Source: Candidatus Woesebacteria bacterium | Lineage (GTDB): Bacteria > Patescibacteriota > Microgenomatia > UBA1400 > UBA1396 | Length of the DNA: 64,000 nucleotides | Direction of reading: 5' to 3' | Assembly (NCBI GenBank): GCA_021208605.1 | Contig: JAJOJK010000005.1 | Location: forward strand, 10,214 to 74,213 | Part shown: positions 1 to 64,000 of the stretch, in pieces | Position numbering within the stretch: position 1 is the stretch's first letter | How the letters are laid out: each line of letters begins with the position of its first letter | Notes under the pieces: model-generated | Database searches by the model: none | What the model saw: the letters and a program-made list of their open reading frames with translations, nothing else | What the model was told of the DNA's origin: nothing | Made by a program: the position numbers and the translations under genes

Positions 1-769
1 GAATCGTTTTCTCTTTCGTTTCCCACTTCACGGCCTTTCCCAAACCAGACTTATGCTTGTGATGAATAATCACTACGCGCGGATCATACCAAATCTTCCA
101 CTTTCCCAAATGAAAGCGATAACACCAATCAATATCTTCGGCATACATGAAGTATGACTCATCAAGTAAACCAACTTCTTCCATCGCTGTTCTTCGTACA
201 ATCATTGCTGCGCCAGAACAGGCCTCAATCTCATGGGCGGTACTCAAATCCATCCATGACAAATGGTATCCAGCCGCCCACTTTCGTTGAGGAAAGCGCT
301 TTGCTAAACCTGAGTAGTACATCATGGCGTTCCAAGGAGTCGGGAAACCGCGGTGACTCGAAGGATCAATTTCTCCAGAATCAAGCTCCACTCGCGGAGT
401 GACAACTCCGATTTCTGGATCTTCGGCAAACACATCGAGCAATGACAACAGATTGGTCTGTGGTGGAAACTCAGTATCAGTATTCAAGAGCATAATGAAA
501 GGCGCACTGGCGTGTTGGATACCAACATTATTGCCCGCCGAAAATCCGCGGTTCTCGCCTAAGGCATACGTTTTTACCCACGGAAATTTCTGTTTTACCT
601 GCTCGAGGACTCCGTCACTAGAAGCATTGTCCACCAAAATAACTTCCAAGGGAGTTTTTTTCGGATCTGGATCCCATTCTGCTACGTTCGTAAAAGACGC
701 CAAACACTTCTCCACCCAACTCCAAGAGTTGTAGCTTACTAGAATGAGAGAAAGTTGTTTTTTGGCCAT
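1..769 (-). CDS. Glycosyltransferase family 2 (N-terminal part; C-terminus runs off the window start)
   Basis: Minus-strand translation from ATG (complement of 767-769) reads MAKKQLSLILVSYNSWSWVEKCL...VDNASSDGV...MLLNTDTE..., a typical GT-A/GT2 DxD-type fold. No stop before position 1. The six-frame track shows only off-frame fragments here. Confidence 0.75.
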   Translation of the reverse strand, partial: MAKKQLSLILVSYNSWSWVEKCLASFTNVAEWDPDPKKTPLEVILVDNASSDGVLEQVKQKFPWVKTYALGENRGFSAGNNVGIQHASAPFIMLLNTDTEFPPQTNLLSLLDVFAEDPEIGVVTPRVELDSGEIDPSSHRGFPTPWNAMMYYSGLAKRFPQRKWAAGYHLSWMDLSTAHEIEACSGAAMIVRRTAMEEVGLLDESYFMYAEDIDWCYRFHLGKWKIWYDPRVVIIHHKHKSGLGKAVKWETKEKTI

Positions 770-772
770 AAA

Positions 773-1972
773 TTACTGTGCTGCTTCTTGATAAATATCC
801 AGGAGTTCTTCGGAAATACTTTCCCACCCAAAGTGCTGTTCGACAAATTTTTTGCCCGCAGCGCCCAGCTTTTGCTGCAGCTTTTTGTCTTGCAGTAAAC
901 GGACCGTTTGGTCAGCCATTTCTTGAGCCGTGTCTGCCAAGAGGAACTCCTTGTCCGGTTCTGCGCCAATGCCTTCCAGCGCTATTCCAGTACCAATGAC
1001 CGGCGTGCGGGTGGCCATGGCCTCGAGGACTTTGTAGCGCGTCCCCTTCCCGCTAAAGACCGGAGCTAATAAAACGTTGGCTTGTGCATACTCATCGCGA
1101 ATATCTGGCACTCGGCCGGTGACAGTAATGTGGTCGTCGTTTTCGGAGTATTTGCGAATTTTTGTGGTGGGCGAAGCACCGGCAATGCGCAGATGAACCT
1201 CGGGCATCGCCTGACGAATCCTGGGCCACACCTCTTCCACCAAAAATTCAACCGCCTCAACATTGGGAAGCCAGTTAAACGTCCCCACAAAGAGCACTGT
1301 CGGATGCTCATTCAGCTGCTTCTTTTTTTCCTCAAAAAATTGGATGTCAACACCGTTGGAAACGACGGCAATGTTCTCTAAGTTCGGCATCACCTCTTCT
1401 ATGAAATCGCGGTCATCTTCAGAAACGGTGATGAGCTGGTCGCAACTCTGCCAATACTGCTTTTCCCAGTATTTAATTTTGGCAATGTCGATATTCAGAA
1501 TTGGTCGCAAAAACGGATACTGCTTGGTGATCTTCTGCGAAAATTTCTCGTAACCAAGATACTCAATCGTTTGTTCCACGAGCAAAGTTGGAATAGAAGT
1601 CTCTGGGATATTCGGCATCATGTAGAACGTTTCCACATGGATGAGATCGTACTCTTCAGAACTCAACTCCTGCGCGATCGCTGCCTTGACCGACATAACC
1701 ATATTTCGCGTCACCACAAAAGGATAGGGGGTCAGACCAGCGAGCAAAATGTTGCGCGGATGCCATGGCTTGGAGGTCCGCTTGAAAACACGAACCTTGC
1801 GACAGTACTTCTCCAATTCAGGTAAGTACTGCTTTTCATCTTCATGTTTAATTAAACTGAAAAGCGTTACATCATGCTCTTCAGAAATCTTTTTGAGCAA
1901 GTTGTAGGTTCGCACTTGGCCGCCACTCAAGAGTGGATACGGCAAGTATGGAGTAAGCATAAAAATTCGCAT
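773..1972 (-). CDS. Glycosyltransferase family 4 (GT-B fold)
   Basis: 399 aa with an ATG start and a C-terminal EX7E-like motif region (GTRYKVLEAMATRTPVIGT). Sits 3 nt upstream of the GT2 gene in the same orientation, so likely an operon. Confidence 0.85.
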   Translation of the reverse strand: MRIFMLTPYLPYPLLSGGQVRTYNLLKKISEEHDVTLFSLIKHEDEKQYLPELEKYCRKVRVFKRTSKPWHPRNILLAGLTPYPFVVTRNMVMSVKAAIAQELSSEEYDLIHVETFYMMPNIPETSIPTLLVEQTIEYLGYEKFSQKITKQYPFLRPILNIDIAKIKYWEKQYWQSCDQLITVSEDDRDFIEEVMPNLENIAVVSNGVDIQFFEEKKKQLNEHPTVLFVGTFNWLPNVEAVEFLVEEVWPRIRQAMPEVHLRIAGASPTTKIRKYSENDDHITVTGRVPDIRDEYAQANVLLAPVFSGKGTRYKVLEAMATRTPVIGTGIALEGIGAEPDKEFLLADTAQEMADQTVRLLQDKKLQQKLGAAGKKFVEQHFGWESISEELLDIYQEAAQ

Positions 1973-1983
1973 CGATCTGATCC

Positions 1984-3576
1984 TTATTCGGTTTGGTACT
2001 CGTCTTCGGTACGTTGTGGTTGTTGGAGGTCGATAATAATGTAGTCGTCGGTCTTTTCCAGCACGGTGTACTCGGCTTCTAGGCGGCGTGCTTCGTCGTC
2101 ATAGGCGGTCGAAGCGTAGTACTGTGCTCCGGCAGCAATCTTATCTTCAATCTCGAATCCAATGGGCCAACCACGACGTTCGGTCTGGAATAAGAAAGTC
2201 GTGTCACCAAAACCTGGCGCGATGATGAGTGCGTCTTCGGGTGTCAGTCGTTGAATGGCCTCACCAGCACTGACATACGCCCAGTTATTCACATTGAACC
2301 ATCCCGATACCTCATACCAAGAAAAGGCCATGCTAAAAAGAGCGATAACACCAACGACCCCAGCCAACTCGATTTTCTGCCACACACCAGAACCCTGACG
2401 CACCAACCACACAGCCCCTCGCGCCCAAAGCAACACTAAAATTGGCACTAACGGCACTTGGTAGTAATCATGTTGCACATTTCCAGTCGCAAAAATGACC
2501 AAGTAGGCCAACATACCGAGGCCACCGAAAACCAAGGCCCCTTCTTCGCGCAGCCACGCGTCTTTATAGGCAAAAACCGCCTGCACCCATTGGCGGGGCG
2601 TTCGCAACTTCTTATACGTCCAGGCGCGCACGCCAGCCACCCAGCCAATCAGTAAAAATGAAGCACCCCAATAGCCAAACATCAGCCGGCCAATCCGGTC
2701 AGCAAACAACCAGCGCCACCAGGCTGGCTTCAAACGAATGCCGTTTCCGTTCAGCAACCAATCACTCGCTGGAATACCACTGGGGAACTGCTGAATCCAA
2801 GAGCGCCACCAAATGAGCGGAAGAACAGAAAGTCCCAGCACAACGGCGGCGGTCACCCAAGGCAGAACTCTCCACCGGCGATAGCGCCAAAAAATTCCAA
2901 TATAGAATGGCACAAAAAAGATTGCTACCGGCTTCACCAAGAGAGCGACAGCAAAAAACACGCCAGCCAACAGCAACCAGATCCAGTGTTTCCAGACTGT
3001 TTTTTTGCGTGCCACACCCATTCCCCAGACTTGAAGAGCAACTGCAGCCAGCAGCGCCCACATCACCATAAATGGCTCCGGCAAGACGACGCGACTGTAA
3101 TAGATGCTATACGGCAAAAAGGTAAACATCGCTCCCACCACAAACATAACGACGCGACCATACAAGTGGCGACTCAGATACAGCAGACAGAGCAAACTGA
3201 CGAAAGAAGCAGCAATCGATACGGCCCGGCTGGTAACAACAAGATCCAGCTCTGGCACCGTGAGCAGAATGCTGGCGGTCAAAGCATTTAACAGTGGAAA
3301 CTCTACCATGCGCCAGCCCTCCAGATTGAGCTCACCAGACTGGATGTTCGACACATCATGATAGCGCGGATGCAGTATATCGATGCCATCCCGCACAAAC
3401 TCGCGCGTCACACTGGCGGTATCGACTTGTCGAAACGAGTGCCAATCAGCCAAAGGAAAATCAATGCGATAGGAACGTACTGCCACAAAGGCAAGAATCA
3501 GAAACAAGATAAGCGCTATTTCGGTAATTCGCAACCACTGCCCCCAGGCAAATTTCGCCAAATGTTTCCGAGCCAC
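1984..3576 (-). CDS. GT-C membrane glycosyltransferase, PMT_2/GT39-like (protein O-mannosyltransferase-like)
   Basis: 530 aa polytopic membrane protein with a GTG start preceded by GAAAGAAG. Architecture is an N-terminal TM followed by loop regions, typical of PMT/ArnT-type GT-C enzymes. Confidence 0.65.
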   Translation of the reverse strand: MARKHLAKFAWGQWLRITEIALILFLILAFVAVRSYRIDFPLADWHSFRQVDTASVTREFVRDGIDILHPRYHDVSNIQSGELNLEGWRMVEFPLLNALTASILLTVPELDLVVTSRAVSIAASFVSLLCLLYLSRHLYGRVVMFVVGAMFTFLPYSIYYSRVVLPEPFMVMWALLAAVALQVWGMGVARKKTVWKHWIWLLLAGVFFAVALLVKPVAIFFVPFYIGIFWRYRRWRVLPWVTAAVVLGLSVLPLIWWRSWIQQFPSGIPASDWLLNGNGIRLKPAWWRWLFADRIGRLMFGYWGASFLLIGWVAGVRAWTYKKLRTPRQWVQAVFAYKDAWLREEGALVFGGLGMLAYLVIFATGNVQHDYYQVPLVPILVLLWARGAVWLVRQGSGVWQKIELAGVVGVIALFSMAFSWYEVSGWFNVNNWAYVSAGEAIQRLTPEDALIIAPGFGDTTFLFQTERRGWPIGFEIEDKIAAGAQYYASTAYDDEARRLEAEYTVLEKTDDYIIIDLQQPQRTEDEYQTE

Positions 3577-3579
3577 AGA

Positions 3580-5469
3580 TTACTTCTTTCGTTGCACGGA
3601 TTTCTTTTTACGCGTGCTTTTTTGTCGTCGCTTTTTGGTGGAGAGGTATCCTTTTTCACCGCCATGACGAGACTCGGCGGTTTCCTCTACCTTTTGCAGT
3701 AAAGCGGAAAGTTCTGAAGTTGCTATTTTTTTGGCTCGACGCTCAAAAGCGAATTGCTGTGCCACCACTCCATCCTTTACCAGGAGCGCCAGCGAAACAC
3801 CCACCACTAACCAGAGTGTGTAGGCCACCTTTGAAGCTACAAACACGTCGATATAGGTTCCATTGATCATCAGCGCAATGAGACCGCTAAAGAGACCGAT
3901 CGCCACCGCCGAATGCAGCGGGTCCGCACTCTGGCGGAAAGCGCGGTACGCATACCAAAGGACTAAACCAAGTGCACCGTAGTAGAAGAAGAAACCAAGC
4001 GCACCATTTTCGCCGAGAGTACGCAGGTAGTTATTATCAGTACTTTCAGCCTCGGTGAACTGCTCGACAGTCGTCTTGGTCAATGTGGCGTACCCAGACC
4101 CAACCACCGGATTATTGTAGAACCCTTGCATGGCTTGCGGCCACAGTGTTTCTAGGCGAATACAAAGTGACAAACTGTTGTTGATTGAACACTCGGAATA
4201 GACGCGTTCTTTGACCAACTTGTCACCCTTTTGGACCAACTCACCAGCCAGAGTCGCCGCCGGATCATCGAGTTCGTACTCTTTTTCTGGCACATCATCA
4301 TAGACATCCTGTGGACGCTCGGTAGTCGGCTGTGTATCGCTGACCGTCATGCCTTGTTCGTTGAGCTCCTTTTCGAGCTCGTCGGTTGACTTCGCACCCG
4401 CAGGCGGGCCACTCGGTTCTTTCTTTTTCAAGAACTCTAAATCCATAGCAATCACAGAAGAGGGATCTTCTTTAAATTTGGTAAATGTATCGTAGGCTTC
4501 ATGGACCTGTGGATACTTCTCTCGATCAACTAACTGAATAAAGCGGCTACTCAGATCGCCAACAGCCAAAAGCATAATTCCGCTCACCAAGTACACGACG
4601 AATCCACGCGAGAAAAAGAACCACCACGATTTACGCTGCAAAGCAAAAAACAACACCACAAAACCAATTCCAATCGCAAACCCGCCAAAGGAAGAACGTG
4701 CTCCCGACATTACCAGCAGCCATAAGCCAGCGAACCACGCAATTCCAGTCAACACGTACAAAATCACTCGCCATCGGCCACGTAACCAGCGTTCTGCTTC
4801 AGCATATTTTTTGCCTAATACAAAGAAGAAAGATAATGCGATTGGCAGAATAAATGCCAAATACGCACCTAAATCATAGTGACCAGCAAACGTAGACTGC
4901 ACCCGGGCGAAGGGGCCCAAATAGAGTCGGACACCTTTGCTAAACTCACGATTCATAGTCGAGTACACTGGCCAATACCAGAATTTCTGGCCGTAGCCAT
5001 AAAACACGACTGCCAACAACGTAATACCCATGGCGCCAAAGAGCACCAAAGCATCACGACGAGTTTTTACCGCTGAATAGGCAATAAAGAACAAAGAAAA
5101 GTACTGGATGTGTCGCATCCAGTGCAGCATCGATTTTCCAAAATGGAGCACTTCCGCAGGAATCGTTTGCGTCAAAACCACGCCGAGCACATTCGACAGC
5201 AATCCAGTCACTAAGTACGCCCCAATAAAGAGCGTCAAGGGAGTTCGCCAGTGCACTTTTTTGCGTAAAACTTGCAAACTCCACCACGCAAACACAAACA
5301 AGATAAAGAAATCTTCAAGACGAACCCGCACAATATACCCAGGAATAATTTCTCCCAGCGGGATTTTAGGGTACAAAGGGATAAAGATTATCAGGAACGC
5401 CGTCGCCAGCAATAAGAAATTATTGTCGAACCAGTTCCAAAGCTTCCTGATAAGTGCGCTGTTGACCAT
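3580..5469 (-). CDS. O-antigen ligase/polymerase-like membrane protein (Wzy_C domain) with a large acidic extracytoplasmic insert and a Lys-rich C-tail
   Basis: Multi-TM protein carrying the Wzy_C signature DNNYLRTLGENGALGFFFYYGALG. This matches the HNxYL..E.G..G ligase motif, but with N in place of the usual His. Start set at ATG 5469 (MVNSALIRKL); the track's 5487 start is a TTG. Confidence 0.6.
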   Translation of the reverse strand: MVNSALIRKLWNWFDNNFLLLATAFLIIFIPLYPKIPLGEIIPGYIVRVRLEDFFILFVFAWWSLQVLRKKVHWRTPLTLFIGAYLVTGLLSNVLGVVLTQTIPAEVLHFGKSMLHWMRHIQYFSLFFIAYSAVKTRRDALVLFGAMGITLLAVVFYGYGQKFWYWPVYSTMNREFSKGVRLYLGPFARVQSTFAGHYDLGAYLAFILPIALSFFFVLGKKYAEAERWLRGRWRVILYVLTGIAWFAGLWLLVMSGARSSFGGFAIGIGFVVLFFALQRKSWWFFFSRGFVVYLVSGIMLLAVGDLSSRFIQLVDREKYPQVHEAYDTFTKFKEDPSSVIAMDLEFLKKKEPSGPPAGAKSTDELEKELNEQGMTVSDTQPTTERPQDVYDDVPEKEYELDDPAATLAGELVQKGDKLVKERVYSECSINNSLSLCIRLETLWPQAMQGFYNNPVVGSGYATLTKTTVEQFTEAESTDNNYLRTLGENGALGFFFYYGALGLVLWYAYRAFRQSADPLHSAVAIGLFSGLIALMINGTYIDVFVASKVAYTLWLVVGVSLALLVKDGVVAQQFAFERRAKKIATSELSALLQKVEETAESRHGGEKGYLSTKKRRQKSTRKKKSVQRKK

Positions 5470-6544
5470 ACCGTCGCAGTATACCAAAAATTATCGTACG
5501 GAGAATGAGACCAATTGTGAGAATGCGGCGCAGGATCCACTCATCCAGGGGAGAACGATGTTTTTGCCACATATACAGCAATCCAGAAATTTCCCCGTGA
5601 ATAGATGCTTTGTGACCCGCGCTTGCAGAACCTAAGTGCGTCACTTTGGCCTTGGAGGACAAAGCCACATCCCAGTGACGGAGCGTGGCGCGCCAGCAGA
5701 GATCAACATCTTCGCCATACATGAAAATTTCGCTATCAAAACCGCCAATTTCATCAATGCAGGAGCGGGAGATCATCATCGCAGTTCCTCCGACCCAACC
5801 AACTTTGGCCAACGGCCGGCGGTGTAAGCGCCTCATATCATGCAAGTGGTGTTGGTAAGCCGGCAAGCGGTCGAGTCCGGGAATATCATCGAGAAAAGTA
5901 GCCCACAAAAAGACATTCCAGTTGGTGGGCAGGCTTCCGCCTTGGCGTTGCAGTGATTTGTCTTCGTTACGCAGCTCGGCGGCGATGATGCCGACATTGT
6001 CGAGTCGTGACTGCATGCGCGCCAATACAGAAGTTGATTTACTGGGACGACGACGAAACTGTTTGACCAAATTTTTGATTGTACTCGGCTGTACGAAAGC
6101 ATCGGAGTTCAAAAAGAACACATACTCCGCTGCACTCCCCGCTGCAGCCAAGTTGTTCGCGCGACCAAAACCAAGGTTGCGATCAGACGGAAACAAAACG
6201 ATTTCATGACCAGCCTCTTCTCCGGCGTAGACCGTAGAAACTGCGGTCACGTCTACCTTTACACTCGGAAAAGTATCAATAACATCGGCATTATGGAGCG
6301 TTTCTTGCCATGTCTGCCAGCGTTTTTTACTCGCCCGCAAACCGTACTTCCGGCGCAGCTGGTTCAGGGTTCGGTCAGTGGAACAGTTGTCCGCAACAAG
6401 AATCTCCAAATTCACGCCGGTCGATTTCAATACGGCATCAAGACATTTTTGTGTCAAAGCAGCGGTGTTGTACGAGACAACGACTACAGTTACTCGAGGA
6501 ATTTGGCGGTTTGTGCTCTCTGGCATATCTGGCATGGGGTGCAT
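5420..6544 (-). CDS. Glycosyltransferase family 2
   Basis: Reads RVTVVVVSYNTAALTQKCLDAV...ILVADNCSTD...FFLNSDAF, a GT2 fold. Start set at the internal ATG (MHPMPDMPES); the longer ORF N-terminus overlaps the neighbouring gene. Confidence 0.8.
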   Translation of the reverse strand: MHPMPDMPESTNRQIPRVTVVVVSYNTAALTQKCLDAVLKSTGVNLEILVADNCSTDRTLNQLRRKYGLRASKKRWQTWQETLHNADVIDTFPSVKVDVTAVSTVYAGEEAGHEIVLFPSDRNLGFGRANNLAAAGSAAEYVFFLNSDAFVQPSTIKNLVKQFRRRPSKSTSVLARMQSRLDNVGIIAAELRNEDKSLQRQGGSLPTNWNVFLWATFLDDIPGLDRLPAYQHHLHDMRRLHRRPLAKVGWVGGTAMMISRSCIDEIGGFDSEIFMYGEDVDLCWRATLRHWDVALSSKAKVTHLGSASAGHKASIHGEISGLLYMWQKHRSPLDEWILRRILTIGLILRTIIFGILRRYGQQRTYQEALELVRQ

Positions 6545-6596
6545 TATGGTCGGAAACCGTGTTTTGCACAAGGGGCGACACAGGTACAATACAGCT

Positions 6597-6833
6597 ATGC
6601 AAGTATTGACTGTGAAGGTTGTCCCGCAAGCAAAGCGTGAAAGCGTGGTACAACAGTCCGCAACCAACTTTACTATCTATGTTACCGAACCCGCGCAAAA
6701 AGGCAAAGCGAACAAAGCCATGCTGAAAGCGTTATCAAAACACTTGCATGTTCGTCCCTCAGACCTCATACTCTCCAAAGGAGAACGTTTCAACGAAAAA
6801 ACGGTCCTCTTGCTTGAGAATAAAACTGCATAA
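6597..6833 (+). CDS. DUF167 (YggU-like) family protein
   Basis: MQVLTVKVVPQAKRESVVQ...KANKAMLKALSKHLHVRPSDLILSKGERFNEKTVLL matches the YggU/DUF167 pattern. Start at ATG 6597. Confidence 0.55.
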   Translation: MQVLTVKVVPQAKRESVVQQSATNFTIYVTEPAQKGKANKAMLKALSKHLHVRPSDLILSKGERFNEKTVLLLENKTA

Positions 6834-6874
6834 AGATATATCATAGAGAATAGAGACTGACAGAAGGGGCACTT

Positions 6875-7888
6875 ATGAAACTCTTTGTAACCGGAGGAGC
6901 CGGGTTTATTGGTTCCAATTTTGTACGCTACTGGCTGAAGCACCATCCTGAGGATCACGTGGTCAATTACGATCTTCTCACCTACGCCGGTAATCTGGAA
7001 AACTTAGCCGAAATAGAAAACAATCCCCACTACACCTTCATTAAAGGTGACATCCGCGATCCAGAAGCCGTGCGCGAGGCGATGCGTGGCGCCAATGTGG
7101 TGGTCCACTTTGCGGCCGAATCTCATGTCGATCGCTCGATTACAGATCCATCTGGTTTCGTTACTACCAATGTGGTCGGAACGCAAGTTCTGCTCGATGC
7201 CGCCCGCGAACATGAAGTCCAACGCTTCCACCACGTCTCTACCGATGAAGTCTTTGGCTCGCTCGAGCTGGGATCAGAAGAAAAATTCACGCCGCATACT
7301 CCCTATGACCCGCGCAGTCCCTACTCCGCCAGTAAAGCCGGTAGCGACCACTTAGTCCGCGCCTATGGAGAAACATTTGGCTTGCCATGGACCATTACCA
7401 ACTGTTCCAACAACTACGGTCCGTACCACTTCCCAGAAAAACTCATCCCGTTGGCCATTACTAATATTCTGGAAGGAAAATCAGTGCCAGTGTACGGCGA
7501 CGGCCTCAACGTTCGCGACTGGCTCTATGTGGAAGACCACTGTCGCGCCATTGAAGCAGTGCTCCATCATGGCGAAGAGGAACATACCTACTTAGTCGGT
7601 GGCATGAGTGAAGATATTTCTAACTTGGACCTCGTCAAGATGATTCTCGAACTCATGGGAGCCGATGAATCTCTGATTACCTACGTCAAAGATCGCCCTG
7701 GTCACGACCGCCGTTACGCCGTTGACTGGAGCACGACACAAGCAGATCTCGGCTGGGAACCTTCCGTCACCTTAGAAGAAGGCCTGCAACAGACCATCGA
7801 CTGGTACCGTGAACACGAAGACTGGTGGCGCCGCGTAAAATCGGGCAGTTACCAGGACTACTACACCAAACAGTACGGAAACGAATAA
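6875..7888 (+). CDS. rmlB: dTDP-glucose 4,6-dehydratase
   Basis: MKLFVTGGAGFIGSNFVRYW... with the SDR YxxxK region (PYSASKAGSDHLVRAY). A GAAGGGG RBS precedes the ATG. Confidence 0.9.
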   Translation: MKLFVTGGAGFIGSNFVRYWLKHHPEDHVVNYDLLTYAGNLENLAEIENNPHYTFIKGDIRDPEAVREAMRGANVVVHFAAESHVDRSITDPSGFVTTNVVGTQVLLDAAREHEVQRFHHVSTDEVFGSLELGSEEKFTPHTPYDPRSPYSASKAGSDHLVRAYGETFGLPWTITNCSNNYGPYHFPEKLIPLAITNILEGKSVPVYGDGLNVRDWLYVEDHCRAIEAVLHHGEEEHTYLVGGMSEDISNLDLVKMILELMGADESLITYVKDRPGHDRRYAVDWSTTQADLGWEPSVTLEEGLQQTIDWYREHEDWWRRVKSGSYQDYYTKQYGNE

Positions 7889-7913
7889 AGGACAGCACAA
7901 CCAAAGGAGCACT

Positions 7914-8444
7914 ATGCAGATAGCTGAAGAATACAAGACCGCCCTTTCCACTCAGGGTTACAAAGAAAAAACCACCATTGATGGTGTCGAGATTCTGACC
8001 CAACCACTCTACCGCGATGATACCGGTAATTTCACCGAAGTCGTCCGATTGACTGACGGGCATGTTGAAGGCTTAGAAGGATTTGAAGTCCGCCAAACCA
8101 GTTTGTCACTCATGATGCCTGGCGTTATTAAGGCCTTCCATGTCCACGAAAACCAGGAAGATCTCTGGTACGTGCCACCTTACAACCGCATTGTCGCCAA
8201 CTTAGTTGACCTGCGCGCCGATTCTCCCACTAAAAACAACCACATGCGTATTGTCCTTGGCGGCTACAGCAACACGCTGCTGCGCATTCCGGCTGGCATC
8301 GCTCACGGAGCAGGGAACTTGTGGCACGAACCACAAACGCTCATCTACTTTGTCACCAATCAATTCAATCCAGACCAGCCAGACGAACACCGTTTGCCAT
8401 GGGACTTCTTTGGTCCAGAAATGTGGGAAGTCGAGCGAGGCTAA
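7914..8444 (+). CDS. rmlC: dTDP-4-dehydrorhamnose 3,5-epimerase (RmlC-like cupin)
   Basis: 176 aa cupin with VDLRADSPT..RIPAGIAHG motifs. AAGGAG RBS. Lies between rmlB and rmlD. Confidence 0.7.
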   Translation: MQIAEEYKTALSTQGYKEKTTIDGVEILTQPLYRDDTGNFTEVVRLTDGHVEGLEGFEVRQTSLSLMMPGVIKAFHVHENQEDLWYVPPYNRIVANLVDLRADSPTKNNHMRIVLGGYSNTLLRIPAGIAHGAGNLWHEPQTLIYFVTNQFNPDQPDEHRLPWDFFGPEMWEVERG

Positions 8445-8447
8445 GGC

Positions 8448-9296
8448 ATGAGCGCAGAGACACCTCACTCCAAAACTCCCGTTATGGGCACCGGTCTTTC
8501 CGGCCTGGTTGGCAGTCGAATTGTCGACCTTCTGGGCGATCGCTACTCTTTCCAGAATTTGGATCGGACAGAAGGCATCGATATCCTCAATCAAGAACAA
8601 ATTGAAAACATTGTGGCCAACTCAGCCGCCAAAACCATGCTGCACTTGGCGGCCTTTACCGACCTCAACACCGCTCAAAAAGAAGCCGGTGATACATCAG
8701 GAATTGTCTATCAAGTCAACGTGGAAGGCACGCGCACCATCGCTGCCGCCTGCGCTCGCCATGGTGTGCACTTGATCCACCTGTCCACCGGATATGTGTT
8801 TGATGGCGAAAAAAACGAGCCGTACACCGAAACCGACCCCACCAATCCGGTCGACTGGTACTCCGAGACAAAGCTGAAAGCCGAGGAAGTTGTCACCGAA
8901 CTCACCTCAGAAGCCACTATTCTGCGCATCAATTTCCCCTACCGCCAAGACGAGTTTCCCAAAGCTGACATCTGGCACAAAATGGCCAACGCCTTGCGCG
9001 AGGGCAAAACTGGTCCTTTCTTTGACGACCATTTTTTCACGCTGACACCCATTGAGTGGTTTGCTGATATCGTCGACTGGGCAATCACCGCCAAACCAGC
9101 CGGTATTTTCCACGCTACCACCGACACGGTTTACACCGACCTGTCTCTGGCCACGGAAATTCGTGACTCGCTTGGACTTACCCAAGAACTCACCGGGAGC
9201 AGTGTCCACACGTATAACCAAACCGCCGAGCGACCATACGCACCTTCTCTCATACTCTCAAATGAAAAACTGAAAGCCGCACTCAAGACCTCCTAA
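8448..9296 (+). CDS. rmlD: dTDP-4-dehydrorhamnose reductase
   Basis: 282 aa reading MLHLAAFTDLNTAQKE...IHLSTGYVFDGEKNEPYTETDPTNPVDWYSETKLKAE, an RmlD substrate-binding fold. Start is 3 nt after the rmlC stop. Confidence 0.8.
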   Translation: MSAETPHSKTPVMGTGLSGLVGSRIVDLLGDRYSFQNLDRTEGIDILNQEQIENIVANSAAKTMLHLAAFTDLNTAQKEAGDTSGIVYQVNVEGTRTIAAACARHGVHLIHLSTGYVFDGEKNEPYTETDPTNPVDWYSETKLKAEEVVTELTSEATILRINFPYRQDEFPKADIWHKMANALREGKTGPFFDDHFFTLTPIEWFADIVDWAITAKPAGIFHATTDTVYTDLSLATEIRDSLGLTQELTGSSVHTYNQTAERPYAPSLILSNEKLKAALKTS

Positions 9297-9299
9297 AGC

Positions 9300-10313
9300 A
9301 TGAAACCATCGTTTCGCCATATATTGTTTCGCTCGCTGGCAGTTCTGTTTTTGGGTTCGCTGACCGTTTTTTTTGCCTTGGTACTGATGGCAACATTTTC
9401 TGATCGCTGGGAGCAAACACCACTGCTGCAGCCATTGCGCGGTGCCATCCAAACCTTCCGAACGCAAACGCTCCAGCGTTTTTCGGAATCCCCGGCGGCT
9501 GAACCGACGCCAAGTATTACGGCTGTTGAGGTCGAAACAGTCATGGCTCACCTGCGTGCAGAAAACAACGTCGCCACTCCTTCAGCCAACCAAGCCCTCG
9601 AAAAGTTCGCTCGTCTGCTTACCCTGGAAATTGAAGATCAAAACTCGCTACAACTCGAAAATACAAATCGGATTTTAGAATCGCTCACTACCACGCCTCC
9701 CGAAAAAGTAGAAATTCTCTCGCTCTTTGCACCACTTTCAGGAAACTTTGACCTCAAAACCGAACTCGCTGAAGACGAAGTCTTTGCCAATAAAAACCTC
9801 ACCGAATTTGGCATTGCCACGCGCAGCGCTTCTCTTGGTTCCACTTCAGGAACCATTGTGTCGCTTGTTCTTTCCACGCCTTTTACCGACACGGTTTCGC
9901 CGCAAACAGCGCAGACGCAATCGCAAGCGCCCGTACAAGCCCGTCCCACTTACACCGGCGAAGACCTCTGGGCAGCTGTCCAGGCGTATCGCCGGGCGCA
10001 TAGCTTACCCGAGTTCCAGCAATCGAATGAACTCTGTACCGTGGCCAGTATTCGCCTGAACGAGCAACTGGAGCTCGGCCGACTCGACAATCACGACGGT
10101 TTTGATGCCCGTGCCGATCAATTTTTTGCTGACCACCCATCCTGGACCAACATCAATGAAAACCTGGCAGCTGGCTACAGCACCGCGGTCCAAGCAGTGG
10201 AATGGGGCTGGGATCAAAGCCTGGGGCATAAAGCCCTTATTCAAAGTCGCGAGTATCCGTACGCCTGTACGGCCGCAAACCATGGCTTTGCGGTCTTGAT
10301 TACCGGCTCGTAG
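9300..10313 (+). CDS. Membrane-anchored CAP (SCP/PR-1-like) domain protein
   Basis: N-terminal TM helix (LAVLFLGSLTVFFALVLMA) followed by a C-terminal CAP-like domain (LWAAVQAYRRAHSLPEF...AVQAVEWGWDQSLGHKALI...). Start is 3 nt after rmlD. Ends with a TAG stop. Confidence 0.55.
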   Translation: MKPSFRHILFRSLAVLFLGSLTVFFALVLMATFSDRWEQTPLLQPLRGAIQTFRTQTLQRFSESPAAEPTPSITAVEVETVMAHLRAENNVATPSANQALEKFARLLTLEIEDQNSLQLENTNRILESLTTTPPEKVEILSLFAPLSGNFDLKTELAEDEVFANKNLTEFGIATRSASLGSTSGTIVSLVLSTPFTDTVSPQTAQTQSQAPVQARPTYTGEDLWAAVQAYRRAHSLPEFQQSNELCTVASIRLNEQLELGRLDNHDGFDARADQFFADHPSWTNINENLAAGYSTAVQAVEWGWDQSLGHKALIQSREYPYACTAANHGFAVLITGS

Positions 10314-10315
10314 GG

Positions 10316-10333
10316 TGTAAAGCCCACTTTACA
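10316..10333 (+). promoter_or_regulatory. Perfect palindrome TGTAAAG-cccA-CTTTACA overlapping a TTTACA(-35)/TACACT(-10) promoter upstream of the XRE regulator
   Basis: 7-bp arms. A related palindrome TTACA-ttt-TGTAA sits upstream of the paralogous operon (17458-17470). Confidence 0.45.
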
Positions 10334-10395
10334 TTCATCACTCCGTTCACTACACTAAAAACATGCTGCTTTTCATCTGCCTAGCAGTCCTTATC

Positions 10396-10602
10396 ATGTA
10401 TGTAGCAAATATTGTCGGCACTTTGAGAAAAGAACGCCAGCTGACGCAAGTGGAGTTGGCTGAGGCGGTGGGTGTGTCACGGCAAACCGTCATTGCCATT
10501 GAAAAAGGCAACTACACACCCTCTGTCACCCTCGCTCTCAAAATTGCGGCTTTTTTTCAAACCCCCGTAGAAAGTATCTTTACTCTCCATGATGCCACGT
10601 AA
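10396..10602 (+). CDS. XRE-family helix-turn-helix transcriptional regulator (short, YozG-like)
   Basis: LRKERQLTQVELAEAVGVSRQTVIAIEKGNYTPSVTLALKIAAFF. Paralogous to the regulator at 16855-17055. Start set at MYVANIV by analogy to that paralog. Confidence 0.7.
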   Translation: MYVANIVGTLRKERQLTQVELAEAVGVSRQTVIAIEKGNYTPSVTLALKIAAFFQTPVESIFTLHDAT

Positions 10603-10960
10603 TTCCTTCATTTCTGAACTCTTTTTCGCTGTCAGCGCCCTGGTACTGATGATCTTTTTGCTGAATCCGCTGAACATTCTCATGCCGAGTCAATTTGAAA
10701 TGATGGTTTCGGTGGGATTGCTCATCGTCTTGAGCCTCTTTGCCCATTTCTTCTGGAAAGAGCATTCGTATGATGAGCGGGCCCAACTGCACCGTTTTAT
10801 TGTGAATCGCTATTCGTACCTGGTGGGGTGCTTCATTCTGACTCTCGGCGTGATCTGGCAGAGTTTCCAGCACGCACTCGACCCTATTCTTATTCTTGCC
10901 CTCGGTTCCATGATTCTTGCCAAAGTGATTGGCTCGCTCATTGCCGAGTGGAAACACTAA
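10589..10960 (+). CDS. Small 4-TM membrane protein partnered with the XRE regulator
   Basis: 123 aa with four hydrophobic helices. Overlaps the end of the HTH gene by 14 nt. A paralogous arrangement is found at 17059-17436. Confidence 0.5.
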   Translation: MMPRNSFISELFFAVSALVLMIFLLNPLNILMPSQFEMMVSVGLLIVLSLFAHFFWKEHSYDERAQLHRFIVNRYSYLVGCFILTLGVIWQSFQHALDPILILALGSMILAKVIGSLIAEWKH

Positions 10961-10976
10961 AACAGAAGGGACTCCA

Positions 10977-12731
10977 GTGATACTCCTTGTAATTTTTGCC
11001 TTTTTAGCCGGAATCGTCACGGTTCTCTCGCCGTGTATTCTGCCGGTGCTGCCGATCGTTTTGTCCGGCTCGGTCACCGGTGGAAAGCAGCGGCCACTCG
11101 GGATTATGACCGGTTTCGTGCTCAGCTTTACCTTTTTCACTCTGTTTTTATCAACCATAGTACGCGCTACCGGCATCTCAGCGGAAGTCTTGCGAAATGT
11201 TTCCATTGTCATTATTGGCGTCTTTGGTCTCTTCTTGCTTTTTCCGCAAGCGCAGGCGTTGTTTGAAAAACTCTTTCAACAGCTGGCACGTTTCAGCCCC
11301 CAGCAAACTGGTGATGGATTTGGCAGTGGACTCCTCGTTGGCTTGAGTTTAGGGCTGCTGTGGACACCCTGTGTGGGTCCAATTTTGGCCGCCATTATCA
11401 GTCTGGCGCTGTCTGGAACAGTTACTGGATCAGCCGTATTTATTACAGTGGCATATGCAGTTGGAACCGCACTACCGATGACCGCCATTATTTATGGTGG
11501 CCGGAACCTACTGAATCGAATTCCGTGGCTACTCAATAATACGGCTCGAATTCAACGCGGATTTGGGGTGGTCATGATCTTGACCGCGCTGGCTATTTTT
11601 ATGAACTGGGATCGCCAATTCCAAACGTGGGTTTTGACGCAGTTTCCACAGTACGGCACCGGCCTCACACAATTTGAGGATATTGAAATTATCCACGATC
11701 AACTCGATCGACTCCAACCAGGCAACCAAGATGAAAACTCCGCCCCAATGGGAAAACCACTGTTCGAAATGCAAGGCAACACCCAAACTCTACCGCAACT
11801 GGGCGCAGCTCCCGAAATAATTCCTGGCGGACAATGGTTTAACTCAGAACCGCTCACATTGCAAGCACTCGAGAACGAAAACAAAGTTGTACTCATTGAT
11901 TTTTGGACCTACAGCTGCATCAACTGTATTCGCACGCTGCCATATCTCAAAGAGTGGCATGAGAAGTACAGCGATCAAGGCTTGGTTATCATCGGCGTCC
12001 ACGCTCCGGAATTCGAGTTCGAAAAAGATGCAAAAAACGTTGCCGAAGCCATTGCTGATTTCGAGATTCAGTACCCGGTCGTGCAAGACAACGACTTTGC
12101 CACTTGGCGCGCCTACAACAACCGCTACTGGCCAGCAAAGTACCTCATCGATGCCAACGGAGTTATTCGCTACACGCATTTCGGCGAAGGCGAGTACGCC
12201 GAAACCGAAAACGCTATTCGTGAACTGTTGGGAGAAGAACCAATGGCAACTACCACTACAGCTGAACAACCAACTCGTCGTCGCCAAACACCAGAGCTGT
12301 ATCTTGGCTATGGTCGCGCGAGTGCCTATGTGCAGGCCGAACAACTCCGTTTTGACGCCACCACCGAACTCTCCGCGACCGGAACCTTGCCCGAAGAAAG
12401 CGTTGAACTCGATGGGTCATGGTATTTAGCCGAAGAATACATCCTGTCGTCTGAAAACGAAGCCACCCTCTCGTTGAACTTTTTAGCTTCGGAAGTATTT
12501 CTGGTCTTGGAAAGCACTGCTGGACCACAGACGGTGCAAGTACTGCTCGATGGCAAACCTCTCCCAGAAAAGTACATGACAGCTGATATGTCGGAGCCAG
12601 GAGTACTTGTCGTCGACGAAGCCAGAAAATACGACATCGTGGATCTTGGTGAAGACTACGGACGTCACACGCTCACACTGAAATTTGCTGCAGGTATACA
12701 GGCCTTCGCCTTTACATTTGGGTCGAACTAA
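10977..12731 (+). CDS. DipZ-like thiol:disulfide interchange protein (CcdA/DsbD transmembrane domain fused to a thioredoxin-like domain)
   Basis: N-terminal region reads [15 protein letters not shown]...[14 protein letters not shown], a CcdA-type domain with conserved Cys pairs. C-terminal region reads [16 protein letters not shown]...GVHAPEF, a redoxin CxxC. GTG start at 10977 is preceded by GAAGGGA; the longer track start (10929) overlaps the upstream gene. Confidence 0.8.
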
Positions 12732-12972
12732 AACCGGCCACCAACGCTTCTTTTTCTGAGCGGGGTATTTTTTTGAGTGCGGCCTCGCGGGTTGCAGCGG
12801 ACGATCGATCGCTACACTCTTCCCAGTAGCGAATCGTAACCGGTAAACGGCTGCGCGTATACTTTGCGCCCTTGCCAGCATTGTGCGTGGCAACACGCTT
12901 CTCGACATCATTCGTTGATCCGGTGTAGAGCGTGCCATCTGCACACTCCACCATGTATACGTACCAGGCCAT
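12712..12972 (-). CDS. GIY-YIG nuclease family protein (YhbQ/UPF0213-like)
   Basis: [40 protein letters not shown] is a GIY-YIG motif. Start set at the ATG that gives MAWYVY. Confidence 0.7.
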
Positions 12973-12988
12973 GCTTCCAGTGTACGCT

Positions 12989-13909
12989 ATGATAGTAAGC
13001 ATGACACCTCGCATCGGCTGGACGTACTCCCTGAATCAAGCCGAGTGGCTCGCACTCGATCCTTGGGAGAGTTTTACCACGCTACTTTCTTGGCACCCAG
13101 ATATCATTCGCCTTGGCGTGCACTGGTCAGAGACAGAAGTTTCATCTGGTAAGTATGATTTTTCGCGCATTGAACGACTCCTCAAGATGTGCACCGACGC
13201 CAAACAAAAAGTTTTATTGACCGTTGGTATGAAAGCCCCACGCTGGCCAGAATTTTATTTTCCGGAGCACATTACTCCCAATCCACACGATCCAGAAACC
13301 CAAGCTGCGGCACTGACTTTCTTAAAACAATCCGTCCGACACTTACAAAAATTTGACTGCATCTCTCACTGGCAAGTGGAAAACGAGCCCTTCGATCCGA
13401 GTGGACCTGATAACCACGTCATTCCTGATGACTTTCTGTGCCAAGAGTGTGAACTCGTGCGGACTTTGGATTCGCGACCAATAGTAGTAAATTTGTGGGG
13501 GAATGATGTGTTGGCGCGCGGCCGATGGCCGCGCGCCAACACCCTCGCCGATATCACCGGACTCGACCTCTACTACAAACAACACCTCTTCTCTGCACTC
13601 GGCAAAGATCTTTACCGCGGTCCCAGCCAAAGTAATACGGCCCTGGCCCGCGCCATCAATCAGTTCCATAAACCTGTGTGGATCATCGAGCTCCAAGCCG
13701 AGCCGTGGGAAAAAGACGGTCCGAGTTTTCGTCAGGAAAATCCACCTAGCATGAATCTGGCTCACTTGGAAAAGAATCTGGATCGCGCACTGAAGCTCCC
13801 GGTAGAATGCATTTTGCTCTGGGGTGCAGAATACTGGCTCTGGAAAAAAGAAACCAGCCTACCGCAGCGCATCGCCGCTCGCCAACAGGCCGCTTCCGCG
13901 TTACACTAA
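12989..13909 (+). CDS. Glycoside hydrolase, clan GH-A (GH5-like)
   Basis: Candidate acid/base motif [11 protein letters not shown] and candidate nucleophile region [10 protein letters not shown], a (beta/alpha)8 pattern. Start ambiguous (12971, 12989 or 13001); 12989 chosen to avoid overlapping the divergent GIY-YIG start. Confidence 0.5.
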
Positions 13910-13915
13910 GCACCT

Positions 13916-14401
13916 ATGTCGCATCAGCTGCATCACACCGAGGAGAGAATTCTCTTTACTTCAGAAGAGTTGACACGAATGGAAAAACGCATTCGTGAGC
14001 TACTGCAACTCAAAAAAGAAACCAAAGAGCGCGTTAAAATCGCACGCGAGATGGGTGATCTTTCAGAAAACGGAGCCTACAAATACGGTAAATTTGAACT
14101 GGGAAATATCAATCGCGAACTACGGCGACTCAACTACTTAGTCGAGCATGCGGAACTCATCCATCAAAAAGACCACTACGATTCTATCGAACTCGGTGCC
14201 ACTTTCACATTGGAAAGTGACGGCGCCCCCATCACGTTTACGCTCGTGAACGAGCATGAGTCGGATCCCGCCAAAAAGAAACTCTCCGACAAAAGCCCTC
14301 TCGGCCAGGCAGCTCTTGGCAAAAGAATTGGCGAGACAGTAACACTCACCACACCCCGCGGCACGACTCAATACGTCGTCACCAGCATCGGCGCGGCGTA
14401 A
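13916..14401 (+). CDS. greA: Transcription elongation factor GreA
   Basis: 161 aa reading ...REMGDLSENGAYKYGKFELGNINRELRRLNYL...TLTTPRGTTQYVVTSI, a GreA/GreB fold. Confidence 0.9.
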   Translation: MSHQLHHTEERILFTSEELTRMEKRIRELLQLKKETKERVKIAREMGDLSENGAYKYGKFELGNINRELRRLNYLVEHAELIHQKDHYDSIELGATFTLESDGAPITFTLVNEHESDPAKKKLSDKSPLGQAALGKRIGETVTLTTPRGTTQYVVTSIGAA

Positions 14402-14429
14402 GCAAAATAAAAAAGATTCTCAGGAAAAA

Positions 14430-14585
14430 CTAGCGTTCGCCTTTGCGGCGGCTCAACATGTTCTTTTGACCACCTGCATTCTGCGCACCTGGGCGAACAT
14501 TCTGTTTACCGCCCATTCGAGCCATGGAAACGTGTTCCCGCTGCTCTTTCTTCTTGGATGATTTTTTGGTATCTAAGTACCCCAT
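14430..14585 (-). CDS. Hypothetical small basic Gly/Lys-rich protein
   Basis: MGYLDTKKSSKKKEQREHVSMARMGGKQNVRPGAQNAGGQKNMLSRRKGER with a GAAAGG RBS 3 nt upstream. No family recognised; possibly a KGG-type stress protein. Confidence 0.25.
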   Translation of the reverse strand: MGYLDTKKSSKKKEQREHVSMARMGGKQNVRPGAQNAGGQKNMLSRRKGER

Positions 14586-14632
14586 AGACCTTTCAGTTGT
14601 GGAGTCTATTGTACAGCACACTCAGCAAAAAA

Positions 14633-16437
14633 CTACCAACTTCCGCCACCACCACCACCGCCTCCGCCGCCGGAGAAACCACCAGAAAATCCAGATCCGG
14701 AGCTATAGCTCCCAGAACTCGGGTTATACGATAATGACTGCGTGGCCGTTTGCGAAAACGAGTCGACAAAATCAGACGATGAAAAGGCATACGCGCTCGC
14801 CACCGGTAAATACTCTGGAGCCGTAACTTGGAGCGCTTCCATATCCTTGGACAGCTTTTTCACCACGCCAAACGCCACCGCAAACGGAAATACTTCTTCA
14901 ATAAACAAATGCTTTTCTTGAATTTCTTGTCGCCATGCGCCCGCTTGGATCATGCGCTGCAAACCTTTGGCTCGCCACATGGCATTGCGGCCCCTGGCCG
15001 TTTTGGCTGACATCACGCTTGCAAACAGAAAACTGGCCGCAACAGAACCGGCCATAATTGGTAATCCCAAAATGATTCCTTTTTGAAACAGAAAAATACT
15101 CGCCAATATCGACAAAAAAGACAACACTGCCGCCGCACCAAAAGCCAAGCCACGTACCTGCTGTGGATTACCGCGGAAGTAGTTTTCTGTTGCCAAAGAA
15201 GTGAAAATTTTGCTGCGCACTTTCTCGAAATGGGTGTAAAAACTGCCTTTCAAATCTCAAGCTTCACCGACTCCACTTCTTTGTCAAACAAATGCGTAAA
15301 CAAATATTCTTGGTGTTCTGGGAGTTTTTTGGCCGCAGCAAAAGATTTCAGGCGCACAAGCGTGTACTCCCGTTTTTTCCCAAGCAATTGCTTCTTTTCA
15401 GTTTGCTCGATGCGCAGATATTTTCTTCGAGCCAAGTCGATTATTTCGGCAATAACATCTTGGTTGTCGACCCGCTCATCGAGAAGCGCGCCGGCTTGTC
15501 CCGGAGTCAGATCGGTATGCGGTTCATACACAAACGGCGGACGGCGGAAAGAAATCAGCGGCGCCCAGCGTTGCGGTTTGTCTTCGCCGTCATCACCAGC
15601 AAACACGTTCCAAGAAGTAAACTCTCGGTCGCGACCACGATACCACCACGCTCCTGCTAGCGCCAAACCTGGCAACACTACTGGAATCAACAAAAGATTA
15701 TCTTGCAGCCATTGCCAGAGGCGTTCCCACCACGAAGGCAACACCCAGGCACCGGCGGGATCAAACGCCACCGCTACAGTCATGTTGTCGCCATAGGAAA
15801 TGGTATCAGGATAGGTCAGCGTAACGGCATGAGCTTCGCGACGATCAATCGAACACAGCCCGTCATCGCTGCCAAATTTGCCGCTGTAACAAGCAACATC
15901 AGTAATTGTCGCCGATGGTGACTGGATGGTGGCCGCCACACTGGCAATATCAACCTGCCAGCCCTCACCAGTAATATCCCAATACAGTTCTGGCCGAGCG
16001 GGGGAATTTTCGTCCACTGAAATATTTTGAAGTGCATCATCAATTTCGTACTGAATTACATACGTTTTACGACCAGTAAAGGTAGTATCTGGATCGCCAA
16101 TTTTCCAGGTAATGTTGCCACTGTCCCAGGATTGTTCGTAGGGAATGGGAGTTCCGAGTTCATCGGTAATTGACTCCACACGCACATGGGCCGTCTGGCT
16201 CCAGCCACTGCGCACATATTCCGTAGGTACATACCGATAAATGCCGTGTTTCTGCTGATCGGTTTCATACTGAATCGTTTCAGTGATCTGGATCGATCCA
16301 TCTGGTTGGACCACAATATCAGACGAAAATTGGTGAATCCGCTCTGCAGCCAGCAAGGGAGATGCCGTCACAAAAAACAGTAGCAGAAATAAAAGACTCA
16401 GAACTGTTTTTTGTACTGCTAAACGGAATGCGCGCAT
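14633..16437 (-). pseudogene. DUF2207 family membrane protein, interrupted by a -1 frameshift at about 15250-15253 (two ORFs: 15250-16437 and 14633-15253)
   Basis: The upstream ORF carries a signal peptide, an extracellular domain and one TM. The downstream ORF carries two TMs plus a G/S-rich tail ending GGGGGGGGGGSW. Together they reconstruct a canonical DUF2207 protein of about 600 aa. The frames switch inside GAGATTTGAAAGG, and a T3 versus T4 homopolymer difference would restore ...KLEILKGSFY.... Confidence 0.7.
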
Positions 16438-16490
16438 ATGCGTATCTTATACCGTTTTAACCCGCAACTCTAGTTTGCACGGCACAAAAA

Positions 16491-16865
16491 TTACCACCGC
16501 ACGATATGCGTGATATTAAAACCAGACTCCAACAGACGAATGGCTTTGCCCAGTTCGTACTGTGACAGCGTCGAGTGGTATTTCGTTTGCGACATATCGC
16601 CAGTGTAGTTCGCCTCGAGAGCGGGAATTGCTTGAGCATCGCCTAACTGACCCAGAGACCAGACCGCATCATTGCGATCGGTAAAAGAGGCGGCTTCATC
16701 ATCAAGTTCGGCTGACAAGGCGGCGACGCAGTCGCCGCCGTACCGCGCCACAGCTTCCTGACAATTTTCTTCCACTACATACCCGATCCATACGCTGCTC
16801 ACCACAAACACCAGGAAAAACAACGTTCCGGCCAGGCTGACCAAGAATAAGAGCTTATTTTTCAT
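16491..16865 (-). CDS. Membrane-anchored HEAT/PBS-lyase repeat protein
   Basis: MKNKLLFLVSLAGTLFFLVFVV (TM) followed by ...NDAVWSLGQLGDAQAIPALE..., a HEAT-like repeat. Its ATG overlaps the stop of the upstream HTH gene (ATGAAAAATAA). Confidence 0.4.
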   Translation of the reverse strand: MKNKLLFLVSLAGTLFFLVFVVSSVWIGYVVEENCQEAVARYGGDCVAALSAELDDEAASFTDRNDAVWSLGQLGDAQAIPALEANYTGDMSQTKYHSTLSQYELGKAIRLLESGFNITHIVRW

Positions 16866-17055
16866 ACTGAAATACCTCCTCGACATCTTTCTGAAAGAGA
16901 CGCGCGATTTTAAAAGCCAACTCCAACGATGGCACATACTTATTTTTTTCGATCGACAAAATAGTCTGCCGCGTCACACCCACCGCTTGGGCCAAATCTT
17001 CCTGGGTCATATCACGACCCGCCCGCAGGATTTTAATCGTATTGTGCATAGCCAC
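16855..17055 (-). CDS. XRE-family helix-turn-helix transcriptional regulator (short, YozG-like)
   Basis: MAMHNTIKILRAGRDMTQEDLAQAVGVTRQTILSIEKNKYVPSLELAFKIARLF. Paralog of the regulator at 10396-10602. Confidence 0.75.
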   Translation of the reverse strand: MAMHNTIKILRAGRDMTQEDLAQAVGVTRQTILSIEKNKYVPSLELAFKIARLFQKDVEEVFQYEK

Positions 17056-17058
17056 TCC

Positions 17059-17436
17059 TTACAACTGCTCCTGTCTATAGAGATAGAAGAAGAGGGTGTA
17101 CAAGGCAATCATTGCCAAAGCAATGTAGCTCATGAGCGTTCCCAACGAGCGCAGGTAGGGTTGTTCGGGAAGAAACATCAAGAACAAGGACACACTGGCG
17201 AGTGAAATAGCCATAATGGCATAGCTCATCTGCGCTGCTTTCCCGGCAATTTGCTGCATCATTTCGTCAGTAGTCTGAACGTGCAAGCGCTTGCGCGCCA
17301 GCCAGAGGACACTCATTCCGGTGGCAATACCAAAGGCAGCCAGCCAGAAAGCATTCAATGACACCGCTACTGAAGTGAGCGCTGCCACGTAGACAGCAGT
17401 TACAATGCGAATATTGCGATAGGTTATGTATTTCAT
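17059..17436 (-). CDS. Small 4-TM membrane protein partnered with the XRE regulator
   Basis: 125 aa with four predicted TM helices. Immediately upstream of, and co-directional with, the HTH gene. Confidence 0.5.
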   Translation of the reverse strand: MKYITYRNIRIVTAVYVAALTSVAVSLNAFWLAAFGIATGMSVLWLARKRLHVQTTDEMMQQIAGKAAQMSYAIMAISLASVSLFLMFLPEQPYLRSLGTLMSYIALAMIALYTLFFYLYRQEQL

Positions 17437-17457
17437 ATCGCTATTGTAAATTATTTA

Positions 17458-17470
17458 TTACATTTTGTAA
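17458..17470 (-). promoter_or_regulatory. Palindrome TTACA-ttt-TGTAA upstream of the membrane-protein/XRE/HEAT operon
   Basis: Shares the TGTAA/TTACA half-site with 10316-10333, in an AT-rich 306-bp intergenic region. Additional TGTAAA copies lie nearby. Confidence 0.4.
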
Positions 17471-17742
17471 AGTATTTTTTACTTTTCATGCAAAAGAAAA
17501 GCCATCAAATGTAAAAAAAGCGGTTATATCTGCCACATTTCGAGGAGCTTATACATCAGAAAAGCAGGCCAAAAGAGCGCTTTTCCGATTCCCCACAGTC
17601 CATCAATAAAACTGCTGGCATGGGTGAGATAGTAGATCAAAGCACCTACGACGCCAAGTCCGTAGACGGCATCCCCACCGGAGTTACAAAAATTTTTTGA
17701 CATACTTTTAGCTTACGCTTACGGAAAAAAGAAAGCAATATC

Positions 17743-18930
17743 TTAACTTTTTCGCTGCCAGTGAACGACACTGTACCCGGCATTTTTATCACGATCTTGT
17801 AAAACGAAGGCCTTGTTTTTGGCATTCGCCTCTAACAAGCGTGTCATGGTGGTTGAAGAAGAAGCCAGTACGGCCGTTCCTTTGGACGCCACCAACTCTG
17901 CCAACTGCGCCACACTCCAGGTTGCTTGTTCCATACTCATTTTTTCGGGGAATCTTCCAATAATGGCTTCTACTGGCTCGTCACTCGACCAGCCAACTTG
18001 GTGATGAATGGTGGCCGAAAAACCGTTTTGCTGCAGATTCTGTTGAGTGGTTTGGAGCGCAAGCACATCTCGATCGAAAATATGCATGGCTCGTGGTTGC
18101 CAGGTTTTTTGCGTGGCCAGCGCGAGATGCCCTTGGCGCGGTCCGAGTACGCCAACGGCAGAAAAACGAGTTTTTATTCGCTTGAGGAATTTTAAGAGGA
18201 GTTTCGTGTCGTGTCCGAGTTGATCAAATTCAGGCAGATCGTAGCTGACATCCAAACCAAACTTCTTTCCTTGGAAAGCATAAAAACTGCGATCTCTGTA
18301 GAAAACACCACGCACAAAAGCACTTTCTTGCGGCTGACCCACGGCTCCGACAAATCGATAGTGATAGACGTGATGTCCGGGCCAATGGCGATGGTAGGTG
18401 ATTTCCACCGTCTCATTAGTAATCAAAACCTGTTCGACAAACTCAGCGATTGGATCGACTACCACAATGGCTACCAGGCCATCTGGGGCCAGATGTGCAC
18501 GGGCATCCAACAGCATATGTTTCAGTACGGACTCGCCCACTTTGGCCGGGATATTGGAGACAATTAAATCAAAATCGGTGTCAGGAACAGAGTCATAGCC
18601 CAGACTGGCTGTGGTTTGGATTTGGACGGCGTTTTCGGCCGCGTTCCATTGGGTGAACTCGAGTGCCAGAGCGTCGCGATCGGCGCAGGTCACTCTGCTC
18701 TCTGGACGCAATTTTTGCAAAACAATTCCCAGTGGCCCATAGCCACACCCGAGGTCTAAAACTTTGGTGTAATTATCCACTTTCGCAAACAAAAGTGACC
18801 GTAGCAAACGCTGTGTACCATGATCGACCTGTTGTGAACTAAATAATTCTTGTGAGACATGAAAACTGAAATCAGTATTCCGGAAATGGAAGGGTATTTG
18901 TTTTTTGACAAAAACGTCGCGGAAAGTCAT
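17743..18930 (-). CDS. Class I SAM-dependent methyltransferase, two-domain RsmC/RlmG-like (rRNA guanine-N2 MTase-like)
   Basis: SAM motif LDLGCGYGPLGIVL and catalytic-loop-like DLIVSNIPAKVG; a second MTase-like half follows. Confidence 0.65.
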   Translation of the reverse strand: MTFRDVFVKKQIPFHFRNTDFSFHVSQELFSSQQVDHGTQRLLRSLLFAKVDNYTKVLDLGCGYGPLGIVLQKLRPESRVTCADRDALALEFTQWNAAENAVQIQTTASLGYDSVPDTDFDLIVSNIPAKVGESVLKHMLLDARAHLAPDGLVAIVVVDPIAEFVEQVLITNETVEITYHRHWPGHHVYHYRFVGAVGQPQESAFVRGVFYRDRSFYAFQGKKFGLDVSYDLPEFDQLGHDTKLLLKFLKRIKTRFSAVGVLGPRQGHLALATQKTWQPRAMHIFDRDVLALQTTQQNLQQNGFSATIHHQVGWSSDEPVEAIIGRFPEKMSMEQATWSVAQLAELVASKGTAVLASSSTTMTRLLEANAKNKAFVLQDRDKNAGYSVVHWQRKS

Positions 18931-18953
18931 GTCAGTATTGTAGCAAGCTACGG

Positions 18954-19421
18954 CTAGAGATAGCGGATGTAGACGTGGACCTCATCACCATCCACTTGCG
19001 TCTTGTCGAGAAATGTAAAGCCTGAACGTTCGATGTTGGTACGAGAGGCATAATTGTGTGGATGAACAACTACCAACACATTGCTAGCCCGCCCCTGAAT
19101 ATACTCCACCCGCTCCTCAATCAGCCGGCGCTGTAATCCCTGGCCACGATACTCTGGCTTCACCACGCATCCTTGCAAAAACCAATGCCCTTTGTGCCAC
19201 TTCAAAGTGGCCGCCGCTTGTAAAATAGCTTGCGCAAAAATGCCGAAATAAACGAATGTGTTGTCAGGAGTTTGCTTGAACTCTCGAAAATACATTTCTT
19301 CAATTTCACGATGATACTGCACTAAAAGTTCTGGATGTAAGATCATAAATGAGGGGCGTAGTATAGCATTCTCCTCCCTCTTGCCGAATAAGAGATTCTC
19401 TATCACAATGATGGCATGCAT
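18954..19421 (-). CDS. GNAT family N-acetyltransferase
   Basis: 155 aa reading ...RGQGLQRRLIEERVEYIQGRASNVLVVVHPHNYASRTNIERSGF, an acetyl-CoA binding pattern. Confidence 0.7.
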   Translation of the reverse strand: MHAIIVIENLLFGKREENAILRPSFMILHPELLVQYHREIEEMYFREFKQTPDNTFVYFGIFAQAILQAAATLKWHKGHWFLQGCVVKPEYRGQGLQRRLIEERVEYIQGRASNVLVVVHPHNYASRTNIERSGFTFLDKTQVDGDEVHVYIRYL

Positions 19422-20936
19422 CGAGCACTCTCCGGCCTCAAAAAAATAAGTTTTTTCGAAGGAAGTTTGCTCATTTTATTGGTGTTGATATGGATACTGC
19501 TCAGCAACCACTTATGGCATGGCGATATTCTTTTTCATACTGATTTAGCACGTGACTTCCTCGTGCTCGACGAAATGGTAACTACTCAAAATCCGACTTT
19601 GATTGGTCCGCGCTCAGGTGGTATTCCTGGCGTCTTTCATGGCCCGCTGTGGTACTACCTGAGTTTGGTTCCATTTATTGCCACTGGCGGAAATCCTGTT
19701 GGCATGGGCTGGTTTTGGTGGACTTTAGGGGTGTTCGGCGCGATTGTTTTTTTACTCACCACATATCGACTCACGAAAAATGTGCCGGCGAGTCTCCTCG
19801 GTACTATTGCCTTTTCGCTGTATATCCTGCCGCAAGCGGCGTCACCGGTAAATAATTACCTGGCTGATATCTTTAGCTTTTTGGTCTTTGCGGTGTGGGT
19901 CCTGTGGTGGCAGGAAACGGATATTCGCTGGGCGGCTCTTGGCTGGTTCGGCTTGGGATTGTTGGTCCAGTTCCAAATGGCATTTGCGGTACCGATTGCG
20001 GTAATCTGGTTCCCAGCTTTTGTTTTTTGGCTCGTCAAGCAAAAGAAGTATCGACAGTTTTCAACCGCATTCCTGTTTGGGCTGCCGCTACTCAGTTTTG
20101 TCCTCTTTGATGTTCGGCATGACTGGCTGCAAGTCCGATCCGTGCTGACGTATATCAGCGAACCGTCGGCCTCCGAGATCTCACTCCCAATGCGGCTCTG
20201 GCAACGGCTGGTCTCAGCCCTCACTGACGGACTCAATGTGTTTCGCTTCCCACCCATTTTGGCCGTTTTGCCAGTAGTTACACTGGGTGCACTCGGTTGG
20301 ATGTCGAAGAATACACTGATCCGAACTGCGTTATTGATGTTTGCCTGGTGGTATGCAGGCTGGTGGCTGATGGCACTGGGTTTTTCAGGTACGGTATGGG
20401 TGTATTACTTTAGCCCCTTCGCGGGAATTGTGTTCTTGGTATCCGCTCTCATCGCCAACCACTCAAAATGGGGAACCTATGGGCTAGCCGGACTTGTTTT
20501 CTGGATGCTTCTGGCCAGCAGAAGCAATTTTTTCTACTCACCGAAACAGTTTGATGGTTCTTCTTGGAGTCTGCTCTCACACATAGCTGATGAAGCCCTC
20601 GCGAAACCTGGCCGGGGCTACTTTGTATATTCACAAGATCAGTTTGCCTACTCTTTAAAATATGCCTTCGCGTACTCTGCTAAGAGTCATTCTGCGACGG
20701 ATGTCTTTGCTTTCCAGAAACGACCAGAGACCGTGTTAGTGAAAGCCCCTGATGACCCGCGCAATCCTTACGCCACTTCACAAGACTGGCAGGAAAATAA
20801 GCTCTCTATTCAAGAAGAACCAGACTCTGTGCAAGAATTTCCGTTTGGCTACCGCATGGAACTCTACTCACTCGATGCCGCAACCATCGCGAAACCCATC
20901 GACCCAAATTTAATTTTGGATTTGCACTTTCGGTGA
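19416..20936 (+). CDS. Polytopic membrane protein, putative GT-C-type glycosyltransferase
   Basis: 506 aa with more than 10 TM helices and an N-terminal loop carrying HTDLARDFLVLDEM (a DE-type motif as in PMT/ArnT enzymes). C-terminal soluble domain. Confidence 0.45.
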   Translation: MHRALSGLKKISFFEGSLLILLVLIWILLSNHLWHGDILFHTDLARDFLVLDEMVTTQNPTLIGPRSGGIPGVFHGPLWYYLSLVPFIATGGNPVGMGWFWWTLGVFGAIVFLLTTYRLTKNVPASLLGTIAFSLYILPQAASPVNNYLADIFSFLVFAVWVLWWQETDIRWAALGWFGLGLLVQFQMAFAVPIAVIWFPAFVFWLVKQKKYRQFSTAFLFGLPLLSFVLFDVRHDWLQVRSVLTYISEPSASEISLPMRLWQRLVSALTDGLNVFRFPPILAVLPVVTLGALGWMSKNTLIRTALLMFAWWYAGWWLMALGFSGTVWVYYFSPFAGIVFLVSALIANHSKWGTYGLAGLVFWMLLASRSNFFYSPKQFDGSSWSLLSHIADEALAKPGRGYFVYSQDQFAYSLKYAFAYSAKSHSATDVFAFQKRPETVLVKAPDDPRNPYATSQDWQENKLSIQEEPDSVQEFPFGYRMELYSLDAATIAKPIDPNLILDLHFR

Positions 20937-20955
20937 GGAAAAACAATCAAAGTAG

Positions 20956-20975
20956 AACGCGTTCTCGACTATAAT
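20956..20975 (+). promoter_or_regulatory. 10-bp perfect palindrome GAACGCGTTC next to a TATAAT box that sits 7 nt upstream of the MFS start codon
   Basis: Palindrome GAACGCGTTC at 20956-20965, TATAAT at 20970-20975, ATG at 20982. Confidence 0.4.
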
Positions 20976-20981
20976 ACTCAA

Positions 20982-22142
20982 ATGCAGCGAAATATTTTTC
21001 TAACCCGAATTATTTTTTCTCTGAACACCGCATGGTTTTGGCTGGGAATTTGGGTGCCGTATTACCTGCTGTTTACGAATTATGCTGGTATCGGAATTAT
21101 TGAAACAACGGTGGTTGTCAGCGCATTTCTAATGGAATTACCAACCGGCGCTTTTTCTGATCTCATTGGAAAAAAGAAAACTCTCTTCTTAGCGTTATTG
21201 ACATCGATTCTAGGAAACATTGTGATGGCCAGTGCCAGCCAATTCTGGCATATTCTTTTCTCGGTTCTGATTCTTGGTACCAGTAGCAGTCTTTACTCTG
21301 GGACTAGCGATGCCTTTTTATATGATTCGCTGCTAACTTTACGACAAGAAAAACGCTTTGAGACGGTGCGCGCTTCGATCCAAAAATGGGCCCTTGTCCT
21401 CATGGCCACAGCCAGCGCACTTGGTGGCTGGCTCTATACTTTCGACCCAACCTGGCCTTTTTGGGCCGTCGCCATACTCCATACCTGCGCCCTCATTTTG
21501 GTCGTATTCCTGAAAGAGCCACCAATCGATACGGAGCAGTTCTCCTGGGCATCCTACAAAAAACAAATGGTGCATGGCGTTCGTCAACTCTTTGCACAAA
21601 AACACGACACCAACTGGATTTGGCAACTGTTGATTATTTCTGCCTTTACAAAGTTTCTCATTGAGGGCATTGATCCAGCTTTGGCACTGCATTTTGGATT
21701 GTCTGATGCACAGCTCGGCTACCTGTATGCGGCAGTGCCACTCGTTTCGGCAGCTGGCGCATGGTGGTATGAAAGCCGTGCGAAACAATTTCCTCGCTCT
21801 GTATGGTGGAAAATGCTCTTGGCCGCATTCCTTGGAACAGCCATCTTGTCACCACTGGTTGGTTTGACGATCGGAATCAGTGGCATACTCATGCGCAACA
21901 TTTTTTATCCAGTGCTCGAAACCATGAGCGCCAACGCCATCAATACGTTTGTAGAATCTCGCTACCGCGCCACCACACTTTCCGCCTTCGCCATGCTCAC
22001 GAGTATCCCCTATGTCTTTGGCGCTGCCGTGGTCGGCATGGCCATTGACCGCTGGAATGCCGCTCTGGTTACGATGGTTTTAGGTTTGGGATTTGGAGTG
22101 GTGTATGTTTGGAAAAATGGACGAGAGTCTTTTGGTTCTTAA
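20982..22142 (+). CDS. MFS transporter
   Basis: 386 aa with 12 predicted TM helices. A TATAAT box sits 7 nt upstream of the ATG, so the transcript is probably leaderless. Confidence 0.8.
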   Translation: MQRNIFLTRIIFSLNTAWFWLGIWVPYYLLFTNYAGIGIIETTVVVSAFLMELPTGAFSDLIGKKKTLFLALLTSILGNIVMASASQFWHILFSVLILGTSSSLYSGTSDAFLYDSLLTLRQEKRFETVRASIQKWALVLMATASALGGWLYTFDPTWPFWAVAILHTCALILVVFLKEPPIDTEQFSWASYKKQMVHGVRQLFAQKHDTNWIWQLLIISAFTKFLIEGIDPALALHFGLSDAQLGYLYAAVPLVSAAGAWWYESRAKQFPRSVWWKMLLAAFLGTAILSPLVGLTIGISGILMRNIFYPVLETMSANAINTFVESRYRATTLSAFAMLTSIPYVFGAAVVGMAIDRWNAALVTMVLGLGFGVVYVWKNGRESFGS

Positions 22143-22720
22143 ACAGCAACTTTTTCTTTGACTGCAGTAACTTCGCCATTTTCCACGACAACTTCAAAGA
22201 ACTCGCCTTTTTCCAGCCAACCAGGGATAGTGTCTTCCGGAGCATTGTCGTCAACGAGCGGAATGTTCTGAATATATGAGTAGAGGACTTGTAGGGGATC
22301 GCCATGGCTGCAAAGAATTGTGTTTTCTGTTGTGGAAAGAATGACTTCATCCCAAAATTCGGCCATTCTTTTTTGGAGCATAGCTAAGGTTTCACCGCCG
22401 AGCTCATCAATATGGCTAAAAAAGTGATAGCCATCTGCATGCTGATTTTCGCCCCAGTACCCCTGATACGCCGAGAGCGTTTCTAAAATACGCTGGTCAT
22501 TCGAAATAGGAACGGTATCGTTGGCAATTATCTCGGACGTTTGTTGACACCGCAAAACCGCACTAGAATAGATGTGACTGATATTCTTTGTTGCGAAAAA
22601 CTCTTGGAGTCTCTGGGCATGCAACTTCCCGCTCTCTGAGAGAGGAACCGGTAATCGACCAGGCAAAATATTGCGAGGATTGTCATAGGCGCAGTGTCGG
22701 AGGAGGTAGATTGAGTGCAT
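22139..22720 (-). CDS. Histidine phosphatase superfamily (phosphoglycerate mutase-like) protein
   Basis: IYLLRHCAYDNP... (RHG-type catalytic His region) ...LCSHGDP. Confidence 0.7.
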   Translation of the reverse strand: MHSIYLLRHCAYDNPRNILPGRLPVPLSESGKLHAQRLQEFFATKNISHIYSSAVLRCQQTSEIIANDTVPISNDQRILETLSAYQGYWGENQHADGYHFFSHIDELGGETLAMLQKRMAEFWDEVILSTTENTILCSHGDPLQVLYSYIQNIPLVDDNAPEDTIPGWLEKGEFFEVVVENGEVTAVKEKVAV

Positions 22721-22757
22721 GCGGAGAGTATAGCAGAGATATTAAAAGGAAGTTGTT

Positions 22758-22794
22758 TTTTACTCTACGAGTAAACAAATAATATTCACTTATA
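22758..22794 (+). promoter_or_regulatory. Palindrome TTTACTC-tac-GAGTAAA plus a TATAAT box 8 nt upstream of the alr ATG
   Basis: 7-bp perfect arms at 22758-22774. TATAAT at 22789-22794, ATG at 22803. Confidence 0.4.
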
Positions 22795-22802
22795 ATTTAA
22801 AT

Positions 22803-23942
22803 ATGTTTTTTACTTCATTAGCCAAAAAACACTATCGTCATCTGAATAAAATATTGATCAACCAAGCAGCACTCCGCCACAACCACCAGGTTCTGCAAGC
22901 GTTTCACCCAGAAGCAAAAATCGTTCCTGTTTTAAAAAGCAATGCGTATGGACATGGCCTCAAAGTAGTGGCTCCAATCTTCGATGCACTCAAGCCTGAG
23001 TTTTTAGTAGTTGATAGTCTCTATGAGGCGTACGAGCTGTATAAAATAAAAGTCAAATCAAAGATTCTCATCCTTGGCTATACTCACCCGGACAACTTTT
23101 CAATCAAGCAACTACCATTCCATATCACGATATTTGACTTAGTAACTGCAAAAAAACTCAATAAGTATCAGAAAGATTGCAAGGTTCATATTTTCGTGGA
23201 CACAGGCATGTGCCGAGAGGGTGTCCCCATCGCAGATCTGCCCGAGTTTATTCAAGAAGTAAAAAAATTACAGAACCTACATATAGTTGGACTCACATCA
23301 CATCTGGCCGATGCCGATAATCCACAAGACAACTCGTTCACAGAAAAACAAATTACCAACTATAAAAAAGCTTTACAAATTCTTGAAGAGAAAGGAATTA
23401 CTCCTCAATATCGTCAAATTTCCGCTTCTGGTGGAGCGTTCAAAATAAAAGATCCTACGTTTACTCTCATCCGCGCTGGATTAGCTAGCTATGGGATCAA
23501 TCCGCTAGAACCTTCAGACCCAGAATTTCAATCACTGCAGCTCCAACCAGCTCTTCGATTTACGAGCACACTCGCCCAAATTAAAACGATTCATAATGGT
23601 GACAAAATTGGTTACAACGGCACCTTTACTGCTAAAAAAACCATGACTATTGGCTTGCTCCCGCTTGGGTATTATGAAGGAGTTGATAGACGGCTTTCGA
23701 ATACAGGTTCTGTAACCATTGGCGATACAACTTGCCCAATTCTAGGGAGAGTCTCAATGAACATGACAAGTATAGATATCTCGAATGTCAAAAATCCGCA
23801 GGTAGGTGACACCGTTTGTATCTATAGTGACCAAGACAGAGATAACAGCATCGTGAACGCCGCGAAAATTGCTGAGACTATTCCGTATGAGCTCCTGGTA
23901 CATTTATCGGAATCGGTGAGACGAGAAATTATTGATAAGTAA
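22803..23942 (+). CDS. alr: Alanine racemase
   Basis: VPVLKSNAYGHGL is the PLP-Lys motif; 379 aa. Lower GC than the upstream flank. Confidence 0.9.
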   Translation: MFFTSLAKKHYRHLNKILINQAALRHNHQVLQAFHPEAKIVPVLKSNAYGHGLKVVAPIFDALKPEFLVVDSLYEAYELYKIKVKSKILILGYTHPDNFSIKQLPFHITIFDLVTAKKLNKYQKDCKVHIFVDTGMCREGVPIADLPEFIQEVKKLQNLHIVGLTSHLADADNPQDNSFTEKQITNYKKALQILEEKGITPQYRQISASGGAFKIKDPTFTLIRAGLASYGINPLEPSDPEFQSLQLQPALRFTSTLAQIKTIHNGDKIGYNGTFTAKKTMTIGLLPLGYYEGVDRRLSNTGSVTIGDTTCPILGRVSMNMTSIDISNVKNPQVGDTVCIYSDQDRDNSIVNAAKIAETIPYELLVHLSESVRREIIDK

Positions 23943-24043
23943 TTTCTACGGCTGTTACAACGGAATGTGTTGAGGGAATATTGCAAGATGCGACAACCTG
24001 TTGAGGGGGGGTATTAGACGGGTCTGTCAGACTATCAGTTGTT

Positions 24044-24066
24044 GCGGGGAGGATGGGATTCTCACC
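24044..24066. repeat. Degenerate (17/23) copy of the tRNA-Ser T-arm/acceptor 3' segment at the far edge of the low-GC island
   Basis: GCGGGGAGGATGGGATTCTCACC versus GCGGAGGCGGTGGGATTCGAACC. Shares the TTGTTGCGG prefix with the repeat at 28499. Two further TGTTGAGGG copies lie at 23969-23977 and 23997-24005. Confidence 0.4.
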
Positions 24067-24129
24067 ACATCTGGTAGCACCGCTATTTTAGCTTACATTT
24101 AGAGTGTTGCAAAGCTCATCTTTGAAAGA

Positions 24130-24807
24130 TTACACAATTTTTCCATCTTTAAGATTAACAATTCTCTTTGCAAATGAAGCAGTGAAATCATCATGGGTTA
24201 CTAGCAAAATTGTTTTATTTTCTTCTTTATTTAGTTTACTGAGAATCTCCATCACTTCTTTAGCTGATTTACTATCTAAATTGCCAGTAGGTTCATCAGC
24301 TAAAATAATATCAGGATCATTCATCAGTGAACGAGCAATGGCAACTCTCTGACGTTGTCCTCCCGACATTTCACTCGGTTTATTATTAATTCTATCTCCC
24401 AATCCAAGTTTTTCTAGCAATTCTTTAGCTCTACCACTTTTCTCTTCACCAGCATAAAAACTTGGCAAACTTACATTTTTAAGTGCTGATTGCCTTGGGA
24501 GCAGGTTGAAGTTTTGGAATACAAAACCTAAATATTTGTTACGAACATCAGCAAGTTGATCTTTATTGAAATTTGCTACATCATCTTTATCTAAGTAATA
24601 CTCACCACTATTAGGAGTATCCAAACAACCAATAATATTCATTAGTGTTGATTTGCCACTACCAGAAGGACCCATTAAGCACACAAACTCACCTCTGTTA
24701 ATTATTAGATCAATTCCATGAAGAATTGGAAATTCTTGATTGCTTAAGTAGTAACTTTTTGTGATTTTTTTTAAGGTAATCAGTGGTTTTTTCTTTGTCG
24801 TTCTCAT
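24130..24807 (-). CDS. ABC transporter ATP-binding protein (MacB/LolD-type)
   Basis: Walker A GPSGSGKST, signature LSGGQRQRVAIAR, Walker B ILADEPTGNLD. Start set at ATG 24807 (the track start at 24822 is a TTG). Confidence 0.85.
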   Translation of the reverse strand: MRTTKKKPLITLKKITKSYYLSNQEFPILHGIDLIINRGEFVCLMGPSGSGKSTLMNIIGCLDTPNSGEYYLDKDDVANFNKDQLADVRNKYLGFVFQNFNLLPRQSALKNVSLPSFYAGEEKSGRAKELLEKLGLGDRINNKPSEMSGGQRQRVAIARSLMNDPDIILADEPTGNLDSKSAKEVMEILSKLNKEENKTILLVTHDDFTASFAKRIVNLKDGKIV

Positions 24808-24812
24808 ATATT

Positions 24813-25838
24813 TTATTTCCAACTGGCCACAGATTGTCCACTACTAAGACCTGAAATTACCTCAACTTCTTTTCCATTAGTAAATCCCAACTCTACAGGT
24901 GATTTTATTAATTGGTTATTTTCGATTATATAAACAACAGCTTGATTTCCTTCTCTTTTTACAGCAGAGTTTGGAATCTTAAATACATCCGTCGATTCTT
25001 TACTAATTATCTCAACTTCCCCAAGCATACCATCAAGTAATTTTTGATCTGCGTTATTAAAAATTATAATAACTTTATAGGTTGATAAGTCATTACTATC
25101 TATAGTTGCTAGTCTTGAAACATACGATACTGTACCCAGAATCTCTTGGTCAGGAAGTGCTTCAAGCATGATGCGAGCTTTCATGCCTTCTTCAATTTTG
25201 AGTGCTTCGATATCCTCAGCAAAGACTTCAAAATGAAAGCTATTTTCATCAATAATGGTAATAGCGACTGATTGATTTTGTGATGAAACTGTTTCCCCTG
25301 GCTTAATATTTACTTGAGCAACAGTTCCAGCTATAGGCGAACTAAGATATGATTTTTTTTGTGCTAAATCTTTAAGTTCGACATCTAGAACTGCTTTTTC
25401 TAAATCCCACTGGTTTTTTTCTAAAATTCTTTTAATAGTATCCGTAAGAGGAACCCCTGGATACGTAGCCTGAATCATTTCTTCAAAATCATTACGATCT
25501 TTTGAATAGTCTCGCAATGCTAATTCAAGATTTTTTTGAGCTTCTCTAGTATCTAAATAAGCAAGTGTTTGCCAAGGTTTTACAATATCACCTTCATTAA
25601 CGTTAACTCCACGCACAGTCCCGCCTATTTCAAATGAAAGATCACGACGGGCAATTACTGTTTTGCCATCTAAATTGAGGGAAACACTGACATTGCCTTT
25701 AGTTACTTTAGCTGTTTCATAGGTTGGTTGTTCGCTAGATTGGTTTGCTTGCAGTTGTTTCCAACCATATAATCCAATACTACCTAACAAACCAAGTCCT
25801 AGTATTACAACAGCTAGTCTTTTATGTTTAAGGATCAT
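24813..25838 (-). CDS. HlyD/MacA-like periplasmic adaptor (efflux membrane-fusion protein)
   Basis: 341 aa with an N-terminal TM, a coiled-coil region and a beta-barrel region, typical of the HlyD_D23 family. Lies in the low-GC island. Confidence 0.7.
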   Translation of the reverse strand: MILKHKRLAVVILGLGLLGSIGLYGWKQLQANQSSEQPTYETAKVTKGNVSVSLNLDGKTVIARRDLSFEIGGTVRGVNVNEGDIVKPWQTLAYLDTREAQKNLELALRDYSKDRNDFEEMIQATYPGVPLTDTIKRILEKNQWDLEKAVLDVELKDLAQKKSYLSSPIAGTVAQVNIKPGETVSSQNQSVAITIIDENSFHFEVFAEDIEALKIEEGMKARIMLEALPDQEILGTVSYVSRLATIDSNDLSTYKVIIIFNNADQKLLDGMLGEVEIISKESTDVFKIPNSAVKREGNQAVVYIIENNQLIKSPVELGFTNGKEVEVISGLSSGQSVASWK

Positions 25839-26330
25839 TTAGTTTAGTCCTTTAATCTTCACAGCTTCAACCTGACCTTGTTTATCCTGCCAGATTGAAA
25901 GATAGCTACCTGTTTTAATATCAGCTAAGTTAGCTGAAATGTTTGATCCATCCGCATTGCCACTGCCAGTCATAATAGGCACACCTACAGGAATCTGCAA
26001 AGTGAGTTGTTCTGTTTCTACTGCTTCCATTTCTTCTTGACGTAAGGCCTGTCTTTCTTCTTGTGATAAGTTAGCTCGATCTTCTCGTCTAGCTATACGT
26101 TCTTCATCATTTAACGCTTCTTTAAGTTCATTTAAAACAATTACTTCATTACCTTCAATTGATTTGACTTGACCATTTATTTCCGCAGGTCTATCAGGTA
26201 ATAATGATTCAACTATTTCTACAGTTTGACTATCTATAGATGATTGATCATTTTGATTAGTATTAGTGCATGCTGAAAACACCACAGCAGATGATAAAAC
26301 TATAAAAGCGATTACTATATATTTTTTCAT
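25839..26330 (-). CDS. Hypothetical lipoprotein
   Basis: MKKYIVIAFIVLSSAVVFSAC... lipobox. Acidic, coiled-coil-like middle region. Confidence 0.5.
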   Translation of the reverse strand: MKKYIVIAFIVLSSAVVFSACTNTNQNDQSSIDSQTVEIVESLLPDRPAEINGQVKSIEGNEVIVLNELKEALNDEERIARREDRANLSQEERQALRQEEMEAVETEQLTLQIPVGVPIMTGSGNADGSNISANLADIKTGSYLSIWQDKQGQVEAVKIKGLN

Positions 26331-26347
26331 TTTGTTCCATTTACTAA

Positions 26348-27565
26348 TTATTCATATCGAAGTGCTTCAATTGGATGTAAACTGGCTGCTTTCTGGGCAG
26401 GAAAGTATCCAAAAATAACTCCAGTTCCTACTACAAAGATTAATGAAAGCAGATAACTCCACCAAACATTAATTATTGATATTCCAATCCGAACCAAAAG
26501 AAAGTACAGTCCAAAGGCAATTATAGCTCCAATTATGTATCCAATTCCACTCAGAATTAAAGCCTCAAATAAAAATTGTAATTGAATATGATGATCTTTA
26601 GCTCCGATTGCCTTCCGAAGACCAATTTCTTTGGTCCTTTCATGAACGCTAACATACATAATATTCATAATCCCAATTCCTCCTACCAATAAAACAACAA
26701 TTCCTACACTGCCCAATAAAAAAGACATTGTTTGAGCTGAATCTTTAGCCGATTGGACATTGGTACCCATATCACGGACTCGAAAATCATCCACTCCACC
26801 AAGTTTAATAGTATGATTATCCCGGAGGACCCGAGAAATATCTTCCATGGCTGTATCTAAAACATTAATATCTGTTGCTTGAGCGTTGATATTAAATTTG
26901 CCTTGTTTACCAAGTACATAGCGATACCCTGATGAGTAGGGGACAAAAATTGAGTCATCAACGGCAATGGGACCAAATGCACCACCACGATATTCTAGAA
27001 CGCCAACCACTCTAAAAGCTTTTTTACCAAGGCTTACTTCTCGGCCAATAATATTTTGAGGAGAAATTCCGTCAGTTTCAAATAAATCTTCGGCCACTGT
27101 AGCCCCAAGCACTGCTACTTTAGCACGATTATCTTCTGCCTCTTGGTCAAATTGTCCACCGGCTTGATAAGTGGCAGCTAACATAGAAAAGATATCTGGT
27201 GTACTACCAACGACTGTAAATGATGCCATATTTCCTTCTGCGGCAACATTAACTTTACCGGAAGTTTGGGGAACTGCACTAACGATAGTATCCAAATGAG
27301 CAATATCTTGGGCATCTTCAAGACTTAATTTGGACTTTGTACCGTCTTCAGCTGATGGAGCATTGATCAAAATAGTAGTTACACTCATGTTTGAGTATTG
27401 CGCATCAATATCTTGTTTCGCACCTTCTCCTAAGCCTACAACTAAAATAATCGTTGCTCCACCAATCACAATTCCCAGCATAGTTAAAAAAGCTCTAAAA
27501 CTGTGAGCGATTAAACTTTCAAAGGATAAACGCAGAATTTTAGTAGTAAATACAATTGATTTCAT
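26348..27565 (-). CDS. ABC transporter permease (FtsX/MacB-type)
   Basis: 405 aa with an N-terminal TM, a large extracytoplasmic domain and three C-terminal TMs (FtsX topology). Confidence 0.8.
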   Translation of the reverse strand: MKSIVFTTKILRLSFESLIAHSFRAFLTMLGIVIGGATIILVVGLGEGAKQDIDAQYSNMSVTTILINAPSAEDGTKSKLSLEDAQDIAHLDTIVSAVPQTSGKVNVAAEGNMASFTVVGSTPDIFSMLAATYQAGGQFDQEAEDNRAKVAVLGATVAEDLFETDGISPQNIIGREVSLGKKAFRVVGVLEYRGGAFGPIAVDDSIFVPYSSGYRYVLGKQGKFNINAQATDINVLDTAMEDISRVLRDNHTIKLGGVDDFRVRDMGTNVQSAKDSAQTMSFLLGSVGIVVLLVGGIGIMNIMYVSVHERTKEIGLRKAIGAKDHHIQLQFLFEALILSGIGYIIGAIIAFGLYFLLVRIGISIINVWWSYLLSLIFVVGTGVIFGYFPAQKAASLHPIEALRYE

Positions 27566-27573
27566 GATTTATA

Positions 27574-28299
27574 TCAATTTGCACATCGCTCAAAAGCTGG
27601 CAAATGCATTTCTTTTGAGGCATTAGCCAGTGAAGTAAATACTGTTTTAATATCTTCTTGTGCAATGTTTGGAATCATGTCTTGATAAAGTTGATCGTTA
27701 TCAATCTCTGCTTGCACACCAACAGCACATACTTCTTGTAGAGTGGCTGGTAATTCACCAACTTCAATAGTGTCTGCAGGAATTTCTACTCCATATTTAT
27801 CAAAAAGAGCTTTGAGCATTGAAATATGTTGCTCTTCTGCTCGGGCAATATTGATAAATGGGCGAACATTGCCGAATTTATCCATTGTTGCTTGATAGGT
27901 AGCTAAAGCCTTTCTTTCATCTGCCAATCCAATTTTAAGGTATTCAATGGTTTGGTTGTCTAATTCTTCTACAGGATATTCTGCATCTTCTACCAATAAG
28001 CAGCCATCCATCAGACAGTTTTGTTTAGTAAGAGTTTGATTTGCATTCGTGCCCTTTCCTTGTGAGTCTGTGTCACTAACTTTTTGATTACGTCCTTGTC
28101 CATCCATTTTTCCTTGACCATTGCCTCTTCCGTATCCAAGTGGACCATAAGATTGTTCTTGAATTGATTCAGCTACCTTTGATGATTGGGTCGTCTTTGA
28201 ATAAACAGTGGTTACAGCAAAAGTAATAAGCATACCTGTAATTACCAATCCTAAAGAGAGATATTTATTATCTGTAATTTTTTTGAGTGTTTTGTTCAT
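27574..28299 (-). CDS. DUF2202 (ferritin-like) domain protein, membrane-anchored
   Basis: N-terminal TM, then LADERKALATYQATMDKFGNVRPFINIARAEEQHISMLKALFDKYG, a ferritin-like DUF2202 pattern. Confidence 0.55.
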   Translation of the reverse strand: MNKTLKKITDNKYLSLGLVITGMLITFAVTTVYSKTTQSSKVAESIQEQSYGPLGYGRGNGQGKMDGQGRNQKVSDTDSQGKGTNANQTLTKQNCLMDGCLLVEDAEYPVEELDNQTIEYLKIGLADERKALATYQATMDKFGNVRPFINIARAEEQHISMLKALFDKYGVEIPADTIEVGELPATLQEVCAVGVQAEIDNDQLYQDMIPNIAQEDIKTVFTSLANASKEMHLPAFERCAN

Positions 28300-28500
28300 A
28301 AAAAATCTTTACATTATTCAATCACTGACACCAGTATAAATCAAAAAACTGAGAAAAACATGAGGTTGTTTGTGTGTATATAACAAATCAAACCTAACAT
28401 TACAGGCCACAGAACTGAAATATGTTTAAAACGCAGTTTTTAGGCAAGACACATCAGCCCAAATCAGATAAAAGGACAGGTCTATCAGAACTTTTCGATT

Positions 28501-28517
28501 GTTGCGGAGGCGGTGGT
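28501..28517. repeat. Near-perfect direct repeat of the 3' end of tRNA-Ser (GCGGAGGCGGTGG, 13/13, within a 15/16 match)
   Basis: 28504-28516 is identical to 28734-28746 (the tRNA acceptor 3' strand and flanking bases). Located 215 bp beyond the tRNA 3' end, at the edge of the low-GC island. Confidence 0.6.
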
Positions 28518-28700
28518 CCGCTCTGCGGACATTAGGCAGGTGCTTCGCACTTGCCGGCAGGATTCACGACTTCGTTCGCTCCCGCTCACTCTGCATGCAC
28601 TAGGGTTGCCTCGCATGTATTATAATTCGGTATGTTCGGCCCCGTCGCGAACTGAGGCTCACTTCGTTCGCTGGATTCGCTCCTGTACATCTTCCACCAA

Positions 28701-28731
28701 TAAAAAAGCAGCCATTTGGCTGCATTTTTAT
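28701..28731 (-). terminator. Intrinsic (bidirectional) terminator immediately 3' of tRNA-Ser
   Basis: GCAGCC-AAAT-GGCTGC hairpin followed by TTTTTTA on the minus strand, and by ATTTTTA on the plus strand. Confidence 0.6.
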
Positions 28732-28819
28732 TGGCGGAGGCGGTGGGATTCGAACCCACGAACCCGTGAACGGGTCAGGATTAGCAATCCTGTGCAATTG
28801 GCCACTATGCGACGCCTCC
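28732..28819 (-). tRNA. tRNA-Ser (anticodon GCU)
   Basis: Reverse complement reads GGAGGCGTCGCATAGTGGCC...CAGGA-TTGCTAA-TCCTG...CCCGTTCACGGGT (long variable arm)...GTGGGTTCGAATCCCAC-CGCCTCC-G-CCA. The 7-bp acceptor stem pairs, U33 and A37 flank the GCT anticodon, and CCA is encoded. Confidence 0.9.
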
Positions 28820-28949
28820 TGCATCGGGGCGTTCTGGGCAGAGAGGGAGCCTGAAACGCCATCGATAGGTGCCTATTATGCCTGAAAGGTGGGAAAATGA
28901 CCAGTCGCACTTTCGGCCAGTTCTCAAGATGAAGGTTTCGGCATTCCTC

Positions 28950-28978
28950 TTGACACCCGCAAAAAACGCGACTATGCT
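28950..28978 (+). promoter_or_regulatory. Sigma70-like promoter (TTGACA-17 nt-TATGCT)
   Basis: TTGACA at 28950-28955, a 17-nt spacer, and TATGCT at 28973-28978. Predicted TSS about 28985. Confidence 0.45.
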
Positions 28979-29157
28979 ACCGATAGATGTCACGTTCCGC
29001 GTTTGCAACTACCAGCTCTGCTTTCTTCAGCGGTAATTTTGCGTGGCTTCATTCCAATTATCAACCAACCCTCTGCATGATCCAAGCTCAAAAGCGCGCA
29101 GAAAGGGGTATGGCTATGTAGCGAAAACAGATATTTTCACCCACACACAGCACATAC

Positions 29158-29180
29158 CCCGCCGAAAAAGCGGGTTTTTT
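29158..29180 (+). terminator. Intrinsic terminator (CCCGC-CGAAAAA-GCGGG-TTTTTT) upstream of the hypothetical gene at 29237
   Basis: GC-only 5-bp stem with a 7-nt loop and a T6 tract, about 200 nt downstream of the promoter at 28950. Confidence 0.5.
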
Positions 29181-29236
29181 AGTGACTTTTATCCTCAGTC
29201 ACGACATCAAAACACTCAGAAAGGAAGGATACACCC

Positions 29237-29572
29237 ATGCGCAGCACGCGCCAGTACCAGCGACAGTTCGAACATCGCCGTCAGCGAACCGAACGGTTCC
29301 TACAGAAAAAAATCTTCACTGATGCCCCGCACCCGTCGGCATTGGACACCTTCTTAGAAAAATTCACCGCCGAGGTTCCAGCAGAATCACAGGGCATTAC
29401 CGCTGCTATCGAGTGGTTTCAAACCCAACCGCAGGCCCATCATTACTTCTCACGCGTTAATCCCTCACAGGAAGAATGGAAGGCCAGTCTGATGCGACTC
29501 GGCATGAGCATGGCCCAGGCCTACGTGTTGGTCGGCATTATCAGCACCGCTCTCTACGCTCAACAAGCGTAG
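29237..29572 (+). CDS. Hypothetical protein
   Basis: 111 aa with a strong RBS AAAGGAAGGA. C-terminal hydrophobic segment (AYVLVGIISTALYA). No recognisable family. Confidence 0.5.
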   Translation: MRSTRQYQRQFEHRRQRTERFLQKKIFTDAPHPSALDTFLEKFTAEVPAESQGITAAIEWFQTQPQAHHYFSRVNPSQEEWKASLMRLGMSMAQAYVLVGIISTALYAQQA

Positions 29573-29662
29573 CGCAGACACACCTGCCACAGAGCTGAAT
29601 CAAACCCAGCGCGTAGGAAGATCGTGGTAAATATGCTACTATAGGGAAAATTCTTTCCCGGC

Positions 29663-30370
29663 ATGTCTACTGACCACATTACGCTCACGCTGCCAAACCA
29701 AGAAACCCTCGTTCTTCCGTGGAAAAAGCTCAAACGAGCGAAACATATCCGCGTCACGGTTTCGCAAGGCAAGCCGCGCGTTTCCTCACCGCCTTCCGTT
29801 TCCCGCCACTCGGTGGAGAGTTTCTTGCTGCAGCAGTCAGCTTGGATTCAGAGTCAGCTCAATAAGATAGAGTCTCTTCCCCAAAATACCCTGTACTACC
29901 GCGGCGAACCGCACCAACTTATTTTTCATTCTGATATTCCGAAAGATCGCCGCATCTATCGCGACGTCACTAACATTGTTGTCCATCCCATTGTGATGAG
30001 TACCAACTCGATTACCTCTTCGTTGGAGCGCTGGCTCCAGACCGAAGCCAGCACGGTCTGCGTGCCTATTCTGCAAAAGCATGCTGTCAACATGGACGTG
30101 GAAGTCCCGCAGCTTCGCTTCCGTGACACCCGCTCGCGCTGGGGAAGTTGTTCAAGCACCGGCGCTATTACGCTGAATTGGCGCCTGGTTCATGCGCCTA
30201 TCGAGGTCACTGAGTACGTTATCGTTCACGAATTGGCGCACCGTATCCACATGAATCACTCAAAAGATTTTTGGGACTTGGTGGAGGAACACAACCCGAG
30301 TTACCGCATTCACCGCGGCTGGCTGAAGCGCCATGGACATCTCTGCCGGACGCCGGAAATTATCTTGTAA
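29663..30370 (+). CDS. YgjP-like metal-dependent hydrolase (DUF45/M48-like, WLM/SprT-type HExxH)
   Basis: ...RFRDTRSRWGSCSSTGAITLNWRLVHAPIEVTEYVIVHELAHRIHMNHSKDFW, the DUF45 signature. Confidence 0.75.
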   Translation: MSTDHITLTLPNQETLVLPWKKLKRAKHIRVTVSQGKPRVSSPPSVSRHSVESFLLQQSAWIQSQLNKIESLPQNTLYYRGEPHQLIFHSDIPKDRRIYRDVTNIVVHPIVMSTNSITSSLERWLQTEASTVCVPILQKHAVNMDVEVPQLRFRDTRSRWGSCSSTGAITLNWRLVHAPIEVTEYVIVHELAHRIHMNHSKDFWDLVEEHNPSYRIHRGWLKRHGHLCRTPEIIL

Positions 30371-30377
30371 ATATGGG

Positions 30378-30448
30378 AGGGTCCAACCCTTCTGCATTCC
30401 AGTTTTACTCATCTGGAAACTCTGAGATGCACAAAAGGGTTGGACCCT
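30378..30448. repeat. 71-nt multi-stem hairpin (outer 14-bp perfect stem AGGGTCCAACCCTT/AAGGGTTGGACCCT with nested GCAT/ATGC and CCAG/CTGG stems) between convergent ygjP and rnj
   Basis: Arms at 30378-30391 and 30435-30448. Followed by a T-rich run on the plus strand. Confidence 0.6.
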
Positions 30449-30457
30449 AGTTTTCGT

Positions 30458-32118
30458 TTATGAAACGCTGGAAATAACCACCATCACTAAAGGGTTCAAT
30501 CCGAACTTGTCATTTAACAAGCGCACAATGCTCTTTTCCACATCGCGACGAAGGTCTTGGCTGGACGAATCACTCGTCTCGACCAGTTCTTCGACTGTCT
30601 GGCGAATGCGATCACGCAACTCGTCTTGTGGCACGTCTTCGCCCAAGGCGACACCGCGCATGTCGATAGCAATGTTGTCTGGATCAACCGTGCCAGCTGA
30701 CTCGAGCACCGACACCACCTATGGCGCCGTTTTTTGACCGAGCGTCTCGCGCTCGCTCAAGTGCTTGCTGATTACATCGGCCACGCCAGTGCTGTCCACA
30801 GAGCGCTCGCGGAGCTTGATTTGCTCGTCACTGTAGCGCATCTTGCCGCCTGCAAACTCAACCCACTTGCCGTCCATCGGTAGCACAACTTGTTGTGGAC
30901 GGTATCCGTGCTCACGAACCTTCAAGCCGAACAAGACGCGATGGCGATCCTCACCACCGATCGGGAAACGTATTCTGGTTGCAACAAGTGCAACAGAATC
31001 ATCTGCTCGTACTCGCTGGCGTGACCAGACACGTGCAAACCAGGATTCATCTCGGCGTAGGCCACTTCGATACCTTGGCTGGCAATGCGGTTAATGGTGC
31101 GGTAGACGTCTTTTTCGCTCCCTGGAATTGCGTCGGACGAGAAAATAATCTTATCGCCTTTGCTGACGCTAATCATGCGGTGAGAACCAAAGACCGCGCG
31201 CACCAGCGAAGACCCTGGCTGACCCTGACTCCCAGCAATTATGACACAAAGTTCACTATCTGGAATATCGTCCATGCGGCGTTTATTCACCTTCATGTCC
31301 TGCGGAATATCGAGCAGGCCCATGTTCATAGCTGTGTTGACGTTTTGTTCCACGGAACGACCAATAAAGGCCACTTTACGACCATACTCAGCGGCCACGT
31401 CGACAGCCTGTTGAATACGGTGAATGCTGGAGCTCATCAAGGTCACCAAGACTTTGCCTTCTACGTCGCGCATTTCTTCGCGGATGGCAGCGCCGACACT
31501 CGACTCAGAAGCCGCTGGCAGCGGTCGCTCGATACGCAGACAGTCAATTGCCGCACACAGAACGCCTTCGCGACCAATCTCGGCCACACGTTGGAGATCA
31601 CTCGGAATGCCATCGACTGGCGTCAAATCAAGCTTAAAGTCAGAACCGTGGTAAAAGACTCCATCAGGAGTGCGAATGACTAGGTGGCGTGTATCGGGAA
31701 TCGAGTGCGTAATCCGAATGTTCTCAACTTGGAATGGTCCAAATTCTAGAACTCCATCATCTTCAAAGTACTGCACCTCTTTTTCAACACCATTATCGGC
31801 CATACGAGTCATGGCGAACTCGGCGGTGAGTGGTGAACCAAAAATCGGCACATCAACATCAATTTCGCGCAGCACGTATGGCAGCGCCGCAATGTGGTCA
31901 TCGTGACCATGCGACAGAACAATCGCGTGCAAAGTCGCGCCTTGAGCGAGTCGGTCTTGGAGGTATTGAGAGTCTGGAATCAGGAACTCAACGCCTGGCA
32001 TGGTCTCGTCTGGGAAACCAATTCCACAGTCGACCACGAGCATGTCGTCATTGTGTTCATAGACGAATAAGTTTTTGGTGACTCCAGAAATTCCTCCCAA
32101 TGGGAAAATTTTAGTCAT
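30458..32118 (-). pseudogene. rnj: Ribonuclease J (metallo-beta-lactamase/beta-CASP), disrupted by a -1 frameshift near 30935-30945 and an in-frame TAG at 30719-30721
   Basis: N-terminal fragment: VLSHGHDDHIAALPY (HxHxDH)...HVSGHASEYEQ.... The middle fragment in another frame reads FPIGGEDRH...EHGYRPQQVV. The C-terminal fragment in the same frame follows the TAG: VVSVLESAG...FGLNPLVMVV. A T3 to T4 correction restores PEYVFPIGGEDRH. Confidence 0.8.
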
Positions 32119-32194
32119 GTGAAACCCCTTTCTTACGGAGTTTTTTATTGTTGTATTTCAAGATCTGATAGGAACATTATACAGGAAAAACATT

Positions 32195-32217
32195 CGGGAG
32201 ACACCCCTAGGCCTATA
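32195..32217. repeat. Left arm of a 23-nt perfect inverted repeat flanking the UDG gene (CGGGAGACACCCCTAGGCCTATA)
   Basis: Exact reverse complement of 32907-32929. Imperfect similarity extends about 10 nt on both sides. Confidence 0.85.
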
Positions 32218-32221
32218 AAAA

Positions 32222-32854
32222 TTAAAGCAAAGCCGACCGCACCTCCGCCACATGAGCATCATGTTCTTCTTGCTCCCGAATATACGCTAACGCTTTAGGA
32301 ATTTTTCCGATATCGCGCTCAAAAGACTCTTTCATATTGCCGTTTCTCAGCGCTGCCGCCGGGTGATATACCGGCAACAAATACGTTATCTTACCTTCCC
32401 ACATAAATCGCTGCAGCACTCCATGAATGGCCGAAATTTTGGCATCCGGCAAAAAGAAATTCATAGAAAATCGCCCAAGGCTCACAAAAAGCAAAGGCTC
32501 AATAATGTCGATTTCACGGTATAAATACGGCACAAAAGCATTGATTTCTTCTGGCTTTGGATCGCGATTATCGGGCGGACGCACCTTCACAATATTCGAC
32601 ACGTAAAAGTCGTCTCGCTTCATGCCATGCATCTCGAGCGTCGCGTTCAGCAATTTTCCACCGCGACCAACAAACGGCTTGCGTTCGATTGCCTCGTTTC
32701 TGCCAGGAGCTTCACCGATAAACATCACGTCGGAGTCCACATTGCCAAAGCCCATGACCATGTCCTCTGGCTTTTCCGCTAAAGGTAGAGATTCGTAATT
32801 TGACTCGAGTTCTTGAAGGAGTTGTTGTCTTTTTTGCGTTTTGGATTCAGACAT
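32222..32854 (-). CDS. Uracil-DNA glycosylase, family 4
   Basis: FIGEAPGRNEAIERKPFVGRGGKLL...FYVSNIVKVRPPDNRDP, the family-4 UDG GEAPG motif. Confidence 0.8.
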   Translation of the reverse strand: MSESKTQKRQQLLQELESNYESLPLAEKPEDMVMGFGNVDSDVMFIGEAPGRNEAIERKPFVGRGGKLLNATLEMHGMKRDDFYVSNIVKVRPPDNRDPKPEEINAFVPYLYREIDIIEPLLFVSLGRFSMNFFLPDAKISAIHGVLQRFMWEGKITYLLPVYHPAAALRNGNMKESFERDIGKIPKALAYIREQEEHDAHVAEVRSALL

Positions 32855-32906
32855 AAAACCATTGTAACAAATCGCCTCGATAAATCTGCATGAGGCTCTT
32901 AAATAC

Positions 32907-32929
32907 TATAGGCCTAGGGGTGTCTCCCG
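32907..32929. repeat. Right arm of a 23-nt perfect inverted repeat flanking the UDG gene (TATAGGCCTAGGGGTGTCTCCCG)
   Basis: Exact reverse complement of 32195-32217. Confidence 0.85.
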
Positions 32930-32938
32930 ATTCCTTTT

Positions 32939-34048
32939 TTAATAACTCGGCAAGAAATACCGCACATTCTCTTCAGTAATCACCACTTTATCAAGCCCTT
33001 GCTCCAGCATCAGCCGCGCCGATTTTGCCACCACACCCTTCAGAGTACGCTCCAAAGTACGGATACCGGAGTCAAAACCGAGCGGACGAACCATGTTCAT
33101 CCAAACGTCGTCGGAGAAAACAATAGTGTCTTTGTTCATGCCGGCCTCAGCCAGCATTTTCGGCATCACGTAGCGGCGAGCAATGTGGATTTTTTCTTCG
33201 TCGGTGTAGGACGGCATCGTCAAGTGCTCCATACGGTCGTAGACCGCAGTGGCAATGTGGCGCGTGTTATTCGCCGTAGCAATAAACAGCACTTCCGACA
33301 AATCAACGGGAAAATCCAGGTAGTGATCCGTAAACGAGTGGTTCTGGTTCGGATCTAAAAGCTCAACCAAAACACCCATAATGTCCATACGCGCGTCTTC
33401 GGAAACACGGTCGATTTCATCGAGCAGCATCACCGGATTACGCGTTTTGGCTTGCGTCAAACCTTTGATCACCAAACCAGGCTCTGCCTCCAAGTGCAAA
33501 CGCGACTGGCCACGCAAGTCACGCGCCGAACCCATACCACCAAACGGCACACGGATTATTTCGCGACCCAGAGCCTCAGCAATAGAATAGGCAAACGTGG
33601 TTTTACCTGTACCCACCAAGCCAACCAATAGCAAAATGGGCGCACGGACAGAATCAGCTTTCCCCGCCGCCACGCTCTGTTTCTGAAACTGCAAAATAGC
33701 CATGTACTCCAGAATGCGGTCTTTGATCTCCTGCATGCCGTAGTGATGCTCTTCAAACACCTTTTTGGCCCGCTCTAGGTCTAAAACATCTTCACTCTTC
33801 TCCTGCCAAGGAACCGCTAAGGCCCATTCAATATACTTGGCAGTACGCTCGTACTCTTCAGCGTACGAACTACTGTGCGCCGCCCGACGCAAGTGCTTGA
33901 GCATACGCTCAATCTTGAAACGCAGTTCTTCAGGCAGCACTTTTTCACTGATGCGACTCGCTAAATCATCAAGCTCTTGCTGAACTAAGGGATCAATACT
34001 GGGATCAGCCACGGTCGTGGCCTGAATCTGGGCAGACTCTTCTTGCAT
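32939..34048 (-). CDS. Lon-like AAA+ ATPase lacking the N-terminal substrate domain and the C-terminal protease domain
   Basis: Aligns by eye to the Lon region from the coiled-coil through the AAA+ alpha-subdomain: Walker A LLLVGLVGTGKTT, Walker B VMLLDEIDRV, sensor YDRMEHL. Ends at VRYFLPSY, where the Lon protease domain would begin. Only 10 nt separate it from the UDG inverted repeat. Confidence 0.7.
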   Translation of the reverse strand: MQEESAQIQATTVADPSIDPLVQQELDDLASRISEKVLPEELRFKIERMLKHLRRAAHSSSYAEEYERTAKYIEWALAVPWQEKSEDVLDLERAKKVFEEHHYGMQEIKDRILEYMAILQFQKQSVAAGKADSVRAPILLLVGLVGTGKTTFAYSIAEALGREIIRVPFGGMGSARDLRGQSRLHLEAEPGLVIKGLTQAKTRNPVMLLDEIDRVSEDARMDIMGVLVELLDPNQNHSFTDHYLDFPVDLSEVLFIATANNTRHIATAVYDRMEHLTMPSYTDEEKIHIARRYVMPKMLAEAGMNKDTIVFSDDVWMNMVRPLGFDSGIRTLERTLKGVVAKSARLMLEQGLDKVVITEENVRYFLPSY

Positions 34049-34123
34049 GTTTGTATGGTAGCAAAAAGAAAGGGAGAAAAATAGCTACATTCGCCAGTCC
34101 TTGTGAACAAGCTACTTGTTTTC

Positions 34124-34912
34124 TCATCTTATATTTTTGATATCTCGGTACAAATCATCAACCAAACCGGGTGGCCCATCGTCTCGACCAATAAACTCAT
34201 TGACACCAATTCCATTTAATTCAGCCACTACTGCCTGCGGATTGCTGTTCACTCGACCTTCAAGCGCTATTGTGGAAATACTGAGCTTTTTAGACAATTC
34301 TTTAAGATATTTCTCATTCAGTATTGCCTGAGTAATATCTCCACCCCGCACAAGATCAAGAATATATACCTCATACGTACCATCTCGATGCACAAGAAGA
34401 TCAAACTGATCATCCCAAGGCAGGAGAACACCACTTTCTGTTGCTTTGCGAGCAATATCTTCAGCCTGCAGACGAATATCGTTCTTATGCTTTTCGTATA
34501 CCCTCAAAAAGATATCATCCAATTCACTCAACTCAACATCATGCCGACGAATGCTTTCCTGGAATATTTTTCCAAATTTTGCCTTGCCATAAAAATCACT
34601 CCCATCTTGGGTGAGATCAGTTACATAGACTTTTTCAATTTCACCATTTTTTTCTCTTTCGATGACCCGTAGAGTTGGTGGAACGGGTAAACCAGCCTCA
34701 CGAAATAACTTCCAATTTTTTGCAAAGTCTTCCGCGGACTCTTCTCGGGCTAACATGGTAAATTCATGTCTACCAATTCTGATACGAACTCGTTCTTTCG
34801 TAGTATCTGCAGCACCAATATGAGTCCCTAGCCTTTCTGTATCTACTTGTGTAACTTCCCGAGTTGTTGCTCCGGATCCTGGTTTCAAGTGAATTTGATT
34901 ATTCTCCGCCAT
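34124..34912 (-). CDS. Hypothetical protein with an HRD...ILDL kinase-like catalytic-loop motif (atypical kinase/phosphotransferase-like, speculative)
   Basis: 262 aa reading ...FDLLVHRDGTYEVYILDLVRGGD.... No glycine-rich loop recognised. Lower GC than the neighbours. Confidence 0.35.
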   Translation of the reverse strand: MAENNQIHLKPGSGATTREVTQVDTERLGTHIGAADTTKERVRIRIGRHEFTMLAREESAEDFAKNWKLFREAGLPVPPTLRVIEREKNGEIEKVYVTDLTQDGSDFYGKAKFGKIFQESIRRHDVELSELDDIFLRVYEKHKNDIRLQAEDIARKATESGVLLPWDDQFDLLVHRDGTYEVYILDLVRGGDITQAILNEKYLKELSKKLSISTIALEGRVNSNPQAVVAELNGIGVNEFIGRDDGPPGLVDDLYRDIKNIR

Positions 34913-34924
34913 ACTTTCCTCAGT

Positions 34925-34963
34925 CTACCAAAAAAGAGCCAGGTTTCCCCGGCTCTTTTTTTT
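34925..34963 (-). terminator. Intrinsic terminator after pnp (bidirectional)
   Basis: AGAGCC-loop-GGCTCT stem flanked by an A5 run upstream and a T8 run downstream on the plus strand, so it reads as stem plus T-tract on both strands. Confidence 0.5.
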
Positions 34964-34986
34964 CGTTTTCGTAACGAAGGCAGCGA

Positions 34987-37227
34987 TTAGCTATCGCGAC
35001 GTGGGCCACGGCCGCGGCTGCCGCCACGACGATCACCACCACGATCTCGGCCACCACCTCGGCGGTCATTTCGACCACCGCGGTCGCGTCCGCCGCCTCG
35101 GTTTCCACCGCGGCTGCGACGCTCGCCACCTTCACCGTCATTGTCGGACTCTTTGCTCCACTCTTCAGGAGAAACCATCGACAAACGAATGCGATCACCT
35201 TCGAGTTGCTTCACCCAAACGTGAACGGTCTCATTGAGCTCAACCACATTGCGTGGATCATCGACAAAACCAGTGCCCATTTCAGAAACGTGAACGAGAC
35301 CAGTCTTTCCTGGAACGAGGTCGACGAAAGCACCGTAGTCTTCAATACGGGCGACCGTACCATCGAACTCCATACCTTCAGACAGTTCCAAAGTGAGGTC
35401 TTTAATAAACTTCACGGCTTTAGTGATATTTGCACGATCGATACCAGCAATGCTGACCATGCCGCTGTCGTCGATATTGACTTCAACTTCCAGGTCCTCT
35501 TGAATTTGCTTGATCACCTTACCACCAGGACCAATGACCGTACCGATTTTATCGACTGGAATCTGGACAGACTCAATCTTCGGCGCGTTCTCAGCCACAT
35601 CAGCGCGTGGTTCAGAGATGGCTTCCATCATGACATCCATGATGTGCATACGAGCCACTTTGGCCTGAGCCAAGGCAGTGCGCAGAATTTCGAGCGTAAT
35701 ACCAGAGATCTTGATGTCCATCTGCAGAGCAGTAATGCCATCGCGAGTTCCGGCCACCTTGAAGTCCATGTCACCGACGTGGTCTTCGAGACCTTGGATG
35801 TCAGTCAGGACAACAGTCTTGTCACCTTCCTTCATGAGACCCATGGCGATACCAGAAACTGGCTTGCGGATTGGCACACCAGCATCCATAAGGGCCAAAG
35901 TGCTTCCACAGACAGAAGCCTGAGAAGTAGAACCATTTGAGCTCATCACTTCAGAGACCACATGAATAGTGTATGGGAACTCTTCCTGAGTTGGGAGCAC
36001 TGGCAAGAGGGCGCGCTCGGCCAAAGCACCGTGACCAATTTCACGACGCTTCGGAGAACCGATGCGACCAGTTTCACCAGAAGCAAATGGAGGCATGTTG
36101 TAGTGGTGAATGTAGCGACGCTCCTCTTCACCTTCCATGTCTTCAATCAGCTGGGCCAAAGCCGGAGAGCCGAGTGTGGCCACCGACAGTACTTGGGTAG
36201 CACCACGTTTGAAGAGACCAGAACCGTGCACCATTGGCAACACACCAACTTCGGAAGTGATCTGACGCACTTCTTCCGTGGTACGACCATCTGGACGCTC
36301 ACCGTCTTCAATAATCATGCGACGGGCTTCTTTCTTCTGCAGTTTGCTGAAGATGTCCTCAAGCGGTGCATCGAGCAGGTCTTCACGCTCTTCACGCAGC
36401 TTGGCAATGATTTCAGAAATCACAGAAGATTTGCGTAAGTGAGCTTTTTCGACCACCGCCTCATGAATCTGATCGTGATAGGACTTGCTGAACTCTTTCA
36501 GTAAATCAGCATCAAGTTCAGGACTTTCGAAGGCAAATTTCTCTTTACCGACAGCATCTCGCAACTTGCTCAGTTCCGCAGAGATGTCAGCCAGAACCTG
36601 AGAACCAGCTTCAAACGCACGAACCATGGTTTCTTCGTCGACTTCGATAGCGCCGGCTTCGACCATCACAATCGCTTCTTTGGTACCAGCCAAAATTAAG
36701 TCCAGTACCGAAGAGGACTGCTCTTCATAAGTTGGGTTGAAAATGAAGCTGTCAGCGTCAGGATTGTAGCCAATACGGACACCAGAAACGGGACCAGCAA
36801 ACGGAATGGAAGAAATTTCCAATGCCGCCATCGAGGCAATCATCGCCAACGTGTCAGGATTGTTCTCGTGATCGACTGACAAAACAGAAGCCACGACCTG
36901 CACTTCACGGCGCATGCCATCGGGGAACAACGGACGGATCGAGCGATCAATCACGCGAGCAGACAAGATCGCATCATCAGAGGGGCGACCAGGTCGCTTT
37001 ACCCAGCGGCTGCCTTTAATGCGACCACCAGCGTAGAGGTTTTCCTGATACTCCACAGTCAGTGGGAAAAAGTCGAGACCGGATTCGCGGCCGACCGCTA
37101 CCGTGGCGTGCACCACCGTAGAACCACACTGCGCCAAAACGGCAGCATCAGCTTGTTCGGAAAATCTTCCGACAGTGAGTTGGATATCTTTATTGCCAAC
37201 TCGGATAGTTTGGGTATGAATACTCAT
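34987..37227 (-). CDS. pnp: Polyribonucleotide nucleotidyltransferase (PNPase) with an Arg/Gly-rich C-terminal extension
   Basis: RNase PH domains, KH and S1 domains are present. The C-terminal tail reads GGERRSRGGNRGGGRDRGGRNDRRGGGRDRGGDRRGGSRGRGPRRDS. Start at ATG 37227 with RBS GAAAGGAGAG. Confidence 0.9.
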   Translation of the reverse strand: MSIHTQTIRVGNKDIQLTVGRFSEQADAAVLAQCGSTVVHATVAVGRESGLDFFPLTVEYQENLYAGGRIKGSRWVKRPGRPSDDAILSARVIDRSIRPLFPDGMRREVQVVASVLSVDHENNPDTLAMIASMAALEISSIPFAGPVSGVRIGYNPDADSFIFNPTYEEQSSSVLDLILAGTKEAIVMVEAGAIEVDEETMVRAFEAGSQVLADISAELSKLRDAVGKEKFAFESPELDADLLKEFSKSYHDQIHEAVVEKAHLRKSSVISEIIAKLREEREDLLDAPLEDIFSKLQKKEARRMIIEDGERPDGRTTEEVRQITSEVGVLPMVHGSGLFKRGATQVLSVATLGSPALAQLIEDMEGEEERRYIHHYNMPPFASGETGRIGSPKRREIGHGALAERALLPVLPTQEEFPYTIHVVSEVMSSNGSTSQASVCGSTLALMDAGVPIRKPVSGIAMGLMKEGDKTVVLTDIQGLEDHVGDMDFKVAGTRDGITALQMDIKISGITLEILRTALAQAKVARMHIMDVMMEAISEPRADVAENAPKIESVQIPVDKIGTVIGPGGKVIKQIQEDLEVEVNIDDSGMVSIAGIDRANITKAVKFIKDLTLELSEGMEFDGTVARIEDYGAFVDLVPGKTGLVHVSEMGTGFVDDPRNVVELNETVHVWVKQLEGDRIRLSMVSPEEWSKESDNDGEGGERRSRGGNRGGGRDRGGRNDRRGGGRDRGGDRRGGSRGRGPRRDS

Positions 37228-37389
37228 ACTCTCCTTTCTTTGAGGAGAGGGAGATAGAGAAGTTTTCGCATCTACCGGGAAAATGATTGTTTTGTCCTGC
37301 CACAAAACGCTTACCCGGCACAGGTGAAAACACCAACTCTCTCCCGCACCTCTATGTTTTTCTTTACTTGTTCAGGGAGGTGTTTCGAA

Positions 37390-37425
37390 ATGGGGCGCGT
37401 GGCTGTTGCCTCGCGCCCCATCACC
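37390..37425 (-). promoter_or_regulatory. GC-rich hairpin in the rpsO-pnp intergenic region (terminator/attenuator or RNase III processing site candidate)
   Basis: GGGGCGCG-(12 nt)-CGCGCCCC stem between rpsO and pnp, analogous to the E. coli rpsO-pnp arrangement. Confidence 0.35.
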
Positions 37426-37435
37426 TCGTTCTATT

Positions 37436-37705
37436 TTACTTGCTCAAACCGAGCTCAGCAATAAGCTTGCTGTAGCGTTCTTCGTCTTTGTTCTTCAAAA
37501 AGTTCAAGAGACGACGACGCTTGGCGACCATCTTCAAAAGACCCTTACGGGAGTGGTCGTCTTTTTTGTGTTTCTTCAAGTGTTCAGTCAATTGGTTGAT
37601 AGACTCGGTCAAAAGGGCAATCTGCACCTCTGGAGAACCGGTGTCACCCTCGCTCTGCTGAAACTTGTTAATAATTTGTTGTTTGATCTGCGGATCTAAT
37701 GCCAT
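37436..37705 (-). CDS. rpsO: 30S ribosomal protein S15
   Basis: 89 aa reading [16 protein letters not shown]...[39 protein letters not shown]. Confidence 0.9.
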
Positions 37706-37838
37706 AAATATATCCTCCTTTTATCACCTCGCCCCGCTAGCCAGGTGAAAAAGCTTTATTTGGATGTGTAGTATAGCACACTTTGAAAAAACACCTCCCA
37801 AAATGTATCTTTTGCGCTATAATAATGTCCTTAACCGC

Positions 37839-37912
37839 GCCAGGGTAGCTCAGTTGGTTAGAGCATCGGATTCATAAACCGAAGGTCGTGGGTTCAACTC
37901 CCACCCCTGGTA
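37839..37912 (+). tRNA. tRNA with anticodon CAU (Met, or Ile2 if lysidinylated)
   Basis: GCCAGGG-TA-GCTCAGTTGGTTAGAGC-A-TCGGA-TTCATAA-ACCGA-AGGTC-GTGGG-TTCAACT-CCCAC-CCCTGGT-A. D-arm identical to Bacillus tRNA-Ile(CAU). G1-U72 wobble, A31-A39 mismatch, no encoded CCA. A TATAAT box lies about 25 nt upstream. Confidence 0.85.
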
Positions 37913-37928
37913 CTTTCCATTTACCATT

Positions 37929-38012
37929 TAGGTTTCTCCTGTGTTTCAATTTCCTCAAGAAGGAGAAACCTAGGATGCTCCTTCTTGAGGAAATTCTGCA
38001 ACAGGAGAAACC
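37929..38012. repeat. Cluster of mutually exclusive perfect inverted repeats (11-nt AGGTTTCTCCT/AGGAGAAACCT and 14-nt TCCTCAAGAAGGAG/CTCCTTCTTGAGGA, plus a third copy CAGGAGAAACC)
   Basis: Read directly between the tRNA (+) and hup (-). Segments 37929-37939, 37950-37963, 37961-37971, 37977-37990 and 38001-38011. Confidence 0.6.
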
Positions 38013-38125
38013 CGTTGACAATGCCCCCCAAAACCAAAAAGCGACCCACCTCGCGGTGAGTCGCTCCTTGTGTGGTAGTGTACAGTCTTTGCAGCACACT
38101 TATTAGGTAAGTTTTATTTCAGTGC

Positions 38126-38401
38126 TTACTTCACTGCGTCCTTCAGAGGCTTACCAGCCTTGAAGTTAACGACGTTGTGACTCTTGATAACACGAGTCAG
38201 TTCTTCGCGGCCGAATGGGACCACGCGCTTATCCGCAACCTTGCGGACATCAAATGTTCCAAAGCCAGACCATAAAACTTTTTGGCCCTTTCCTAAGGAA
38301 CGAGTCGTCTCTTCCAAGAATACTTCAATAGCTTCCTTGGCCGCTTTCTGGGTCAAGTTCGCTTTCTTGGCGACGACAGCAATAAGGTCAGATTTATTCA
38401 T
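38126..38401 (-). CDS. hup: HU family DNA-binding protein
   Basis: MNKSDLIAVVAKKANLTQKAAKEAIEVFLEE...GFGTFDVRKVADKRVVPFGREELTRV... Confidence 0.85.
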   Translation of the reverse strand: MNKSDLIAVVAKKANLTQKAAKEAIEVFLEETTRSLGKGQKVLWSGFGTFDVRKVADKRVVPFGREELTRVIKSHNVVNFKAGKPLKDAVK

Positions 38402-38425
38402 CCCTACTCCTTTTACGTCTTTTTT

Positions 38426-40147
38426 TTATTTGGCTACTGCACTGCCGCGAACCTCGCGGATAACGTTTACGGTTACTGTTCCGGGGTAGGTCATGTCTTC
38501 CTCATACCGGGCAGCTATTTGGGTGGCAATGACGTTTACGTCACGATCGGAAGATTTATCGGCCTTTAGTATAACACGAACCTCACGACCTGCCTGTATA
38601 GCAAACGATTTTTCGACTCCTTCATACGAGTCTGCGATCTCCTCCAGTTTTTGCAGACGTTGGACGTATTCTTCATGATTTTCATTTCGGGCCCCTGGTC
38701 GAGAGCCAGAAATTGCGTCGGAAATATAGACTAACACGGATTCCAAAGAAGTAAATGGTTCATCTTCGTGATGTTGGGCCACACAATCAATGACTTCTTG
38801 CGGAAAATTGTTCTTTTGCAAGTACCGAACACCGAGTTCGACGTGGTTGCCCTCGCCTTCAATCACTTTACCGATGTCATGCAACAAACAGCCCATGGTC
38901 ACCGTACGAACATCGAGTCCGAGTTCGTTGGCCAATTTGATACCAATTTGTGTTTCTTCCAACGTGTGCTGAATTAGGTTCTGACCATAGGAAAAACGGT
39001 ACTTGAAACGACCCAAACGACCCATGATCTCATTCGGCATGTTATAGATACCCACTTTGTGACAGAGGCGCTTGCCTTCTTCAAACATGATCTTCTCAAG
39101 TTCTTTGGTGACCTTTTTCACCACTTCGTCAATGCGGGTAGGTTGAATACGACCATCTTTGAGCAAACGCTCCAAAGAAATGCGGGCAATTTCGCGTCGT
39201 ACGGGGTCAAAACAGGACAGGCGCACCTCGTTAGGCGTCTCATCCAGCTCGACATCAACACCGGTCGAACGCTCGAAAGCACGGATATTGCGGCCATCTT
39301 TTCCAATGATGCGACCTTTCATGTCCGCATCCGGAAGTTTCACTACCGAAATCGTGAACTCTGGCACATAATCAGTCGCGCCATGTTTCATGGCATCAAC
39401 TAAAAACTCTTTCGCTTTTTCATCCGCTTCTTGCTCAGCGGCTTCCATTTTTTGTTGAATCATCAGCGCAGCCTGCTTGTCGACCGTGCGCTCGAGACGC
39501 TTGAGAATTTCTTGGCGAGCCTCATCGCGAGTGAGACTCCCAATGTTTTCGAGCTCATCAATCAACTCGGTGCGTTTTGCTTCCAGTTCAGTCTGCTTTT
39601 TCTCAAGTTCGTCACGCTTTTGATCCAATAAATCTTCACGCTTATCGACTTGCTTCAAGCGATCATTGATGGAGGAAATCTGACGATCTAAGTTTTTCTG
39701 CTGTTGCTCGATTTTTTCGAGTTCTTGCTTGACATCACGCTCAGCGGCTTCGCGAATTTGCAGCGCTTCAGACTTGGCTTCTAACAAAATTTCGCGGGAC
39801 TTTCCTTGAGCTTCTTGTACAATGCGCTCGGCTTCTTTTTCCGCATCAGCGAGCTTTTGCTTCATCTGCTGCTGTTCGCGGTACTCCTGCTGACGAGCCT
39901 CAGCCTGCTGAGCTTTATTCTGCTCAGTACGGCTTTTCTGCTTCTGCTTACTCTTTTGTAAGTAACTGCCTTTTTTGGCGCTCTTGCTCTGGTCTTCGCG
40001 CTTATCCGCGGAACGGTCGCGACGACGAGAATTACGAGATTTTTTGGAATTTTTGGAAGATGATCGCGAAGATGACTTCGTTTCTTCAGCTGAAGCGTCC
40101 GCTTTGCTGGACTGCAAAACCTGGGAAAATGATCGAAAGAATGACAT
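38426..40147 (-). CDS. rny: Ribonuclease Y (KH + HD domains) with a basic Ser/Arg/Lys-rich N-terminal extension
   Basis: KH region GRIIGKDGRNIRAFE; HD region LLHDIGK...HHE. N-terminus reads SSRSSSKNSKKSRNSRRRDRSADKRED, followed by a long coiled coil. Confidence 0.85.
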   Translation of the reverse strand: MSFFRSFSQVLQSSKADASAEETKSSSRSSSKNSKKSRNSRRRDRSADKREDQSKSAKKGSYLQKSKQKQKSRTEQNKAQQAEARQQEYREQQQMKQKLADAEKEAERIVQEAQGKSREILLEAKSEALQIREAAERDVKQELEKIEQQQKNLDRQISSINDRLKQVDKREDLLDQKRDELEKKQTELEAKRTELIDELENIGSLTRDEARQEILKRLERTVDKQAALMIQQKMEAAEQEADEKAKEFLVDAMKHGATDYVPEFTISVVKLPDADMKGRIIGKDGRNIRAFERSTGVDVELDETPNEVRLSCFDPVRREIARISLERLLKDGRIQPTRIDEVVKKVTKELEKIMFEEGKRLCHKVGIYNMPNEIMGRLGRFKYRFSYGQNLIQHTLEETQIGIKLANELGLDVRTVTMGCLLHDIGKVIEGEGNHVELGVRYLQKNNFPQEVIDCVAQHHEDEPFTSLESVLVYISDAISGSRPGARNENHEEYVQRLQKLEEIADSYEGVEKSFAIQAGREVRVILKADKSSDRDVNVIATQIAARYEEDMTYPGTVTVNVIREVRGSAVAK

Positions 40148-40371
40148 GGGAATACTCCTTTAGTACATTCCCACTACTCGAAGCACCAGCATCGGGTGCG
40201 AGCAATCTGTGAAGTAATATATTTCTCAAGATAGTCATGAGTAGTAGGTATACGTGTTGTTATATGTAGTACGTGTATGCGTAACTGTAGACCGTATTAT
40301 ACATCTTTGTAAACCACTGTGTGAACGAAAACCGTAGTGCAGTCCGCAACAAACTCCGCTACAATAGTGGG

Positions 40372-40581
40372 ATGCGGTGGCCTTGGTCAAAAACAACTGA
40401 CTTAGAGACTCCGTCTGCCCCTCTTCAGGTTGAGGCCTCCTCAGCGAATGTGCAGACTGATTCTGGTTTTTCTTTTTTGGCTGATTCTCCCAAAAAGGAC
40501 TTTTCTTTCTACTGGTTCTTCCTGGTTTTCTGGCTGACAGTCGTGGCCACGGTTTTGATCAGCTGGAAAATGATTGTTTAG
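40372..40581 (+). CDS. Hypothetical small membrane protein
   Basis: MRWPWSKTTDLETPS...FSFYWFFLVFWLTVVATVLISWKMIV with one C-terminal TM. Weak support. Confidence 0.2.
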   Translation: MRWPWSKTTDLETPSAPLQVEASSANVQTDSGFSFLADSPKKDFSFYWFFLVFWLTVVATVLISWKMIV

Positions 40582-40720
40582 CCTGGTTGTGGGAGCACCA
40601 ATCCGCAAACTCGCAGCTTGATTTTTAGCACTCACTTATATACAATGCTAACTCCACACCCTTGAGGAATGTGGTGTCAAATCAATAAAAAACCATCATA
40701 TAAATACTTTTTACACATTT

Positions 40721-43163
40721 ATGGCTATCAGCATTCGACACTCATCGGTAAAAAACTCCGCTCCCGCAGAGTCCAACGAGAAAACACCTGCCAAGCAAGA
40801 TCACCCGGCTTTACTGCCGCTGATTGCCTTGCGTGACGGCGTCATGTTCCCAAACACGGAAACGGTGCTCGTTTTTGGCCGCGAACAGTCACAACTTGCT
40901 CTGAATGCTGCCCAGGGATCACACAAGTACGTGGTCATCGTGGCGCAGAAAAAAGCTGCCACCGAAAACCCGACCCCCAAAGACCTCTACCAAATTGGTA
41001 CTCTCGCAAAAATTGAACGCACGCTGCAACACGAAGGTGAAACCCATGCTTTGATTCGTGGTATCCGCCGGGTTCGTGTTCAGTCATTCCAGCAAGAAAA
41101 ACCGTTTCCGGTGGTTATTGCTGAACAACTCGAAGAAAAACTCAAGCAGACGGATGAGTTCGAAGCTTCACTCAAGCACTTGTCGAATGTATTCCGCAAG
41201 ACGGTGCAATCCGGCAAAGCAGTCGAGTTCTTCAATTTTATGCAGTTGGTCGGGGGACTACAGTCGAAAGACTTGGTGGATCACATCGCTTCTGCTTTGG
41301 ATATTCCAACCCGTGACAAACAGCGCTTACTGGAACAGCTTGACGTCAACAAACGCGTAAAAGCGGTCATCGCCCACCTCACTCGCGAACAACACATTCT
41401 CAATATCGAACAAAAAATCAATAATGAAACCAAGAAGCAGATCGACGAGCGCATGCGAGAAAACGTCTTACGCGAACGCATGCAGGCTATCCAGCGCGAA
41501 CTCGGCGAACTCGACGAAGAAGAAGAGCTCGACGAACTCGAAGAGCGCATCAAAAAAGCGCGCATGCCAAAAAAGATTGAGGAAAAAGTCACCAAAGAAC
41601 TGCGTCGTTTACGCCAGATGTCGCCGATGCACTCGGAGTACTCCTATGTCATGAGCTGGCTAGAGTCGATGCTCGACATGCCCTGGAGCAAAAAATCACG
41701 GGGTCGTACTTCTCTCAAGCGCGCGGCGAAGGTGTTAGATCAGCAGCACTATGGTCTCGAAAAGGTGAAAGAACGCGTCTTAGAGCATTTGGCCGTCATG
41801 AAGCTGCGCGAACAAGATGGGAGCAAGTCTTCAAAAAAGAAAAATACCGACGACAAAACCCCACGTAAAAAATGTGCTGCCCACGATTCTCTGTTTTGTC
41901 GGTCCGCCTGGTGTGGGTAAAACATCAATTGGCCGTTCGATTGCTGAGTCGCTTGGTCGAGAGTTCGTGAAGGTGTCTTTGGGCGGCGTCCATGATGAGG
42001 CCGAAATCCGCGGACATCGTCGAACCTATGTCGGTGCTATGCCAGGAAAAATCATGCAAGGCATGGCGCAGGCTGGTACCAAAAACCCAGTTTTTATGCT
42101 CGATGAAGTCGACAAACTCGGCTCTGATTTTCGGGGTGATCCTTCCGCGGCTCTCCTAGAAGCCTTGGATCCAGAGCAGAACTTTGAGTTTACCGACCAC
42201 TATCTGGGCGAACCATTTGATCTCTCTGATGTGATGTTCATCACCACAGCTAACGTTTTGCACACGATTCCTGGTCCGCTCCGCGATCGTCTGGAAATTG
42301 TCGAATACACTGGATACACCTACGAAGAAAAATTCAACATTGCGCAGCAGTACCTGATTGATCAGGTTCGTGAAGGCGCCGGACTGAAGAAAACACAGTT
42401 TTCACTTACTGATGGCGCGCTCCGCGAAGTCATTGAACACTACACGCGTGAGGCTGGCGTTCGTGCTTTGAAGCGAGAGATTGCCAAAGTGGCGCGAAAA
42501 GTCGCGCGGCAAATCGCCGAAAAAGAAACAAAAAACGTCAAAGTCGAAAAACGCACCGTCAGCGACTACCTCGGTCCGATCAAAGTAATCGACACGCTCA
42601 TGGAGCTCGAAGACCAAATTGGTTTAGTGAACGGTTTAGCCTGGACGAGCACCGGCGGAGAAGTCATGCACATTGAGGCCGCACTCGCCACTGGCCAGGA
42701 AGGCTATACCATTACCGGTCAGCTCGGCGAAGTGATGAAAGAATCAGTCAAGGCGGCCTACACCTATGTTCGCTCGCACGCTGAGGAACTCGGGATTACG
42801 CCGCAAGCGTTCAAACATAACCACGTCCACATCCATGCTCCGGAAGGAGCTGTACCAAAAGATGGACCTTCGGCCGGTATTGCGTTGACGACTGTAATCA
42901 CGTCAGTTTTTGCCGAGAAAAAGATCAAACACACGGTGGCGATGACAGGCGAGGTGACGCTTCGCGGCAGAGTGTTACCCATTGGTGGATTAAAAGAAAA
43001 ACTCATTGCGGCACACCGAGCCGGCGTAAAACAGGCCTTTATTCCTAAACAGAATGAGAAAGACCTTGTCGACGTCCCAGAAAAGGTGAAAAAAGATATC
43101 ACCATTATCCCGGTGGAACACGTTAGCGAAGTCCTTGATCAGGCGCTTATCTGGAAAAAATAA
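40721..43163 (+). pseudogene. lon: ATP-dependent protease Lon (LonA), split by a +1 frameshift within 41817-41920 (poly-A runs)
   Basis: The Lon N-domain and coiled coil are in ORF 40721-41920. ORF 41817-43163 carries LPTILCFVGPPGVGKTS (Walker A), the AAA+ domain, and the protease domain with the PKDGPSAGIA Ser and K. The frames overlap across A6 tracts, and deleting one A restores a continuous ORF. Confidence 0.85.
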
Positions 43164-43196
43164 CAGCGTTTTGTGAAACTCAATCAGTGTTCGGCG

Positions 43197-44009
43197 CTAG
43201 TAGCCGAGCTGTTGCAAAGCTGCCTGATAGTTTTGATCGGACGTAATATCAAACCAAATTCCCTGAAACGGAAAAGCTAAGAGCTTTTGACTTTTGGCCA
43301 ATTGCGGGAAGACGTCGCTTTCGAGCATGGCTGGTGATTTTTTGGGAATCCATTCCAGCACTTCGGGCTCAAAAAGATAGACACCGGCATTCACGATACT
43401 GACAGTTTGCTCGGGTGTACTCCGCTGAAAATCGACGACGGTGTGCCCTTCAATAAAAACGTTGTCATACGTGGACAGCGTGCTACGAGGTTTGACGGCC
43501 ATGGTAAGCAGTCCACCTTGTTGCGTGTGAAACTCAGCCATCGCCTCAAGATCGATCGTCGTGAGAACATCGCCAGCAATGACGAAAAATGGTCCATCGC
43601 TCAGATACTTTTGCGCGCTAAGAATAGCACCTGCCGTGCCAGCCGGCGATGCCTCAAATACATACTTGATTTCCACTCCCAGCGACTTGCCCTCACCGAG
43701 TAATGTTTGGATATCTTTTCCTGATTCATTCGTGGCAATAACAATCTTGGTAACGCCAAATTTCTGCAGGTGCTCGATAGTGTGGACAATCAGCGGCTTA
43801 TCGTTGAGTAAGGTAAGCGGACGTGAAGGCTGGTCGGCATGTTTTTCACCACCAGCTAAAATCAAGGCGGTAGACAGGCGCGGCTGCAAGCTTTTCTGCA
43901 GCAAGTGCTCGATGGCATGCGAACGACTCCGAATGCGCTTTTTGTCGATTAAGCGGTCTATGGCGTCGAGGGTTGATTGGGAAAGGGTAATGGTGAGACG
44001 GGTTTTCAT
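43197..44009 (-). CDS. Ribbon-helix-helix (CopG-like) domain fused to a sugar-phosphate nucleotidyltransferase domain
   Basis: N-terminal MKTRLTITLSQSTLDAIDRLIDKKRIRSRSHAIEHLL (RHH). Then ALILAGGEKHADQPSRPLTLLNDKPLIVHTIEHL... GDVLTTIDLEAM, an NTP_transferase fold. Confidence 0.6.
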   Translation of the reverse strand: MKTRLTITLSQSTLDAIDRLIDKKRIRSRSHAIEHLLQKSLQPRLSTALILAGGEKHADQPSRPLTLLNDKPLIVHTIEHLQKFGVTKIVIATNESGKDIQTLLGEGKSLGVEIKYVFEASPAGTAGAILSAQKYLSDGPFFVIAGDVLTTIDLEAMAEFHTQQGGLLTMAVKPRSTLSTYDNVFIEGHTVVDFQRSTPEQTVSIVNAGVYLFEPEVLEWIPKKSPAMLESDVFPQLAKSQKLLAFPFQGIWFDITSDQNYQAALQQLGY

Positions 44010-44112
44010 GCTGACTTCTGGCTAAAAACAAAATATCACACTTTGTCATACGAAAGCAACGCCAGACAACACCGGTCAAAATGAAAATTGAAAAATAAAG
44101 AAACTGAAAAAA

Positions 44113-45225
44113 CTACCGACTCCGGTGCAAGACATACTGCACTATGTGTAACAGCATTTCGCGCAATTCGTTTTTGTGCACAGTGTTCAGACCCTGCTCC
44201 GCGCGCACTAAATACTGCGCGGCCGTTTCACGCGTTCTCTCTTCCGCTCCCGTCCGGCGAATCAAGTCTTGCGCCCAAGCAACCTCAGCGGCAGAAATGG
44301 CTTCTTTGCGCAAAAGAGCCGCTAGATCAGCTTTCTCAGTCGCGCTCGCCTTCTCAGCGGCATACTGGACGAGCAGTGTTTTCTTGCCTTCCCGCAGATC
44401 ATTCCCGACTGGTTTGCCAGTTTCTTGCGGATCACCAAACAAGCCAATCAGATCATCAGTAATCTGGAACAGGACTCCGGCATTCCGACCGTACTCTGTG
44501 AATGGCCCTTTGAGTTCAGCATATTTTTCGCCCAATGTAGCGCCTAACAGCAACGGTGAAACAAACGTGTACTCTCCCGTTACCAAGCGCAAGCCCTCCA
44601 GGAATGTATCTTCACGGGCGTCTTCCAAGGTAATGAAATTTTGGTCGAGTAAGGTATACCAGCCCGTGGCAGTCATGTCGTAGGTGAGGTGTAGAAAAAT
44701 GTGGCTAACCTGCTGTCTTTGTTCGGCACTCACTTCGAGGTTCATCATGATGTCTGACACCATAGCGTGCAGCCAAATACCAGCTACTTCGGTATACGAG
44801 CGCGCGACGTGGTTGACCTGCTCCTCGGACAAATCTGCGTACTGCGGAAACTCGCGCAGTTTTTGCGCAATAAAGATGTGCATAGCTGGACCACCGTGGC
44901 GGAGTTCGTCTTGATCTGCCACGTCATCGGCCATGAGAATGCGTTTGTGATTGAGTTCCACAGCCATCATAAGCTGGCGGACAGCGGGTTGCTGCACAGC
45001 CGCATCAAAAGAAATGTCCTGACTCATCGCAGCACCAACGGCCACCAACAGAGGCCTGAGCGCTTTCGCACCCGGCCGATTCACGTACTCTTCTAGCCAA
45101 GAAACGACGCGCTCTGCCCAGGGATCAGGAATGTCAGCAATTTGGGGATGATACGCAACAAAATACGACGCAATATCTTGAGCACTGAGCTCTTGTACAC
45201 GGTGCAGCGTCGCTTTGAGGTCCAT
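44113..45225 (-). CDS. Polyprenyl diphosphate synthase (trans-isoprenyl diphosphate synthase family)
   Basis: First DDxxD motif (MADDVADQDELRHGGP) and second motif (FQITDDLIGLFGD). Confidence 0.8.
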   Translation of the reverse strand: MDLKATLHRVQELSAQDIASYFVAYHPQIADIPDPWAERVVSWLEEYVNRPGAKALRPLLVAVGAAMSQDISFDAAVQQPAVRQLMMAVELNHKRILMADDVADQDELRHGGPAMHIFIAQKLREFPQYADLSEEQVNHVARSYTEVAGIWLHAMVSDIMMNLEVSAEQRQQVSHIFLHLTYDMTATGWYTLLDQNFITLEDAREDTFLEGLRLVTGEYTFVSPLLLGATLGEKYAELKGPFTEYGRNAGVLFQITDDLIGLFGDPQETGKPVGNDLREGKKTLLVQYAAEKASATEKADLAALLRKEAISAAEVAWAQDLIRRTGAEERTRETAAQYLVRAEQGLNTVHKNELREMLLHIVQYVLHRSR

Positions 45226-45236
45226 GAACCTCGCTT

Positions 45237-46022
45237 CTACTCTTCGACAATTACTTTTGCGCCTGATGTCGGGTTGCCGAATAAGCTGTGGGCTGAGCCA
45301 CCACGCAGGAAGATCTCCATGAAGGGATCGTCATGTCCGGAACTCCCAACGGAGTAGGCCAGTTCGCCTTCATCCACGGAGAAGCTACCACCAGTGACTA
45401 AAGCAGCGCGGCGGATGCCGTTAATCTTGATGTGCACTTTTTCGCCTTCGTTGAAACCGCGTTGCGACTTGCGAATGCTGGTCTTGATGTTGCCAAAACC
45501 GTCAATCCACATGGCAATGCCTTCTGGCATGTCAGGCAAAGTGGTGGGGTCAACTTCTTCGAGCAAACGTTCTTCGTGTTTTTCGTGCAAAATATCGGAC
45601 ACGGCTTTCGGGAAGAAATCACGCGAGCGGAACTGAGAACCTTCGTTTTCTACTTGAATAATGTGCAGTTTTTCAATGAATGGTTTGACTAAAGAAAGCG
45701 TGTAAGCTGAGTTCACGGCCACAATTTCGATACCATTTTTCAGTTTGGCGTAGACGAGTTTTTCACCAGCGTTATTTTGCATGGCCGCTTTTTGCTCTTT
45801 GCGAGGCGCCGTGTTGACGTACATCACAGTTCCTGGAGGATTTTGTCCCAGAGCAAATTGATACACCATGAAGCCAGTAGCGACAGTGTCAAAAGAAGGA
45901 ATCGAGGTAGGAATAATGTGGAGATCGAGATCCCAGTTCTGCGTGTACAAACGCTCCAGGATTTCTCCGAATTCTTGTGAGGCGGGTTGGTAGTCACAAA
46001 TGACATGGAGTAAACGCTTCAT
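45237..46022 (-). CDS. S-adenosyl-L-methionine hydroxide adenosyltransferase family (DUF62/SalL-like)
   Basis: ...MWIDGFGNIKTSI... with the characteristic two-domain pattern. Confidence 0.65.
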   Translation of the reverse strand: MKRLLHVICDYQPASQEFGEILERLYTQNWDLDLHIIPTSIPSFDTVATGFMVYQFALGQNPPGTVMYVNTAPRKEQKAAMQNNAGEKLVYAKLKNGIEIVAVNSAYTLSLVKPFIEKLHIIQVENEGSQFRSRDFFPKAVSDILHEKHEERLLEEVDPTTLPDMPEGIAMWIDGFGNIKTSIRKSQRGFNEGEKVHIKINGIRRAALVTGGSFSVDEGELAYSVGSSGHDDPFMEIFLRGGSAHSLFGNPTSGAKVIVEE

Positions 46023-46078
46023 AACTCGGATAGTATACCAGTTTTTCTTATTTTCGCCTGCTACAATACGTGAGTCCT

Positions 46079-47182
46079 ATGCAACGAATTGATTTGTCAT
46101 CGACACCACTGATGGGCGCGGTCGAACGAGCCGTAGCCGCGCTCGAACAGGGCCAGTTAGTGATCTACCCTACCGAAACATCGTACGGCATTGCCGCCGA
46201 TGCAACTCGTCTTGAAGCAATCGAGCGCCTACGCGCCTACAAAGGCAATCGCCAAAACAAGCCCTTCTCCATTGTTATGGCGGACCAAACCATGGCCGAG
46301 TCATTCGTCACGCTGACCGACACCGCTCGCCGTCTCTACACCGAACACTTGCCTGGTCCGCTCACTGTGATTTCTGACTCCCTCCCCGAAACCGTTGCTC
46401 CTGGCGTGGCCAATGCCGACGGAAGTATTGGAGTACGTATCCCAGACTACCCGGTCATCTTGGAAGTGGTAAAACAGTTTGGTCGCCCAGTAACCGCAAC
46501 CTCAGCCAACCCTTCCGATGGCAAGCAGCCCTACAGCATTGACGAGCTCCTCGCTGAGCTGACCGACGAACAAAAAAACCTGGTGGCCATTATTCTCGAT
46601 GCTGGGGTTCTCCCGCCGACGCTTCCCACCACTATTGTTGATGCCCGCGGCGAAACGCCACTTGTTTTGCGCCAAGGTGGCATTCAATTTTCCACTACGG
46701 AACTCCACCACACTTTCTCTGCAAAGGAAACTCAGGACCTTGGCGTACAAATCAGCACGAAACTCAAAAGTTTCTGGGGGCGCTCACCAATTATTTTTGC
46801 CCTCACTGGCGAAATGGGGAGCGGGAAAACTCACTTTACCAAAGGCATCGCGGCCGGCTTACGCATTCCCGACCTCATCAAATCGCCATCTTATGCTTTC
46901 GTCCACGAATACACATTCACAGCGCAGCGTGAGGCACTTCCCTTTTTGCATGTCGATGCCTGGCGGTTGGAGAATCCTGACGAACTGGATTCTCTGGGAC
47001 TTGCCCGAGCCTTGTCCCAATCAGGCATCGTTGCCATCGAGTGGGCGGCTCTAGAGACCGAGTTCTTCCAACGCTGGAAACTGAAGGCCGTCTGCGTCCA
47101 TGTCGATTTTTCTTCCTCTGCCGAAAACGAGCGCACCCTCCGCATCACCACTTCGTATCCGGAAAGTGAGGCCGTGGCATGA
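46079..47182 (+). CDS. Fusion of L-threonylcarbamoyladenylate synthase TsaC/YrdC with the TsaE P-loop ATPase
   Basis: N-terminal half reads LVIYPTETSYGIAADA...KGNRQNKPFSIVMAD (YrdC). C-terminal half reads IIFALTGEMGSGKTHFTKGIAAGL...PSYAFVHEY (TsaE/YjeE). ATG 46079 preferred over GTG 46070; TACAAT sits just upstream. Confidence 0.75.
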   Translation: MQRIDLSSTPLMGAVERAVAALEQGQLVIYPTETSYGIAADATRLEAIERLRAYKGNRQNKPFSIVMADQTMAESFVTLTDTARRLYTEHLPGPLTVISDSLPETVAPGVANADGSIGVRIPDYPVILEVVKQFGRPVTATSANPSDGKQPYSIDELLAELTDEQKNLVAIILDAGVLPPTLPTTIVDARGETPLVLRQGGIQFSTTELHHTFSAKETQDLGVQISTKLKSFWGRSPIIFALTGEMGSGKTHFTKGIAAGLRIPDLIKSPSYAFVHEYTFTAQREALPFLHVDAWRLENPDELDSLGLARALSQSGIVAIEWAALETEFFQRWKLKAVCVHVDFSSSAENERTLRITTSYPESEAVA

Positions 47183-48245
47183 TTTTCCTTGGTATCGATA
47201 CTTCTTGCGACGACACCTCCATTGCCGTTTTGCGTGATCGTCAAGTTTTGGCCAACATCATTTCGTCTCAGGATGACACGCACAAAGAATACGGCGGCGT
47301 CGTTCCCATCTTAGCGAAACGAGAACACGAGAAAAACTTCCCCATTGTTTTGGACAACGCTCTCCACACCGCTGGTGTTACCCCTGCCGAAATAGACCAT
47401 ATTGCGGTAACCATTGGTCCGGGACTCGCCCCATCACTCGAGGTAGGCGTTGAGCAAGCTCAACGTCTGGCCGCAGAATGGAAGAAGCCACTCGAACCAA
47501 TTCACCACATGGAAGGCCATTTGCTCTCAGCCCTGGCTACCGACAATACCGGTAACGGCGGTCCCGATCCAGACACGGTCACGTTTCCTGCTCTCGGTAT
47601 TCTTGCCTCTGGCGGACACACCGAAATGGTTCTCATTCGCGCTTGGGGCAAATACGAAATCATCGGTGAAACCGTGGACGACGCTCTCGGAGAGGCCTAT
47701 GACAAAGTTGCGCGCATGCTCGGCCTTGGCTTTCCGGGTGGCGGCAAACTGGCTGGCTTAGCCGAACAGGGCAATCCGAACCAATACGATCTCCCTATCG
47801 CTATGCGCCAGTCTGGGGACTACAACGTCAGCTACTCCGGCATTAAAACGGCAACCCTGCGCCTGGTCCGTGAGCTCACGAACAACGGCCAAAAAGAACT
47901 TACCCCCGTGGAAATGCAAGATGTTGCCGCGAGCTTCCAACGCGCTGCTCTGCAAACACTCTTACAAAAGGTAAAAAAGTTCTCGCCTCCGAGCCAGTAA
48001 AACACGTCTTTCTGGGAGGGGGAGTTGCGGCAAACCAAGTCCTGCGGGCAGAGTTACAAATACTTCTGCAAGATCACCAGGCCGAACTGTTCTGGCCGTA
48101 CTCGCTGCGCCTTTGTCAGGATAACGGCGCCATGATCGCTCTGGCCGCGTACTTCCATAAGTACTACGGCTACCAGCTCGACTTCGAAAAAATTGACCGC
48201 CGGCCACAATGGCGACTCGACGCGTTCTCGCAAACCCTCAAGTAA
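47179..48245 (+). pseudogene. tsaD: tRNA N6-adenosine threonylcarbamoyltransferase TsaD, split by a frameshift at the A6 run near 47970-47975
   Basis: ORF 47179-48000 reads MIFLGIDTSCDDTSIAVL...HHMEGHLLSA.... The conserved C-terminus KHVFLGGGVAANQVLRAEL... continues in another frame to the TAA at 48243-48245. A7 instead of A6 restores ...QKVKKVLASEPVKHVFLGGGVAAN. The ATG overlaps the TsaC-TsaE stop (ATGA). Confidence 0.8.
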
Positions 48246-48255
48246 AGTGAAAAAA

Positions 48256-49359
48256 TTATAAATTGTTTTGACGTACAAACTGCTGCAACTGCTGCCAGGT
48301 TGGATCAACTGGTTCGTACACCCATTGACCGTACTTCTCGGTAGGCGGATGCACAAATAAGGTGGCGCTGTCAGTAGCGACTGACGACGCCGTTACGGGC
48401 AACTCCACAGAAGCAAACTCCGGAATCTGCTGCGTTTTCCACAAATATCCGGCTAGAACTCCTCCGTCGTAGAGCGACACCACATCTTGGTAGCGATCCG
48501 CGTACCAGCGGTAGAGACGACCAGCGGTATACGGATTGGCAATAAAGTGGGGATCGGTCATTTTGGCAAACAGCGCTGATAACACTTGGCGCTGGCGGCG
48601 AGTACGGGCCTCGTCAGTGCCCTCTTCAGGATCGGCGCTTTTGCGAGTACGAATGTACTTGAGCGCCGTTTCCCCATCCATAGTTTGCTCACCAGCCTCA
48701 AAGGTAATCGTTTCATAGAGTACTGCCGGATCAGTCTCCACCGAAACATCGACCCCACTGCGCGGGAACCGATCGTCCGTAAATGTGTGCGGCACATCTA
48801 CTGTCACCCCACCCACCAGATCAATGAGGTCTTGCACATCTTCTAGTGAAACGACCACAACTCCATCAAAGTCTACACCCGTCATCTCCGTGAGCACTTG
48901 GGACGTGAACTTCTCGGGAGCAGCGGGATTGCGTTCTGTGCCGTAAAAATAGAGCGCATTTACTTTGGTGGCATACTCTGGGTGGTACACATCGCGGGGA
49001 ATGCTGAGCGTAGAAACGGTGTTCTCTGCCGGTTGGTAGGTAATCATCATGAGCGTGTCGGTCAAAATAGCGGACCGTCCACTGCCCGCCACCTCATCTA
49101 TACCCAGAAGCAAGAGGCGAAATGGCTCTGTCTCTTCCTGACGTATCGTCTGCCACCAACCAGTTCCCGCTTCCGCGGCGATGGTGAGTGGTGATCGACC
49201 CGCTGTCTCAAGAAACGCATCATGGAGTACTACAGATCGCTGTACAATCCATCCCGTCAGAAAGGCCAATAAAAAAAGCAAGACACTAGTCCCAATAAAA
49301 ACAGAAACCAATGTACCTTGTACCACCGATGCTACTATGCGCCGAAACCAGTGTGTCAT
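48256..49359 (-). CDS. LCP family protein (LytR-CpsA-Psr; cell-wall glycopolymer ligase)
   Basis: N-terminal TM, then ...LLLGIDEVAGSGRSAILTDTLMMITY...LSIPRDVY..., the LCP core. Confidence 0.8.
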   Translation of the reverse strand: MTHWFRRIVASVVQGTLVSVFIGTSVLLFLLAFLTGWIVQRSVVLHDAFLETAGRSPLTIAAEAGTGWWQTIRQEETEPFRLLLLGIDEVAGSGRSAILTDTLMMITYQPAENTVSTLSIPRDVYHPEYATKVNALYFYGTERNPAAPEKFTSQVLTEMTGVDFDGVVVVSLEDVQDLIDLVGGVTVDVPHTFTDDRFPRSGVDVSVETDPAVLYETITFEAGEQTMDGETALKYIRTRKSADPEEGTDEARTRRQRQVLSALFAKMTDPHFIANPYTAGRLYRWYADRYQDVVSLYDGGVLAGYLWKTQQIPEFASVELPVTASSVATDSATLFVHPPTEKYGQWVYEPVDPTWQQLQQFVRQNNL

Positions 49360-49362
49360 ACG

Positions 49363-50397
49363 TTATTTTCCAATTGCGACGCGGAAACGGAGCCATTTCC
49401 AGCGCAGACTATCACCTAGTGTGAAGAGACTATAGATCGGTGAATTGATAACCAAATCATGTGTCGGGAGAGACTGGACAAGCTCGACGTCATACCCTTC
49501 CTTGAATTTGTGGAAACCATACCATTTGTGATTGCTATCGGGATTTGGTCCGAGTGATCCCCACATATCAAATGAAGTACACCCTTCGCGTTTGGCGAGC
49601 TTAAGCGCTTCCCACATCATCAAATTATTCGCCATGACTTCACGATGCTCACGAGAACTGGCGCCATAGGGATAGTACCCTACGCCGTTGAAAAGAAACA
49701 GAATCCAAGCACTTAGGGTTTTGCCTTCGTATGTCGCCTTGAGAATGCGGAGCATACCGCTTTCGCAAAGCACTTTCCACATAGTGCGGAAATAATCAGA
49801 TCCATGGGCATAAAAACCCTGACGAGCCGTTGTCTCTTCCAAGAGGCGAATGTACTCTTCCAAACCAGCTTGTGTGGTGTCTTCGACTACTTCCACGCCT
49901 TTTCGTTCGGCGAGACGAATATTGTAGCGAGTTTTACTCTTGAAACCGGCCAACATCGTTTCTTCGTCGGCGCTGAGATCTTTGACAAACGTGTAACGAG
50001 TAAACAATGAACGGCCAGGTTGAGCGCTGTTATTGCTCAGCATTTCTTCCAAATCAGCAAACGGCTGTTCTGCTTCCACGGGAGCCTGCACATTGGGTTC
50101 CAGTTTTATAAACACGCATCCCTGACGACGACCAACTTCCGACAGTGCGTGCAGCATTTCTGGGGTAGGTCGAGGACCCTTTGGCATGTAACCAGCGGTA
50201 CCACCTAAGACTGGAATCTTGTGGAACGTCACTGACAAAGCCTGTTCCAAAGCACCGTTATCACCAAAAATTCCCAGGCGTTCTAAAGATTGCCCAGTAG
50301 CTTGGCGAAACTCACCCCACTCCCACGACTGCAGCGGGTGCGCAGCCACGGCATTAAAGCGTTCTTTTTCTTCCAAGGTGATAGGACGGATAATCAT
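49363..50397 (-). CDS. FemAB-family peptidyltransferase (peptidoglycan branch aminoacyltransferase)
   Basis: 344 aa with Fem-type GNAT duplication and coiled-coil pattern. ATG start at 50397; the track's 50418 start is a TTG. Confidence 0.65.
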   Translation of the reverse strand: MIIRPITLEEKERFNAVAAHPLQSWEWGEFRQATGQSLERLGIFGDNGALEQALSVTFHKIPVLGGTAGYMPKGPRPTPEMLHALSEVGRRQGCVFIKLEPNVQAPVEAEQPFADLEEMLSNNSAQPGRSLFTRYTFVKDLSADEETMLAGFKSKTRYNIRLAERKGVEVVEDTTQAGLEEYIRLLEETTARQGFYAHGSDYFRTMWKVLCESGMLRILKATYEGKTLSAWILFLFNGVGYYPYGASSREHREVMANNLMMWEALKLAKREGCTSFDMWGSLGPNPDSNHKWYGFHKFKEGYDVELVQSLPTHDLVINSPIYSLFTLGDSLRWKWLRFRVAIGK

Positions 50398-50450
50398 AAG
50401 CTGTACGTATGGTAGCAAACTTCTCGGGAAGGAGAAAGGAGACTCTGTTT

Positions 50451-51221
50451 CTATCCTGTATTAGAAGGCTGAGGCATGGTAAGGCTATTTTTTTTAAACT
50501 CGTCGATGAGAGATTGTCTTTGCTCTGTTTCAGATGGTAAATGATATATGCTTGCTGACGGAACAGCACTTTCAAGAAAATGCAATGCCAAAACGCCTCT
50601 ATCCCAGGTCTCTTCTGTTTCGAAATGGTGGAGTTCTCCGGCTAAATAGTGTTTCACGACATCACTGAAGAGAAGTCTGGCAAAGCCAGGATTTTCTCGC
50701 GGTCCACCTTTAAATCCTTGATCATAGTAGTAAAACGAATCTTCAGCAAGACCAGTAGCCCAGTCAATGCCTTCAAGCTGTGGTTCTAATGTTTGGGGCT
50801 GAATTTCGCCACTTCTATAAAACGCCATATTGGGAAAATCTGTACTCAAAAGTTCTAAAGTTCGTGCAATCAAATGATTTACTCCGAGAAAGTCTGGTAA
50901 ACGAGATCTACCACTCAAAAAATTATCTGCTGCTTGCAGGGCAAGACCATCTGAAAGTTCACTTAACTCACGAAATGCTTGAACAGTACCCAGTCCTACT
51001 CCTAGAACAGGTGGACGATCTTCATCTTGACGCCATGTCCTCAGAATCCAGCCAGGATTCCTCAAGGCTTTTGCCATGTAGATACATAAAAAAGCCTCTT
51101 GCACTTCCAAAGATGAAAAGCTGGATGCTGTTTTTATATCTGACAGACGCAATTCTCGTACTTGTAATACTGATTGTTCACTCTCATGACCAAATCGTGA
51201 TAATAAATCCCCGATACGCAT
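50451..51221 (-). CDS. Hypothetical protein, possibly kinase/phosphotransferase-fold (APH-like C-lobe motif IDWATGLAEDSFYYYD)
   Basis: 256 aa with no clear N-lobe motifs. Low confidence on function. Confidence 0.35.
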   Translation of the reverse strand: MRIGDLLSRFGHESEQSVLQVRELRLSDIKTASSFSSLEVQEAFLCIYMAKALRNPGWILRTWRQDEDRPPVLGVGLGTVQAFRELSELSDGLALQAADNFLSGRSRLPDFLGVNHLIARTLELLSTDFPNMAFYRSGEIQPQTLEPQLEGIDWATGLAEDSFYYYDQGFKGGPRENPGFARLLFSDVVKHYLAGELHHFETEETWDRGVLALHFLESAVPSASIYHLPSETEQRQSLIDEFKKNSLTMPQPSNTG

Positions 51222-51265
51222 GCACTCAGTTTATAGGGCGAAACATAACAATACAATTAAGAAAA

Positions 51266-53191
51266 CTACCGTCCCAACCACTCATCAATATCCATGCTGC
51301 CGTCGAGAATAGCGTCGAGCATGGGATCGTCGAGTGGGGTCTCGGAATGAGAGTTCTCGGAGCGCAAGCGTGCATTCTGCCCAAACGGGGAAGCTCCATC
51401 TTCAAACGCATGCGCCGGAATCTCGCGCAAGAAACGAGCCGGCATCTGTTGGGAGTAATTTCCATACAGCAGTCTTCGCTGGGCGTAGGACAACACCAAT
51501 CGGCTCTTCGCGCGGGTAATGCCGACGTAACACAAGCGGCGCTCTTCTTCCATCTGCTCGCGATCTTGCAAAGACCGACTGTGCGGGAACAAGCCCTCTT
51601 CGAGTCCCACCAAAAAGACATACGGAAACTCGAGCCCCTTCGCGGCGTGCAACGACATGAGCGTTACCGCTGGCCCCTCGCCCATGCTGGAGCGCTCTTC
51701 TCGCTCGCCACCGACCAAAGCTACCTGCTCTAAAAAGAGTGGCAACTCCGGGAACTGGGCCGCTACCGAATGCAACTCTTGAATATTTTCAATACGAGTC
51801 AGATCGGTAGGATCTTTTTCGTCGAGCTTGTCCATGTAGTTGCTGGATTTCAGGATGCCCTCGAGCAAATCTTGCGTGGTGCCGGTCACTTCGCCGGTTT
51901 CGAGATTGCGCACGGTGTCGCGCCACTCGGTAAAATTGGCGTAGCGGCGCTTGCCGAGCTTGAGGACCCGGTTTTCGCTAATCACATCGTTCGGCTGGTA
52001 AACCAGTTGCAAGTACGCCAGAATATCTTTGATTTCTTTGCGCGAGTAGAAGGCCACGCCACCCACAAGTTTGTAGGGAATTCCCTTTCGCAGCAATGCT
52101 TCTTCAAACTCACGACTCTGGGCGTTGGTACGATACAAAATAGCCACGTCACTCAGCTCATCGGGGTGTTCGCGGGCGATGATATTGGCGACTAAGTGCG
52201 CTTCTTCGGTACCATCGTTGGCCTGTAAAACACGCAGTTTGTGCGTGTCGACACTATCGGTCCATAACTCCAAAACCGGGTGCATAGTGTTGTTACGAAT
52301 CACATTTGAAGCCGCTTCCAAAATGCTCGGCGTGGAGCGATAGTTACGCTCCAGGCGGTATTCTTCCACATTGGCAAAGTCTTGGCGGAGTTTCAGTAAG
52401 TTGCGGTAATCTGCACCTCGCCACCCATAAATAGCCTGACTGGCGTCACCGACCACATAAAGGTTGTTTTGCGGAAACGCAATCAGCTTGGTGAGCACAT
52501 ACTGGGCGTGGTTGGTATCCTGGTACTCATCAATTAAAACGTGCTTCCACTGCTGCTGATACTGTTTACGAATGTGCTCGTTTTTGCGAAACAACTCCAC
52601 AACTTTGCTGAGCATGTTGTCAAAATCAACGGCTCCCGCCTCGATCAGTTTTTTCTCGTAGATACGATACACGCGCGCTACCGTAGTCTGAAACGGTCCG
52701 CGAGCAAACTGCTCGTACTCTTCGGGAGTGATGAGTTGCTGCTTCGACTCAGAAATGCTCTTCACCAGCGCTCGGGGGTGATACTTTTTGGAATCAAGAT
52801 TCAGTTCTTTGGCAATGAGTTTAATGAGAGACAGCTGATCATCACTGTCATAAATAACGTAACTTTGCGATAGACCGACCAGCTCCGCATGGCGTCGCAG
52901 CAAGCGCGCGCACAAACGGTGGAACGTGCCGGCATAGGGCAAACTGTAGCCCGTCAGCACACGCACGCGCTCTTCCATCTCTTTGGCGGCTTTGTTGGTA
53001 AAAGTCAGTAAGACAATTTCTTCTGGCTGGATGTTTTTTTGGTCAATCAGGTACGCCACTCGTGTGGTTAAGACGCGTGTTTTCCCAGAACCGGCCCCGG
53101 CCAACACCATTGCCGGACCATCGCCGTGCAAAACTGCTTGGCGTTGTTCCTCGTTGAGTACACTCAAGTACGTTGGCTCTGATTGGGACAT
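51266..53191 (-). CDS. pcrA: ATP-dependent DNA helicase PcrA/UvrD
   Basis: LNEEQRQAVLHGDGPAMVLAGAGSGKTRVLTTRVAYLI (motifs Q and I), with downstream UvrD motifs through VI. Start at ATG 53191; the longer TTG start at 53236 is less likely. Confidence 0.85.
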   Translation of the reverse strand: MSQSEPTYLSVLNEEQRQAVLHGDGPAMVLAGAGSGKTRVLTTRVAYLIDQKNIQPEEIVLLTFTNKAAKEMEERVRVLTGYSLPYAGTFHRLCARLLRRHAELVGLSQSYVIYDSDDQLSLIKLIAKELNLDSKKYHPRALVKSISESKQQLITPEEYEQFARGPFQTTVARVYRIYEKKLIEAGAVDFDNMLSKVVELFRKNEHIRKQYQQQWKHVLIDEYQDTNHAQYVLTKLIAFPQNNLYVVGDASQAIYGWRGADYRNLLKLRQDFANVEEYRLERNYRSTPSILEAASNVIRNNTMHPVLELWTDSVDTHKLRVLQANDGTEEAHLVANIIAREHPDELSDVAILYRTNAQSREFEEALLRKGIPYKLVGGVAFYSRKEIKDILAYLQLVYQPNDVISENRVLKLGKRRYANFTEWRDTVRNLETGEVTGTTQDLLEGILKSSNYMDKLDEKDPTDLTRIENIQELHSVAAQFPELPLFLEQVALVGGEREERSSMGEGPAVTLMSLHAAKGLEFPYVFLVGLEEGLFPHSRSLQDREQMEEERRLCYVGITRAKSRLVLSYAQRRLLYGNYSQQMPARFLREIPAHAFEDGASPFGQNARLRSENSHSETPLDDPMLDAILDGSMDIDEWLGR

Positions 53192-53259
53192 AGATTCACA
53201 CCCTAGCAAAAAAAACGCACAAACGAAAGACAGCAATTGTGCTGCCAGACGTTTTTTCT

Positions 53260-54435
53260 TTATTCTACAAAGGTAATTGCGGTGCCCACTTTGCCGGCAC
53301 GACCAGTGCGACCAATGCGGTGCACGTAGTCAGCGTAGGACTGTGGTTCGTCATAGTTAATCACGTGGGAAACGTCATCAATATCGATACCGCGAGCAGC
53401 CACATCAGTAGCGAGTAAAGCTTGGACGTGTCCATCTTTAAACGTACGCAGGGCCCGTTGGCGAGCACCTTGGCTTTTGTTTCCGTGGATAGCGATAACT
53501 TTGAATCCGCGTTCTTTGAGCTTGCGTTCCAGCTTGTTGATACCATGCTTGGTGCGACCAAAAATGATCGCTTTTTCAACATCCCCTTGAATGAGAATGT
53601 CGTGCAGCATCTCGACTTTGTCCTGGCCAATTTTGACCGGCAACGCTTTCTGCTCCACATGGTGACTGGTCTCAGCCTGCTTGACGCTGATCTTGACTGG
53701 CTTATCCATCAGCTTGCGCATGATTTCGTCGGTAGCCGAGTCACTCGTAGCACTGAAAAATGCTGCATGACGTTTGCGTGGCAACTTAGAAATCAAAAAC
53801 AAAATGTCCTGACGGAAACCAATGTCGAGCATGCGGTCAACTTCATCGAGCACAATATTGGTAAACATTTCTGGATCAAAGTGACGGCGCTTGAGTAAGT
53901 CGATCAAGCGACCTGGTGTGGCAATCACAAAATGTGGGTTTTGCGCCAGCTGTTTGATTTGGCGATCCATACTGGTTCCGCCAATACAGACAGAAACACC
54001 AATCGGTAAATCTTTGGCAAACTCCACAAACTCATCACGAATTTGCAGTGCGAGTTCACGAGTTGGTGCCAAAATCAGTACGCCTTGATCAGAATCTTGC
54101 AACACTTTGTCGATAAACGGCAACAGAAACGCGGCTGTTTTACCGGTTCCGGTGTTGGCAATACCGACCACATCTTTCCCAGCGAGCAATTCTGGAATAG
54201 CCTGATCCTGAATAGGAGTCGGCTCTTCGTAGCCACGCTGAGCAATATTTTTTTGCAGACGGTCATCGAGCGCAAAATCAGTAAACTGATGTTCAATTTT
54301 CACCTCTGGTAATTCAGCCACAACGGCTTGCGCCGAGTTGGTATAGCGCTTTAAACGGCCCTCACGGCCAGTAGTATTTTTTTTGGAGCTCGAACGACGA
54401 CCAAAGCGGCGTCTCCCTCCACGAGAATAAGACAT
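53260..54435 (-). CDS. DEAD-box ATP-dependent RNA helicase with an Arg/Gly-rich N-terminus
   Basis: Q motif, GTGKTAAF, DEVD, SAT and HRIGRTGRAG motifs. N-terminus reads MSYSRGGRRRFGRRSSSKK. RBS AAAGGAA. Confidence 0.85.
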   Translation of the reverse strand: MSYSRGGRRRFGRRSSSKKNTTGREGRLKRYTNSAQAVVAELPEVKIEHQFTDFALDDRLQKNIAQRGYEEPTPIQDQAIPELLAGKDVVGIANTGTGKTAAFLLPFIDKVLQDSDQGVLILAPTRELALQIRDEFVEFAKDLPIGVSVCIGGTSMDRQIKQLAQNPHFVIATPGRLIDLLKRRHFDPEMFTNIVLDEVDRMLDIGFRQDILFLISKLPRKRHAAFFSATSDSATDEIMRKLMDKPVKISVKQAETSHHVEQKALPVKIGQDKVEMLHDILIQGDVEKAIIFGRTKHGINKLERKLKERGFKVIAIHGNKSQGARQRALRTFKDGHVQALLATDVAARGIDIDDVSHVINYDEPQSYADYVHRIGRTGRAGKVGTAITFVE

Positions 54436-54570
54436 ATTTCCTTTTCTTTTGTACTCACGGAGAGAATCGCATCGCTTGCCACCTGGCAAACTTCAAACCG
54501 AACAGAACGTATAGTATACCATACAAACGCCTTTTTCCGCTGAGAAGATGATGTTGTATGATGCATACAT

Positions 54571-55242
54571 ATGAAACTCTCCCACAAACTCATCGTTGCC
54601 AACTGGAAATCAAACAAGTCCGTGACCGAAGCCAAACACTGGGCTGAAACTTTCGTGCAGCAAGAACCAAAAGATGCCTACACCTATGTTGTCTGTCCAC
54701 CGTACTCGGCTTTGCTGGCTCTCCAGGACCAAGAGCAGTACTTTGCGCTCGGCGTACAGGACCTCAGTGCCTTCGGCGCTGGAGCCTATACCGGCGAGAT
54801 TTCCGCACATAATCTGCTCGATCTTGGAGTGAAGTACGCCATTCTTGGCCACTCCGAGCGCCGCCGCTACCAGAACGAAACCTCAGCTGATGTCGCCAAA
54901 AAAGTGACCTCGGCACTCGATGCTGGCATCACTCCGATTGTCTGTGTCGATCGCGATCAATTCGGTGAGCAGGCAGCTCAACTTACCGCCTCCCAACGCG
55001 AGCAAGTGATCGTGGCCTACGAACCGGTGCATGCCATCAGCACCTTTGGCGGACAAGAAGATCCCATTGAAACCACTCTGGAAAACATTGCCGCACTGAA
55101 AGAATCGTTTGGTAACGTACCGGTACTTTACGGGGGCAGCGTTACGCCAGAGAACTCACTCGTGTACTTACAAGAGGATGCTATTCAGGGAGTTTTAGTT
55201 GGTGGAACGAGCTTAGATCCAGAAAAATTTGCTCAATTGTGA
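54571..55242 (+). CDS. tpiA: Triosephosphate isomerase
   Basis: ANWKSN, GHSERR, AYEPVHAISTFGG and YGGSV motifs. Confidence 0.85.
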   Translation: MKLSHKLIVANWKSNKSVTEAKHWAETFVQQEPKDAYTYVVCPPYSALLALQDQEQYFALGVQDLSAFGAGAYTGEISAHNLLDLGVKYAILGHSERRRYQNETSADVAKKVTSALDAGITPIVCVDRDQFGEQAAQLTASQREQVIVAYEPVHAISTFGGQEDPIETTLENIAALKESFGNVPVLYGGSVTPENSLVYLQEDAIQGVLVGGTSLDPEKFAQL

Positions 55243-56912
55243 ACCGCATACACGCGGTATGACGCGTTGCTCAATACAGGATCACCAAATTGCTGACGGA
55301 AATAGTCCTCATTCGCCTTGAAATCATGGATCTCTGGCAACCCAATCACCACATAATCAATACTGTACTGCTCGAGTAATTCACGTGCGTTTTCCTCACC
55401 AGCAAACATGGCAAACATATCGGTTTCTCGCTGACGATAGTCAATTCCATACGTCCACATCCAACCGCGATAGCCAAGCAAAATTTGGCGCCCGGTCAGA
55501 GCCGGTACCCAGTGGTTGTGTTTATCGGCGGTCAGCACCACGTCACCCGGCTCAGAAATCTGCCGAAAATGGGCTGCCAACTGTAAGTCCGCCACGCTCC
55601 ACATGAGGTGAGAATTTTTCTCGGTACCGGTAATGCGCCAGAGATCGAGCCATCCAGAAGACGTGATTACCATGAATACGATGATCGCTCCTGCCGGTCC
55701 AAGTATTCTCCGTGCGCTCCAGGTTCGACTCAAGGCTTCTACGACGGCAATTGTGAGAAACAGGTACGTCCATGTCAGTATTTTTGAGTTATCCCAGTCA
55801 TACGGCTGAAATAAAATTAAATTCGTCAAACCAAACGTGAGCCAACCGGCAACCACAAAGGGATTCTTCCATAACTTACCCCAGACCGTGCCGATTGCTG
55901 CCAGAGGCAAAAACAGTCCCCAGTTCAGCAGCCAAAACCAGAACCAGTTTTCTCCTTTGGCTCGTGGATTCGCTAACCAACCAGGCATCCAGGTAAAGAA
56001 ACTCCCACCAACTTCACCGCCATACAGCCACCAAAATATCGGCACACTCATCACACCAGCCGCCACCGCAAAAGGCACCCAGAACTTCCAGCGACGCGGC
56101 TCCATGGCAAACCATACCGCACACGTCACAACCAGCACAATAAAACTGTGGACATGCACAAACAGCAAAGCACTACTTACTACTCCGAGTCCAATAATCG
56201 CCGGCACAGAAACAGTGGCTGCTTTTCGTTTTGACCAGAGAAAAAGATAGACACTCAACGCCACCACCATGCCGAGCAACAACGCGCGCTGTGGCACCAA
56301 TTGTCCAGACACCACATTGATCCATTCGAGAGTAATATCGCCAATGTGTGTGTATTCACGCGGAGGATGAAGGAGCGTTTGCCAAGTGGGCGATTCCCAC
56401 AAATCAGCGAAAAACCAAAGGAATCCTAATCCACCGCTTGTCAGAAAGATGGTCACCCCAAGTACGGCGCGAGTGGCAGATTTCCAAAAGAGCCAAAAGA
56501 AAGCGTACATCACTCCCAACAAAAGCAATGTGGTGAGAATAGTGGGCACTATAAATGCCGAAACAATATCCCAACCAGCACCCATCAACCAGCCAGAAAT
56601 TGCGTCTGCTAAAAATGGATAGGTAAATTTTTTACCCACAAACAACGGGTGTGAGGACAACCACATCGACCAAGGCCGAAACGCAAAAACACTGGCGTAG
56701 GTCACATGAACGGACCAATCCGCCCAGACCCCAATCCAACCAGCAGTAATGCCCTCTTTTGTCCAATAAAAAATATCTCGCCACAGGAGCGTGAAAAAAC
56801 CACCCCACGAGGCTAGAACTACCGCCAACCCCGAAAACCATGATTGACGCAAAGCATCACGCAAAAACGTCGTATAATGGCTCAATGATGCGTTTGTTTT
56901 TTTCCAGTTCAC
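55233..56912 (-). CDS. Polytopic membrane protein (putative GT-C-type glycosyltransferase)
   Basis: 559 aa with more than 12 TM helices. GTG start. No defining motif recognised beyond topology. Confidence 0.45.
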   Translation of the reverse strand: MNWKKTNASLSHYTTFLRDALRQSWFSGLAVVLASWGGFFTLLWRDIFYWTKEGITAGWIGVWADWSVHVTYASVFAFRPWSMWLSSHPLFVGKKFTYPFLADAISGWLMGAGWDIVSAFIVPTILTTLLLLGVMYAFFWLFWKSATRAVLGVTIFLTSGGLGFLWFFADLWESPTWQTLLHPPREYTHIGDITLEWINVVSGQLVPQRALLLGMVVALSVYLFLWSKRKAATVSVPAIIGLGVVSSALLFVHVHSFIVLVVTCAVWFAMEPRRWKFWVPFAVAAGVMSVPIFWWLYGGEVGGSFFTWMPGWLANPRAKGENWFWFWLLNWGLFLPLAAIGTVWGKLWKNPFVVAGWLTFGLTNLILFQPYDWDNSKILTWTYLFLTIAVVEALSRTWSARRILGPAGAIIVFMVITSSGWLDLWRITGTEKNSHLMWSVADLQLAAHFRQISEPGDVVLTADKHNHWVPALTGRQILLGYRGWMWTYGIDYRQRETDMFAMFAGEENARELLEQYSIDYVVIGLPEIHDFKANEDYFRQQFGDPVLSNASYRVYAVHN

Positions 56913-58258
56913 TTATGGCTTTCGTATTTGTCAGTATTGTAGCGTTTGCCTTAGTGACGCGCATGTGGCGAATTTCCACTCCATCCACATACTACTTTGA
57001 TGAGGTCTACCACGCCGTCACTTCAAAACTGGTGGCCCGCAATGACGCCCGAGCATATGAATGGTGGAACCCCGCGCCAGAAAAAGACACCGCCGTGGAC
57101 TGGCTTCACCCTCCGTTTGCCAAACTCACGCAAAGCTTGAGCATGCTCGTATTTGGCGAAAACAGTTTTGGCTGGCGTTTCAGTTCCGTCGTATTTGGAA
57201 CCGCAACGGTAGGTGTACTCTATTTTGTGGCGCGCGAACTGGGCTTTGATGAAACCACTAGCCTGGCAAGTACTGGTTTATTGGCATTAAGCGGCCTGGC
57301 CCTGAGCATGTCGCGCATTGCAATGAACGATATACATGTGACTTTCTTCATTCTCTTGAGTGTTGGTCTGTACTGGCGATGGCGAAAATCGCCTACGTTG
57401 CTTTTGTCCGTGCTGGTTGGTTTGAGTACTGGTTTAGCGTTTGCTTCGAAGTGGTCAGGTATTTTCTTGCTCGGGCTTTTTGCTTTTGATACTGCCGCGC
57501 GCTTCAAATCTGATTTTCTGCAAAACCGAACTCTTCCCAGTCGGGTTTTTGTCCAACTGTGGGCATCCTTGCTATTACTCATACCAACAGTCTATTTCTT
57601 GAGTTATGGCCAAATGTTTTTGCAAGGGAAAGATCTCACTCACTGGTGGGAACTCCACCAACAAATTTGGTGGTATCAAACAAATTTGGAAGCAACACAT
57701 CCGTACCAATCTACTCCTCTGCAGTGGGTACTCAATCTCCGTCCGGTCTATGCCTTCACAGACAGCACCTCTACCGTTCTGGCGGACATTTACCTACAAG
57801 AAAACCCAACTCTTGCTTGGTTTGGAGTGGTAGCGGTCATTTGGACCCTCGCTGACGTCGGTATGTATGCACTTTCCACCATGAAAGTGGTCTGGAAATC
57901 GGCTATGACACAGCAAAAAAAGTGGCAGACGCGGCTCAAGAAACTGTGGCTTCAATCGAGCGACACATACCGGCTTCTCTTTGTCGTTGCTGCCTACGCT
58001 GTCTTTTGGTTGCCGTGGGTAATTTCACCGCGCATTATGTTCTTTTATCATTACTTGCCTTCAATTCCGTTCCTGTGTTTGTTGCTCGCCTATCAACTGC
58101 AGTTCTTGCGCCAAAAATTCTATGGAAACGGTATCGCCATTGGAATCATTGGTATTATCGCGCTAAATTTTGTCTTGTTTTATCCGCACTGGACCGGATT
58201 ACCAGTTGATCGCGAACTGTGGAGTTGGCTCTACTTCGCACTGCCTCAGTGGCAATAA
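56885..58258 (+). CDS. GT-C membrane glycosyltransferase, PMT_2/GT39 family (protein O-mannosyltransferase-like)
   Basis: The first extracytoplasmic loop carries YYFDEVYHA (DE motif), and multiple TM helices follow. Start ambiguous (56840, 56885 or 56915) because the 5' end overlaps the divergent neighbour. Confidence 0.65.
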   Translation: MMRLFFSSSLMAFVFVSIVAFALVTRMWRISTPSTYYFDEVYHAVTSKLVARNDARAYEWWNPAPEKDTAVDWLHPPFAKLTQSLSMLVFGENSFGWRFSSVVFGTATVGVLYFVARELGFDETTSLASTGLLALSGLALSMSRIAMNDIHVTFFILLSVGLYWRWRKSPTLLLSVLVGLSTGLAFASKWSGIFLLGLFAFDTAARFKSDFLQNRTLPSRVFVQLWASLLLLIPTVYFLSYGQMFLQGKDLTHWWELHQQIWWYQTNLEATHPYQSTPLQWVLNLRPVYAFTDSTSTVLADIYLQENPTLAWFGVVAVIWTLADVGMYALSTMKVVWKSAMTQQKKWQTRLKKLWLQSSDTYRLLFVVAAYAVFWLPWVISPRIMFFYHYLPSIPFLCLLLAYQLQFLRQKFYGNGIAIGIIGIIALNFVLFYPHWTGLPVDRELWSWLYFALPQWQ

Positions 58259-58296
58259 TGTACTTTTTTTGTACACTTTGACGCTACAGTACCGGT

Positions 58297-58497
58297 ATGC
58301 AAAACCATTCTTCTCCCGAACCTGTGCCTACGGATACAACGAAAGATTCACCACTTGATGACTTTTGCCCGATCTGCGCGGCACAGGAAAAAGCAGATAA
58401 CGAAGGTCGAGACATTACGCTCGATGAACTTATGGAAGCCTTTCGCGAAAGCGAAAAACTCGGTGCGGTCGTTGGATATGGTCCCGACGATCTCTAG
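58297..58497 (+). CDS. Hypothetical small protein with a CPxC motif
   Basis: 66 aa reading ...DDFCPICAAQEKADNEG.... No family recognised. Confidence 0.25.
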   Translation: MQNHSSPEPVPTDTTKDSPLDDFCPICAAQEKADNEGRDITLDELMEAFRESEKLGAVVGYGPDDL

Positions 58498-58505
58498 TCC
58501 GCAAA

Positions 58506-61500
58506 CTACTCAGAATCTTGCGGGAACGTGAGCTGCTGCTCAGCGACTTGCTCAGCCAAAACATCTTTTTGCAAACCAAGCATCTCGCAGATCTCACACT
58601 GTCCACAAGGCTCTCGTTCTAAAAAGTGGAGCGACTGTAACTCATCCCGCACCTGGCGCAAGAGATCTTTGAGTTCATCTAGATCTTCATCAGCAAGTTG
58701 AATGCGTTCTGATTTGTATCGCCCGGTGGGATTTTTTTCCAAAAATACGAACTCACCTTCACGAATAGTGTATGCAAAGCTGGAATCGAGATCGCCCAAC
58801 AGCTTATAGAATAACAACTGGCGGTATAAATCACCCTCGGAATTCTTTGTTTTCCCGAGAATGTGGTTACGAGACTTGGGCGTACCTGTTTTGTAGTCAA
58901 TCACACAGACCGTTTGCGCAGCGGCGTCAAGCATATCAACACGATCGATTTTTCCGACCAATTGCAAACCCTCAAAGGCAATCGGTGGTTGTCGACCCAT
59001 ATTTTTTTCCACTAATAAACTGGGTGTAAAACTCTCTTTGTGCTCATGGTAGTAATCAGAAAGAATAGTCTTCGCTTGCGCCGATATCTCGGCCACTTCA
59101 GTCAATGAAAGTGGCATCGGATTCACCACCGCGTCAATGCGAGGCAAAATCTCTGCCAAATCGGGGACTGTCCCTGTCAAATTGAGGTCGCGGTAGAGAC
59201 GCTCCATCGCCGCGTGCACGGCTGTGCCGAGCACCAGAGGACGAGTCGGCAAACTGGGAATCCGAATCAATCGCTTGTACAAAAACCCCACCGGACAGGC
59301 CAAGTACTCATTCAACGCCGAAACCGACATCGCAAACGAATCCACCAAAGACGCTAACCACTCACGATCAATGTGCGTCCACGCGTACTCGCTCGAGGCG
59401 GTCTCCAAATAGTTTTGCAACGTAGATTGAATTGCCTCGGCTGACAATGCTGGCTGATCCGCGTGCGGCGTCTCCCGAATTTCCACTACAAACTGCGAAG
59501 GTTGCAGTTCTTTCACTCTGCCACCCTGGACCGTACTTTGGCTCCATGACACGATCACGCGCCGTTTTGCCCGGCTCAAAGCAACATAAAACAATCTACG
59601 CTCGTCGGCATTTTTCTCATCTTTGGTGCTGTCGGCATACGGAATAGTCCCCGGAAGGGGCTGAATATTTTGCGGTGAACGAATGTTGCCCCAATAACCA
59701 TCCTGGACATGTAATACGAACACAGTGTCCCATTCCTGCCCTTTGGCTTGGTGTGCGGTCACAATCGGAACAGCTTCGGTTTTCACATTGAGATCATCTG
59801 CCGGAATTCCGAGTCCGTGCGCTTGCATGCGTTCCAAACGATCTAAAAACTCAGCCAAATTCGTCTTGGTGTGTAACCGGTACCAACTCTGCACTTCGCG
59901 CAGAAAACTGGCCACGATATTGATATCTGTCAGGGCGATGTCACCTTGCCAACTGTGCGCATATATTCCTGCCTCACGCAACACGGTTTCCACAAATTCT
60001 GGCAGCGGTACTTTCGCCTCGAGATCCTGCCAGGCAATCAGCTGCTTTCGCAGAGTAGATACTTTTTCTGGCTGAACCAACGGCAAAGCCGCTACAGCGG
60101 CCTCGTCACCCCAGAAGTCCCAGACACTGCGATTGTGGTCTTTCGATTTTGATCCGGCGCGAATGAGTTGTAATGCATCGGTCGGATCGAGGTCCCACCA
60201 AGGTTGCTGCAGCAAAGGAACAAAGAGTTCTGTTTCGTCTTGGGTGCGCACAGCGCTCAAAAAACGCAGTAAAACCAAAATTTTCTGAATCAGCGGAAAC
60301 TGTAAAACATCTTCGCCACGAGTAATTTGCGTCCGAATATTTGCGCGAGCGAGTACTGATTCGAGCAAAGCCATATGACTGTGCTTCCGCACCAACACCG
60401 CAATTTCGGACAATGGCACTCCGGCGTCATGTCGTTCCCGAATGGCTTGCGCAACCCAAAAACACTCAGCCAACGTGTTGGGAGCTTCATGAAACCAAAC
60501 CTCACCTGGACTCTCTTGATGAGCGCTCTGCAAAGGTGCCGAGAGTGTCTGCATTAACTCCGCCTGTCCCGGACTTTCATCGGCCGAGTTGTGGGCAATG
60601 GCTGTAGCGGCCGCATCATAGATCGATTGTCGACCGCGATACCCGGTGCGCAAAGCCACCACCGTCGCATTAGGATACAAATCTAAAAAGTGAAATGTGT
60701 TCGCCAAGGAAGCACCTTGGAAACGGTAGATTGACTGATTCGGATCTCCCACAGCAAAGACATTCGCCTGCTGTCCCCAGTGGCTGGCCAATAACTCCAA
60801 GAGCTGCAACTGGGCCTCGTTGGTGTCTTGCCACTCGTCGACTAAAAAATACTGATAGGTCTCTTGATACTCAGCTAAAACATCAGGATCATTACGGAAA
60901 GCATCGCGCACCCACAAAATCATGTCTTCAAAATCATAGGTGTGGCGCTCGCGAAGTTGGCGCTCATACTCTGCATAGACTTGTGCCAACTCACGATTTT
61001 TCTGCACGGTTTTTGTGCGCGAGCGAAGCTCGGTTTTCGTCAATTCATCGGCATTGTTCTCTAAATAGGTCTCTTCCTCTTCGGCAAGTTCGCGAATACT
61101 CAATGGCGAGTGACCTTCTCGTTTGTAGTTAGAAATCAAGTGCAAGCAATCGCGCACAAAATACAACGGATTCTTGGCCGACTTGATATGCTCAAAATCA
61201 TTTTCCAGTAAAATTTGCTCGACTATTGAGATCTTGTCGACTTCCGCAATCGGCTCTTGGCGCTGCGGCGAAAGCGGAAACAGTTCCTGGTGCGACTCAA
61301 TCACTTCGGTACAAAAGCTATGAAACGTGGTGCACTTTACTCCGTAGCCATCGGCGCCAATCATGTCGACTAAACGCTGCTGCATATTTTTAGCGGCCGC
61401 CTGCGTGAACGTCAGGGCCAAAATATTATGCGGTTTGACATCGAGAGTAGCCAAAATATGGGCAATACGGGTGGAAAGTATTTGTGTTTTTCCAGTACCG

Positions 61501-61595
61501 GGCCCGGCCAAAACAAATACAGGCCCCTCCGTAGTCTCCACAGCGAGACGTTGTTCAGGATTCAAACGATTCAGTGATTCGGTATAGGCAGCCAT
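58506..61595 (-). CDS. UvrD-family helicase fused to a C-terminal RecB/Cas4-like PD-(D/E)XK nuclease with a Cys cluster (AddA/AdnB-like helicase-nuclease)
   Basis: N-terminal LNPEQRLAVETTEGPVFVLAGPGTGKT. C-terminal ...VCVIDYKTGTPKSR... (nuclease motif III). Cys residues at LACP...PCGQCEIC resemble a Fe-S cluster arrangement. Confidence 0.75.
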   Translation of the reverse strand: MAAYTESLNRLNPEQRLAVETTEGPVFVLAGPGTGKTQILSTRIAHILATLDVKPHNILALTFTQAAAKNMQQRLVDMIGADGYGVKCTTFHSFCTEVIESHQELFPLSPQRQEPIAEVDKISIVEQILLENDFEHIKSAKNPLYFVRDCLHLISNYKREGHSPLSIRELAEEEETYLENNADELTKTELRSRTKTVQKNRELAQVYAEYERQLRERHTYDFEDMILWVRDAFRNDPDVLAEYQETYQYFLVDEWQDTNEAQLQLLELLASHWGQQANVFAVGDPNQSIYRFQGASLANTFHFLDLYPNATVVALRTGYRGRQSIYDAAATAIAHNSADESPGQAELMQTLSAPLQSAHQESPGEVWFHEAPNTLAECFWVAQAIRERHDAGVPLSEIAVLVRKHSHMALLESVLARANIRTQITRGEDVLQFPLIQKILVLLRFLSAVRTQDETELFVPLLQQPWWDLDPTDALQLIRAGSKSKDHNRSVWDFWGDEAAVAALPLVQPEKVSTLRKQLIAWQDLEAKVPLPEFVETVLREAGIYAHSWQGDIALTDINIVASFLREVQSWYRLHTKTNLAEFLDRLERMQAHGLGIPADDLNVKTEAVPIVTAHQAKGQEWDTVFVLHVQDGYWGNIRSPQNIQPLPGTIPYADSTKDEKNADERRLFYVALSRAKRRVIVSWSQSTVQGGRVKELQPSQFVVEIRETPHADQPALSAEAIQSTLQNYLETASSEYAWTHIDREWLASLVDSFAMSVSALNEYLACPVGFLYKRLIRIPSLPTRPLVLGTAVHAAMERLYRDLNLTGTVPDLAEILPRIDAVVNPMPLSLTEVAEISAQAKTILSDYYHEHKESFTPSLLVEKNMGRQPPIAFEGLQLVGKIDRVDMLDAAAQTVCVIDYKTGTPKSRNHILGKTKNSEGDLYRQLLFYKLLGDLDSSFAYTIREGEFVFLEKNPTGRYKSERIQLADEDLDELKDLLRQVRDELQSLHFLEREPCGQCEICEMLGLQKDVLAEQVAEQQLTFPQDSE

Positions 61596-61641
61596 GTGTA
61601 GTCAGTAGTATACCGTTGCACCCGGTACAATACAGCCACCG

Positions 61642-62404
61642 ATGATTATTCCTGTCTACCAACCACTCGGTTCTTCTTCGCACCGCTTAGCAGCGGATAT
61701 TGGCGCGCAGCGGCAGGAAAAAGCCACTCATACCGGCACCCTCGACCCCATGGCCGAAGGCGTACTGGTCGTTTTAACGGGTGAGGATCGTTTCCAAAAA
61801 TCAGTCTACTCAAAATGGCCCAAGGTATATGAATTTTCCATCCTCTGGGGACTTACCACCGATACTGATGACAGTCTGGGTCTACTCACTGCTTCGCCTG
61901 CTAGCTGGCACAAGCTACCTCCCACCAACCACTTAGCCAAGCAACTACAGACGCTCCTCCCCAAGTTTCTGGGCGAACAAGAGCAGCAAGTGCACGCGTT
62001 TTCCGCGCGGCGCTGGCAAGGACAATCTTCATTTGACTTTGCTCGCCGCGGCGAACCAATCCCAAAAAAAAACTCGCACTATTTCACTCTCGTCCTTTGC
62101 ACTCATCCATACCGATACGCTCCCTTTGGCAACCATCAGTGAGGAATTCTCGCACCGCCTTACGCTCGTTTCTGGCGACTGGCGCCAACAAGAGATCGCA
62201 GAAACTTGGAAAGTACTCAACACCACTCACCAGACTGACTCGCTGCCCCGCACTTTTTTCCGAGTGCACTGCTCCCATGGCACCTACATTCGACAACTCG
62301 CTCATGATCTGACACAGAAACTTTCTTTGCCAGGAATAGTCTGGAATCTCAAACGAATCCAAAACGGTCCCTACACACTTGCTGACACAGAGCAAGTCAA
62401 ATGA
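61642..62404 (+). pseudogene. truB: tRNA pseudouridine(55) synthase TruB, split by a frameshift in an A9 homopolymer (about 62058-62066)
   Basis: ORF1 reads THTGTLDPMAEGVLVVLTGE (catalytic Asp motif)...ARRGEPIPKK. ORF2 in the +1 frame reads TRTISLSS...RVHCSHGTYIRQLAHDL. Removing one A gives a continuous ...IPKKTRTISL.... Confidence 0.8.
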
Positions 62405-62457
62405 AAGTCAAATAAAAGCCCTATAAGTAAACCATTATGGTATAATGCTCTCCTGGA

Positions 62458-63243
62458 ATGATCGTTCCAGACCATACATCCATCGAACTTCCTTCTTCCG
62501 GCCATTCGGGAAGCATTCCTGCCTCCACCAAACAGTACATTCTGCATACGCTGCATCGGGCGCGCCAACCTGAATGGAGCACCGAATGGTTGACAAAAGT
62601 CACCCTTCATAACCTCGGAAACGTCACCGCCGCTCTGTTCTGCATCGCCGAGGAGCTGCAAAGCTCTCTCACACTGGACCAAGTCATTCATCTCCACACG
62701 GCCTTCACGTATCTCTACAACACCATCCAAACCAGCCAACAACTCTTTCGTAGTAGCCAGATACGTCCCACGCGCTTTCACCTGTCTTCAACCCTTTCCG
62801 AAACATGCGCCCTCTTCACACAGGAATACAAACAAAAAAAGATTTCCTTCACCACGTACATCCCAAAAAATGTTTTGGCTTACGGACATCCCAACATTAC
62901 GCAACAAATAGTCGTAAACATTCTGCGCAATAGTATTGACGCGCTAGCAAACAGCCCGCAGAGAAACAAAAATATTCGGGTAAATCTTTCACGTCGACCA
63001 AAATCACTCCAACTTGTCGTAGAAGATAACGGTCCAGGAGTCGCTCCTGAACTCCTGCCCGTCATCTCCAAACCTGCCTACACCACCAAACCGCTCGGAC
63101 AAGGTCTGGGGCTAGCCTTTGTCGACTGGCATATGCGGCATACGGTGCACGGAACCGTGACCCGTTGCCATAATCCGCCACATGGACTGCGCACCATACT
63201 TGTCTTTCCGCTCCCTCCAGACATTGATACAATAGCCCCATGA
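62458..63243 (+). CDS. Histidine-kinase-like ATPase (HATPase_c) domain protein, no TM and no recognisable H-box
   Basis: C-terminal VVNILRNSIDAL...LVVEDNGPGVAPELLPVISKPAYTTKPLGQGLGLAFV (N, G1 and G2 boxes). A TATAAT box sits 11 nt upstream of the ATG. The stop overlaps the next gene's ATG. Confidence 0.5.
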   Translation: MIVPDHTSIELPSSGHSGSIPASTKQYILHTLHRARQPEWSTEWLTKVTLHNLGNVTAALFCIAEELQSSLTLDQVIHLHTAFTYLYNTIQTSQQLFRSSQIRPTRFHLSSTLSETCALFTQEYKQKKISFTTYIPKNVLAYGHPNITQQIVVNILRNSIDALANSPQRNKNIRVNLSRRPKSLQLVVEDNGPGVAPELLPVISKPAYTTKPLGQGLGLAFVDWHMRHTVHGTVTRCHNPPHGLRTILVFPLPPDIDTIAP

Positions 63244-64000
63244 ACGCTGCTACCTCTTTCCTCTCACCCCTGCAAACTCGGTGGCGCTCATTTCGCCAGT
63301 CGCGCTGGTTTTCACCGGTACTCGTGGTACTGATTAGCCTGGCCTTTATTGCTACACATGTCTTCGCGCTCCATGCCCTGCCTGTTTTTGCCGACGAAGC
63401 GATCTACATTCGCTGGGCGCAACTCATCCAACACGAACCGCAGCGATATCTCTTTTTCGCTTTAAATGATGGAAAACCACCCTTGTTTATCTGGCTGGTG
63501 AGCGGAGCACTTTCTTTGTTTCCGCAATCGATTGATGCTGTTTGGATTGCCCGCTTTGTCAGTGTTTTAGTTGGTTTGGTACAGCTCTGGGTTCTCGACG
63601 CCATTGTCCGCCAGCTTCAAGGGAAATCACTGACGCGCTTTGCGGCCGGAATCATTGTCTTTACCGCTCCCTTTTGGACGTTTCACCACCGCATTGGCCT
63701 CATGGACGGACTCCTCACGCTCGGGCTCTCTCTGAGCTTCTGGGGTCTACTCGGGTTACAACAAACCACGCTCCTCCCCAAAACGCAAAAAAAACTCTGG
63801 CGCGAACGGGTCCTCTTTACCGTACTCGCTGGTCTCGGCCTGGGCCTCGGACTGTGGACCAAAACGCCCGCTCTCTTTTTCACACCGGTATTCGTGCTTC
63901 TGGCCTATCTCGCCCCTTTCTGGCTCGATGATTTCCGCTGGCAGGGAATAACACCCCAATGGCTCTTTACGCGCACACTGTGGTTTGGCGCCGCTGGAGC
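63240..64000 (+). CDS. ArnT/PMT-like GT-C membrane glycosyltransferase (partial, continues beyond the window)
   Basis: The first loop carries PVFADEAIYIRWAQ (DE motif), followed by multiple TMs. No stop within the window. Confidence 0.55.
   Translation, partial: MNAATSFLSPLQTRWRSFRQSRWFSPVLVVLISLAFIATHVFALHALPVFADEAIYIRWAQLIQHEPQRYLFFALNDGKPPLFIWLVSGALSLFPQSIDAVWIARFVSVLVGLVQLWVLDAIVRQLQGKSLTRFAAGIIVFTAPFWTFHHRIGLMDGLLTLGLSLSFWGLLGLQQTTLLPKTQKKLWRERVLFTVLAGLGLGLGLWTKTPALFFTPVFVLLAYLAPFWLDDFRWQGITPQWLFTRTLWFGAAG

Follow-up and report, generated by a model that had tools for sequence, protein, structure and literature searches.

The closest described counterpart of the locus presented here is found in Dehalococcoides, where several genomic islands (ssrA-GIs) follow one another in tandem behind a single small RNA gene, direct repeats of the ssrA 3′ end flank every island and at least one island is low in GC; a serine recombinase is encoded on the reverse strand beside attL, and some islands without an integration module have been read as cis-mobilizable elements gathered by accretion (McMurdie et al. 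2011, PMC3146451). We judge the cassette array at tRNA-Ser to be a new variant of this tandem island accretion. It has in common with the ssrA-GIs the tandem array, the repeats of a gene 3′ end, the low GC, the placement of a candidate serine recombinase at related loci and the recombinase-less members. Where does it depart from them? The target is tRNA-Ser, of any isoacceptor, instead of tmRNA, and the crossover falls at the extreme gene end, where the ssrA-GIs use the T-loop. The module that repeats measures about 200 nt (unit, pseudo-tRNA end and trailer) compared with 20 bp, the cassettes are small (1.3–7 kb) and mostly without an integration module, and the host is a CPR bacterium. The CIMEs of Streptococcus (ICESt1/CIME) arose by deletion from ICEs with tyrosine integrases; they are att-flanked and recombinase-less, lie in tandem at the 3′ end of a tRNA or other gene, and depend on a recombinase in trans. 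That is also their likeness to the present array. The array differs in being made up mostly of units without a recombinase, which have a dedicated, conserved module at their ends and no connection with conjugation genes. Integron cassettes (IntI, attI, attC) likewise form arrays of small recombinase-less mobile cassettes with one recombination site each, a fixed docking site and varied cargo. Unlike them, the present cassettes have no IntI-type tyrosine recombinase, their sites are conserved in sequence and not as a folded single-strand structure, they are often multi-gene, of mixed orientation and presumably with their own promoters, and they dock at a tRNA gene end. In SCCmec, the large serine recombinases CcrAB insert elements of 20–60 kb at the 3′ end of rlmH/orfX, and composite or tandem elements bounded by short repeats occur, some without ccr genes. 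What is shared is that a conserved gene takes the insertion right at its 3′ end without being inactivated, with a serine recombinase as the candidate here; target gene, host and size differ, and SCCmec has no trailer-like conserved arm.

The window, the whole 64-kb stretch of DNA that was analysed, comes from a Woesebacteria-like CPR genome and contains a tRNA-Ser(GCU) gene whose 3′ end faces a low-GC block of five minus-strand genes (24130–28299). The distance to the start of the DUF2202 gene is 433 bp, in agreement with the roughly 430 bp given in the original prediction. The features are as follows.

28732–28819, minus strand: tRNA-Ser(GCU), intact, docking gene of the array (ARAGORN; Rfam tRNA, 58.4 bits)
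28517–28746, minus strand: 'class E' mini-element in the tRNA 3′ end, 230 bp, ORF-less, absent in L016
28501–28516, minus strand: right junction, 7-bp core GTTGCGG (28501–28507) overlapping the displaced tRNA end (28504–28516)
28400–28503, minus strand: trailer copy 2, which opens the cassette at the tRNA side as its conserved module arm
27574–28299, minus strand: DUF2202/rubrerythrin-like (ferritin-like) protein, membrane segment at its N-terminus (Pfam)
26348–27565, minus strand: MacB-type ABC permease, MacB_PCD + FtsX (Pfam, NCBIfam)
25839–26330, minus strand: 163-aa lipoprotein (lipoprotein signal match)
24813–25838, minus strand: membrane-fusion adaptor, HlyD/YknX-type (domain matches)
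24130–24822, minus strand: ABC ATPase, MacB/LolD/DevA-like nucleotide-binding subunit (domain matches)
24044–24122, minus strand: 'class A' cassette-end unit with a final pseudo T-arm/acceptor (..GGTGAGAATCCCATCCTCCCCGC; nhmmer E 1.3e-26)
24041–24047, minus strand: left junction core GTTGCGG
23948–24043, minus strand: trailer copy 1, 6 nt past the alr stop and going with alr
22803–23942, plus strand: alanine racemase gene (alr), GC 40.9%, GC3 0.39
24048–28507, minus strand: exporter cassette with predicted boundaries (trailer 2, five genes, class A unit), 4,460 bp, 35.7% GC

The low-GC block is foreign DNA, horizontally acquired. Its genes have a GC of 33–38% and a GC3 of 0.18–0.23, against 0.48–0.63 in genes nearby and a reference value of about 0.53. 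Taken as a 4.3-kb unit it has 35.5% GC compared with 49.6 ± 1.2% in the window's same-size windows (minimum 47.1), a dinucleotide δ* of 123 compared with 38 ± 15 (maximum 81) and a tetranucleotide r of 0.43 compared with 0.89 ± 0.03, placing it far outside the window's own distribution. The fall in GC first reported is right for the block and too steep for the background, which is 48.5–49.7% and not 52–58%. Lowered GC had also been claimed for alr and the phosphatase gene; alr is indeed intermediate, while the phosphatase gene is only slightly low (45.7%, GC3 0.46).

What does the block encode? Domain matches uphold all the proposed identities (ATPase, HlyD-like adaptor, lipoprotein, FtsX permease, DUF2202). 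The set resembles MacAB/YknXYZ-type ABC exporters in its MacB_PCD + FtsX permease, its ABC ATPase (separate or fused in those systems) and its adaptor with YknX-type barrel and C-terminal domains. In contrast to them, ATPase and permease are here separate polypeptides, a conserved lipoprotein and a DUF2202 partner are added, and the set has no outer-membrane factor gene. The lipoprotein keeps its place inside the operon in three other loci (L017, L018, L020). Homologues had been expected in a low-GC lineage and are found there: the closest relatives of the exporter (84–91% amino acid identity, 84–90% for the permease; 78% in nucleotides over 24131–27565) belong to Patescibacteria, in loci of 36.5–37.4% GC whose composition the operon matches. 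The best explanation, within an overall reading that we hold to be probable, is that the source was a low-GC Patescibacterium. Against it counts that the best available donor-like operon is just 78% identical in DNA, so either no sampled genome is the true donor or the transfer was not very recent.

Both ends of the exporter cassette carry copies of a conserved module, which consists of a pseudo-tRNA 3′ end, a core (GTTGCGG, or CCGCAAC in the tRNA sense) and a trailer of ~100–125 nt. The core was defined from empty and filled sites (L023/L024/L085 and L058/L099), and the cassette boundaries are predicted from the junction rule in the same loci. Trailer copy 2 agrees with the 113-nt consensus at 86 positions (score 51; nhmmer E 7e-12) and copy 1 at 75 (score 38), where the background reaches 16 at most. 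The class A unit starts 8 nt past the ATPase stop, is 93% identical to L024 3778–3853 and recurs with unrelated cargo (L024, L061, L075, L085, L091, L094, L103). Within it, the 17/23 match reported at 24044–24066 is by itself not above chance; it becomes significant within a longer alignment that matches in 42/53 columns and scores 25, when no other place in the window exceeds 17 (nhmmer E 3e-9). As a copy of tRNA-Ser(GCU) this segment was rejected: it has an acceptor-like CCTCCCC, constant across unrelated genomes, where the tRNA has CGCCTCC. The two TGTTGAGGG strings (23968–23976, 23999–24007), also taken for tRNA-end copies, are internal parts of the trailer. The original prediction of serial integration at the tRNA-Ser 3′ end stands, with more than one insertion event, but the boundary repeats are not decaying scars of this tRNA; they are copies of a module that belongs to the cassettes and occurs in 70 metagenome contigs. 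Beyond the left junction, the alr stop lies next to a trailer in L023–L026, L085 and L107 as well, and in two of these loci, L024 and L085, alr alone makes up a cassette flanked by a trailer and a class B unit. Here, alr is probably what is left of an older, adjacent cassette (trailer 1 + alr) that lost its far-end unit.

The tRNA side has a further layer. The 13-nt repeat GCGGAGGCGGTGG, exact at 28504–28516 and 28734–28746, bounds the mini-element; 28504–28516 is the displaced original 3′ end of tRNA-Ser(GCU), and the CCA of the gene is now encoded by the insert. The 15/16-nt tRNA-end repeat called at 28501–28517 is exact over these 13 nt and marks this separate, later insertion. As had been noticed, a motif is duplicated between repeat and tRNA (ACTTCGTTCGCT, 28569–28580 and 28661–28672), and the mini-element also supplies the tRNA with a bidirectional terminator (28708–28723, terminator scan) and has hairpins at 28516–28530 and 28535–28555. 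The sister species L016 lacks it, the same flank there directly adjoining the tRNA. Homologous mini-elements sit in tRNA-Ser genes of anticodon GCU (L013), UGA (L046) and CGA (L091), every one with a host-specific 13-nt repeat. The mini-element would have entered inside the tRNA 3′ end, duplicating 13 nt, after the exporter cassette; by keeping the cassette's tRNA-side junction apart from the tRNA it probably freezes the cassette in place.

Can such cassettes move without a recombinase of their own? Sibling cassettes do, and precisely. L023 lacks a 4.06-kb class A cassette that L024 has to the left of alr and L085 to the right of it; the copies are 99.4–99.5% identical and have the same ends throughout, with GTTGCGG at every junction. 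A 1.3-kb DUF4395 cassette follows tRNA-Ser(GGA) in L099, and in L058 a 98.4% identical one follows a class C unit, the homology beginning and ending at CCGC|A and the trailer moving with the cargo, not with the tRNA. At the empty site of L023 one side has no trailer and just the 7-bp core and the pseudo-tRNA end are common, and the insertion is precise. That near-identical strains have one and the same recombinase-less cassette in different places, or not at all, with breakpoints precisely at the core, shows site-specific mobility in trans. The reported lack of an integrase or transposase is borne out (neither the block nor the DNA up to about 9 kb away has one), but it need not make the island old or its machinery lost; recombinase-less siblings are mobile between sequences 98–99.5% identical.

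We consider it probable that 24048–28507 is a horizontally acquired cassette of a tandem array at tRNA-Ser(GCU), inserted site-specifically at the core CCGC|AAC. The exporter cassette itself would have entered by the reaction of its siblings, presumably as a circular intermediate, directly past the last nucleotides of the tRNA. In tRNA orientation the proposed layout is a trailer of ~100–125 nt, the cargo and a 75–100-nt end unit, of which the last 20–25 nt would mimic the tRNA-Ser T-arm and acceptor end. As the cassette end recreates the docking site for the next cassette, direct arrays would pile up behind the tRNA. The order here would be tRNA-Ser, the later mini-element, the exporter cassette with its class A end, then trailer and alr as the older remnant; on this model, as with integrons, the newest cassette would lie nearest the docking site. 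Counting against this explanation, trailer copy 2 is degenerate (86/113), the attL side is now interrupted, and tblastn found no recombinase across the 64-kb window.

Related loci point to a hot spot. The original prediction had been staked on relatives not showing the same genes at the same GC beside the tRNA with the repeat copies absent or not conserved, and it holds on this point: L013–L016, which share the PNPase..RNase J–YgjP–tRNA-Ser synteny, differ in the DNA past it, and in L015 this DNA is a complete integrated element of 4.4 kb that encodes a serine recombinase and a replication (Rep) protein. Counting against our explanation, every conspecific assembly carries the exporter cassette, and neither an empty site nor an excised circle was found for it. 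The contig of L016 breaks off inside the trailer; trailer 2 is common to L016, so at least the trailer predates that species split.

Might trailers and pseudo-tRNA ends be nothing but portable homology, exchanged by ordinary homologous recombination (e.g. after DNA uptake) with no dedicated recombinase? The trailers are highly similar and, at ~125 nt, long enough for homologous recombination to contribute, which counts against our explanation; a 55-nt conversion-like patch inside the trailer distinguishes L023 and L024, whose divergence point also falls within a gene, away from the core. However, insertion at L023 is precise even with one side trailer-less, two independent cassette comparisons have the CCGC|A breakpoint in common, and a serine recombinase is strongly linked to trailers in a fixed orientation, so we find this unlikely. 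The classical tRNA-targeting island of the original prediction, read here as a P4-like tyrosine-integrase element in the tRNA-Ser 3′ end with its integrase lost and decaying tRNA-end copies as repeats, would fit geometry and composition; a shared core of 7 bp is what tyrosine recombinases typically use, and the repeat around the mini-element truly copies the tRNA end. It is nevertheless quite doubtful: the acceptor-like CCTCCCC of the left repeat, unlike the tRNA end, recurs unchanged in unrelated genomes beside unrelated cargo, ~100 nt of similarity falls outside the tRNA, and sibling cassettes move precisely without a recombinase. Nor is there a tyrosine integrase near the window or among the 25 commonest Pfam families near trailers (150 ORF clusters). 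Functional RNAs or processing signals of tRNA-Ser loci, with orphans as duplicated pseudo-genes and the operon an unrelated acquired neighbour, would account for the first ~27 trailer nucleotides being at least 95% invariant across genomes of 29–48% GC, for trailers behind all five tRNA-Ser isoacceptors and for two compensatory changes in the class E hairpins. Yet the trailer is missing at 15 of 58 tRNA-Ser genes and so is not part of the tRNA gene, RNAalifold gives no stable consensus fold on either strand and Rfam no match, trailers go with cargo, and cassettes are present or absent with exact ends, all of which leaves this idea very improbable. That a low-GC contig of another organism was misjoined beside the tRNA is scarcely credible even for a metagenome-assembled genome with frameshift-type errors and trailers at which assemblies break off (as do the L016 contig and several metagenome contigs): both junctions are the same in seven or more independent assemblies, made from different runs and with contigs of up to 409 kb, and have the expected module structure.

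For site-specific insertion in trans, the best candidate would be a 390-aa large serine recombinase. The L024-type enzyme (54–88% identity) occurs in 18 of ~72 short loci, a frequency biased by the loci having been picked by the trailer pattern itself, and in 16 of the 18 its stop codon faces the trailer 0.3–1.7 kb away. This links it to trailers, and to cassette movement by association; the 7-bp core, more typical of tyrosine recombinases, counts against it.

An exact-pattern scan found 89 module copies in 70 metagenome contigs. Intact tRNA-Ser genes of five anticodons, covering every isoacceptor, adjoin 40 of them, and the remainder come after recurrent units A–E, mostly in direct arrays separating gene cassettes. 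DUF2202 homologues adjoin tRNA-Ser trailers in L051 (62%) and L082 (79% over 154 aa), and exporter/DUF2202 cassettes are found again at tRNA-Ser sites in L051, L082/L095 and L020. The exporter block appears to belong to a widespread and, it seems, hitherto undescribed system in which cassettes without recombinases stack behind tRNA-Ser genes.

The low-GC block is unlike the host genome in GC, GC3, dinucleotide delta* and tetranucleotide correlation. The window averages 48.5% GC (49.7% outside the block region), so the background of 52-58% assumed in the original prediction was too high. The block itself had been described accurately: its five co-directional genes have 33-38% GC and a GC3 of 0.18-0.23, against 0.48-0.63 in nearly all other genes of the window (about 0.2 versus about 0.53), and GC, delta* and tetranucleotide correlation all fall outside the range of the control windows. 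A dip over the two neighbouring genes had also been claimed; alr is indeed intermediate, but the histidine phosphatase gene is barely low (GC3 0.46). Two single genes elsewhere, at 34124-34912 (GC3 0.30) and 50451-51221 (0.29), have no Pfam match and may be small independent acquisitions; the product of the former shares 33% identity with sister species L016, where its neighbours share 93-98%.

Composition of the block and of 106 windows of equal size taken elsewhere in the sequence
GC: block 35.5%; rest of window 49.6 +/- 1.2% (minimum 47.1)
Dinucleotide delta*: block 123; rest of window 38 +/- 15 (maximum 81)
Tetranucleotide correlation: block 0.43; rest of window 0.89 +/- 0.03 (minimum 0.78)

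Features of the locus
22803-23942: alr, of intermediate composition (40.9% GC, GC3 0.39)
23948-24043: trailer 1, beside alr
24044-24122: class A unit (E 1.3e-26)
24130-28299, minus strand: the five genes of the block
28400-28503: trailer 2, on the tRNA side
28517-28746: mini-element, a 230-bp class E insert
28732-28819, minus strand: tRNA-Ser(GCU), 3' end towards the block and 433 bp from it (about 430 bp in the original prediction)

Could the block be a mis-join? It has the same neighbours in all conspecific assemblies (GCA_021209405.1, GCA_021208925.1 and GCA_021208155.1, all Candidatus Woesebacteria, and several Logan assemblies; the largest contig is 409 kb), and therefore it is not. Every conspecific assembly found has the exporter genes, and none offers an empty site. 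Nor did the flanks lead to one: the RNase J relatives of the right flank in reference genomes are too distant or their contigs stop at the tRNA, the alr relatives of the left flank lie in other contexts with no adjoining tRNA-Ser(GCU), and the contig of L016 stops at the site, within the trailer. The DNA beyond the tRNA does differ among related loci, but the comparison yielded no empty site for the exporter cassette. RNase J (30458-32118) is split in the window into a 398-aa ORF (30922-32118) and a remainder, where sister assemblies have one 552-aa ORF, and some sister assemblies have split or shortened versions of alr, the ATPase and the permease; all this looks like assembly frameshift error rather than biology.

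What bounds the block? The original prediction proposed degenerate copies of the tRNA 3' end. Taken alone, neither the 13-mer nor the 17/23 match is significant, as local-alignment scans find chance matches elsewhere that are as good or better; significance comes only with a profile and the reconstructed pre-insertion junction, whose sole significant match in the window is 24016-24066 (42/53 columns, score 25 versus at most 17 elsewhere). The left-flank search with alr exposed something else, a dispersed module. Behind the alr stop, some 115 nt are conserved among genomes of alr relatives that have neither this tRNA nor the island, and this sequence, the trailer, is present four to five times in one 16-kb contig. 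A scan of metagenome contigs, with loci chosen by an exact trailer pattern, gave 89 copies in 70 loci. Forty abut an intact tRNA-Ser (GCU 16, 'ACU' 8, UGA 8, GGA 5, CGA 3), and 49 non-tRNA trailers are preceded by a few recurrent units of 75-100 nt (classes A-E), each with a pseudo T-arm/acceptor at its end (..CYCCGC). The trailer extends for ~125 nt from discriminator+1 and is near-invariant only over the first ~27 nt. The window has exactly two copies, trailer 1 (score 38) and trailer 2 (score 51), against a background of 16; both TGTTGAGGG strings, previously read as further copies of the tRNA end, lie inside trailer 1. The class A unit bounds unrelated cargo in seven other loci, which makes it a cassette-end module and not an exporter UTR. 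The block is bounded at both ends by a module (GTTGCGG, a tRNA-like end and a trailer); the left one carries the pseudo-tRNA end of a cassette family and not a copy of this tRNA. On the right, the junction falls at the displaced 3' end of the intact tRNA gene, 28501-28516.

Other readings of these modules fare poorly. The units of classes A-C are not tRNA genes: they lack acceptor pairing and are negative with ARAGORN and Rfam. The trailer is not an outward promoter, as cassette genes are of mixed orientation and promoter-like matches in the island do not exceed the shuffled expectation. Nor does it belong to the tRNA gene: of the 58 tRNA-Ser genes in these loci, 15 are followed by unrelated sequence. 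No stable fold was found with RNAalifold for 33 distinct trailers, with or without the tRNA attached (about 0 kcal/mol for the trailer on either strand). Rfam returned only tRNAs, and no match to trailer or unit, for the window at gathering thresholds and for both intergenic regions and five array loci at relaxed E-values. In viral collections a loose trailer pattern gave only chance matches, and there was none with the strict trailer pattern, the pattern for class A units or the serine recombinase; among INPHARED phages, a query of trailer plus tRNA end matched in the tRNA part only. ARAGORN assigns the anticodon ACT (A34) to eight trailer-linked tRNA-Ser genes (L044, L045, L049, L073, L080, L090, L092, L100); AGY codons in bacteria are normally read by a GCU anticodon, and A34 is unusual. 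Contigs end in or at the trailer in L016 (13282-13355) and at the ends of L043, L047, L051, L067 and L085; the module is an assembly-breaking repeat, and such arrays will be hidden in short-read MAGs.

The tRNA-Ser site itself is an integration hot spot. Five loci of RNase J relatives in reference genomes all keep the order PNPase..RNase J-YgjP-tRNA-Ser, and none matches the window beyond the tRNA. Two loci of relatives, L014 and L015, have an ORF for a large serine recombinase that extends, in antisense, into the tRNA 3' end, and L015 holds a complete integrated element of 4.4 kb (12948-17525) at the orthologous tRNA-Ser(GCU). This element encodes a 493-aa serine recombinase, whose final 13 codons run antisense through the tRNA 3' end, a Rep protein (REP_ORF2-G2P/RepSA-like) and two ORFs with no assignment; its terminus (17451-17525) is a displaced tRNA end plus trailer. 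The CCATTCG junction of L015 is also found in L014 and L063.

In the window, a smaller insertion has reached the same place. In L016 (RNase J 97%) the tRNA is directly followed by ..CAACAAGTGAAAAGTTCTGATAG.., equal to window 28478-28503 beside GCGGAGGCGGTGG, so the window has a 230-bp insertion within the tRNA 3' end (28517-28746 in register). This mini-element is bounded by an exact 13-mer (28504-28516 and 28734-28746) and provides the encoded CCA of the tRNA and a bidirectional terminator. Homologous mini-elements occur in tRNA-Ser genes with anticodons GCU (L013), UGA (L046) and CGA (L091). In L046, L091 and the window, 13 nt identical to the end of the element's own host tRNA are repeated; the distal copy in L013 is about 12 nt, GTGGAGGGATTC, deeper into the T arm. 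The window element is 70-90 bp longer than these three, which makes an internal duplication likely. The duplicated motif noticed earlier is there, ACTTCGTTCGCT (12 nt) occurring at 28569-28580 and 28661-28672, 92 nt apart.

Where exactly do the cassettes begin and end? Two independent comparisons, which also show directly that cassettes move, give the answer. Three loci that are 99.4-99.5% identical, L023, L024 and L085, provide an empty site for a sibling class A cassette: a 4.06-kb cassette with no recombinase is absent from L023 and lies on opposite sides of alr in L024 and L085, with identical ends each time and GTTGCGG at every junction. A class B cassette has an alternative site; this 1.3-kb cassette (98.4% identical) follows tRNA-Ser(GGA) in L099 and a class C unit in L058, and the homology starts and stops at CCGC/A. 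Both sets of breakpoints define a cassette as running, in tRNA orientation, from trailer to pseudo-tRNA end, inserted precisely behind a 3' end like that of tRNA-Ser. By this rule, the exporter cassette of the window has 4,460 bp and 35.7% GC (24048-28507), and trailer 1 goes with alr. The alr gene forms a cassette by itself, from trailer to class B unit, in L024 and L085; the window lacks the far-end unit. The window has three units in tandem behind the tRNA, and direct arrays of 2-5 modules occur in nine loci (L024, L085, L091, L094, L058, L076, L082, L099, L106). The cargo between modules includes DUF4395, EamA, LD-carboxypeptidase, ArsP, Ldh_2, methyltransferases, GDPD, His_Phos and alr; comparison of the window phosphatase with the His_Phos protein of cassette Y showed no homology at E below 1e-6. 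Cassettes with exporter/DUF2202 cargo are found again behind tRNA-Ser in L051, L082/L095 and L020.

Which enzyme moves them? We infer that it is a 390-aa large serine recombinase (Resolvase, Recombinase and Zn_ribbon_recom domains), relatives of which, at 54-88% identity, are present in 18 of ~72 short loci selected by their trailers. Its stop codon faces the distal trailer end, 0.3-1.7 kb away, in 16 of the 18. Where the far end of the cassette that bears the recombinase is visible, in L024 and L060, it is a class C unit. The exporter cassette has no integrase of its own next to the att site: as first noted for the island, neither the five genes nor the DNA up to about 9 kb away encode a recombinase domain, and tblastn with two queries, covering both types, found no serine recombinase in the whole 64-kb window. 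A shared core of 7 bp would be compatible with a tyrosine recombinase as well; no tyrosine integrase was found near the window tRNA, and among 150 ORF clusters close to trailers the 25 commonest families include none. Trailers clearly also undergo homologous exchange with one another. Between L023 (11140-11277) and L024 (9120-9260), strains that are 99.5% identical, a patch of ~55 nt over the proximal trailer and pseudo-acceptor differs with both flanks identical, which looks like gene conversion between modules.

Pfam and NCBIfam bear out the gene identities first proposed for the block: an ABC ATPase, a HlyD/YknX-type membrane-fusion protein, a lipoprotein (163 aa), a MacB_PCD+FtsX permease and a DUF2202/rubrerythrin-like protein (Pfam E-values 2e-36 for MacB_PCD, 4e-20 for FtsX, 8e-34 for ABC_tran and 3e-15 for HlyD_D23). 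NCBIfam MacB regions match the cassette genes, but under the equivalog cut-off. Permease, ATPase and membrane-fusion protein are encoded together, as expected of a MacB-type exporter, and the cassette has no TolC-like gene. Permease homologues reach 84-90% identity, with a next tier at 66% and then 53-61% in Roizman-, Shapiro- and Moranbacteria. Those at 84-87% lie in three unrelated neighbourhoods (L017, L018, L020), all with a permease-lipoprotein-adaptor-ATPase core, and these loci have 36.5-37.4% GC over their whole length, so that the operon is compositionally at home there; homologues in a low-GC lineage had been anticipated. The best DNA match to the operon is 78% identity across 24131-27565. 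Transfer from a low-GC Patescibacterium is well supported, the actual donor lying outside the sampled genomes. In the low-GC genome of L018 (4835-16005), the 84%-identical operon lies between convergent tRNA-Ser(GCU) and tRNA-Ser(GGA) genes, and 6331-6573 holds an 81-aa remnant of the trailer-linked serine recombinase. In L020, 5151-5800 holds a truncated ABC ATPase fragment, then a class C unit and an incomplete trailer, directly upstream of the 87%-identical operon; this arrangement suggests a tandem pair of exporter cassettes in a putative donor-type lineage.

How might the locus have been built? Trailer 1 and alr would have come first behind tRNA-Ser(GCU); the class A exporter cassette would then have been inserted at the tRNA end, and the class E mini-element would finally have entered the last 13 nt of the tRNA. 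Trailer 2 is common to the window and L016, which places the second step, or at least its trailer, before the species split; L016 lacks the mini-element, making the third step later than the second. As this step leaves only 13 nt of tRNA beside the core, excision is probably disabled. The predicted empty junction is tRNA ..CCGC/AACAAC trailer 1-alr, and the predicted circle junction is class A unit-CCGC/AACAATCG trailer 2. More broadly, and tentatively, as we hold it to be somewhat short of an even chance, the window may show a single array of an integron-like cassette system, so far undescribed, that belongs to Microgenomates-type CPR bacteria. The extreme 3' end of any tRNA-Ser gene would serve as dock, and a dedicated module of ~200 nt per cassette (conserved unit, pseudo-tRNA end, CCGCAAC core and trailer) would recreate it; a large serine recombinase dedicated to the system would act in trans on most cassettes, and even housekeeping genes like alr would travel as single-gene cassettes.

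Among described systems, the tandem ssrA islands of Dehalococcoides come closest: they are bounded by repeats of the gene's 3' end and have a serine recombinase at attL; some lack integration genes and at least one is low in GC (McMurdie et al. 2011, PMC3146451). The window and the array loci resemble them in having tandem units that carry repeats of the 3' end of the target gene at their borders. A large serine recombinase by attL on the reverse strand is found in 16 of the 18 related loci and in L015, though absent from the window. Unlike in those islands, the target is tRNA-Ser and not ssrA, and the recombinase shares Pfam domains with DsiB/CcrB. CIME accretion, SCCmec and integrons each have individual features in common with the cassettes. 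Integrons have an IntI-type tyrosine recombinase by the docking site, of which none was found near the window tRNA or among the commonest families by trailers, and their attC sites are folded hairpins, whereas the present modules are conserved in sequence. The system differs from known ones in its target at the extreme 3' end of tRNA-Ser, in a large end module that propagates itself, in the predominance of small cassettes without a recombinase, and in its CPR host. No equivalent was found for Patescibacteria/Microgenomates in the literature searched, Rfam, or phage or viral collections. We rate the island itself as of an ordinary kind, a tRNA-linked acquired island, and regard its mechanism and context as a new variant.

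For the window alone, the gain is an island boundary that is precise and based on evidence, together with a corrected interpretation of the repeats. Little is known about mobile elements and the ways in which genes are exchanged in CPR bacteria, whose genomes are tiny and contain few integrases that can be recognised. Should the model be true, the trailer and pseudo-tRNA end would be a simple signature of horizontally exchanged cassettes in many Patescibacteria. It would account for compositional islands like the exporter block, for assembly breaks at tRNA-Ser loci, and for swaps of transporter and even cell-wall genes between lineages more than 10% apart in GC. A natural serine recombinase with defined sites of ~50 bp would also be a candidate genetic tool for organisms that now have none.

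Follow-up and report, generated by a model that had tools for sequence, protein, structure and literature searches.

Perfect inverted repeats around a resident uracil-DNA glycosylase gene of a Woesebacteria genome and their possible origin as end repeats of a RAYT-type transposase

The gene for a uracil-DNA glycosylase (UDG) in a Woesebacteria (Patescibacteria) genome is enclosed by perfect inverted repeats, which raises the question of whether the gene is the cargo of a mobile element or whether the repeats came to lie around a resident gene. The DNA analysed, referred to here as the window, is a stretch of 64 kb. UDG occupies 32222..32854 on the minus strand and encodes a family-4 enzyme of 210 aa (Pfam PF03167, E 2.4e-29), whose homologues are graded across Patescibacteria and are called 'uracil-DNA glycosylase family 4' by their sources. 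Its neighbours on the same strand are those named in the earlier note: a Lon-like AAA+ ATPase that lacks a protease domain (32939..34048; Pfam AAA and Lon_lid) on the upstream side and RNase J (rnj, 30458..32118) on the downstream side. The rnj gene is broken by indels in the window, and sibling assemblies do not contain these indels.

The exact reverse complementarity described earlier between 32195-32217 (CGGGAGACACCCCTAGGCCTATA) and 32907-32929 was confirmed in the sequence, and the perfect repeat was found to be one base longer, with 24 nt in each arm (32194-32217 and 32907-32930). In gene orientation the upstream arm (32907..32930, minus strand) reads TCGGGAGACACCCCTAGGCCTATA and begins 8 nt past the Lon-like stop codon, while the downstream arm (32194..32217, minus strand) reads TATAGGCCTAGGGGTGTCTCCCGA, lies 4 nt past the UDG stop codon and is located directly upstream of the extended -10 element of rnj (TGTATAAT, 32176..32183, minus strand). 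The imperfect similarity noticed beyond the arms was also recovered: it gives 40 nt at 85% complementarity between 32899..32938 on the upstream side and 32186..32225 on the downstream side, with 673 nt in between, and is weak and A/T-rich outside the perfect arms. The arm core contains the overlapping CCTAGG and AGGCCT reported for it. That the repeat does not arise by chance is borne out by rough arithmetic, which puts the expected number of perfect inverted repeats of 24 nt within a span of 4 kb at about 1e-6 for 64 kb, and by 100 dinucleotide-preserving shuffles of the window, none of which contained an arm match. With up to 3 mismatches allowed, the known pair are the only two arm copies in the window, and the 8-mer GGCCTATA has no other occurrence there and few in related loci totalling 814 kb. 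No direct repeat is found immediately outside the arms (AAGGAA versus ATGTTT), in agreement with the earlier remark that no obvious target-site duplication was seen. The description of the arms as bracketing the UDG ORF and nothing else holds for the ORF; the -10 element of UDG (32861-32869) and a small hairpin (32874-32896) are enclosed as well.

Insertion of a true mobile cassette with UDG as its cargo is the reading that the arrangement first calls to mind. MITEs and mobile insertion cassettes are non-autonomous elements bounded by terminal inverted repeats, and some, like MIC231 of Bacillus cereus, carry passenger genes. The window is alike in having terminal inverted repeats around a single complete transcription unit with no transposase, and the closest parallel is a mini-gene cassette bounded by repeats, which the related locus L006 has in the adjacent position. 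The gene order, however, argues against insertion. Across Patescibacteria, 57 related loci have UDG in exactly this place, whether or not arms are present, the order Lon-like, UDG, rnj being found in 57 of the 87 loci compared, and the close relatives L003, L005 and L007 possess UDG at the same site without arms of the window type. When the Lon-like/rnj junction was compared across relatives, no empty site without UDG was found, in contrast to what the earlier proposal of an insertion between Lon-like and rnj had implied. Because the Lon-like, UDG, rnj order is ancestral and close relatives carry an armless UDG, UDG is native to this site and is not captured cargo. A metagenome scan with RNase J gave four loci, all distant.

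Sequence divergence agrees with a resident gene. At synonymous sites, the UDG genes of the window and L003 have diverged by 0.61, close to the 0.58 of the neighbouring genes. Between the window and L007 the four-fold-site divergence of UDG (0.67) exceeds that of the neighbours (0.52-0.53); the L007-L003 comparison has the same excess and the window-L003 comparison has none, so the UDG of L007 is the outlier rather than that of the window, and a foreign history of the window UDG was ruled out as a reading of this excess. Further copies of the arm, expected for a mobile cassette, were sought with an arm 19-mer, which had no exact match in 185,579 species genomes (GTDB representatives) or in IMG/VR. 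The window species itself is apparently absent from the genome collection, in which the best Lon-like match reaches 96%, so that the search covered the genomes of other species. Together with the missing target-site duplication, these results make a mobile cassette extremely unlikely. Part of the earlier MITE-like reading nevertheless stands, namely the relation of the arms to transposons, as a Y1 transposase lies between homologous arms in the sister species L094; the captured cargo and its insertion do not.

The arms might instead be invertase sites that flip the UDG unit and would thereby cause phase variation of a DNA-repair gene. Their length and spacing are typical of invertons, and they surround a promoter together with its gene. 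Against this, orientation and arm sequence are identical in all eight assemblies of this MAG population (including the window, L001, L002, L087-L089 and L101), in which a search for orientation variants and other polymorphism revealed indels only, and in all related loci UDG points the same way as the genes beside it. Neither a recombinase nor a transposase was found among the long ORFs of the window (at least 170 aa outside 22-42 kb), which contain housekeeping domains only, and no invertase was found among the called genes of the sibling assemblies around the locus. Moreover, a complete unit of promoter and gene would not be switched off by being flipped. An inverton is consequently very unlikely.

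The arms of the window belong to a family that is present in other members of the genus. In the sister species L094, two arms of 27 nt (332-358 and 845-871 of its locus, 93% complementary; ...CCTTAGGCCTATA) are found in the Lon-like/UDG spacer. In L006 an arm pair surrounds the mini-gene and a solo copy is added, giving three copies in a contig of 4.9 kb. The arm units read TATAGGCC-TAG-GGGTGTCTCCC in the window, TATAGGCC-TAA-AGCTGTCAGCT in the two inverted copies and TATAGGCC-CAA-GGGACCGTCCC in the solo copy of L006, and TATAGGCC-TAA-GGTATACTAC... and TACAGGCC-TAA-GGTATAATAC... in L094. The upstream arm of the window is homologous to the left arms of L094 and L006 (16/20 nt, with TAGGCCTATAG identical; shuffle test, p <= 0.0005) and has the same position and orientation; it follows the Lon-like stop codon at 8 nt in the window, at 7 nt in L094 and at 1 nt in L006, and this stop codon is the conserved anchor of the family. 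Most pairs of arms are similar at p <= 0.0005. Four-fold synonymous sites differ by 52-67% between the three species, so neutral orthology cannot account for the shared motif, and blastn-short comparison of whole spacers between species found nothing past the short arm cores. Within each genome the two arms match far better than arms do between species: 24/24 in the window, 21/22 in L006 and 25/27 in L094. The partner arm of L006 and L094 is located before UDG, not after it, and the downstream arm of the window is missing from the UDG/rnj spacer of L003, L005, L006, L007 and L094; it is lineage-specific. The segment from the rnj -10 to the rnj start codon is conserved in the genus, whereas the arm-bearing sequence upstream of this -10 is not. 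The upstream arm is therefore probably the ancestral copy and the downstream arm a recent inverted copy.

Between the two inverted arms of L094 is a gene (372-809 of the L094 locus, minus strand) for a Y1 HUH transposase of 145 aa, identified by Pfam Y1_Tnp (PF01797) with E 6.8e-11 and 42.8 bits against a cutoff of 23; this arrangement, the hallmark of RAYT genes, is seen in the sister species and not in the window. The sole NCBIfam match of the protein is to the REP-associated tyrosine transposase (E 1.6e-7), at 31 bits and thus below the 80-bit equivalog cutoff. A PDB search with the single sequence gave only spurious matches; a search with a 26-sequence family profile succeeded and placed TnpA_REP of Escherichia coli (4ER8, E 1.1e-6) ahead of the IS200/IS605 TnpA (2XM3, E 1.7e-3), which makes the RAYT of E. 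coli the closest solved relative of the family. A homologue that is 46% identical, from L097, has clusters of palindromic units (GGGATTACCCTT and AAGGGTAATCC) on both sides, resembling REP/BIME clusters. In the 64-kb window no RAYT homologue was found by tblastn or by profile search of six-frame ORFs, and none recognisable as coming from the window species is among the database matches.

Y1 transposases, including IS200/IS605 and enzymes with RAYT chemistry, are not expected to leave a target-site duplication. In RAYT/REP systems the RAYT gene is always located between two inverted REPs, the REPs beside rayt co-evolve yet remain inverted at orthologous loci, and new REPs arise preferentially close to rayt (Nunvar 2010, PMC2817692). 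The genus resembles such systems, known as REPIN or BIME and exemplified by yafM of E. coli and the RAYTs of Pseudomonas and Stenotrophomonas, in several respects: L094 carries a single-copy Y1 HUH gene between inverted repeats, with a family profile nearest to TnpA_REP; the arms co-vary between species while their inverted arrangement is kept at the orthologous locus; additional arm copies lie in adjacent intergenic spacers, directly after stop codons; and no target-site duplication is found. We consider it rather likely, on these grounds, that the arms of the window are lineage-specific, REP-like end repeats of a RAYT-type (Y1 HUH) element belonging to the Lon-like/UDG spacer of the genus. 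The ancestor of the genus would have possessed the arrangement arm, rayt, arm in this spacer. The repeat may then have given rise to an inverted copy in the next spacer downstream, the one after UDG, either because the transposase acted on single-stranded DNA or in a copy-paste event, and the transposase gene together with its proximal arm may later have been lost from the spacer. The ancestral arm and the new arm would thereby have come to enclose UDG with its promoter as a perfect inverted repeat. This history takes two events, the seeding after UDG and the loss of rayt, each of which we infer rather than document directly. Unless a cognate RAYT is encoded elsewhere in the genome, the arms are probably inert today.

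It counts against a RAYT origin that no RAYT was found in the 64-kb window of this Patescibacterium and that the arms depart from classical REPs. Unlike REPs, an arm by itself does not form a stable palindrome: single arms with their flanks fold as DNA at -1.6 to -4.1 kcal/mol with z of about 0, only the S3 arm of L007 reaching z -2, and the mini-palindrome of 5+1+5 visible in most arm units is too small for stability. The window arm has no GT(A/G)G or CGTC head, its conserved block being TATAGGCC; L094 has GTAG in the left arm and GTAT in the right. There is no sign of the tens to hundreds of copies common to REPs, with two in 64 kb, and the paired arms are 270-690 nt apart around whole genes, whereas the spacer of a REPIN is short. 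IS200/IS605 elements and the non-autonomous PATEs share with this family the small size, the lack of a target-site duplication and, in L094, a Y1_Tnp (PF01797) protein of about 145 aa. They differ in that their ends are subterminal hairpins rather than terminal inverted repeats and that they are multi-copy; besides, no NCBIfam IS200/IS605 model matched the L094 protein, and its profile favours TnpA_REP over the TnpA of ISDra2.

The perfect identity and sharp edges of the arms could also stem from a copying event without any transposase, by template switch across the replication fork or microhomology-mediated repair, in which 24 nt of the Lon-like/UDG spacer would have been copied in inverted orientation into the UDG/rnj spacer to give a young, neutral and functionless repeat. 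The lack of a target-site duplication and the lineage-specific downstream arm are in agreement with such an event, as is the presence in L007 of an unrelated perfect 28-nt inverted repeat, with arms 1.8 kb apart and no link to a transposase. The distribution of the repeats points the other way. Among about 85 related genomes scanned, inverted repeats of long range (more than 250 nt between the arms, score at least 19) were detected in only three, the window, L006 and L007; L094, a member of the genus fetched later, is the fourth, all four are located in one neighbourhood, and the other 60 kb of the window contain none. This confinement indicates that the pattern is not random. Furthermore, the repeats of the window, L006 and L094 form one family with the same anchor, and one pair surrounds a RAYT-like gene. 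Copying independent of a transposase is thus an improbable account of the arms.

A function at the RNA level was the other proposal of the earlier note, in which the UDG mRNA forms a long-range duplex between its two UTRs, 5' and 3'. The promoter of UDG bears on this. An extended -10 element (TGTTACAAT, 32861..32869, minus strand) ends 6 nt ahead of the ATG, the same element is found in L003, L005, L006 and L007, and a Shine-Dalgarno motif is absent before the UDG of the window. In a survey, a -10-like hexamer was present 5-9 nt ahead of the start codon in 50/62 UDG loci as compared with 20/69 rnj controls, and a Shine-Dalgarno-like motif in just 9/62 UDG loci. The UDG mRNA is probably leaderless, judging from the transcription start predicted from these motifs. 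From the end of the upstream arm it is 37 nt to the extended -10 and 40 nt to the TACAAT hexamer within it; since UDG has a conserved -10 of its own that abuts the start codon, this arm should fall outside the transcript and 5' UTR of UDG. Between the arm and the promoter is the small hairpin (GCCTC-13 nt-GAGGC, followed by GATTTGTT; 32874..32896, minus strand), recognised in the sequence and in the minimum-free-energy fold, which is possibly a weak terminator of the Lon-like gene; a terminator scan gave no call there.

Both arms would nevertheless be contained in RNA reading through from Lon-like into UDG, and possibly on into rnj, where a duplex of 24 bp, or about 33 bp with the flanks, is predicted. 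The folding proposed earlier was carried out in silico: the arms close the minimum-free-energy fold of a 781-nt RNA (-257 kcal/mol, z -3.2). Cleaved in the manner of RNase III substrates, such a duplex might release the UDG cistron or insulate it, or else it might protect the ends of the cistron; RNase Y, PNPase and RNase J are encoded in the same gene cluster. Its likeness to the RNase III stalks of rRNA and to 5'/3' UTR pairing lies in a long-range stem that would close around a whole gene if the arms were co-transcribed. Both arms are 3'-UTR-like, 8 and 4 nt past stop codons, and in each of three related genomes a single transcription unit of this cluster is enclosed by a long inverted repeat. 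Where the pairing departs from Watson-Crick, the coding strand has G.U, twice in the flanks of the window and once in L006, but the transition mismatch of L094 is A.C on that strand, so that the count of three G.U, two of them in doubtful flanks, against one A.C shows no consistent strand bias.

Of the UTR duplex, then, the predicted pairing in read-through RNA stands, but the placement of the upstream arm in the 5' UTR of UDG itself and conservation in relatives do not; for both arms to be in one RNA, transcription would have to read through from the Lon-like gene. The repeats are not kept at orthologous positions, being absent in L003, L005 and L007 and enclosing different genes in different species, and no compensatory change is found at orthologous sites; this argues against a selected RNA structure of some age. 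The arms are perfectly identical in Watson-Crick terms and sharply bounded, which likewise points to DNA copying rather than to long-term selection for pairing. An Rfam scan of the window gave two tRNAs only and no family at the repeats. A functional RNA duplex is accordingly unlikely as the explanation of the pair, although such a function could have been co-opted on top of a transposon origin. Under the favoured origin from RAYT end repeats, the duplex of 24-33 bp in read-through RNA from Lon-like to UDG would be a side effect.

The signature of a gene in a cassette can thus come from end repeats of a domesticated-type Y1 transposase that surround a native housekeeping gene and is not in itself evidence of gene capture. 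The L094 locus is an instance, within Patescibacteria (CPR), of a RAYT-like transposase between repeats that co-evolve; these repeats have no classical REP hairpin, are low in copy number and are hundreds of bases apart. No paper describing RAYT/REP in this phylum was found in a limited literature search, which comprised a RAYT query without the phylum and a phylum query on inverted repeats and invertons. Should the repeats turn out to have an activity or a function, they would give access to genome plasticity, or to post-transcriptional control, in organisms for which growth in isolation is not yet possible.

In four genomes, one unit of promoter and gene is bracketed by each inverted repeat, namely rayt in L094, the mini-gene in L006, UDG in the window and rnj in L007, and all four units belong to the same cluster of RNA-decay and repair genes. 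These gene-bracketing perfect repeats might be a recurrent, selected device of this Woesebacteria genus and not debris, a reading that we regard as doubtful at best. A RAYT-type enzyme or another activity specific for single strands could then maintain the pairs, and housekeeping units could be looped out as single-stranded DNA and be excised, copied or exchanged between strains; alternatively, RNase III could act on their RNA and so insulate the units. The 28-nt repeat around rnj in L007, of which no other copies were found, was considered as a member of the arm family and rejected (p ~0.9); it lies outside the scope of the RAYT explanation. In the window, rnj is followed by a hairpin with AGGG...CCCTT arms, single in the 64 kb, which recalls the REP units of L097.

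The perfect inverted repeat that an earlier note had described around the gene for the family-4 uracil-DNA glycosylase (UDG) is real. Its arms match perfectly over 24 nt, with TCGGGAGACACCCCTAGGCCTATA at 32194-32217, downstream of the gene, and the reverse complement at 32907-32930, upstream of it; with the flanks included, 40 nt are complementary at 85%. These are the only two copies of the arm in the window at up to 3 mismatches, none was found in 100 shuffles, and the conserved 8-mer GGCCTATA is confined within the window to the arms. A search for the arm's 19-mer core in 185,579 species genomes and in IMG/VR gave no match. On the reverse strand, the neighbourhood comprises PNPase (34987-37305), a 262-aa protein of unknown function (34124-34912), a Lon-like AAA+ protein that possesses no protease domain (32939-34048), UDG (32222-32854) and RNase J (rnj, 30458-32118), the last convergent with YgjP (29663-30370). 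The C-terminal tail of PNPase (34987-35130, reverse strand) is rich in arginine and glycine (…GGERRSRGGNRGGGRDRGGRNDRRGGGRDRGG…), and similar repeated units are visible in the related-species locus L005.

NCBI MAGs named Candidatus Woesebacteria (Patescibacteria) encode exactly this UDG protein, as do Logan assemblies. Across eight assemblies of this population (the window, L001, L002, L087-L089, L101), the locus is identical apart from indels, with 25 gaps and 0 mismatches between the window and L001 and 5 gaps and 0 mismatches between the window and L002. Both arms are present in all eight in one shared orientation, with no inverted allele among them. As the assemblies differ only by indels, the population is uninformative on variation. 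RNase J is broken in the window into three ORFs by single-base indels (30719-30721, about 30930-30965, and elsewhere) that are absent from L002 and L101; these look like long-read homopolymer errors, not pseudogenes. A full-length Lon protease gene (40721-43163, forward strand) apparently consists of two overlapping ORFs (40721-41920 and 41817-43163) and is also fragmented in L001; either an error shifts the frame or the gene is truly disrupted.

Scanning 185,579 species genomes with the Lon-like protein gave 80 loci. Among these and the other fetched loci, Lon-like, UDG and rnj follow each other in the same order and orientation in 57 of 87 distinct loci. Amino-acid identities to the window for Lon-like, UDG and RNase J are 96%, 93% and 97% in L007, and 90%, 85% and 92% in L003. 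In these closest relatives, along with L005, the gene order is kept without the window's arms. UDG is thus native to its site and is not cargo. The proposal of a small mobile element that had captured UDG and inserted here accordingly loses its capture and insertion, while the transposon-related nature of the arms is borne out by the related locus L094, where related arms flank a transposase gene. The window species and its nearest relatives differ at 52-67% of four-fold degenerate sites, so unconstrained intergenic DNA should be randomised between species.

Related arms are found in two other species. L006 (UDG 76% and Lon-like 90% identical) carries AGCTGACAGCTTTGGGCCTATA one base after the Lon-like stop codon and an inverted partner matching at 21/22 positions 271 nt downstream. 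Together with what they enclose, these 22-nt repeats make up a 315-bp unit (L006:760-1074). Inside is a mini-gene of 45 aa that has an extended -10 promoter, a strong Shine-Dalgarno sequence and a terminator of hairpin form, all its own; its ORF matched no model in Pfam or NCBIfam. A solo unit, TATAGGCCCAAGGGACCGTCCC, follows rnj (L006:3620-3641). L094 (UDG 80% and Lon-like C-terminus 91% identical) carries GCTGAAGTAGTATACCTTAGGCCTATA 7 nt after the Lon-like stop codon, with a partner (25/27) 486 nt downstream, abutting the UDG start codon. The two arms flank a gene on the opposite strand whose 145-aa product belongs to Pfam Y1_Tnp (E 6.8e-11; 42.8 bits, cutoff 23) and has 'REP-associated tyrosine transposase' (RAYT; E 1.6e-7, below the equivalog cutoff) as its sole NCBIfam match. 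A profile was built from 26 homologues, most of them in the Microgenomates group of Patescibacteria and as a rule on one to a few contigs each; compared with structures, it matched E. coli TnpA_REP (4ER8) at E 1.1e-6 and the IS200/IS605 transposases of ISDra2 and Sulfolobus less well. The family is RAYT-like. A 46%-identical homologue (L097-L099) has clusters of palindromic units, GGGATTACCCTT / AAGGGTAATCC, on both sides, resembling REP/BIME clusters. No RAYT was found within the 64-kb window. Between the convergent rnj and YgjP lies a perfect 14-bp stem (AGGGTCCAACCCTT; 30378-30391 / 30435-30448) with a 43-nt loop, which occurs once in the window and whose arms resemble the REP-like units beside the L097 transposase (AGGGATTACCCTT).

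The arms of the window, L006 and L094 are mutually similar (p <= 0.0005 for most pairs in shuffle tests) and share their position and orientation relative to the Lon-like stop codon, as well as an architecture of TATAGGCC, 3 nt (YAR) and a small palindrome of variable sequence. Arms within one genome match each other far better than those of other species. Nunvar et al. 2010 (PMC2817692) describe rayt genes as always having two inverted REPs beside them, which co-evolve with the RAYT; at orthologous loci rayt stays in place as these REPs diverge without ceasing to be inverted repeats, and new REPs arise preferentially near rayt. The pattern of the arms agrees with each of these points. Unlike classical REPs, single arms fold weakly, lack a GTAG head and number only two in 64 kb. 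The inverted repeat is probably a variant of the RAYT-associated kind, with a host and a geometry that are unusual.

The homology and position of the arms, their link to a transposase and the nativeness of UDG are established observations; the order of events and the copying mechanism are inferred. In the proposed history, the arm behind the Lon-like stop codon would be an old end-repeat of a RAYT-type element that resided in the Lon-like/UDG spacer. The arm behind UDG would be younger, an inverted copy seeded in the next spacer downstream, and the window species would have lost rayt together with its proximal arm. This history does not accommodate the differences from classical REPs, the lack of a RAYT in the window, or the L007 repeat and the clustering of inverted repeats described below. 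This spacer is a hot spot of gene turnover and accessory genes, holding a Doc/Fic toxin in L007 (where the spacer is L007:6111-6801) and the RAYT-like transposase in L094. In L008 and L009 it holds probable GT2-like glycosyltransferases, assigned on N-terminal sequence motifs, and in L011 and L012 ORFs on the reverse strand whose function is unknown.

The other reading of the earlier note, a duplex between the 5' and 3' UTRs of the UDG mRNA, depends on where transcription starts. Ahead of UDG lies an extended -10 element, TGTTACAAT (32861-32869), which ends 6 nt before the ATG, with no Shine-Dalgarno sequence, an arrangement common to L003, L005, L006 and L007. A TAnnnT hexamer lies 5-9 nt before the candidate start codon in 50/62 loci for UDG and 20/69 for rnj, and a Shine-Dalgarno-like motif is found in only 9/62 and in 50/69, respectively; these frequencies make a leaderless UDG mRNA most likely. 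Judged by the UDG starts in L003-L086, the mRNA appears to be leaderless throughout these Patescibacteria. Between the upstream arm and the extended -10 element lie 37 nt, and the arm would be outside the gene's own 5' UTR. Both arms could therefore occur together only in Lon-like read-through RNA, where they pair in silico, and the duplex holds at most for that RNA. A segment of the rnj 5' UTR, C(T/C)CCGTAAGAAAGGGG(T/C)TT (32119-32160, reverse strand), is kept within the genus (L003, L006, L007, L094) despite near-saturated synonymous sites. Its role could be that of a leader or autoregulatory element of RNase J, or just that of an extended ribosome-binding site.

In L007, the closest related species, rnj and its promoter lie between the arms of a perfect 28-nt inverted repeat (ACGTCCTTATAACAGAGGATCTGACCCT; 7441-7468 / 9260-9287). 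This repeat is unrelated in sequence to the window arms and has no further copy in any fetched locus. Scanning about 85 related genomes for long-range inverted repeats of such strength returned only the window, L006 and L007, all from this genus and neighbourhood; L094, fetched after the scan, is a fourth case. Such a concentration would be compatible with a function under selection, as an RNA duplex or through looping of single-stranded DNA, or with a mutational process that acts locally. Elsewhere in the window, an 82-nt near-palindrome (37931-38012), made up of two 41-nt arms with 83% complementarity and no spacer, lies directly after tRNA-Met (37839-37913), between the tRNA and the HU gene; it could act as a terminator in both directions or as a hairpin for processing.

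Follow-up and report, generated by a model that had tools for sequence, protein, structure and literature searches.

Lon belongs to the HCLR clade together with ClpX, HslU, and RuvB. All Lons have both an ATPase and a protease domain (PMC9569914). LonB and LonBA have the protease domain together with either a membrane anchor or an inserted segment in the AAA+ module, and LonC combines a degenerate ATPase with an active protease (PMC9569914). The LonC of Meiothermus taiwanensis, a Lon-like protease (PMC3391209, PMC13069640), has kept its protease and has a dead ATPase. The short Lon-type protein analysed here is the mirror image of LonC: it has also given up one of the two activities, but in its case the protease is missing and the ATPase site is intact.

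The gene for this protein is located at positions 32939-34048 on the minus strand of the window, i.e. the whole 64-kb stretch of DNA that was analysed. It runs from an ATG to a TAA (32939-32941) and encodes 369 aa; the product matches, at 100% identity from end to end, the NCBI entry 'AAA family ATPase [Candidatus Woesebacteria bacterium]'. Pfam profiles matched an AAA domain (aa 139-275) and a Lon_lid domain (aa 301-351) and nothing else; neither the LON N-domain (PF02190) nor the S16 protease domain (Lon_C, PF05362) was detected. This profile search confirmed the domain boundaries proposed in a first-pass annotation made from the sequence alone. The NCBIfam model TIGR00763 ('endopeptidase La') aligned to aa 25-354 with its positions 253-571 of 795 (E = 1e-95), the start at model position 253 being a further sign of the missing N-domain. 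The score of 321.9 bits remained below the cut-off of this curated equivalog (608.05), as did that for NF008053 (239.9 bits vs 891). Below these two endopeptidase La models, NCBIfam yielded weak matches to unrelated AAA+ families (RFC, ClpA, and others). Membership in LonB, LonBA, or LonC was rejected on the basis of the missing protease domain, the intact ATPase motifs, and the absence of any LonB-type model among the NCBIfam matches. Members of the short family bear conflicting database labels, namely 'ATP-dependent Lon protease' in JGI, which is an over-annotation, and 'AAA family ATPase' in NCBI, which is an under-annotation.

The short protein is composed of a three-helix bundle and a Lon-type AAA+ module with its lid, and has neither a protease domain nor an N-domain. 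The AF2 model of the monomer (pLDDT 91) had only LonA structures among its best Foldseek matches (query-normalised TM ~0.8; rmsd mostly 2.5-3 Å), and the profile matches in the PDB were also to LonA only (E = 2e-93 for B. subtilis Lon). A disordered and variable N-terminal tail of 19 aa (33992-34048, minus strand) precedes the bundle (aa 20-78; 33815-33991, minus strand), whose three helices (aa 20-35, 40-58, and 62-78; pLDDT > 90) align to B. subtilis Lon 3M6A and E. coli 6N2I. It is the equivalent of the three-helix bundle described for LonA (PMC8244335), where it lies just before the AAA+ module. The earlier description of the protein as a coiled coil plus AAA+ module holds for the AAA+ part and for the lack of other domains, but the N-terminal element is this bundle and not the long LonA coiled coil. 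The alpha-helical lid (aa 283-350; 32999-33202, minus strand) coincides with the Lon_lid match and contains the motif RPLGFDSGIR with the sensor-2 residue R330 (33059-33061). The protein ends with the motif YFLPSY (aa 364-369; 32942-32959, minus strand), which aligns to the LonA lid-protease linker Y-L-G-x-x-(k)-F. A near-identical span is covered by 6N2I, an engineered E. coli Lon consisting of bundle and AAA+ (profile match to chain residues 9-339 of 344). The latter, however, is a laboratory truncation of the protease, whereas the short protein represents a natural, selected family with pore-loop and lid motifs of its own.

A canonical full-length LonA is encoded at positions 40721-43163 on the plus strand of the same window. 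Pfam and NCBIfam recognised its N-domain, AAA+ module, lid, and Lon_C, and it falls in the LonA clade. Its designation as a bona fide Lon was correct in this respect, but the ORF is not continuous, being split in two by a 1-nt homopolymer insertion (A6 vs A5 in another assembly of the same organism). The reported alignment of the two proteins from the region before the ATPase through the lid was reproduced: they share 38% identity over 250 residues without gaps (aa 117-366) and 33% over a second stretch (aa 32-124). The terminal ...YFLPSY is aligned to the linker ...DYLGPIK of the in-window Lon, directly before its Lon_C domain. The short ORF thus ends, as had been claimed, where the protease domain would begin. 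The earlier statement that no protease domain is hidden in another frame also agrees with our data, since a tblastn search of the 64-kb window (E <= 1) found Lon_C-like sequence in the canonical lon alone (42540-43160).

The Walker and sensor motifs, noted as intact at first reading, were all identified, together with the Arg finger. Walker A, read from the sequence, is GLVGTGKT (aa 143-150; 33599-33622, minus strand), and no variation was seen at its residues G143, G146, G148, K149, and T150 among 40 short forms or 82 LonA. Walker B is VMLLDE (aa 206-211; 33416-33433, minus strand) with invariant D210 and E211; both Walker motifs are kept in 77/77 species of the short family. The sensor-1 residue N260 (33269-33271), the trans Arg finger R272 (33233-33235; both within 33233-33271, minus strand), and the sensor-2 residue R330 are invariant in the same sets of 40 short-family members and 82 LonA. 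Overall, the short protein has the bundle, the AAA+ alpha/beta domain, and the lid in common with LonA from E. coli, B. subtilis (3M6A), M. taiwanensis (7FD4), and human (LONP1). There are no differences in Walker A and B, sensor 1, Arg finger, or sensor 2, and the pre-sensor-1 hairpin region is conserved, but the LON N-domain and the S16 domain are missing from the short protein. The catalytic AAA+ residues being present, ring assembly and ATP hydrolysis are predicted for the short protein.

The pore loops are different. In the pore-loop-1 equivalent RLHLEAEPG (aa 183-191; 33476-33502, minus strand), H185 occupies the position of the invariant LonA Tyr. This residue is Tyr in 82/82 LonA, whereas the 77 short-family species have His (35), Leu (14), Arg (7), Ile (6), Val (5), Tyr (4), Asn (3), or Phe (3), so that an aromatic residue is found in only seven of the 77. 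Neither the aromatic-hydrophobic pair of the LonA pore-loop-1 motif T-Y-[VI]-G nor the GHRR motif is kept in the short family. The pore-loop-2 segment after Walker B is rewritten to ARMDIM (aa 219-224) in place of the LonA pattern F/Y-RGDP-A/S; the LonA residues at 221-223 (G, D, and P) correspond to M/A, D, and I. These losses weaken the suggestion of a stand-alone unfoldase made in the first-pass annotation. In the lid, LonA YTREAGVR is replaced by RPLG(F/Y)D(A/S)GIR, in which 63 sequences show no variation at R321, P322, L323, G324, D326, G328, and R330. The LonA hinge Gly (Gly580; PMC8244335) corresponds to P367.

The closest database proteins, taken as the best 120 homologues, are 327-421 aa long, and Lon_C was found in 0/120. 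A species set of 79 complete genes from different species encodes proteins of 295-393 aa, all of which end with ...FLPx(Y/W/F) or ...FLPx, and the stop codon occupies an identical alignment position in every relative compared. No Lon_C was detected within 8 kb in 80/80 related loci. Divergent members (37-54% identity) also contain AAA and Lon_lid only; additional domains in the longer members were considered and rejected, the extensions being low-complexity Q/P/S/N tails. In a neighbour-joining tree, the short forms constitute one clade apart from full-length LonA (bootstrap 100/100). Comparison of the short gene with that of the sister species L008 revealed a dN/dS of 0.021 (dS ~1.2) and no indels. 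The family is present in at least ~580 species-level genomes of CPR/Patescibacteria (Microgenomates-type lineages and Dojkabacteria). On these sequence comparisons, the short gene is a member of a strongly conserved, long-diverged family of ATPase-only LonA paralogues. The earlier proposal of a dedicated ATPase-only Lon paralogue is thus upheld by short forms from >80 species that are monophyletic and under strong purifying selection; the orthologues in relatives, whose length it had singled out for checking, were consistently short, and no full-length form was found in the loci compared. The family has apparently not been described so far: a full-text literature search returned nothing on a protease-less Lon or on Lon in CPR/Patescibacteria, which is absence of evidence only.

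Protease-less Lons were also found on phage contigs from IMG/VR (L100-L107, L109, L110, and L113). Like the short family, they have a Lon-type AAA+ module with lid and end before the protease domain, but they are longer (532-626 aa), retain the LON N-domain and an RGHRRTY pore loop, and carry a basic-[IV]GF tail. Their identity to the canonical Lon AAA+ module is 44-51% vs 29-34% to the short family, and from these pairwise identities they appear to be of separate origin. Another viral contig, L108, encodes a full-length Lon with Lon_C (41% identity in the best segment). A phage origin of the short gene was rejected, as identity to the nearest relatives on viral contigs is 29-35% in 16/18 loci and none is close. 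A role in anti-phage defence (BrxL, IetA/IteA, etc.) was rejected as well: PADLOC gave weak generic AAA matches (best, DolB with 28 bits), and the neighbours are housekeeping genes.

Taken as a whole, the data are best explained by a dedicated, long-diverged LonA paralogue of CPR bacteria that consists of bundle and AAA+ module only and acts by non-proteolytic, ATP-driven means, a reading that we hold with good confidence. Neither the Ser-Lys protease domain nor the N-terminal domain for substrate binding is present in this lineage. Judged by its retained residues, the protein would hydrolyse ATP and form an oligomeric, probably hexameric, ring, the latter because the Arg finger is kept. In LonA, most of the contacts that hold the hexamer together are made by the protease domain and the N-terminal coiled coil; since both are absent from the short protein, a stable stand-alone ring is a tentative prediction. 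The protein may act without degradation as an ATP-driven remodeller, chaperone, or switch; processive unfolding with a Tyr paddle to supply a protease chamber is probably not its mode of action. In yeast, Lon that has lost its proteolytic activity can still support the assembly of complexes, and the phage-contig proteins, as a second kind of protease-less Lon, provide an independent parallel. ClpX, HslU, and RuvB are, like the predicted ring, single-ring AAA+ ATPases without a fused protease; in contrast to ClpX and HslU, however, no ClpP- or HslV-docking element was identified and the aromatic pore loop is missing, and there is no sign of RuvB-like DNA translocation. Without the pore-1 aromatic, classical threading is less plausible, which makes 'remodeller' a weak and broad label. 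Within this explanation, a generic protein remodeller or chaperone has a nearly even chance of being the actual role, a remodeller tied to the neighbouring PNPase, UDG, and RNase J is distinctly less probable, and other roles account for the remainder.

The gene neighbourhood suggests an alternative, that of an accessory ATPase of a nucleic-acid module, which would, for example, remodel RNA-degradosome-like complexes or free product-bound UDG from DNA. In the window, the short gene is followed on the minus strand by the gene for a Cys-less family-4 uracil-DNA glycosylase (UDG) of 210 aa (32222-32854; PF03167; TIGR00758 with 159.5 bits, above the cut-off of 125.3) and by the RNase J gene rnj (30488-32118). 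The latter has one frameshift near 30967 and is read in two frames by tblastn with the RNase J of L008 as query, but other assemblies from this organism carry it intact (552 aa). Upstream, on the same strand, lies the PNPase gene (34987-37305), a conserved neighbour in one subclade, which is preceded by rpsO (S15; 37436-37705). RNase Y and HU genes are also located near the short gene in the window. Across species loci, one finds the arrangement (pnp)-AAA-(family-4 udg)-rnj again and again: of 69 loci, 67 have rnj downstream in the same orientation and 50 have udg between the two, and PNPase is encoded immediately upstream in 22/79. The gap between the short gene and udg is <= 30 nt in 20 loci, and in some loci the stop and start codons of the short gene and udg or rnj overlap by 1-4 nt. 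This strongly conserved same-strand order with its overlaps and very short gaps in many species, the proximity of RNase Y and HU, and the occurrence of a family-4 UDG-like gene within 3 kb in 5/13 of the unrelated phage loci all speak for a functional module. Against it, the acidic pore-loop segments (E-A-E-P-G) are ill-suited to nucleic-acid threading, and the context is lost in divergent members: the short gene lies beside groES-groEL in one divergent lineage and among unrelated genes in a Dojkabacteria genome. Moreover, in many loci variable genes (a glycosyltransferase, a Fic/Doc-like ORF, unknowns) separate the AAA gene from udg, so that the gene order may be inherited synteny, and CPR genomes would be expected to keep synteny of unrelated housekeeping genes as well. 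We regard a role in such a module as possible but unlikely. A more specific version, in which the CPR-specific Lon-derived ATPase is the energy-dependent member of a minimal operon for nucleic-acid turnover and repair, alongside PNPase, the Cys-less family-4 UDG, and RNase J, is more speculative still; here, the ATPase might remodel or recycle those enzymes or their nucleoprotein substrates. On this view, the repeated proximity of a family-4 UDG-like gene to protease-less Lons, in CPR bacteria and on phage contigs, could reflect a genuine, hitherto undescribed partnership in function between Lon-type motors and UDG-fold proteins.

The short protein could instead be a regulatory subunit of canonical Lon, forming mixed rings with LonA or capping it and thereby tuning proteolysis. 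This organism and its sister species L008, the only two in which they were seen together, carry both genes, and the short protein has conserved its Arg finger and the AAA+ fold that forms the interface. The identity between the two proteins, however, is as low as stated above, their divergence is ancient, and the genes are regulated separately: the sole CIRCE-like operator in the window lies upstream of canonical lon and none is near the short gene, for which heat-shock (CIRCE) control was rejected on this ground. Canonical lon is not syntenic with the short gene in the other 78 loci. The best 120 short-form and the best 120 canonical Lon matches had 0 contigs in common, which speaks neither for nor against co-occurrence. 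A regulatory partnership seems improbable.

Still less credit is given to the short protein as one half of a split Lon, in which the ATPase docks on a separately encoded protease (a stand-alone S16 or other peptidase) in the manner of ClpX and ClpP. Such docking would fit the conserved C-terminal motif FLPx(Y/W/F) and the conserved basic-[IV]GF tail of the phage analogue, which is reminiscent of the ClpX IGF loop. About one quarter of the short-family members, though, end with FLPx without the terminal aromatic residue, and the tail resembles a remnant of the LonA linker. The loss of the pore-loop Tyr needed for translocation and the lack of any Lon_C-like ORF within 8 kb in the 80 loci or, apart from canonical lon, in the 64-kb window make this reading very unlikely.

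The short gene is bordered by one arm of an inverted repeat that flanks udg. The right arm (32899-32938) follows directly after the AAA stop codon, and the left arm (32186-32225) overlaps the UDG stop codon; the arms are 40 nt long and 85% complementary, and their exact 23-nt core occurs in two copies in the window vs 0 expected by chance. The spacing of 10 nt previously given between the ORF and the repeat applies to the exact core, but not to the extended right arm, which abuts the stop codon. The repeat was found only in assemblies of this Woesebacteria organism and is absent from the relatives L008, L009, and L001. A truncated lon or pseudogene that lost its protease domain recently, e.g. 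through insertion of UDG with its flanking repeats as the first-pass annotation had alternatively proposed, would account for the position of the repeat arm and for DNA homology with L008 breaking exactly at the stop codon, but is refuted by the same stop position in 79 species with no Lon_C contiguous or nearby, the deep monophyletic clade, the dN/dS of 0.02, and the presence of the same short gene in relatives without the repeat. The distribution of udg, which in some loci overlaps the stop codon of the short gene, shows that UDG is an ancestral conserved neighbour and not an inserted cassette, only the inverted repeat being organism-specific. A pseudogene is also ruled out by the lack of indels relative to L008, the short form of all relatives, and a GC content that matches the core genes on either side.

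By definition, Lon is a fusion of ATPase and protease, and the described subfamilies A, B, BA, and C all keep the protease domain. A large, strongly conserved clade with a catalytically intact Lon motor only, in which both pore loops are rewritten, indicates that selection can favour the Lon AAA+ module for work other than proteolysis. The short family offers a test case for how the Lon motor acts without protease and N-domain, and allows one to examine whether a functional link underlies the pnp-AAA-udg-rnj arrangement. Given the minimal proteomes of CPR bacteria, retention of this gene in hundreds of their species at a dN/dS of ~0.02 suggests that it is probably important to them.

The short Lon-type AAA+ gene occupies positions 32939..34048 on the minus strand and runs from ATG to TAA, encoding 369 aa. 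The protein contains two Pfam domains, AAA (aa 139-275) and the Lon-specific lid (aa 301-351), and no others. Positions 253-571 of the 795-position NCBIfam LonA model TIGR00763 match aa 25-354 (E 1e-95), with a score of 321.9 bits that is well under the family cut-off of 608 bits. These profile searches confirmed the domain boundaries proposed in the first-pass annotation. Its alignment with the Lon protein of the same window, from ahead of the ATPase through the lid, was also reproduced: 38% identity over 250 gap-free residues, and a separate stretch of 33% identity in the helices preceding the ATPase. The ORF does stop at the protease boundary. Its C-terminus (...YFLPSY) aligns with the linker of canonical Lon (...DYLGPIK), just ahead of the S16 protease domain (Lon_C), which starts at residue 242 of the second canonical lon ORF (41817..43163). 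No Lon_C-like coding sequence (E ≤ 1) was found in the 64-kb window outside canonical lon, which excludes a concealed protease domain nearby.

AlphaFold gave a confident model (pLDDT 91.2, pTM 0.83), which comprises a 19-residue disordered tail, three helices (aa 20-78), an alpha/beta domain, and the lid. The AAA+ part of the earlier description as a coiled-coil and AAA+ module therefore stands; the coiled coil does not, being only a terminal three-helix bundle. The top Foldseek matches in the PDB were LonA structures only (LONP1, Yersinia, Thermus, and Meiothermus), with query-normalised TM scores of ~0.8 and rmsd mostly of 2.5-3 Å over ~345 columns. The sequence profile matched Bacillus subtilis Lon at 2e-93. 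The identical NCBI entry is named ‘AAA family ATPase [Candidatus Woesebacteria bacterium]’. Independent assemblies of this organism encode the same 369-aa product on seven contigs, and the GC content of the gene (0.51) matches that of the flanking core genes.

The best 120 matches to this protein among 5.8 billion proteins were 327-421 aa long and 57-90% identical, and a Lon_C-like domain was absent from all of them. When each GTDB species was represented by one genome, relatives turned up in at least 583 genomes. Among the best 80 of these (52-96% identity), 79 loci contained complete short genes of 295-393 aa (median 353), all ending in ...FLPx(Y/W/F) or ...FLPx; related genomes thus carry consistently short orthologues. 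No Lon protease domain was detected by tblastn within 8 kb on either side of the gene in any of the 80 loci. More distant cluster representatives (37-54% identity), two of which carry Candidatus Dojkabacteria names, likewise possess AAA and Lon_lid alone, their added length being low-complexity tails. In the neighbour-joining analysis of the region common to both groups (339 columns), the 40 short forms made up a single clade, separate from the sampled full-length LonA sequences, the Lon of the window included; this split had a bootstrap of 100/100 (81 sequences: the 40 short forms and 41 of the 82 LonA). Compared with its counterpart in the sister species (L008), the gene shows 84.7% DNA identity and zero indels; the proteins are 96% identical, and dN/dS is 0.021. 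A dedicated ATPase-only Lon paralogue, one of the two readings offered initially, is supported by the uniformly short relatives, their monophyly, and this low ratio.

Many small-genome CPR MAGs with the short gene (L008-L087) are titled ‘uncultured Pseudomonadales/Gammaproteobacteria bacterium’, and one record is titled ‘Bathyarchaeia archaeon’. These non-Patescibacteria titles look wrong, since in gene content and in protein relatives these MAGs resemble Patescibacteria. When ranked by summed score, the match list is headed by cluster-representative proteins of ~900-3,900 aa (P0121-P0137, P0141, P0152, and others), each with Lon-type AAA+ stretches in tandem, two or three per protein. Possible explanations are Lon derivatives with several AAA modules, genes of eukaryotes, or erroneous predictions.

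Column-wise comparison of 40 short-family members with 82 LonA proteins showed that the Walker A core and the Walker B D-E are invariant in both, as are sensor-1 N260, Arg finger R272, and sensor-2 R330 (numbering of the short protein), so the motifs reported as intact are indeed so. Both Walker motifs are kept in 77 of 77 short-family species. This pattern suggests that selection maintains the nucleotide site and with it the trans-acting Arg finger; this would imply an oligomeric, ATP-hydrolysing enzyme. Other LonA motifs are replaced in the short family: G-H-R-R-T-Y-[VI]-G-A-M-P-G by G-Q-S-R-L-H-L-E-A-E-P-G, [FY]-R-G-D-P by A-R-M-D-I, Y-T-R-E-A-G-V-R by R-P-L-G-[FY]-D-[AS]-G-I-R, and the hinge Gly of Y-L-G by Pro. 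The position of the pore-1 Tyr is occupied by H (35), L (14), R (7), I (6), V (5), Y (4), N (3), and F (3) in the 77 species. The elements with which LonA grips and pulls a polypeptide are not kept; the protein also has neither the substrate-selecting N-domain nor a chamber for delivery. The suggestion of a stand-alone unfoldase is weakened by the altered gripping and pulling elements, and a processive unfoldase seems less likely than an ATP-driven, non-degradative remodeller or switch. The latter would be the most economical mechanism, and the biological role of the family is an inferred one.

The alternative reading was truncation of a longer lon by insertion of the neighbouring UDG gene, around which an inverted repeat had been noted. 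The repeat is real: its 40-nt arms (32186-32225 and 32899-32938) are 85% complementary, enclose the UDG gene exactly, and both contain the palindrome TAGGCCTA. The exact 23-nt core occurs twice in the window (0 expected), and the extended right arm touches the stop codon of the short gene. GC content of the UDG region (0.44-0.45) is below that of its neighbours (~0.52). Only the window and loci L091-L094, which belong to the same organism, were found to carry the repeat; it was absent from three other loci (L008, L009, and L001). In relatives, the gene order on a single strand is (rpsO-pnp)-AAA-(0 to 2 variable genes)-udg-rnj. For 69 loci, 3 kb or more of sequence is available 3' of the short gene. 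In 67 of them a same-strand RNase J gene lies downstream (within 2.5 kb at 62 loci, directly adjoining at 11), and in 50 a family-4 UDG gene is placed between the two, at ≤ 200 nt from the short gene in 29 and ≤ 30 nt in 20. UDG is therefore an ancestral neighbour, which rules out an inserted cassette; the organism-specific element is the repeat. The latter may serve mRNA pairing over long distances or offer paired sites to a protein, or it may be left from a mobile element. A truncated gene or pseudogene is refuted by this order together with the short relatives throughout, the lack of a nearby Lon_C, the monophyly, the dN/dS value, and the matching GC content.

Homology between the window and L008 ends precisely past the stop codon of the short gene. 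The AAA-udg spacer is 67 nt in the window vs 674 nt in L008 (9111-9784), where it holds a 78-aa ORF followed by a 167-aa ORF with an NGNKR motif and a weak Fic/DOC match (23 bits vs a cut-off of 24); the two may be a toxin-antitoxin pair. Other species have glycosyltransferase or unknown ORFs here. The spacer is therefore a hot spot of variable DNA, with the AAA coding end untouched. The UDG itself (32222-32854, minus strand) scores above the TIGR00758 cut-off and retains the GEAPG and HPAA motifs; it has zero cysteines. Family-4 UDGs usually hold a 4-Cys Fe-S cluster. The clade neighbouring the short genes appears to lack it, because 39 of 57 such UDGs contain no Cys and 13 contain one.

Canonical lon (40721-43163, plus strand) served as a bona fide comparator in the first-pass annotation. 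The gene is indeed canonical lon, but its ORF is not intact: it is split into 40721..41920 and 41817..43163 by a frameshift near 41866-41871, where an A-run (cgtAAAAAAtgtg) is one A too long. A 97%-identical protein has A5 at this site, reading P-R-K-N-V-L-P; lon of L091, from the same organism, has A5 too, yet is broken at another place. The most likely cause of the split is an indel error in the assembly, rather than a genuinely divided gene. The RNase J gene (30488-32118) has one frameshift near 30967, giving 398 aa plus a remainder; it is intact (552 aa) in three other assemblies of the organism and split identically in Logan assembly L094. UDG length also differs among these assemblies (210, 177, and 153 aa). 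Both patterns point to an error-prone assembly. A CIRCE-like inverted repeat (40625-40651, plus strand; TTAGCACTC-N9-CAATGCTAA, differing from the consensus at 2 positions) precedes the lon start codon by 70 nt, with a chance expectation of 0.03 per window, and suggests HrcA-type heat-shock control. No such site was found near the short gene in the window, which argues for separate regulation of the two genes.

PNPase, family-4 UDG, and RNase J, encoded by the conserved neighbours of the short gene, are all nucleic-acid enzymes; the PNPase gene is directly 5' in 22 of 79 loci, and the window also has genes for RNase Y and HU close by. Genes overlap by 1-4 nt at some loci, and in a 43%-identical member the stop codon overlaps the udg start. 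In many species, spacing this tight, with small gaps or overlaps, speaks for co-transcription. The gene of one divergent lineage (43% identity; L096 1344-2949, also L090) is divergently transcribed from groES-groEL, with no clear CIRCE element in the 127-nt intergenic region. A Dojkabacteria member is surrounded by unrelated genes, and another member is located near pnp, followed by pilM/ftsA-like and ftsK genes. Since the linkage is not universal and unrelated genes frequently intervene, a functional link to nucleic-acid enzymes is a live, though rather doubtful, hypothesis. PADLOC made no defence-system assignment for the short protein. A 262-aa ORF between pnp and the short gene (34124-34912, minus strand; GC 0.42) had no Pfam, NCBIfam, or PADLOC matches and is poorly conserved (33% identity over partial length in L008); this region looks like variable, possibly acquired, DNA.

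Viral, phage-like contigs (IMG/VR) encode a second protease-less Lon type of 532-626 aa (L100-L107, L109, L110, and L113; e.g. L106 2203-3975), composed of the LON N-domain, AAA+, and lid. It retains the R-G-H-R-R-T-Y pore loop, and no Lon_C was found within 3 kb. Its conserved C-terminal basic-[IV]-G-F tail (KIGFSAG, RVGFSGG, KRIGF, and others) recalls the IGF loop by which ClpX docks on ClpP; alternatively, it may be what is left of the LonA linker. An unknown ORF of 283-298 aa follows after 2-3 nt. From pairwise identities only, we infer a separate origin from the short family; loss of the Lon protease domain has thus probably happened more than once. A family-4 UDG-like gene, carrying CxxC, is located 1.6-2.5 kb upstream in 5 of 13 viral loci, and a dCMP-deaminase-like gene also lies upstream in several. 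The UDG-like gene may make a chance AAA-UDG association slightly less likely.

In reviews of the Lon family, every Lon, of subfamilies A, B, BA, and C, has an ATPase and a protease domain (PMC9569914). LonC shows the opposite arrangement to the short protein: its protease is active and its ATPase dead. Because three defining LonA features (N-domain, protease domain, and curated score) and the pore-loop Tyr are missing, the short protein is not counted among the Lon proteases but is an AAA+ ATPase derived from Lon. The engineered Escherichia coli Lon fragment 6N2I covers the same residue span in the profile match. Family names are generic at NCBI (‘AAA family ATPase’) and misleading at JGI (‘ATP-dependent Lon protease’). 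Full-text literature searches, of incomplete coverage and hence yielding absence of evidence, found nothing on a protease-less Lon family or on Lon in CPR. The architecture is new and conserved among Lon-family AAA+ proteins, and apparently has not been described before. This is a large and clearly functional family, and its definition here comes with testable predictions.
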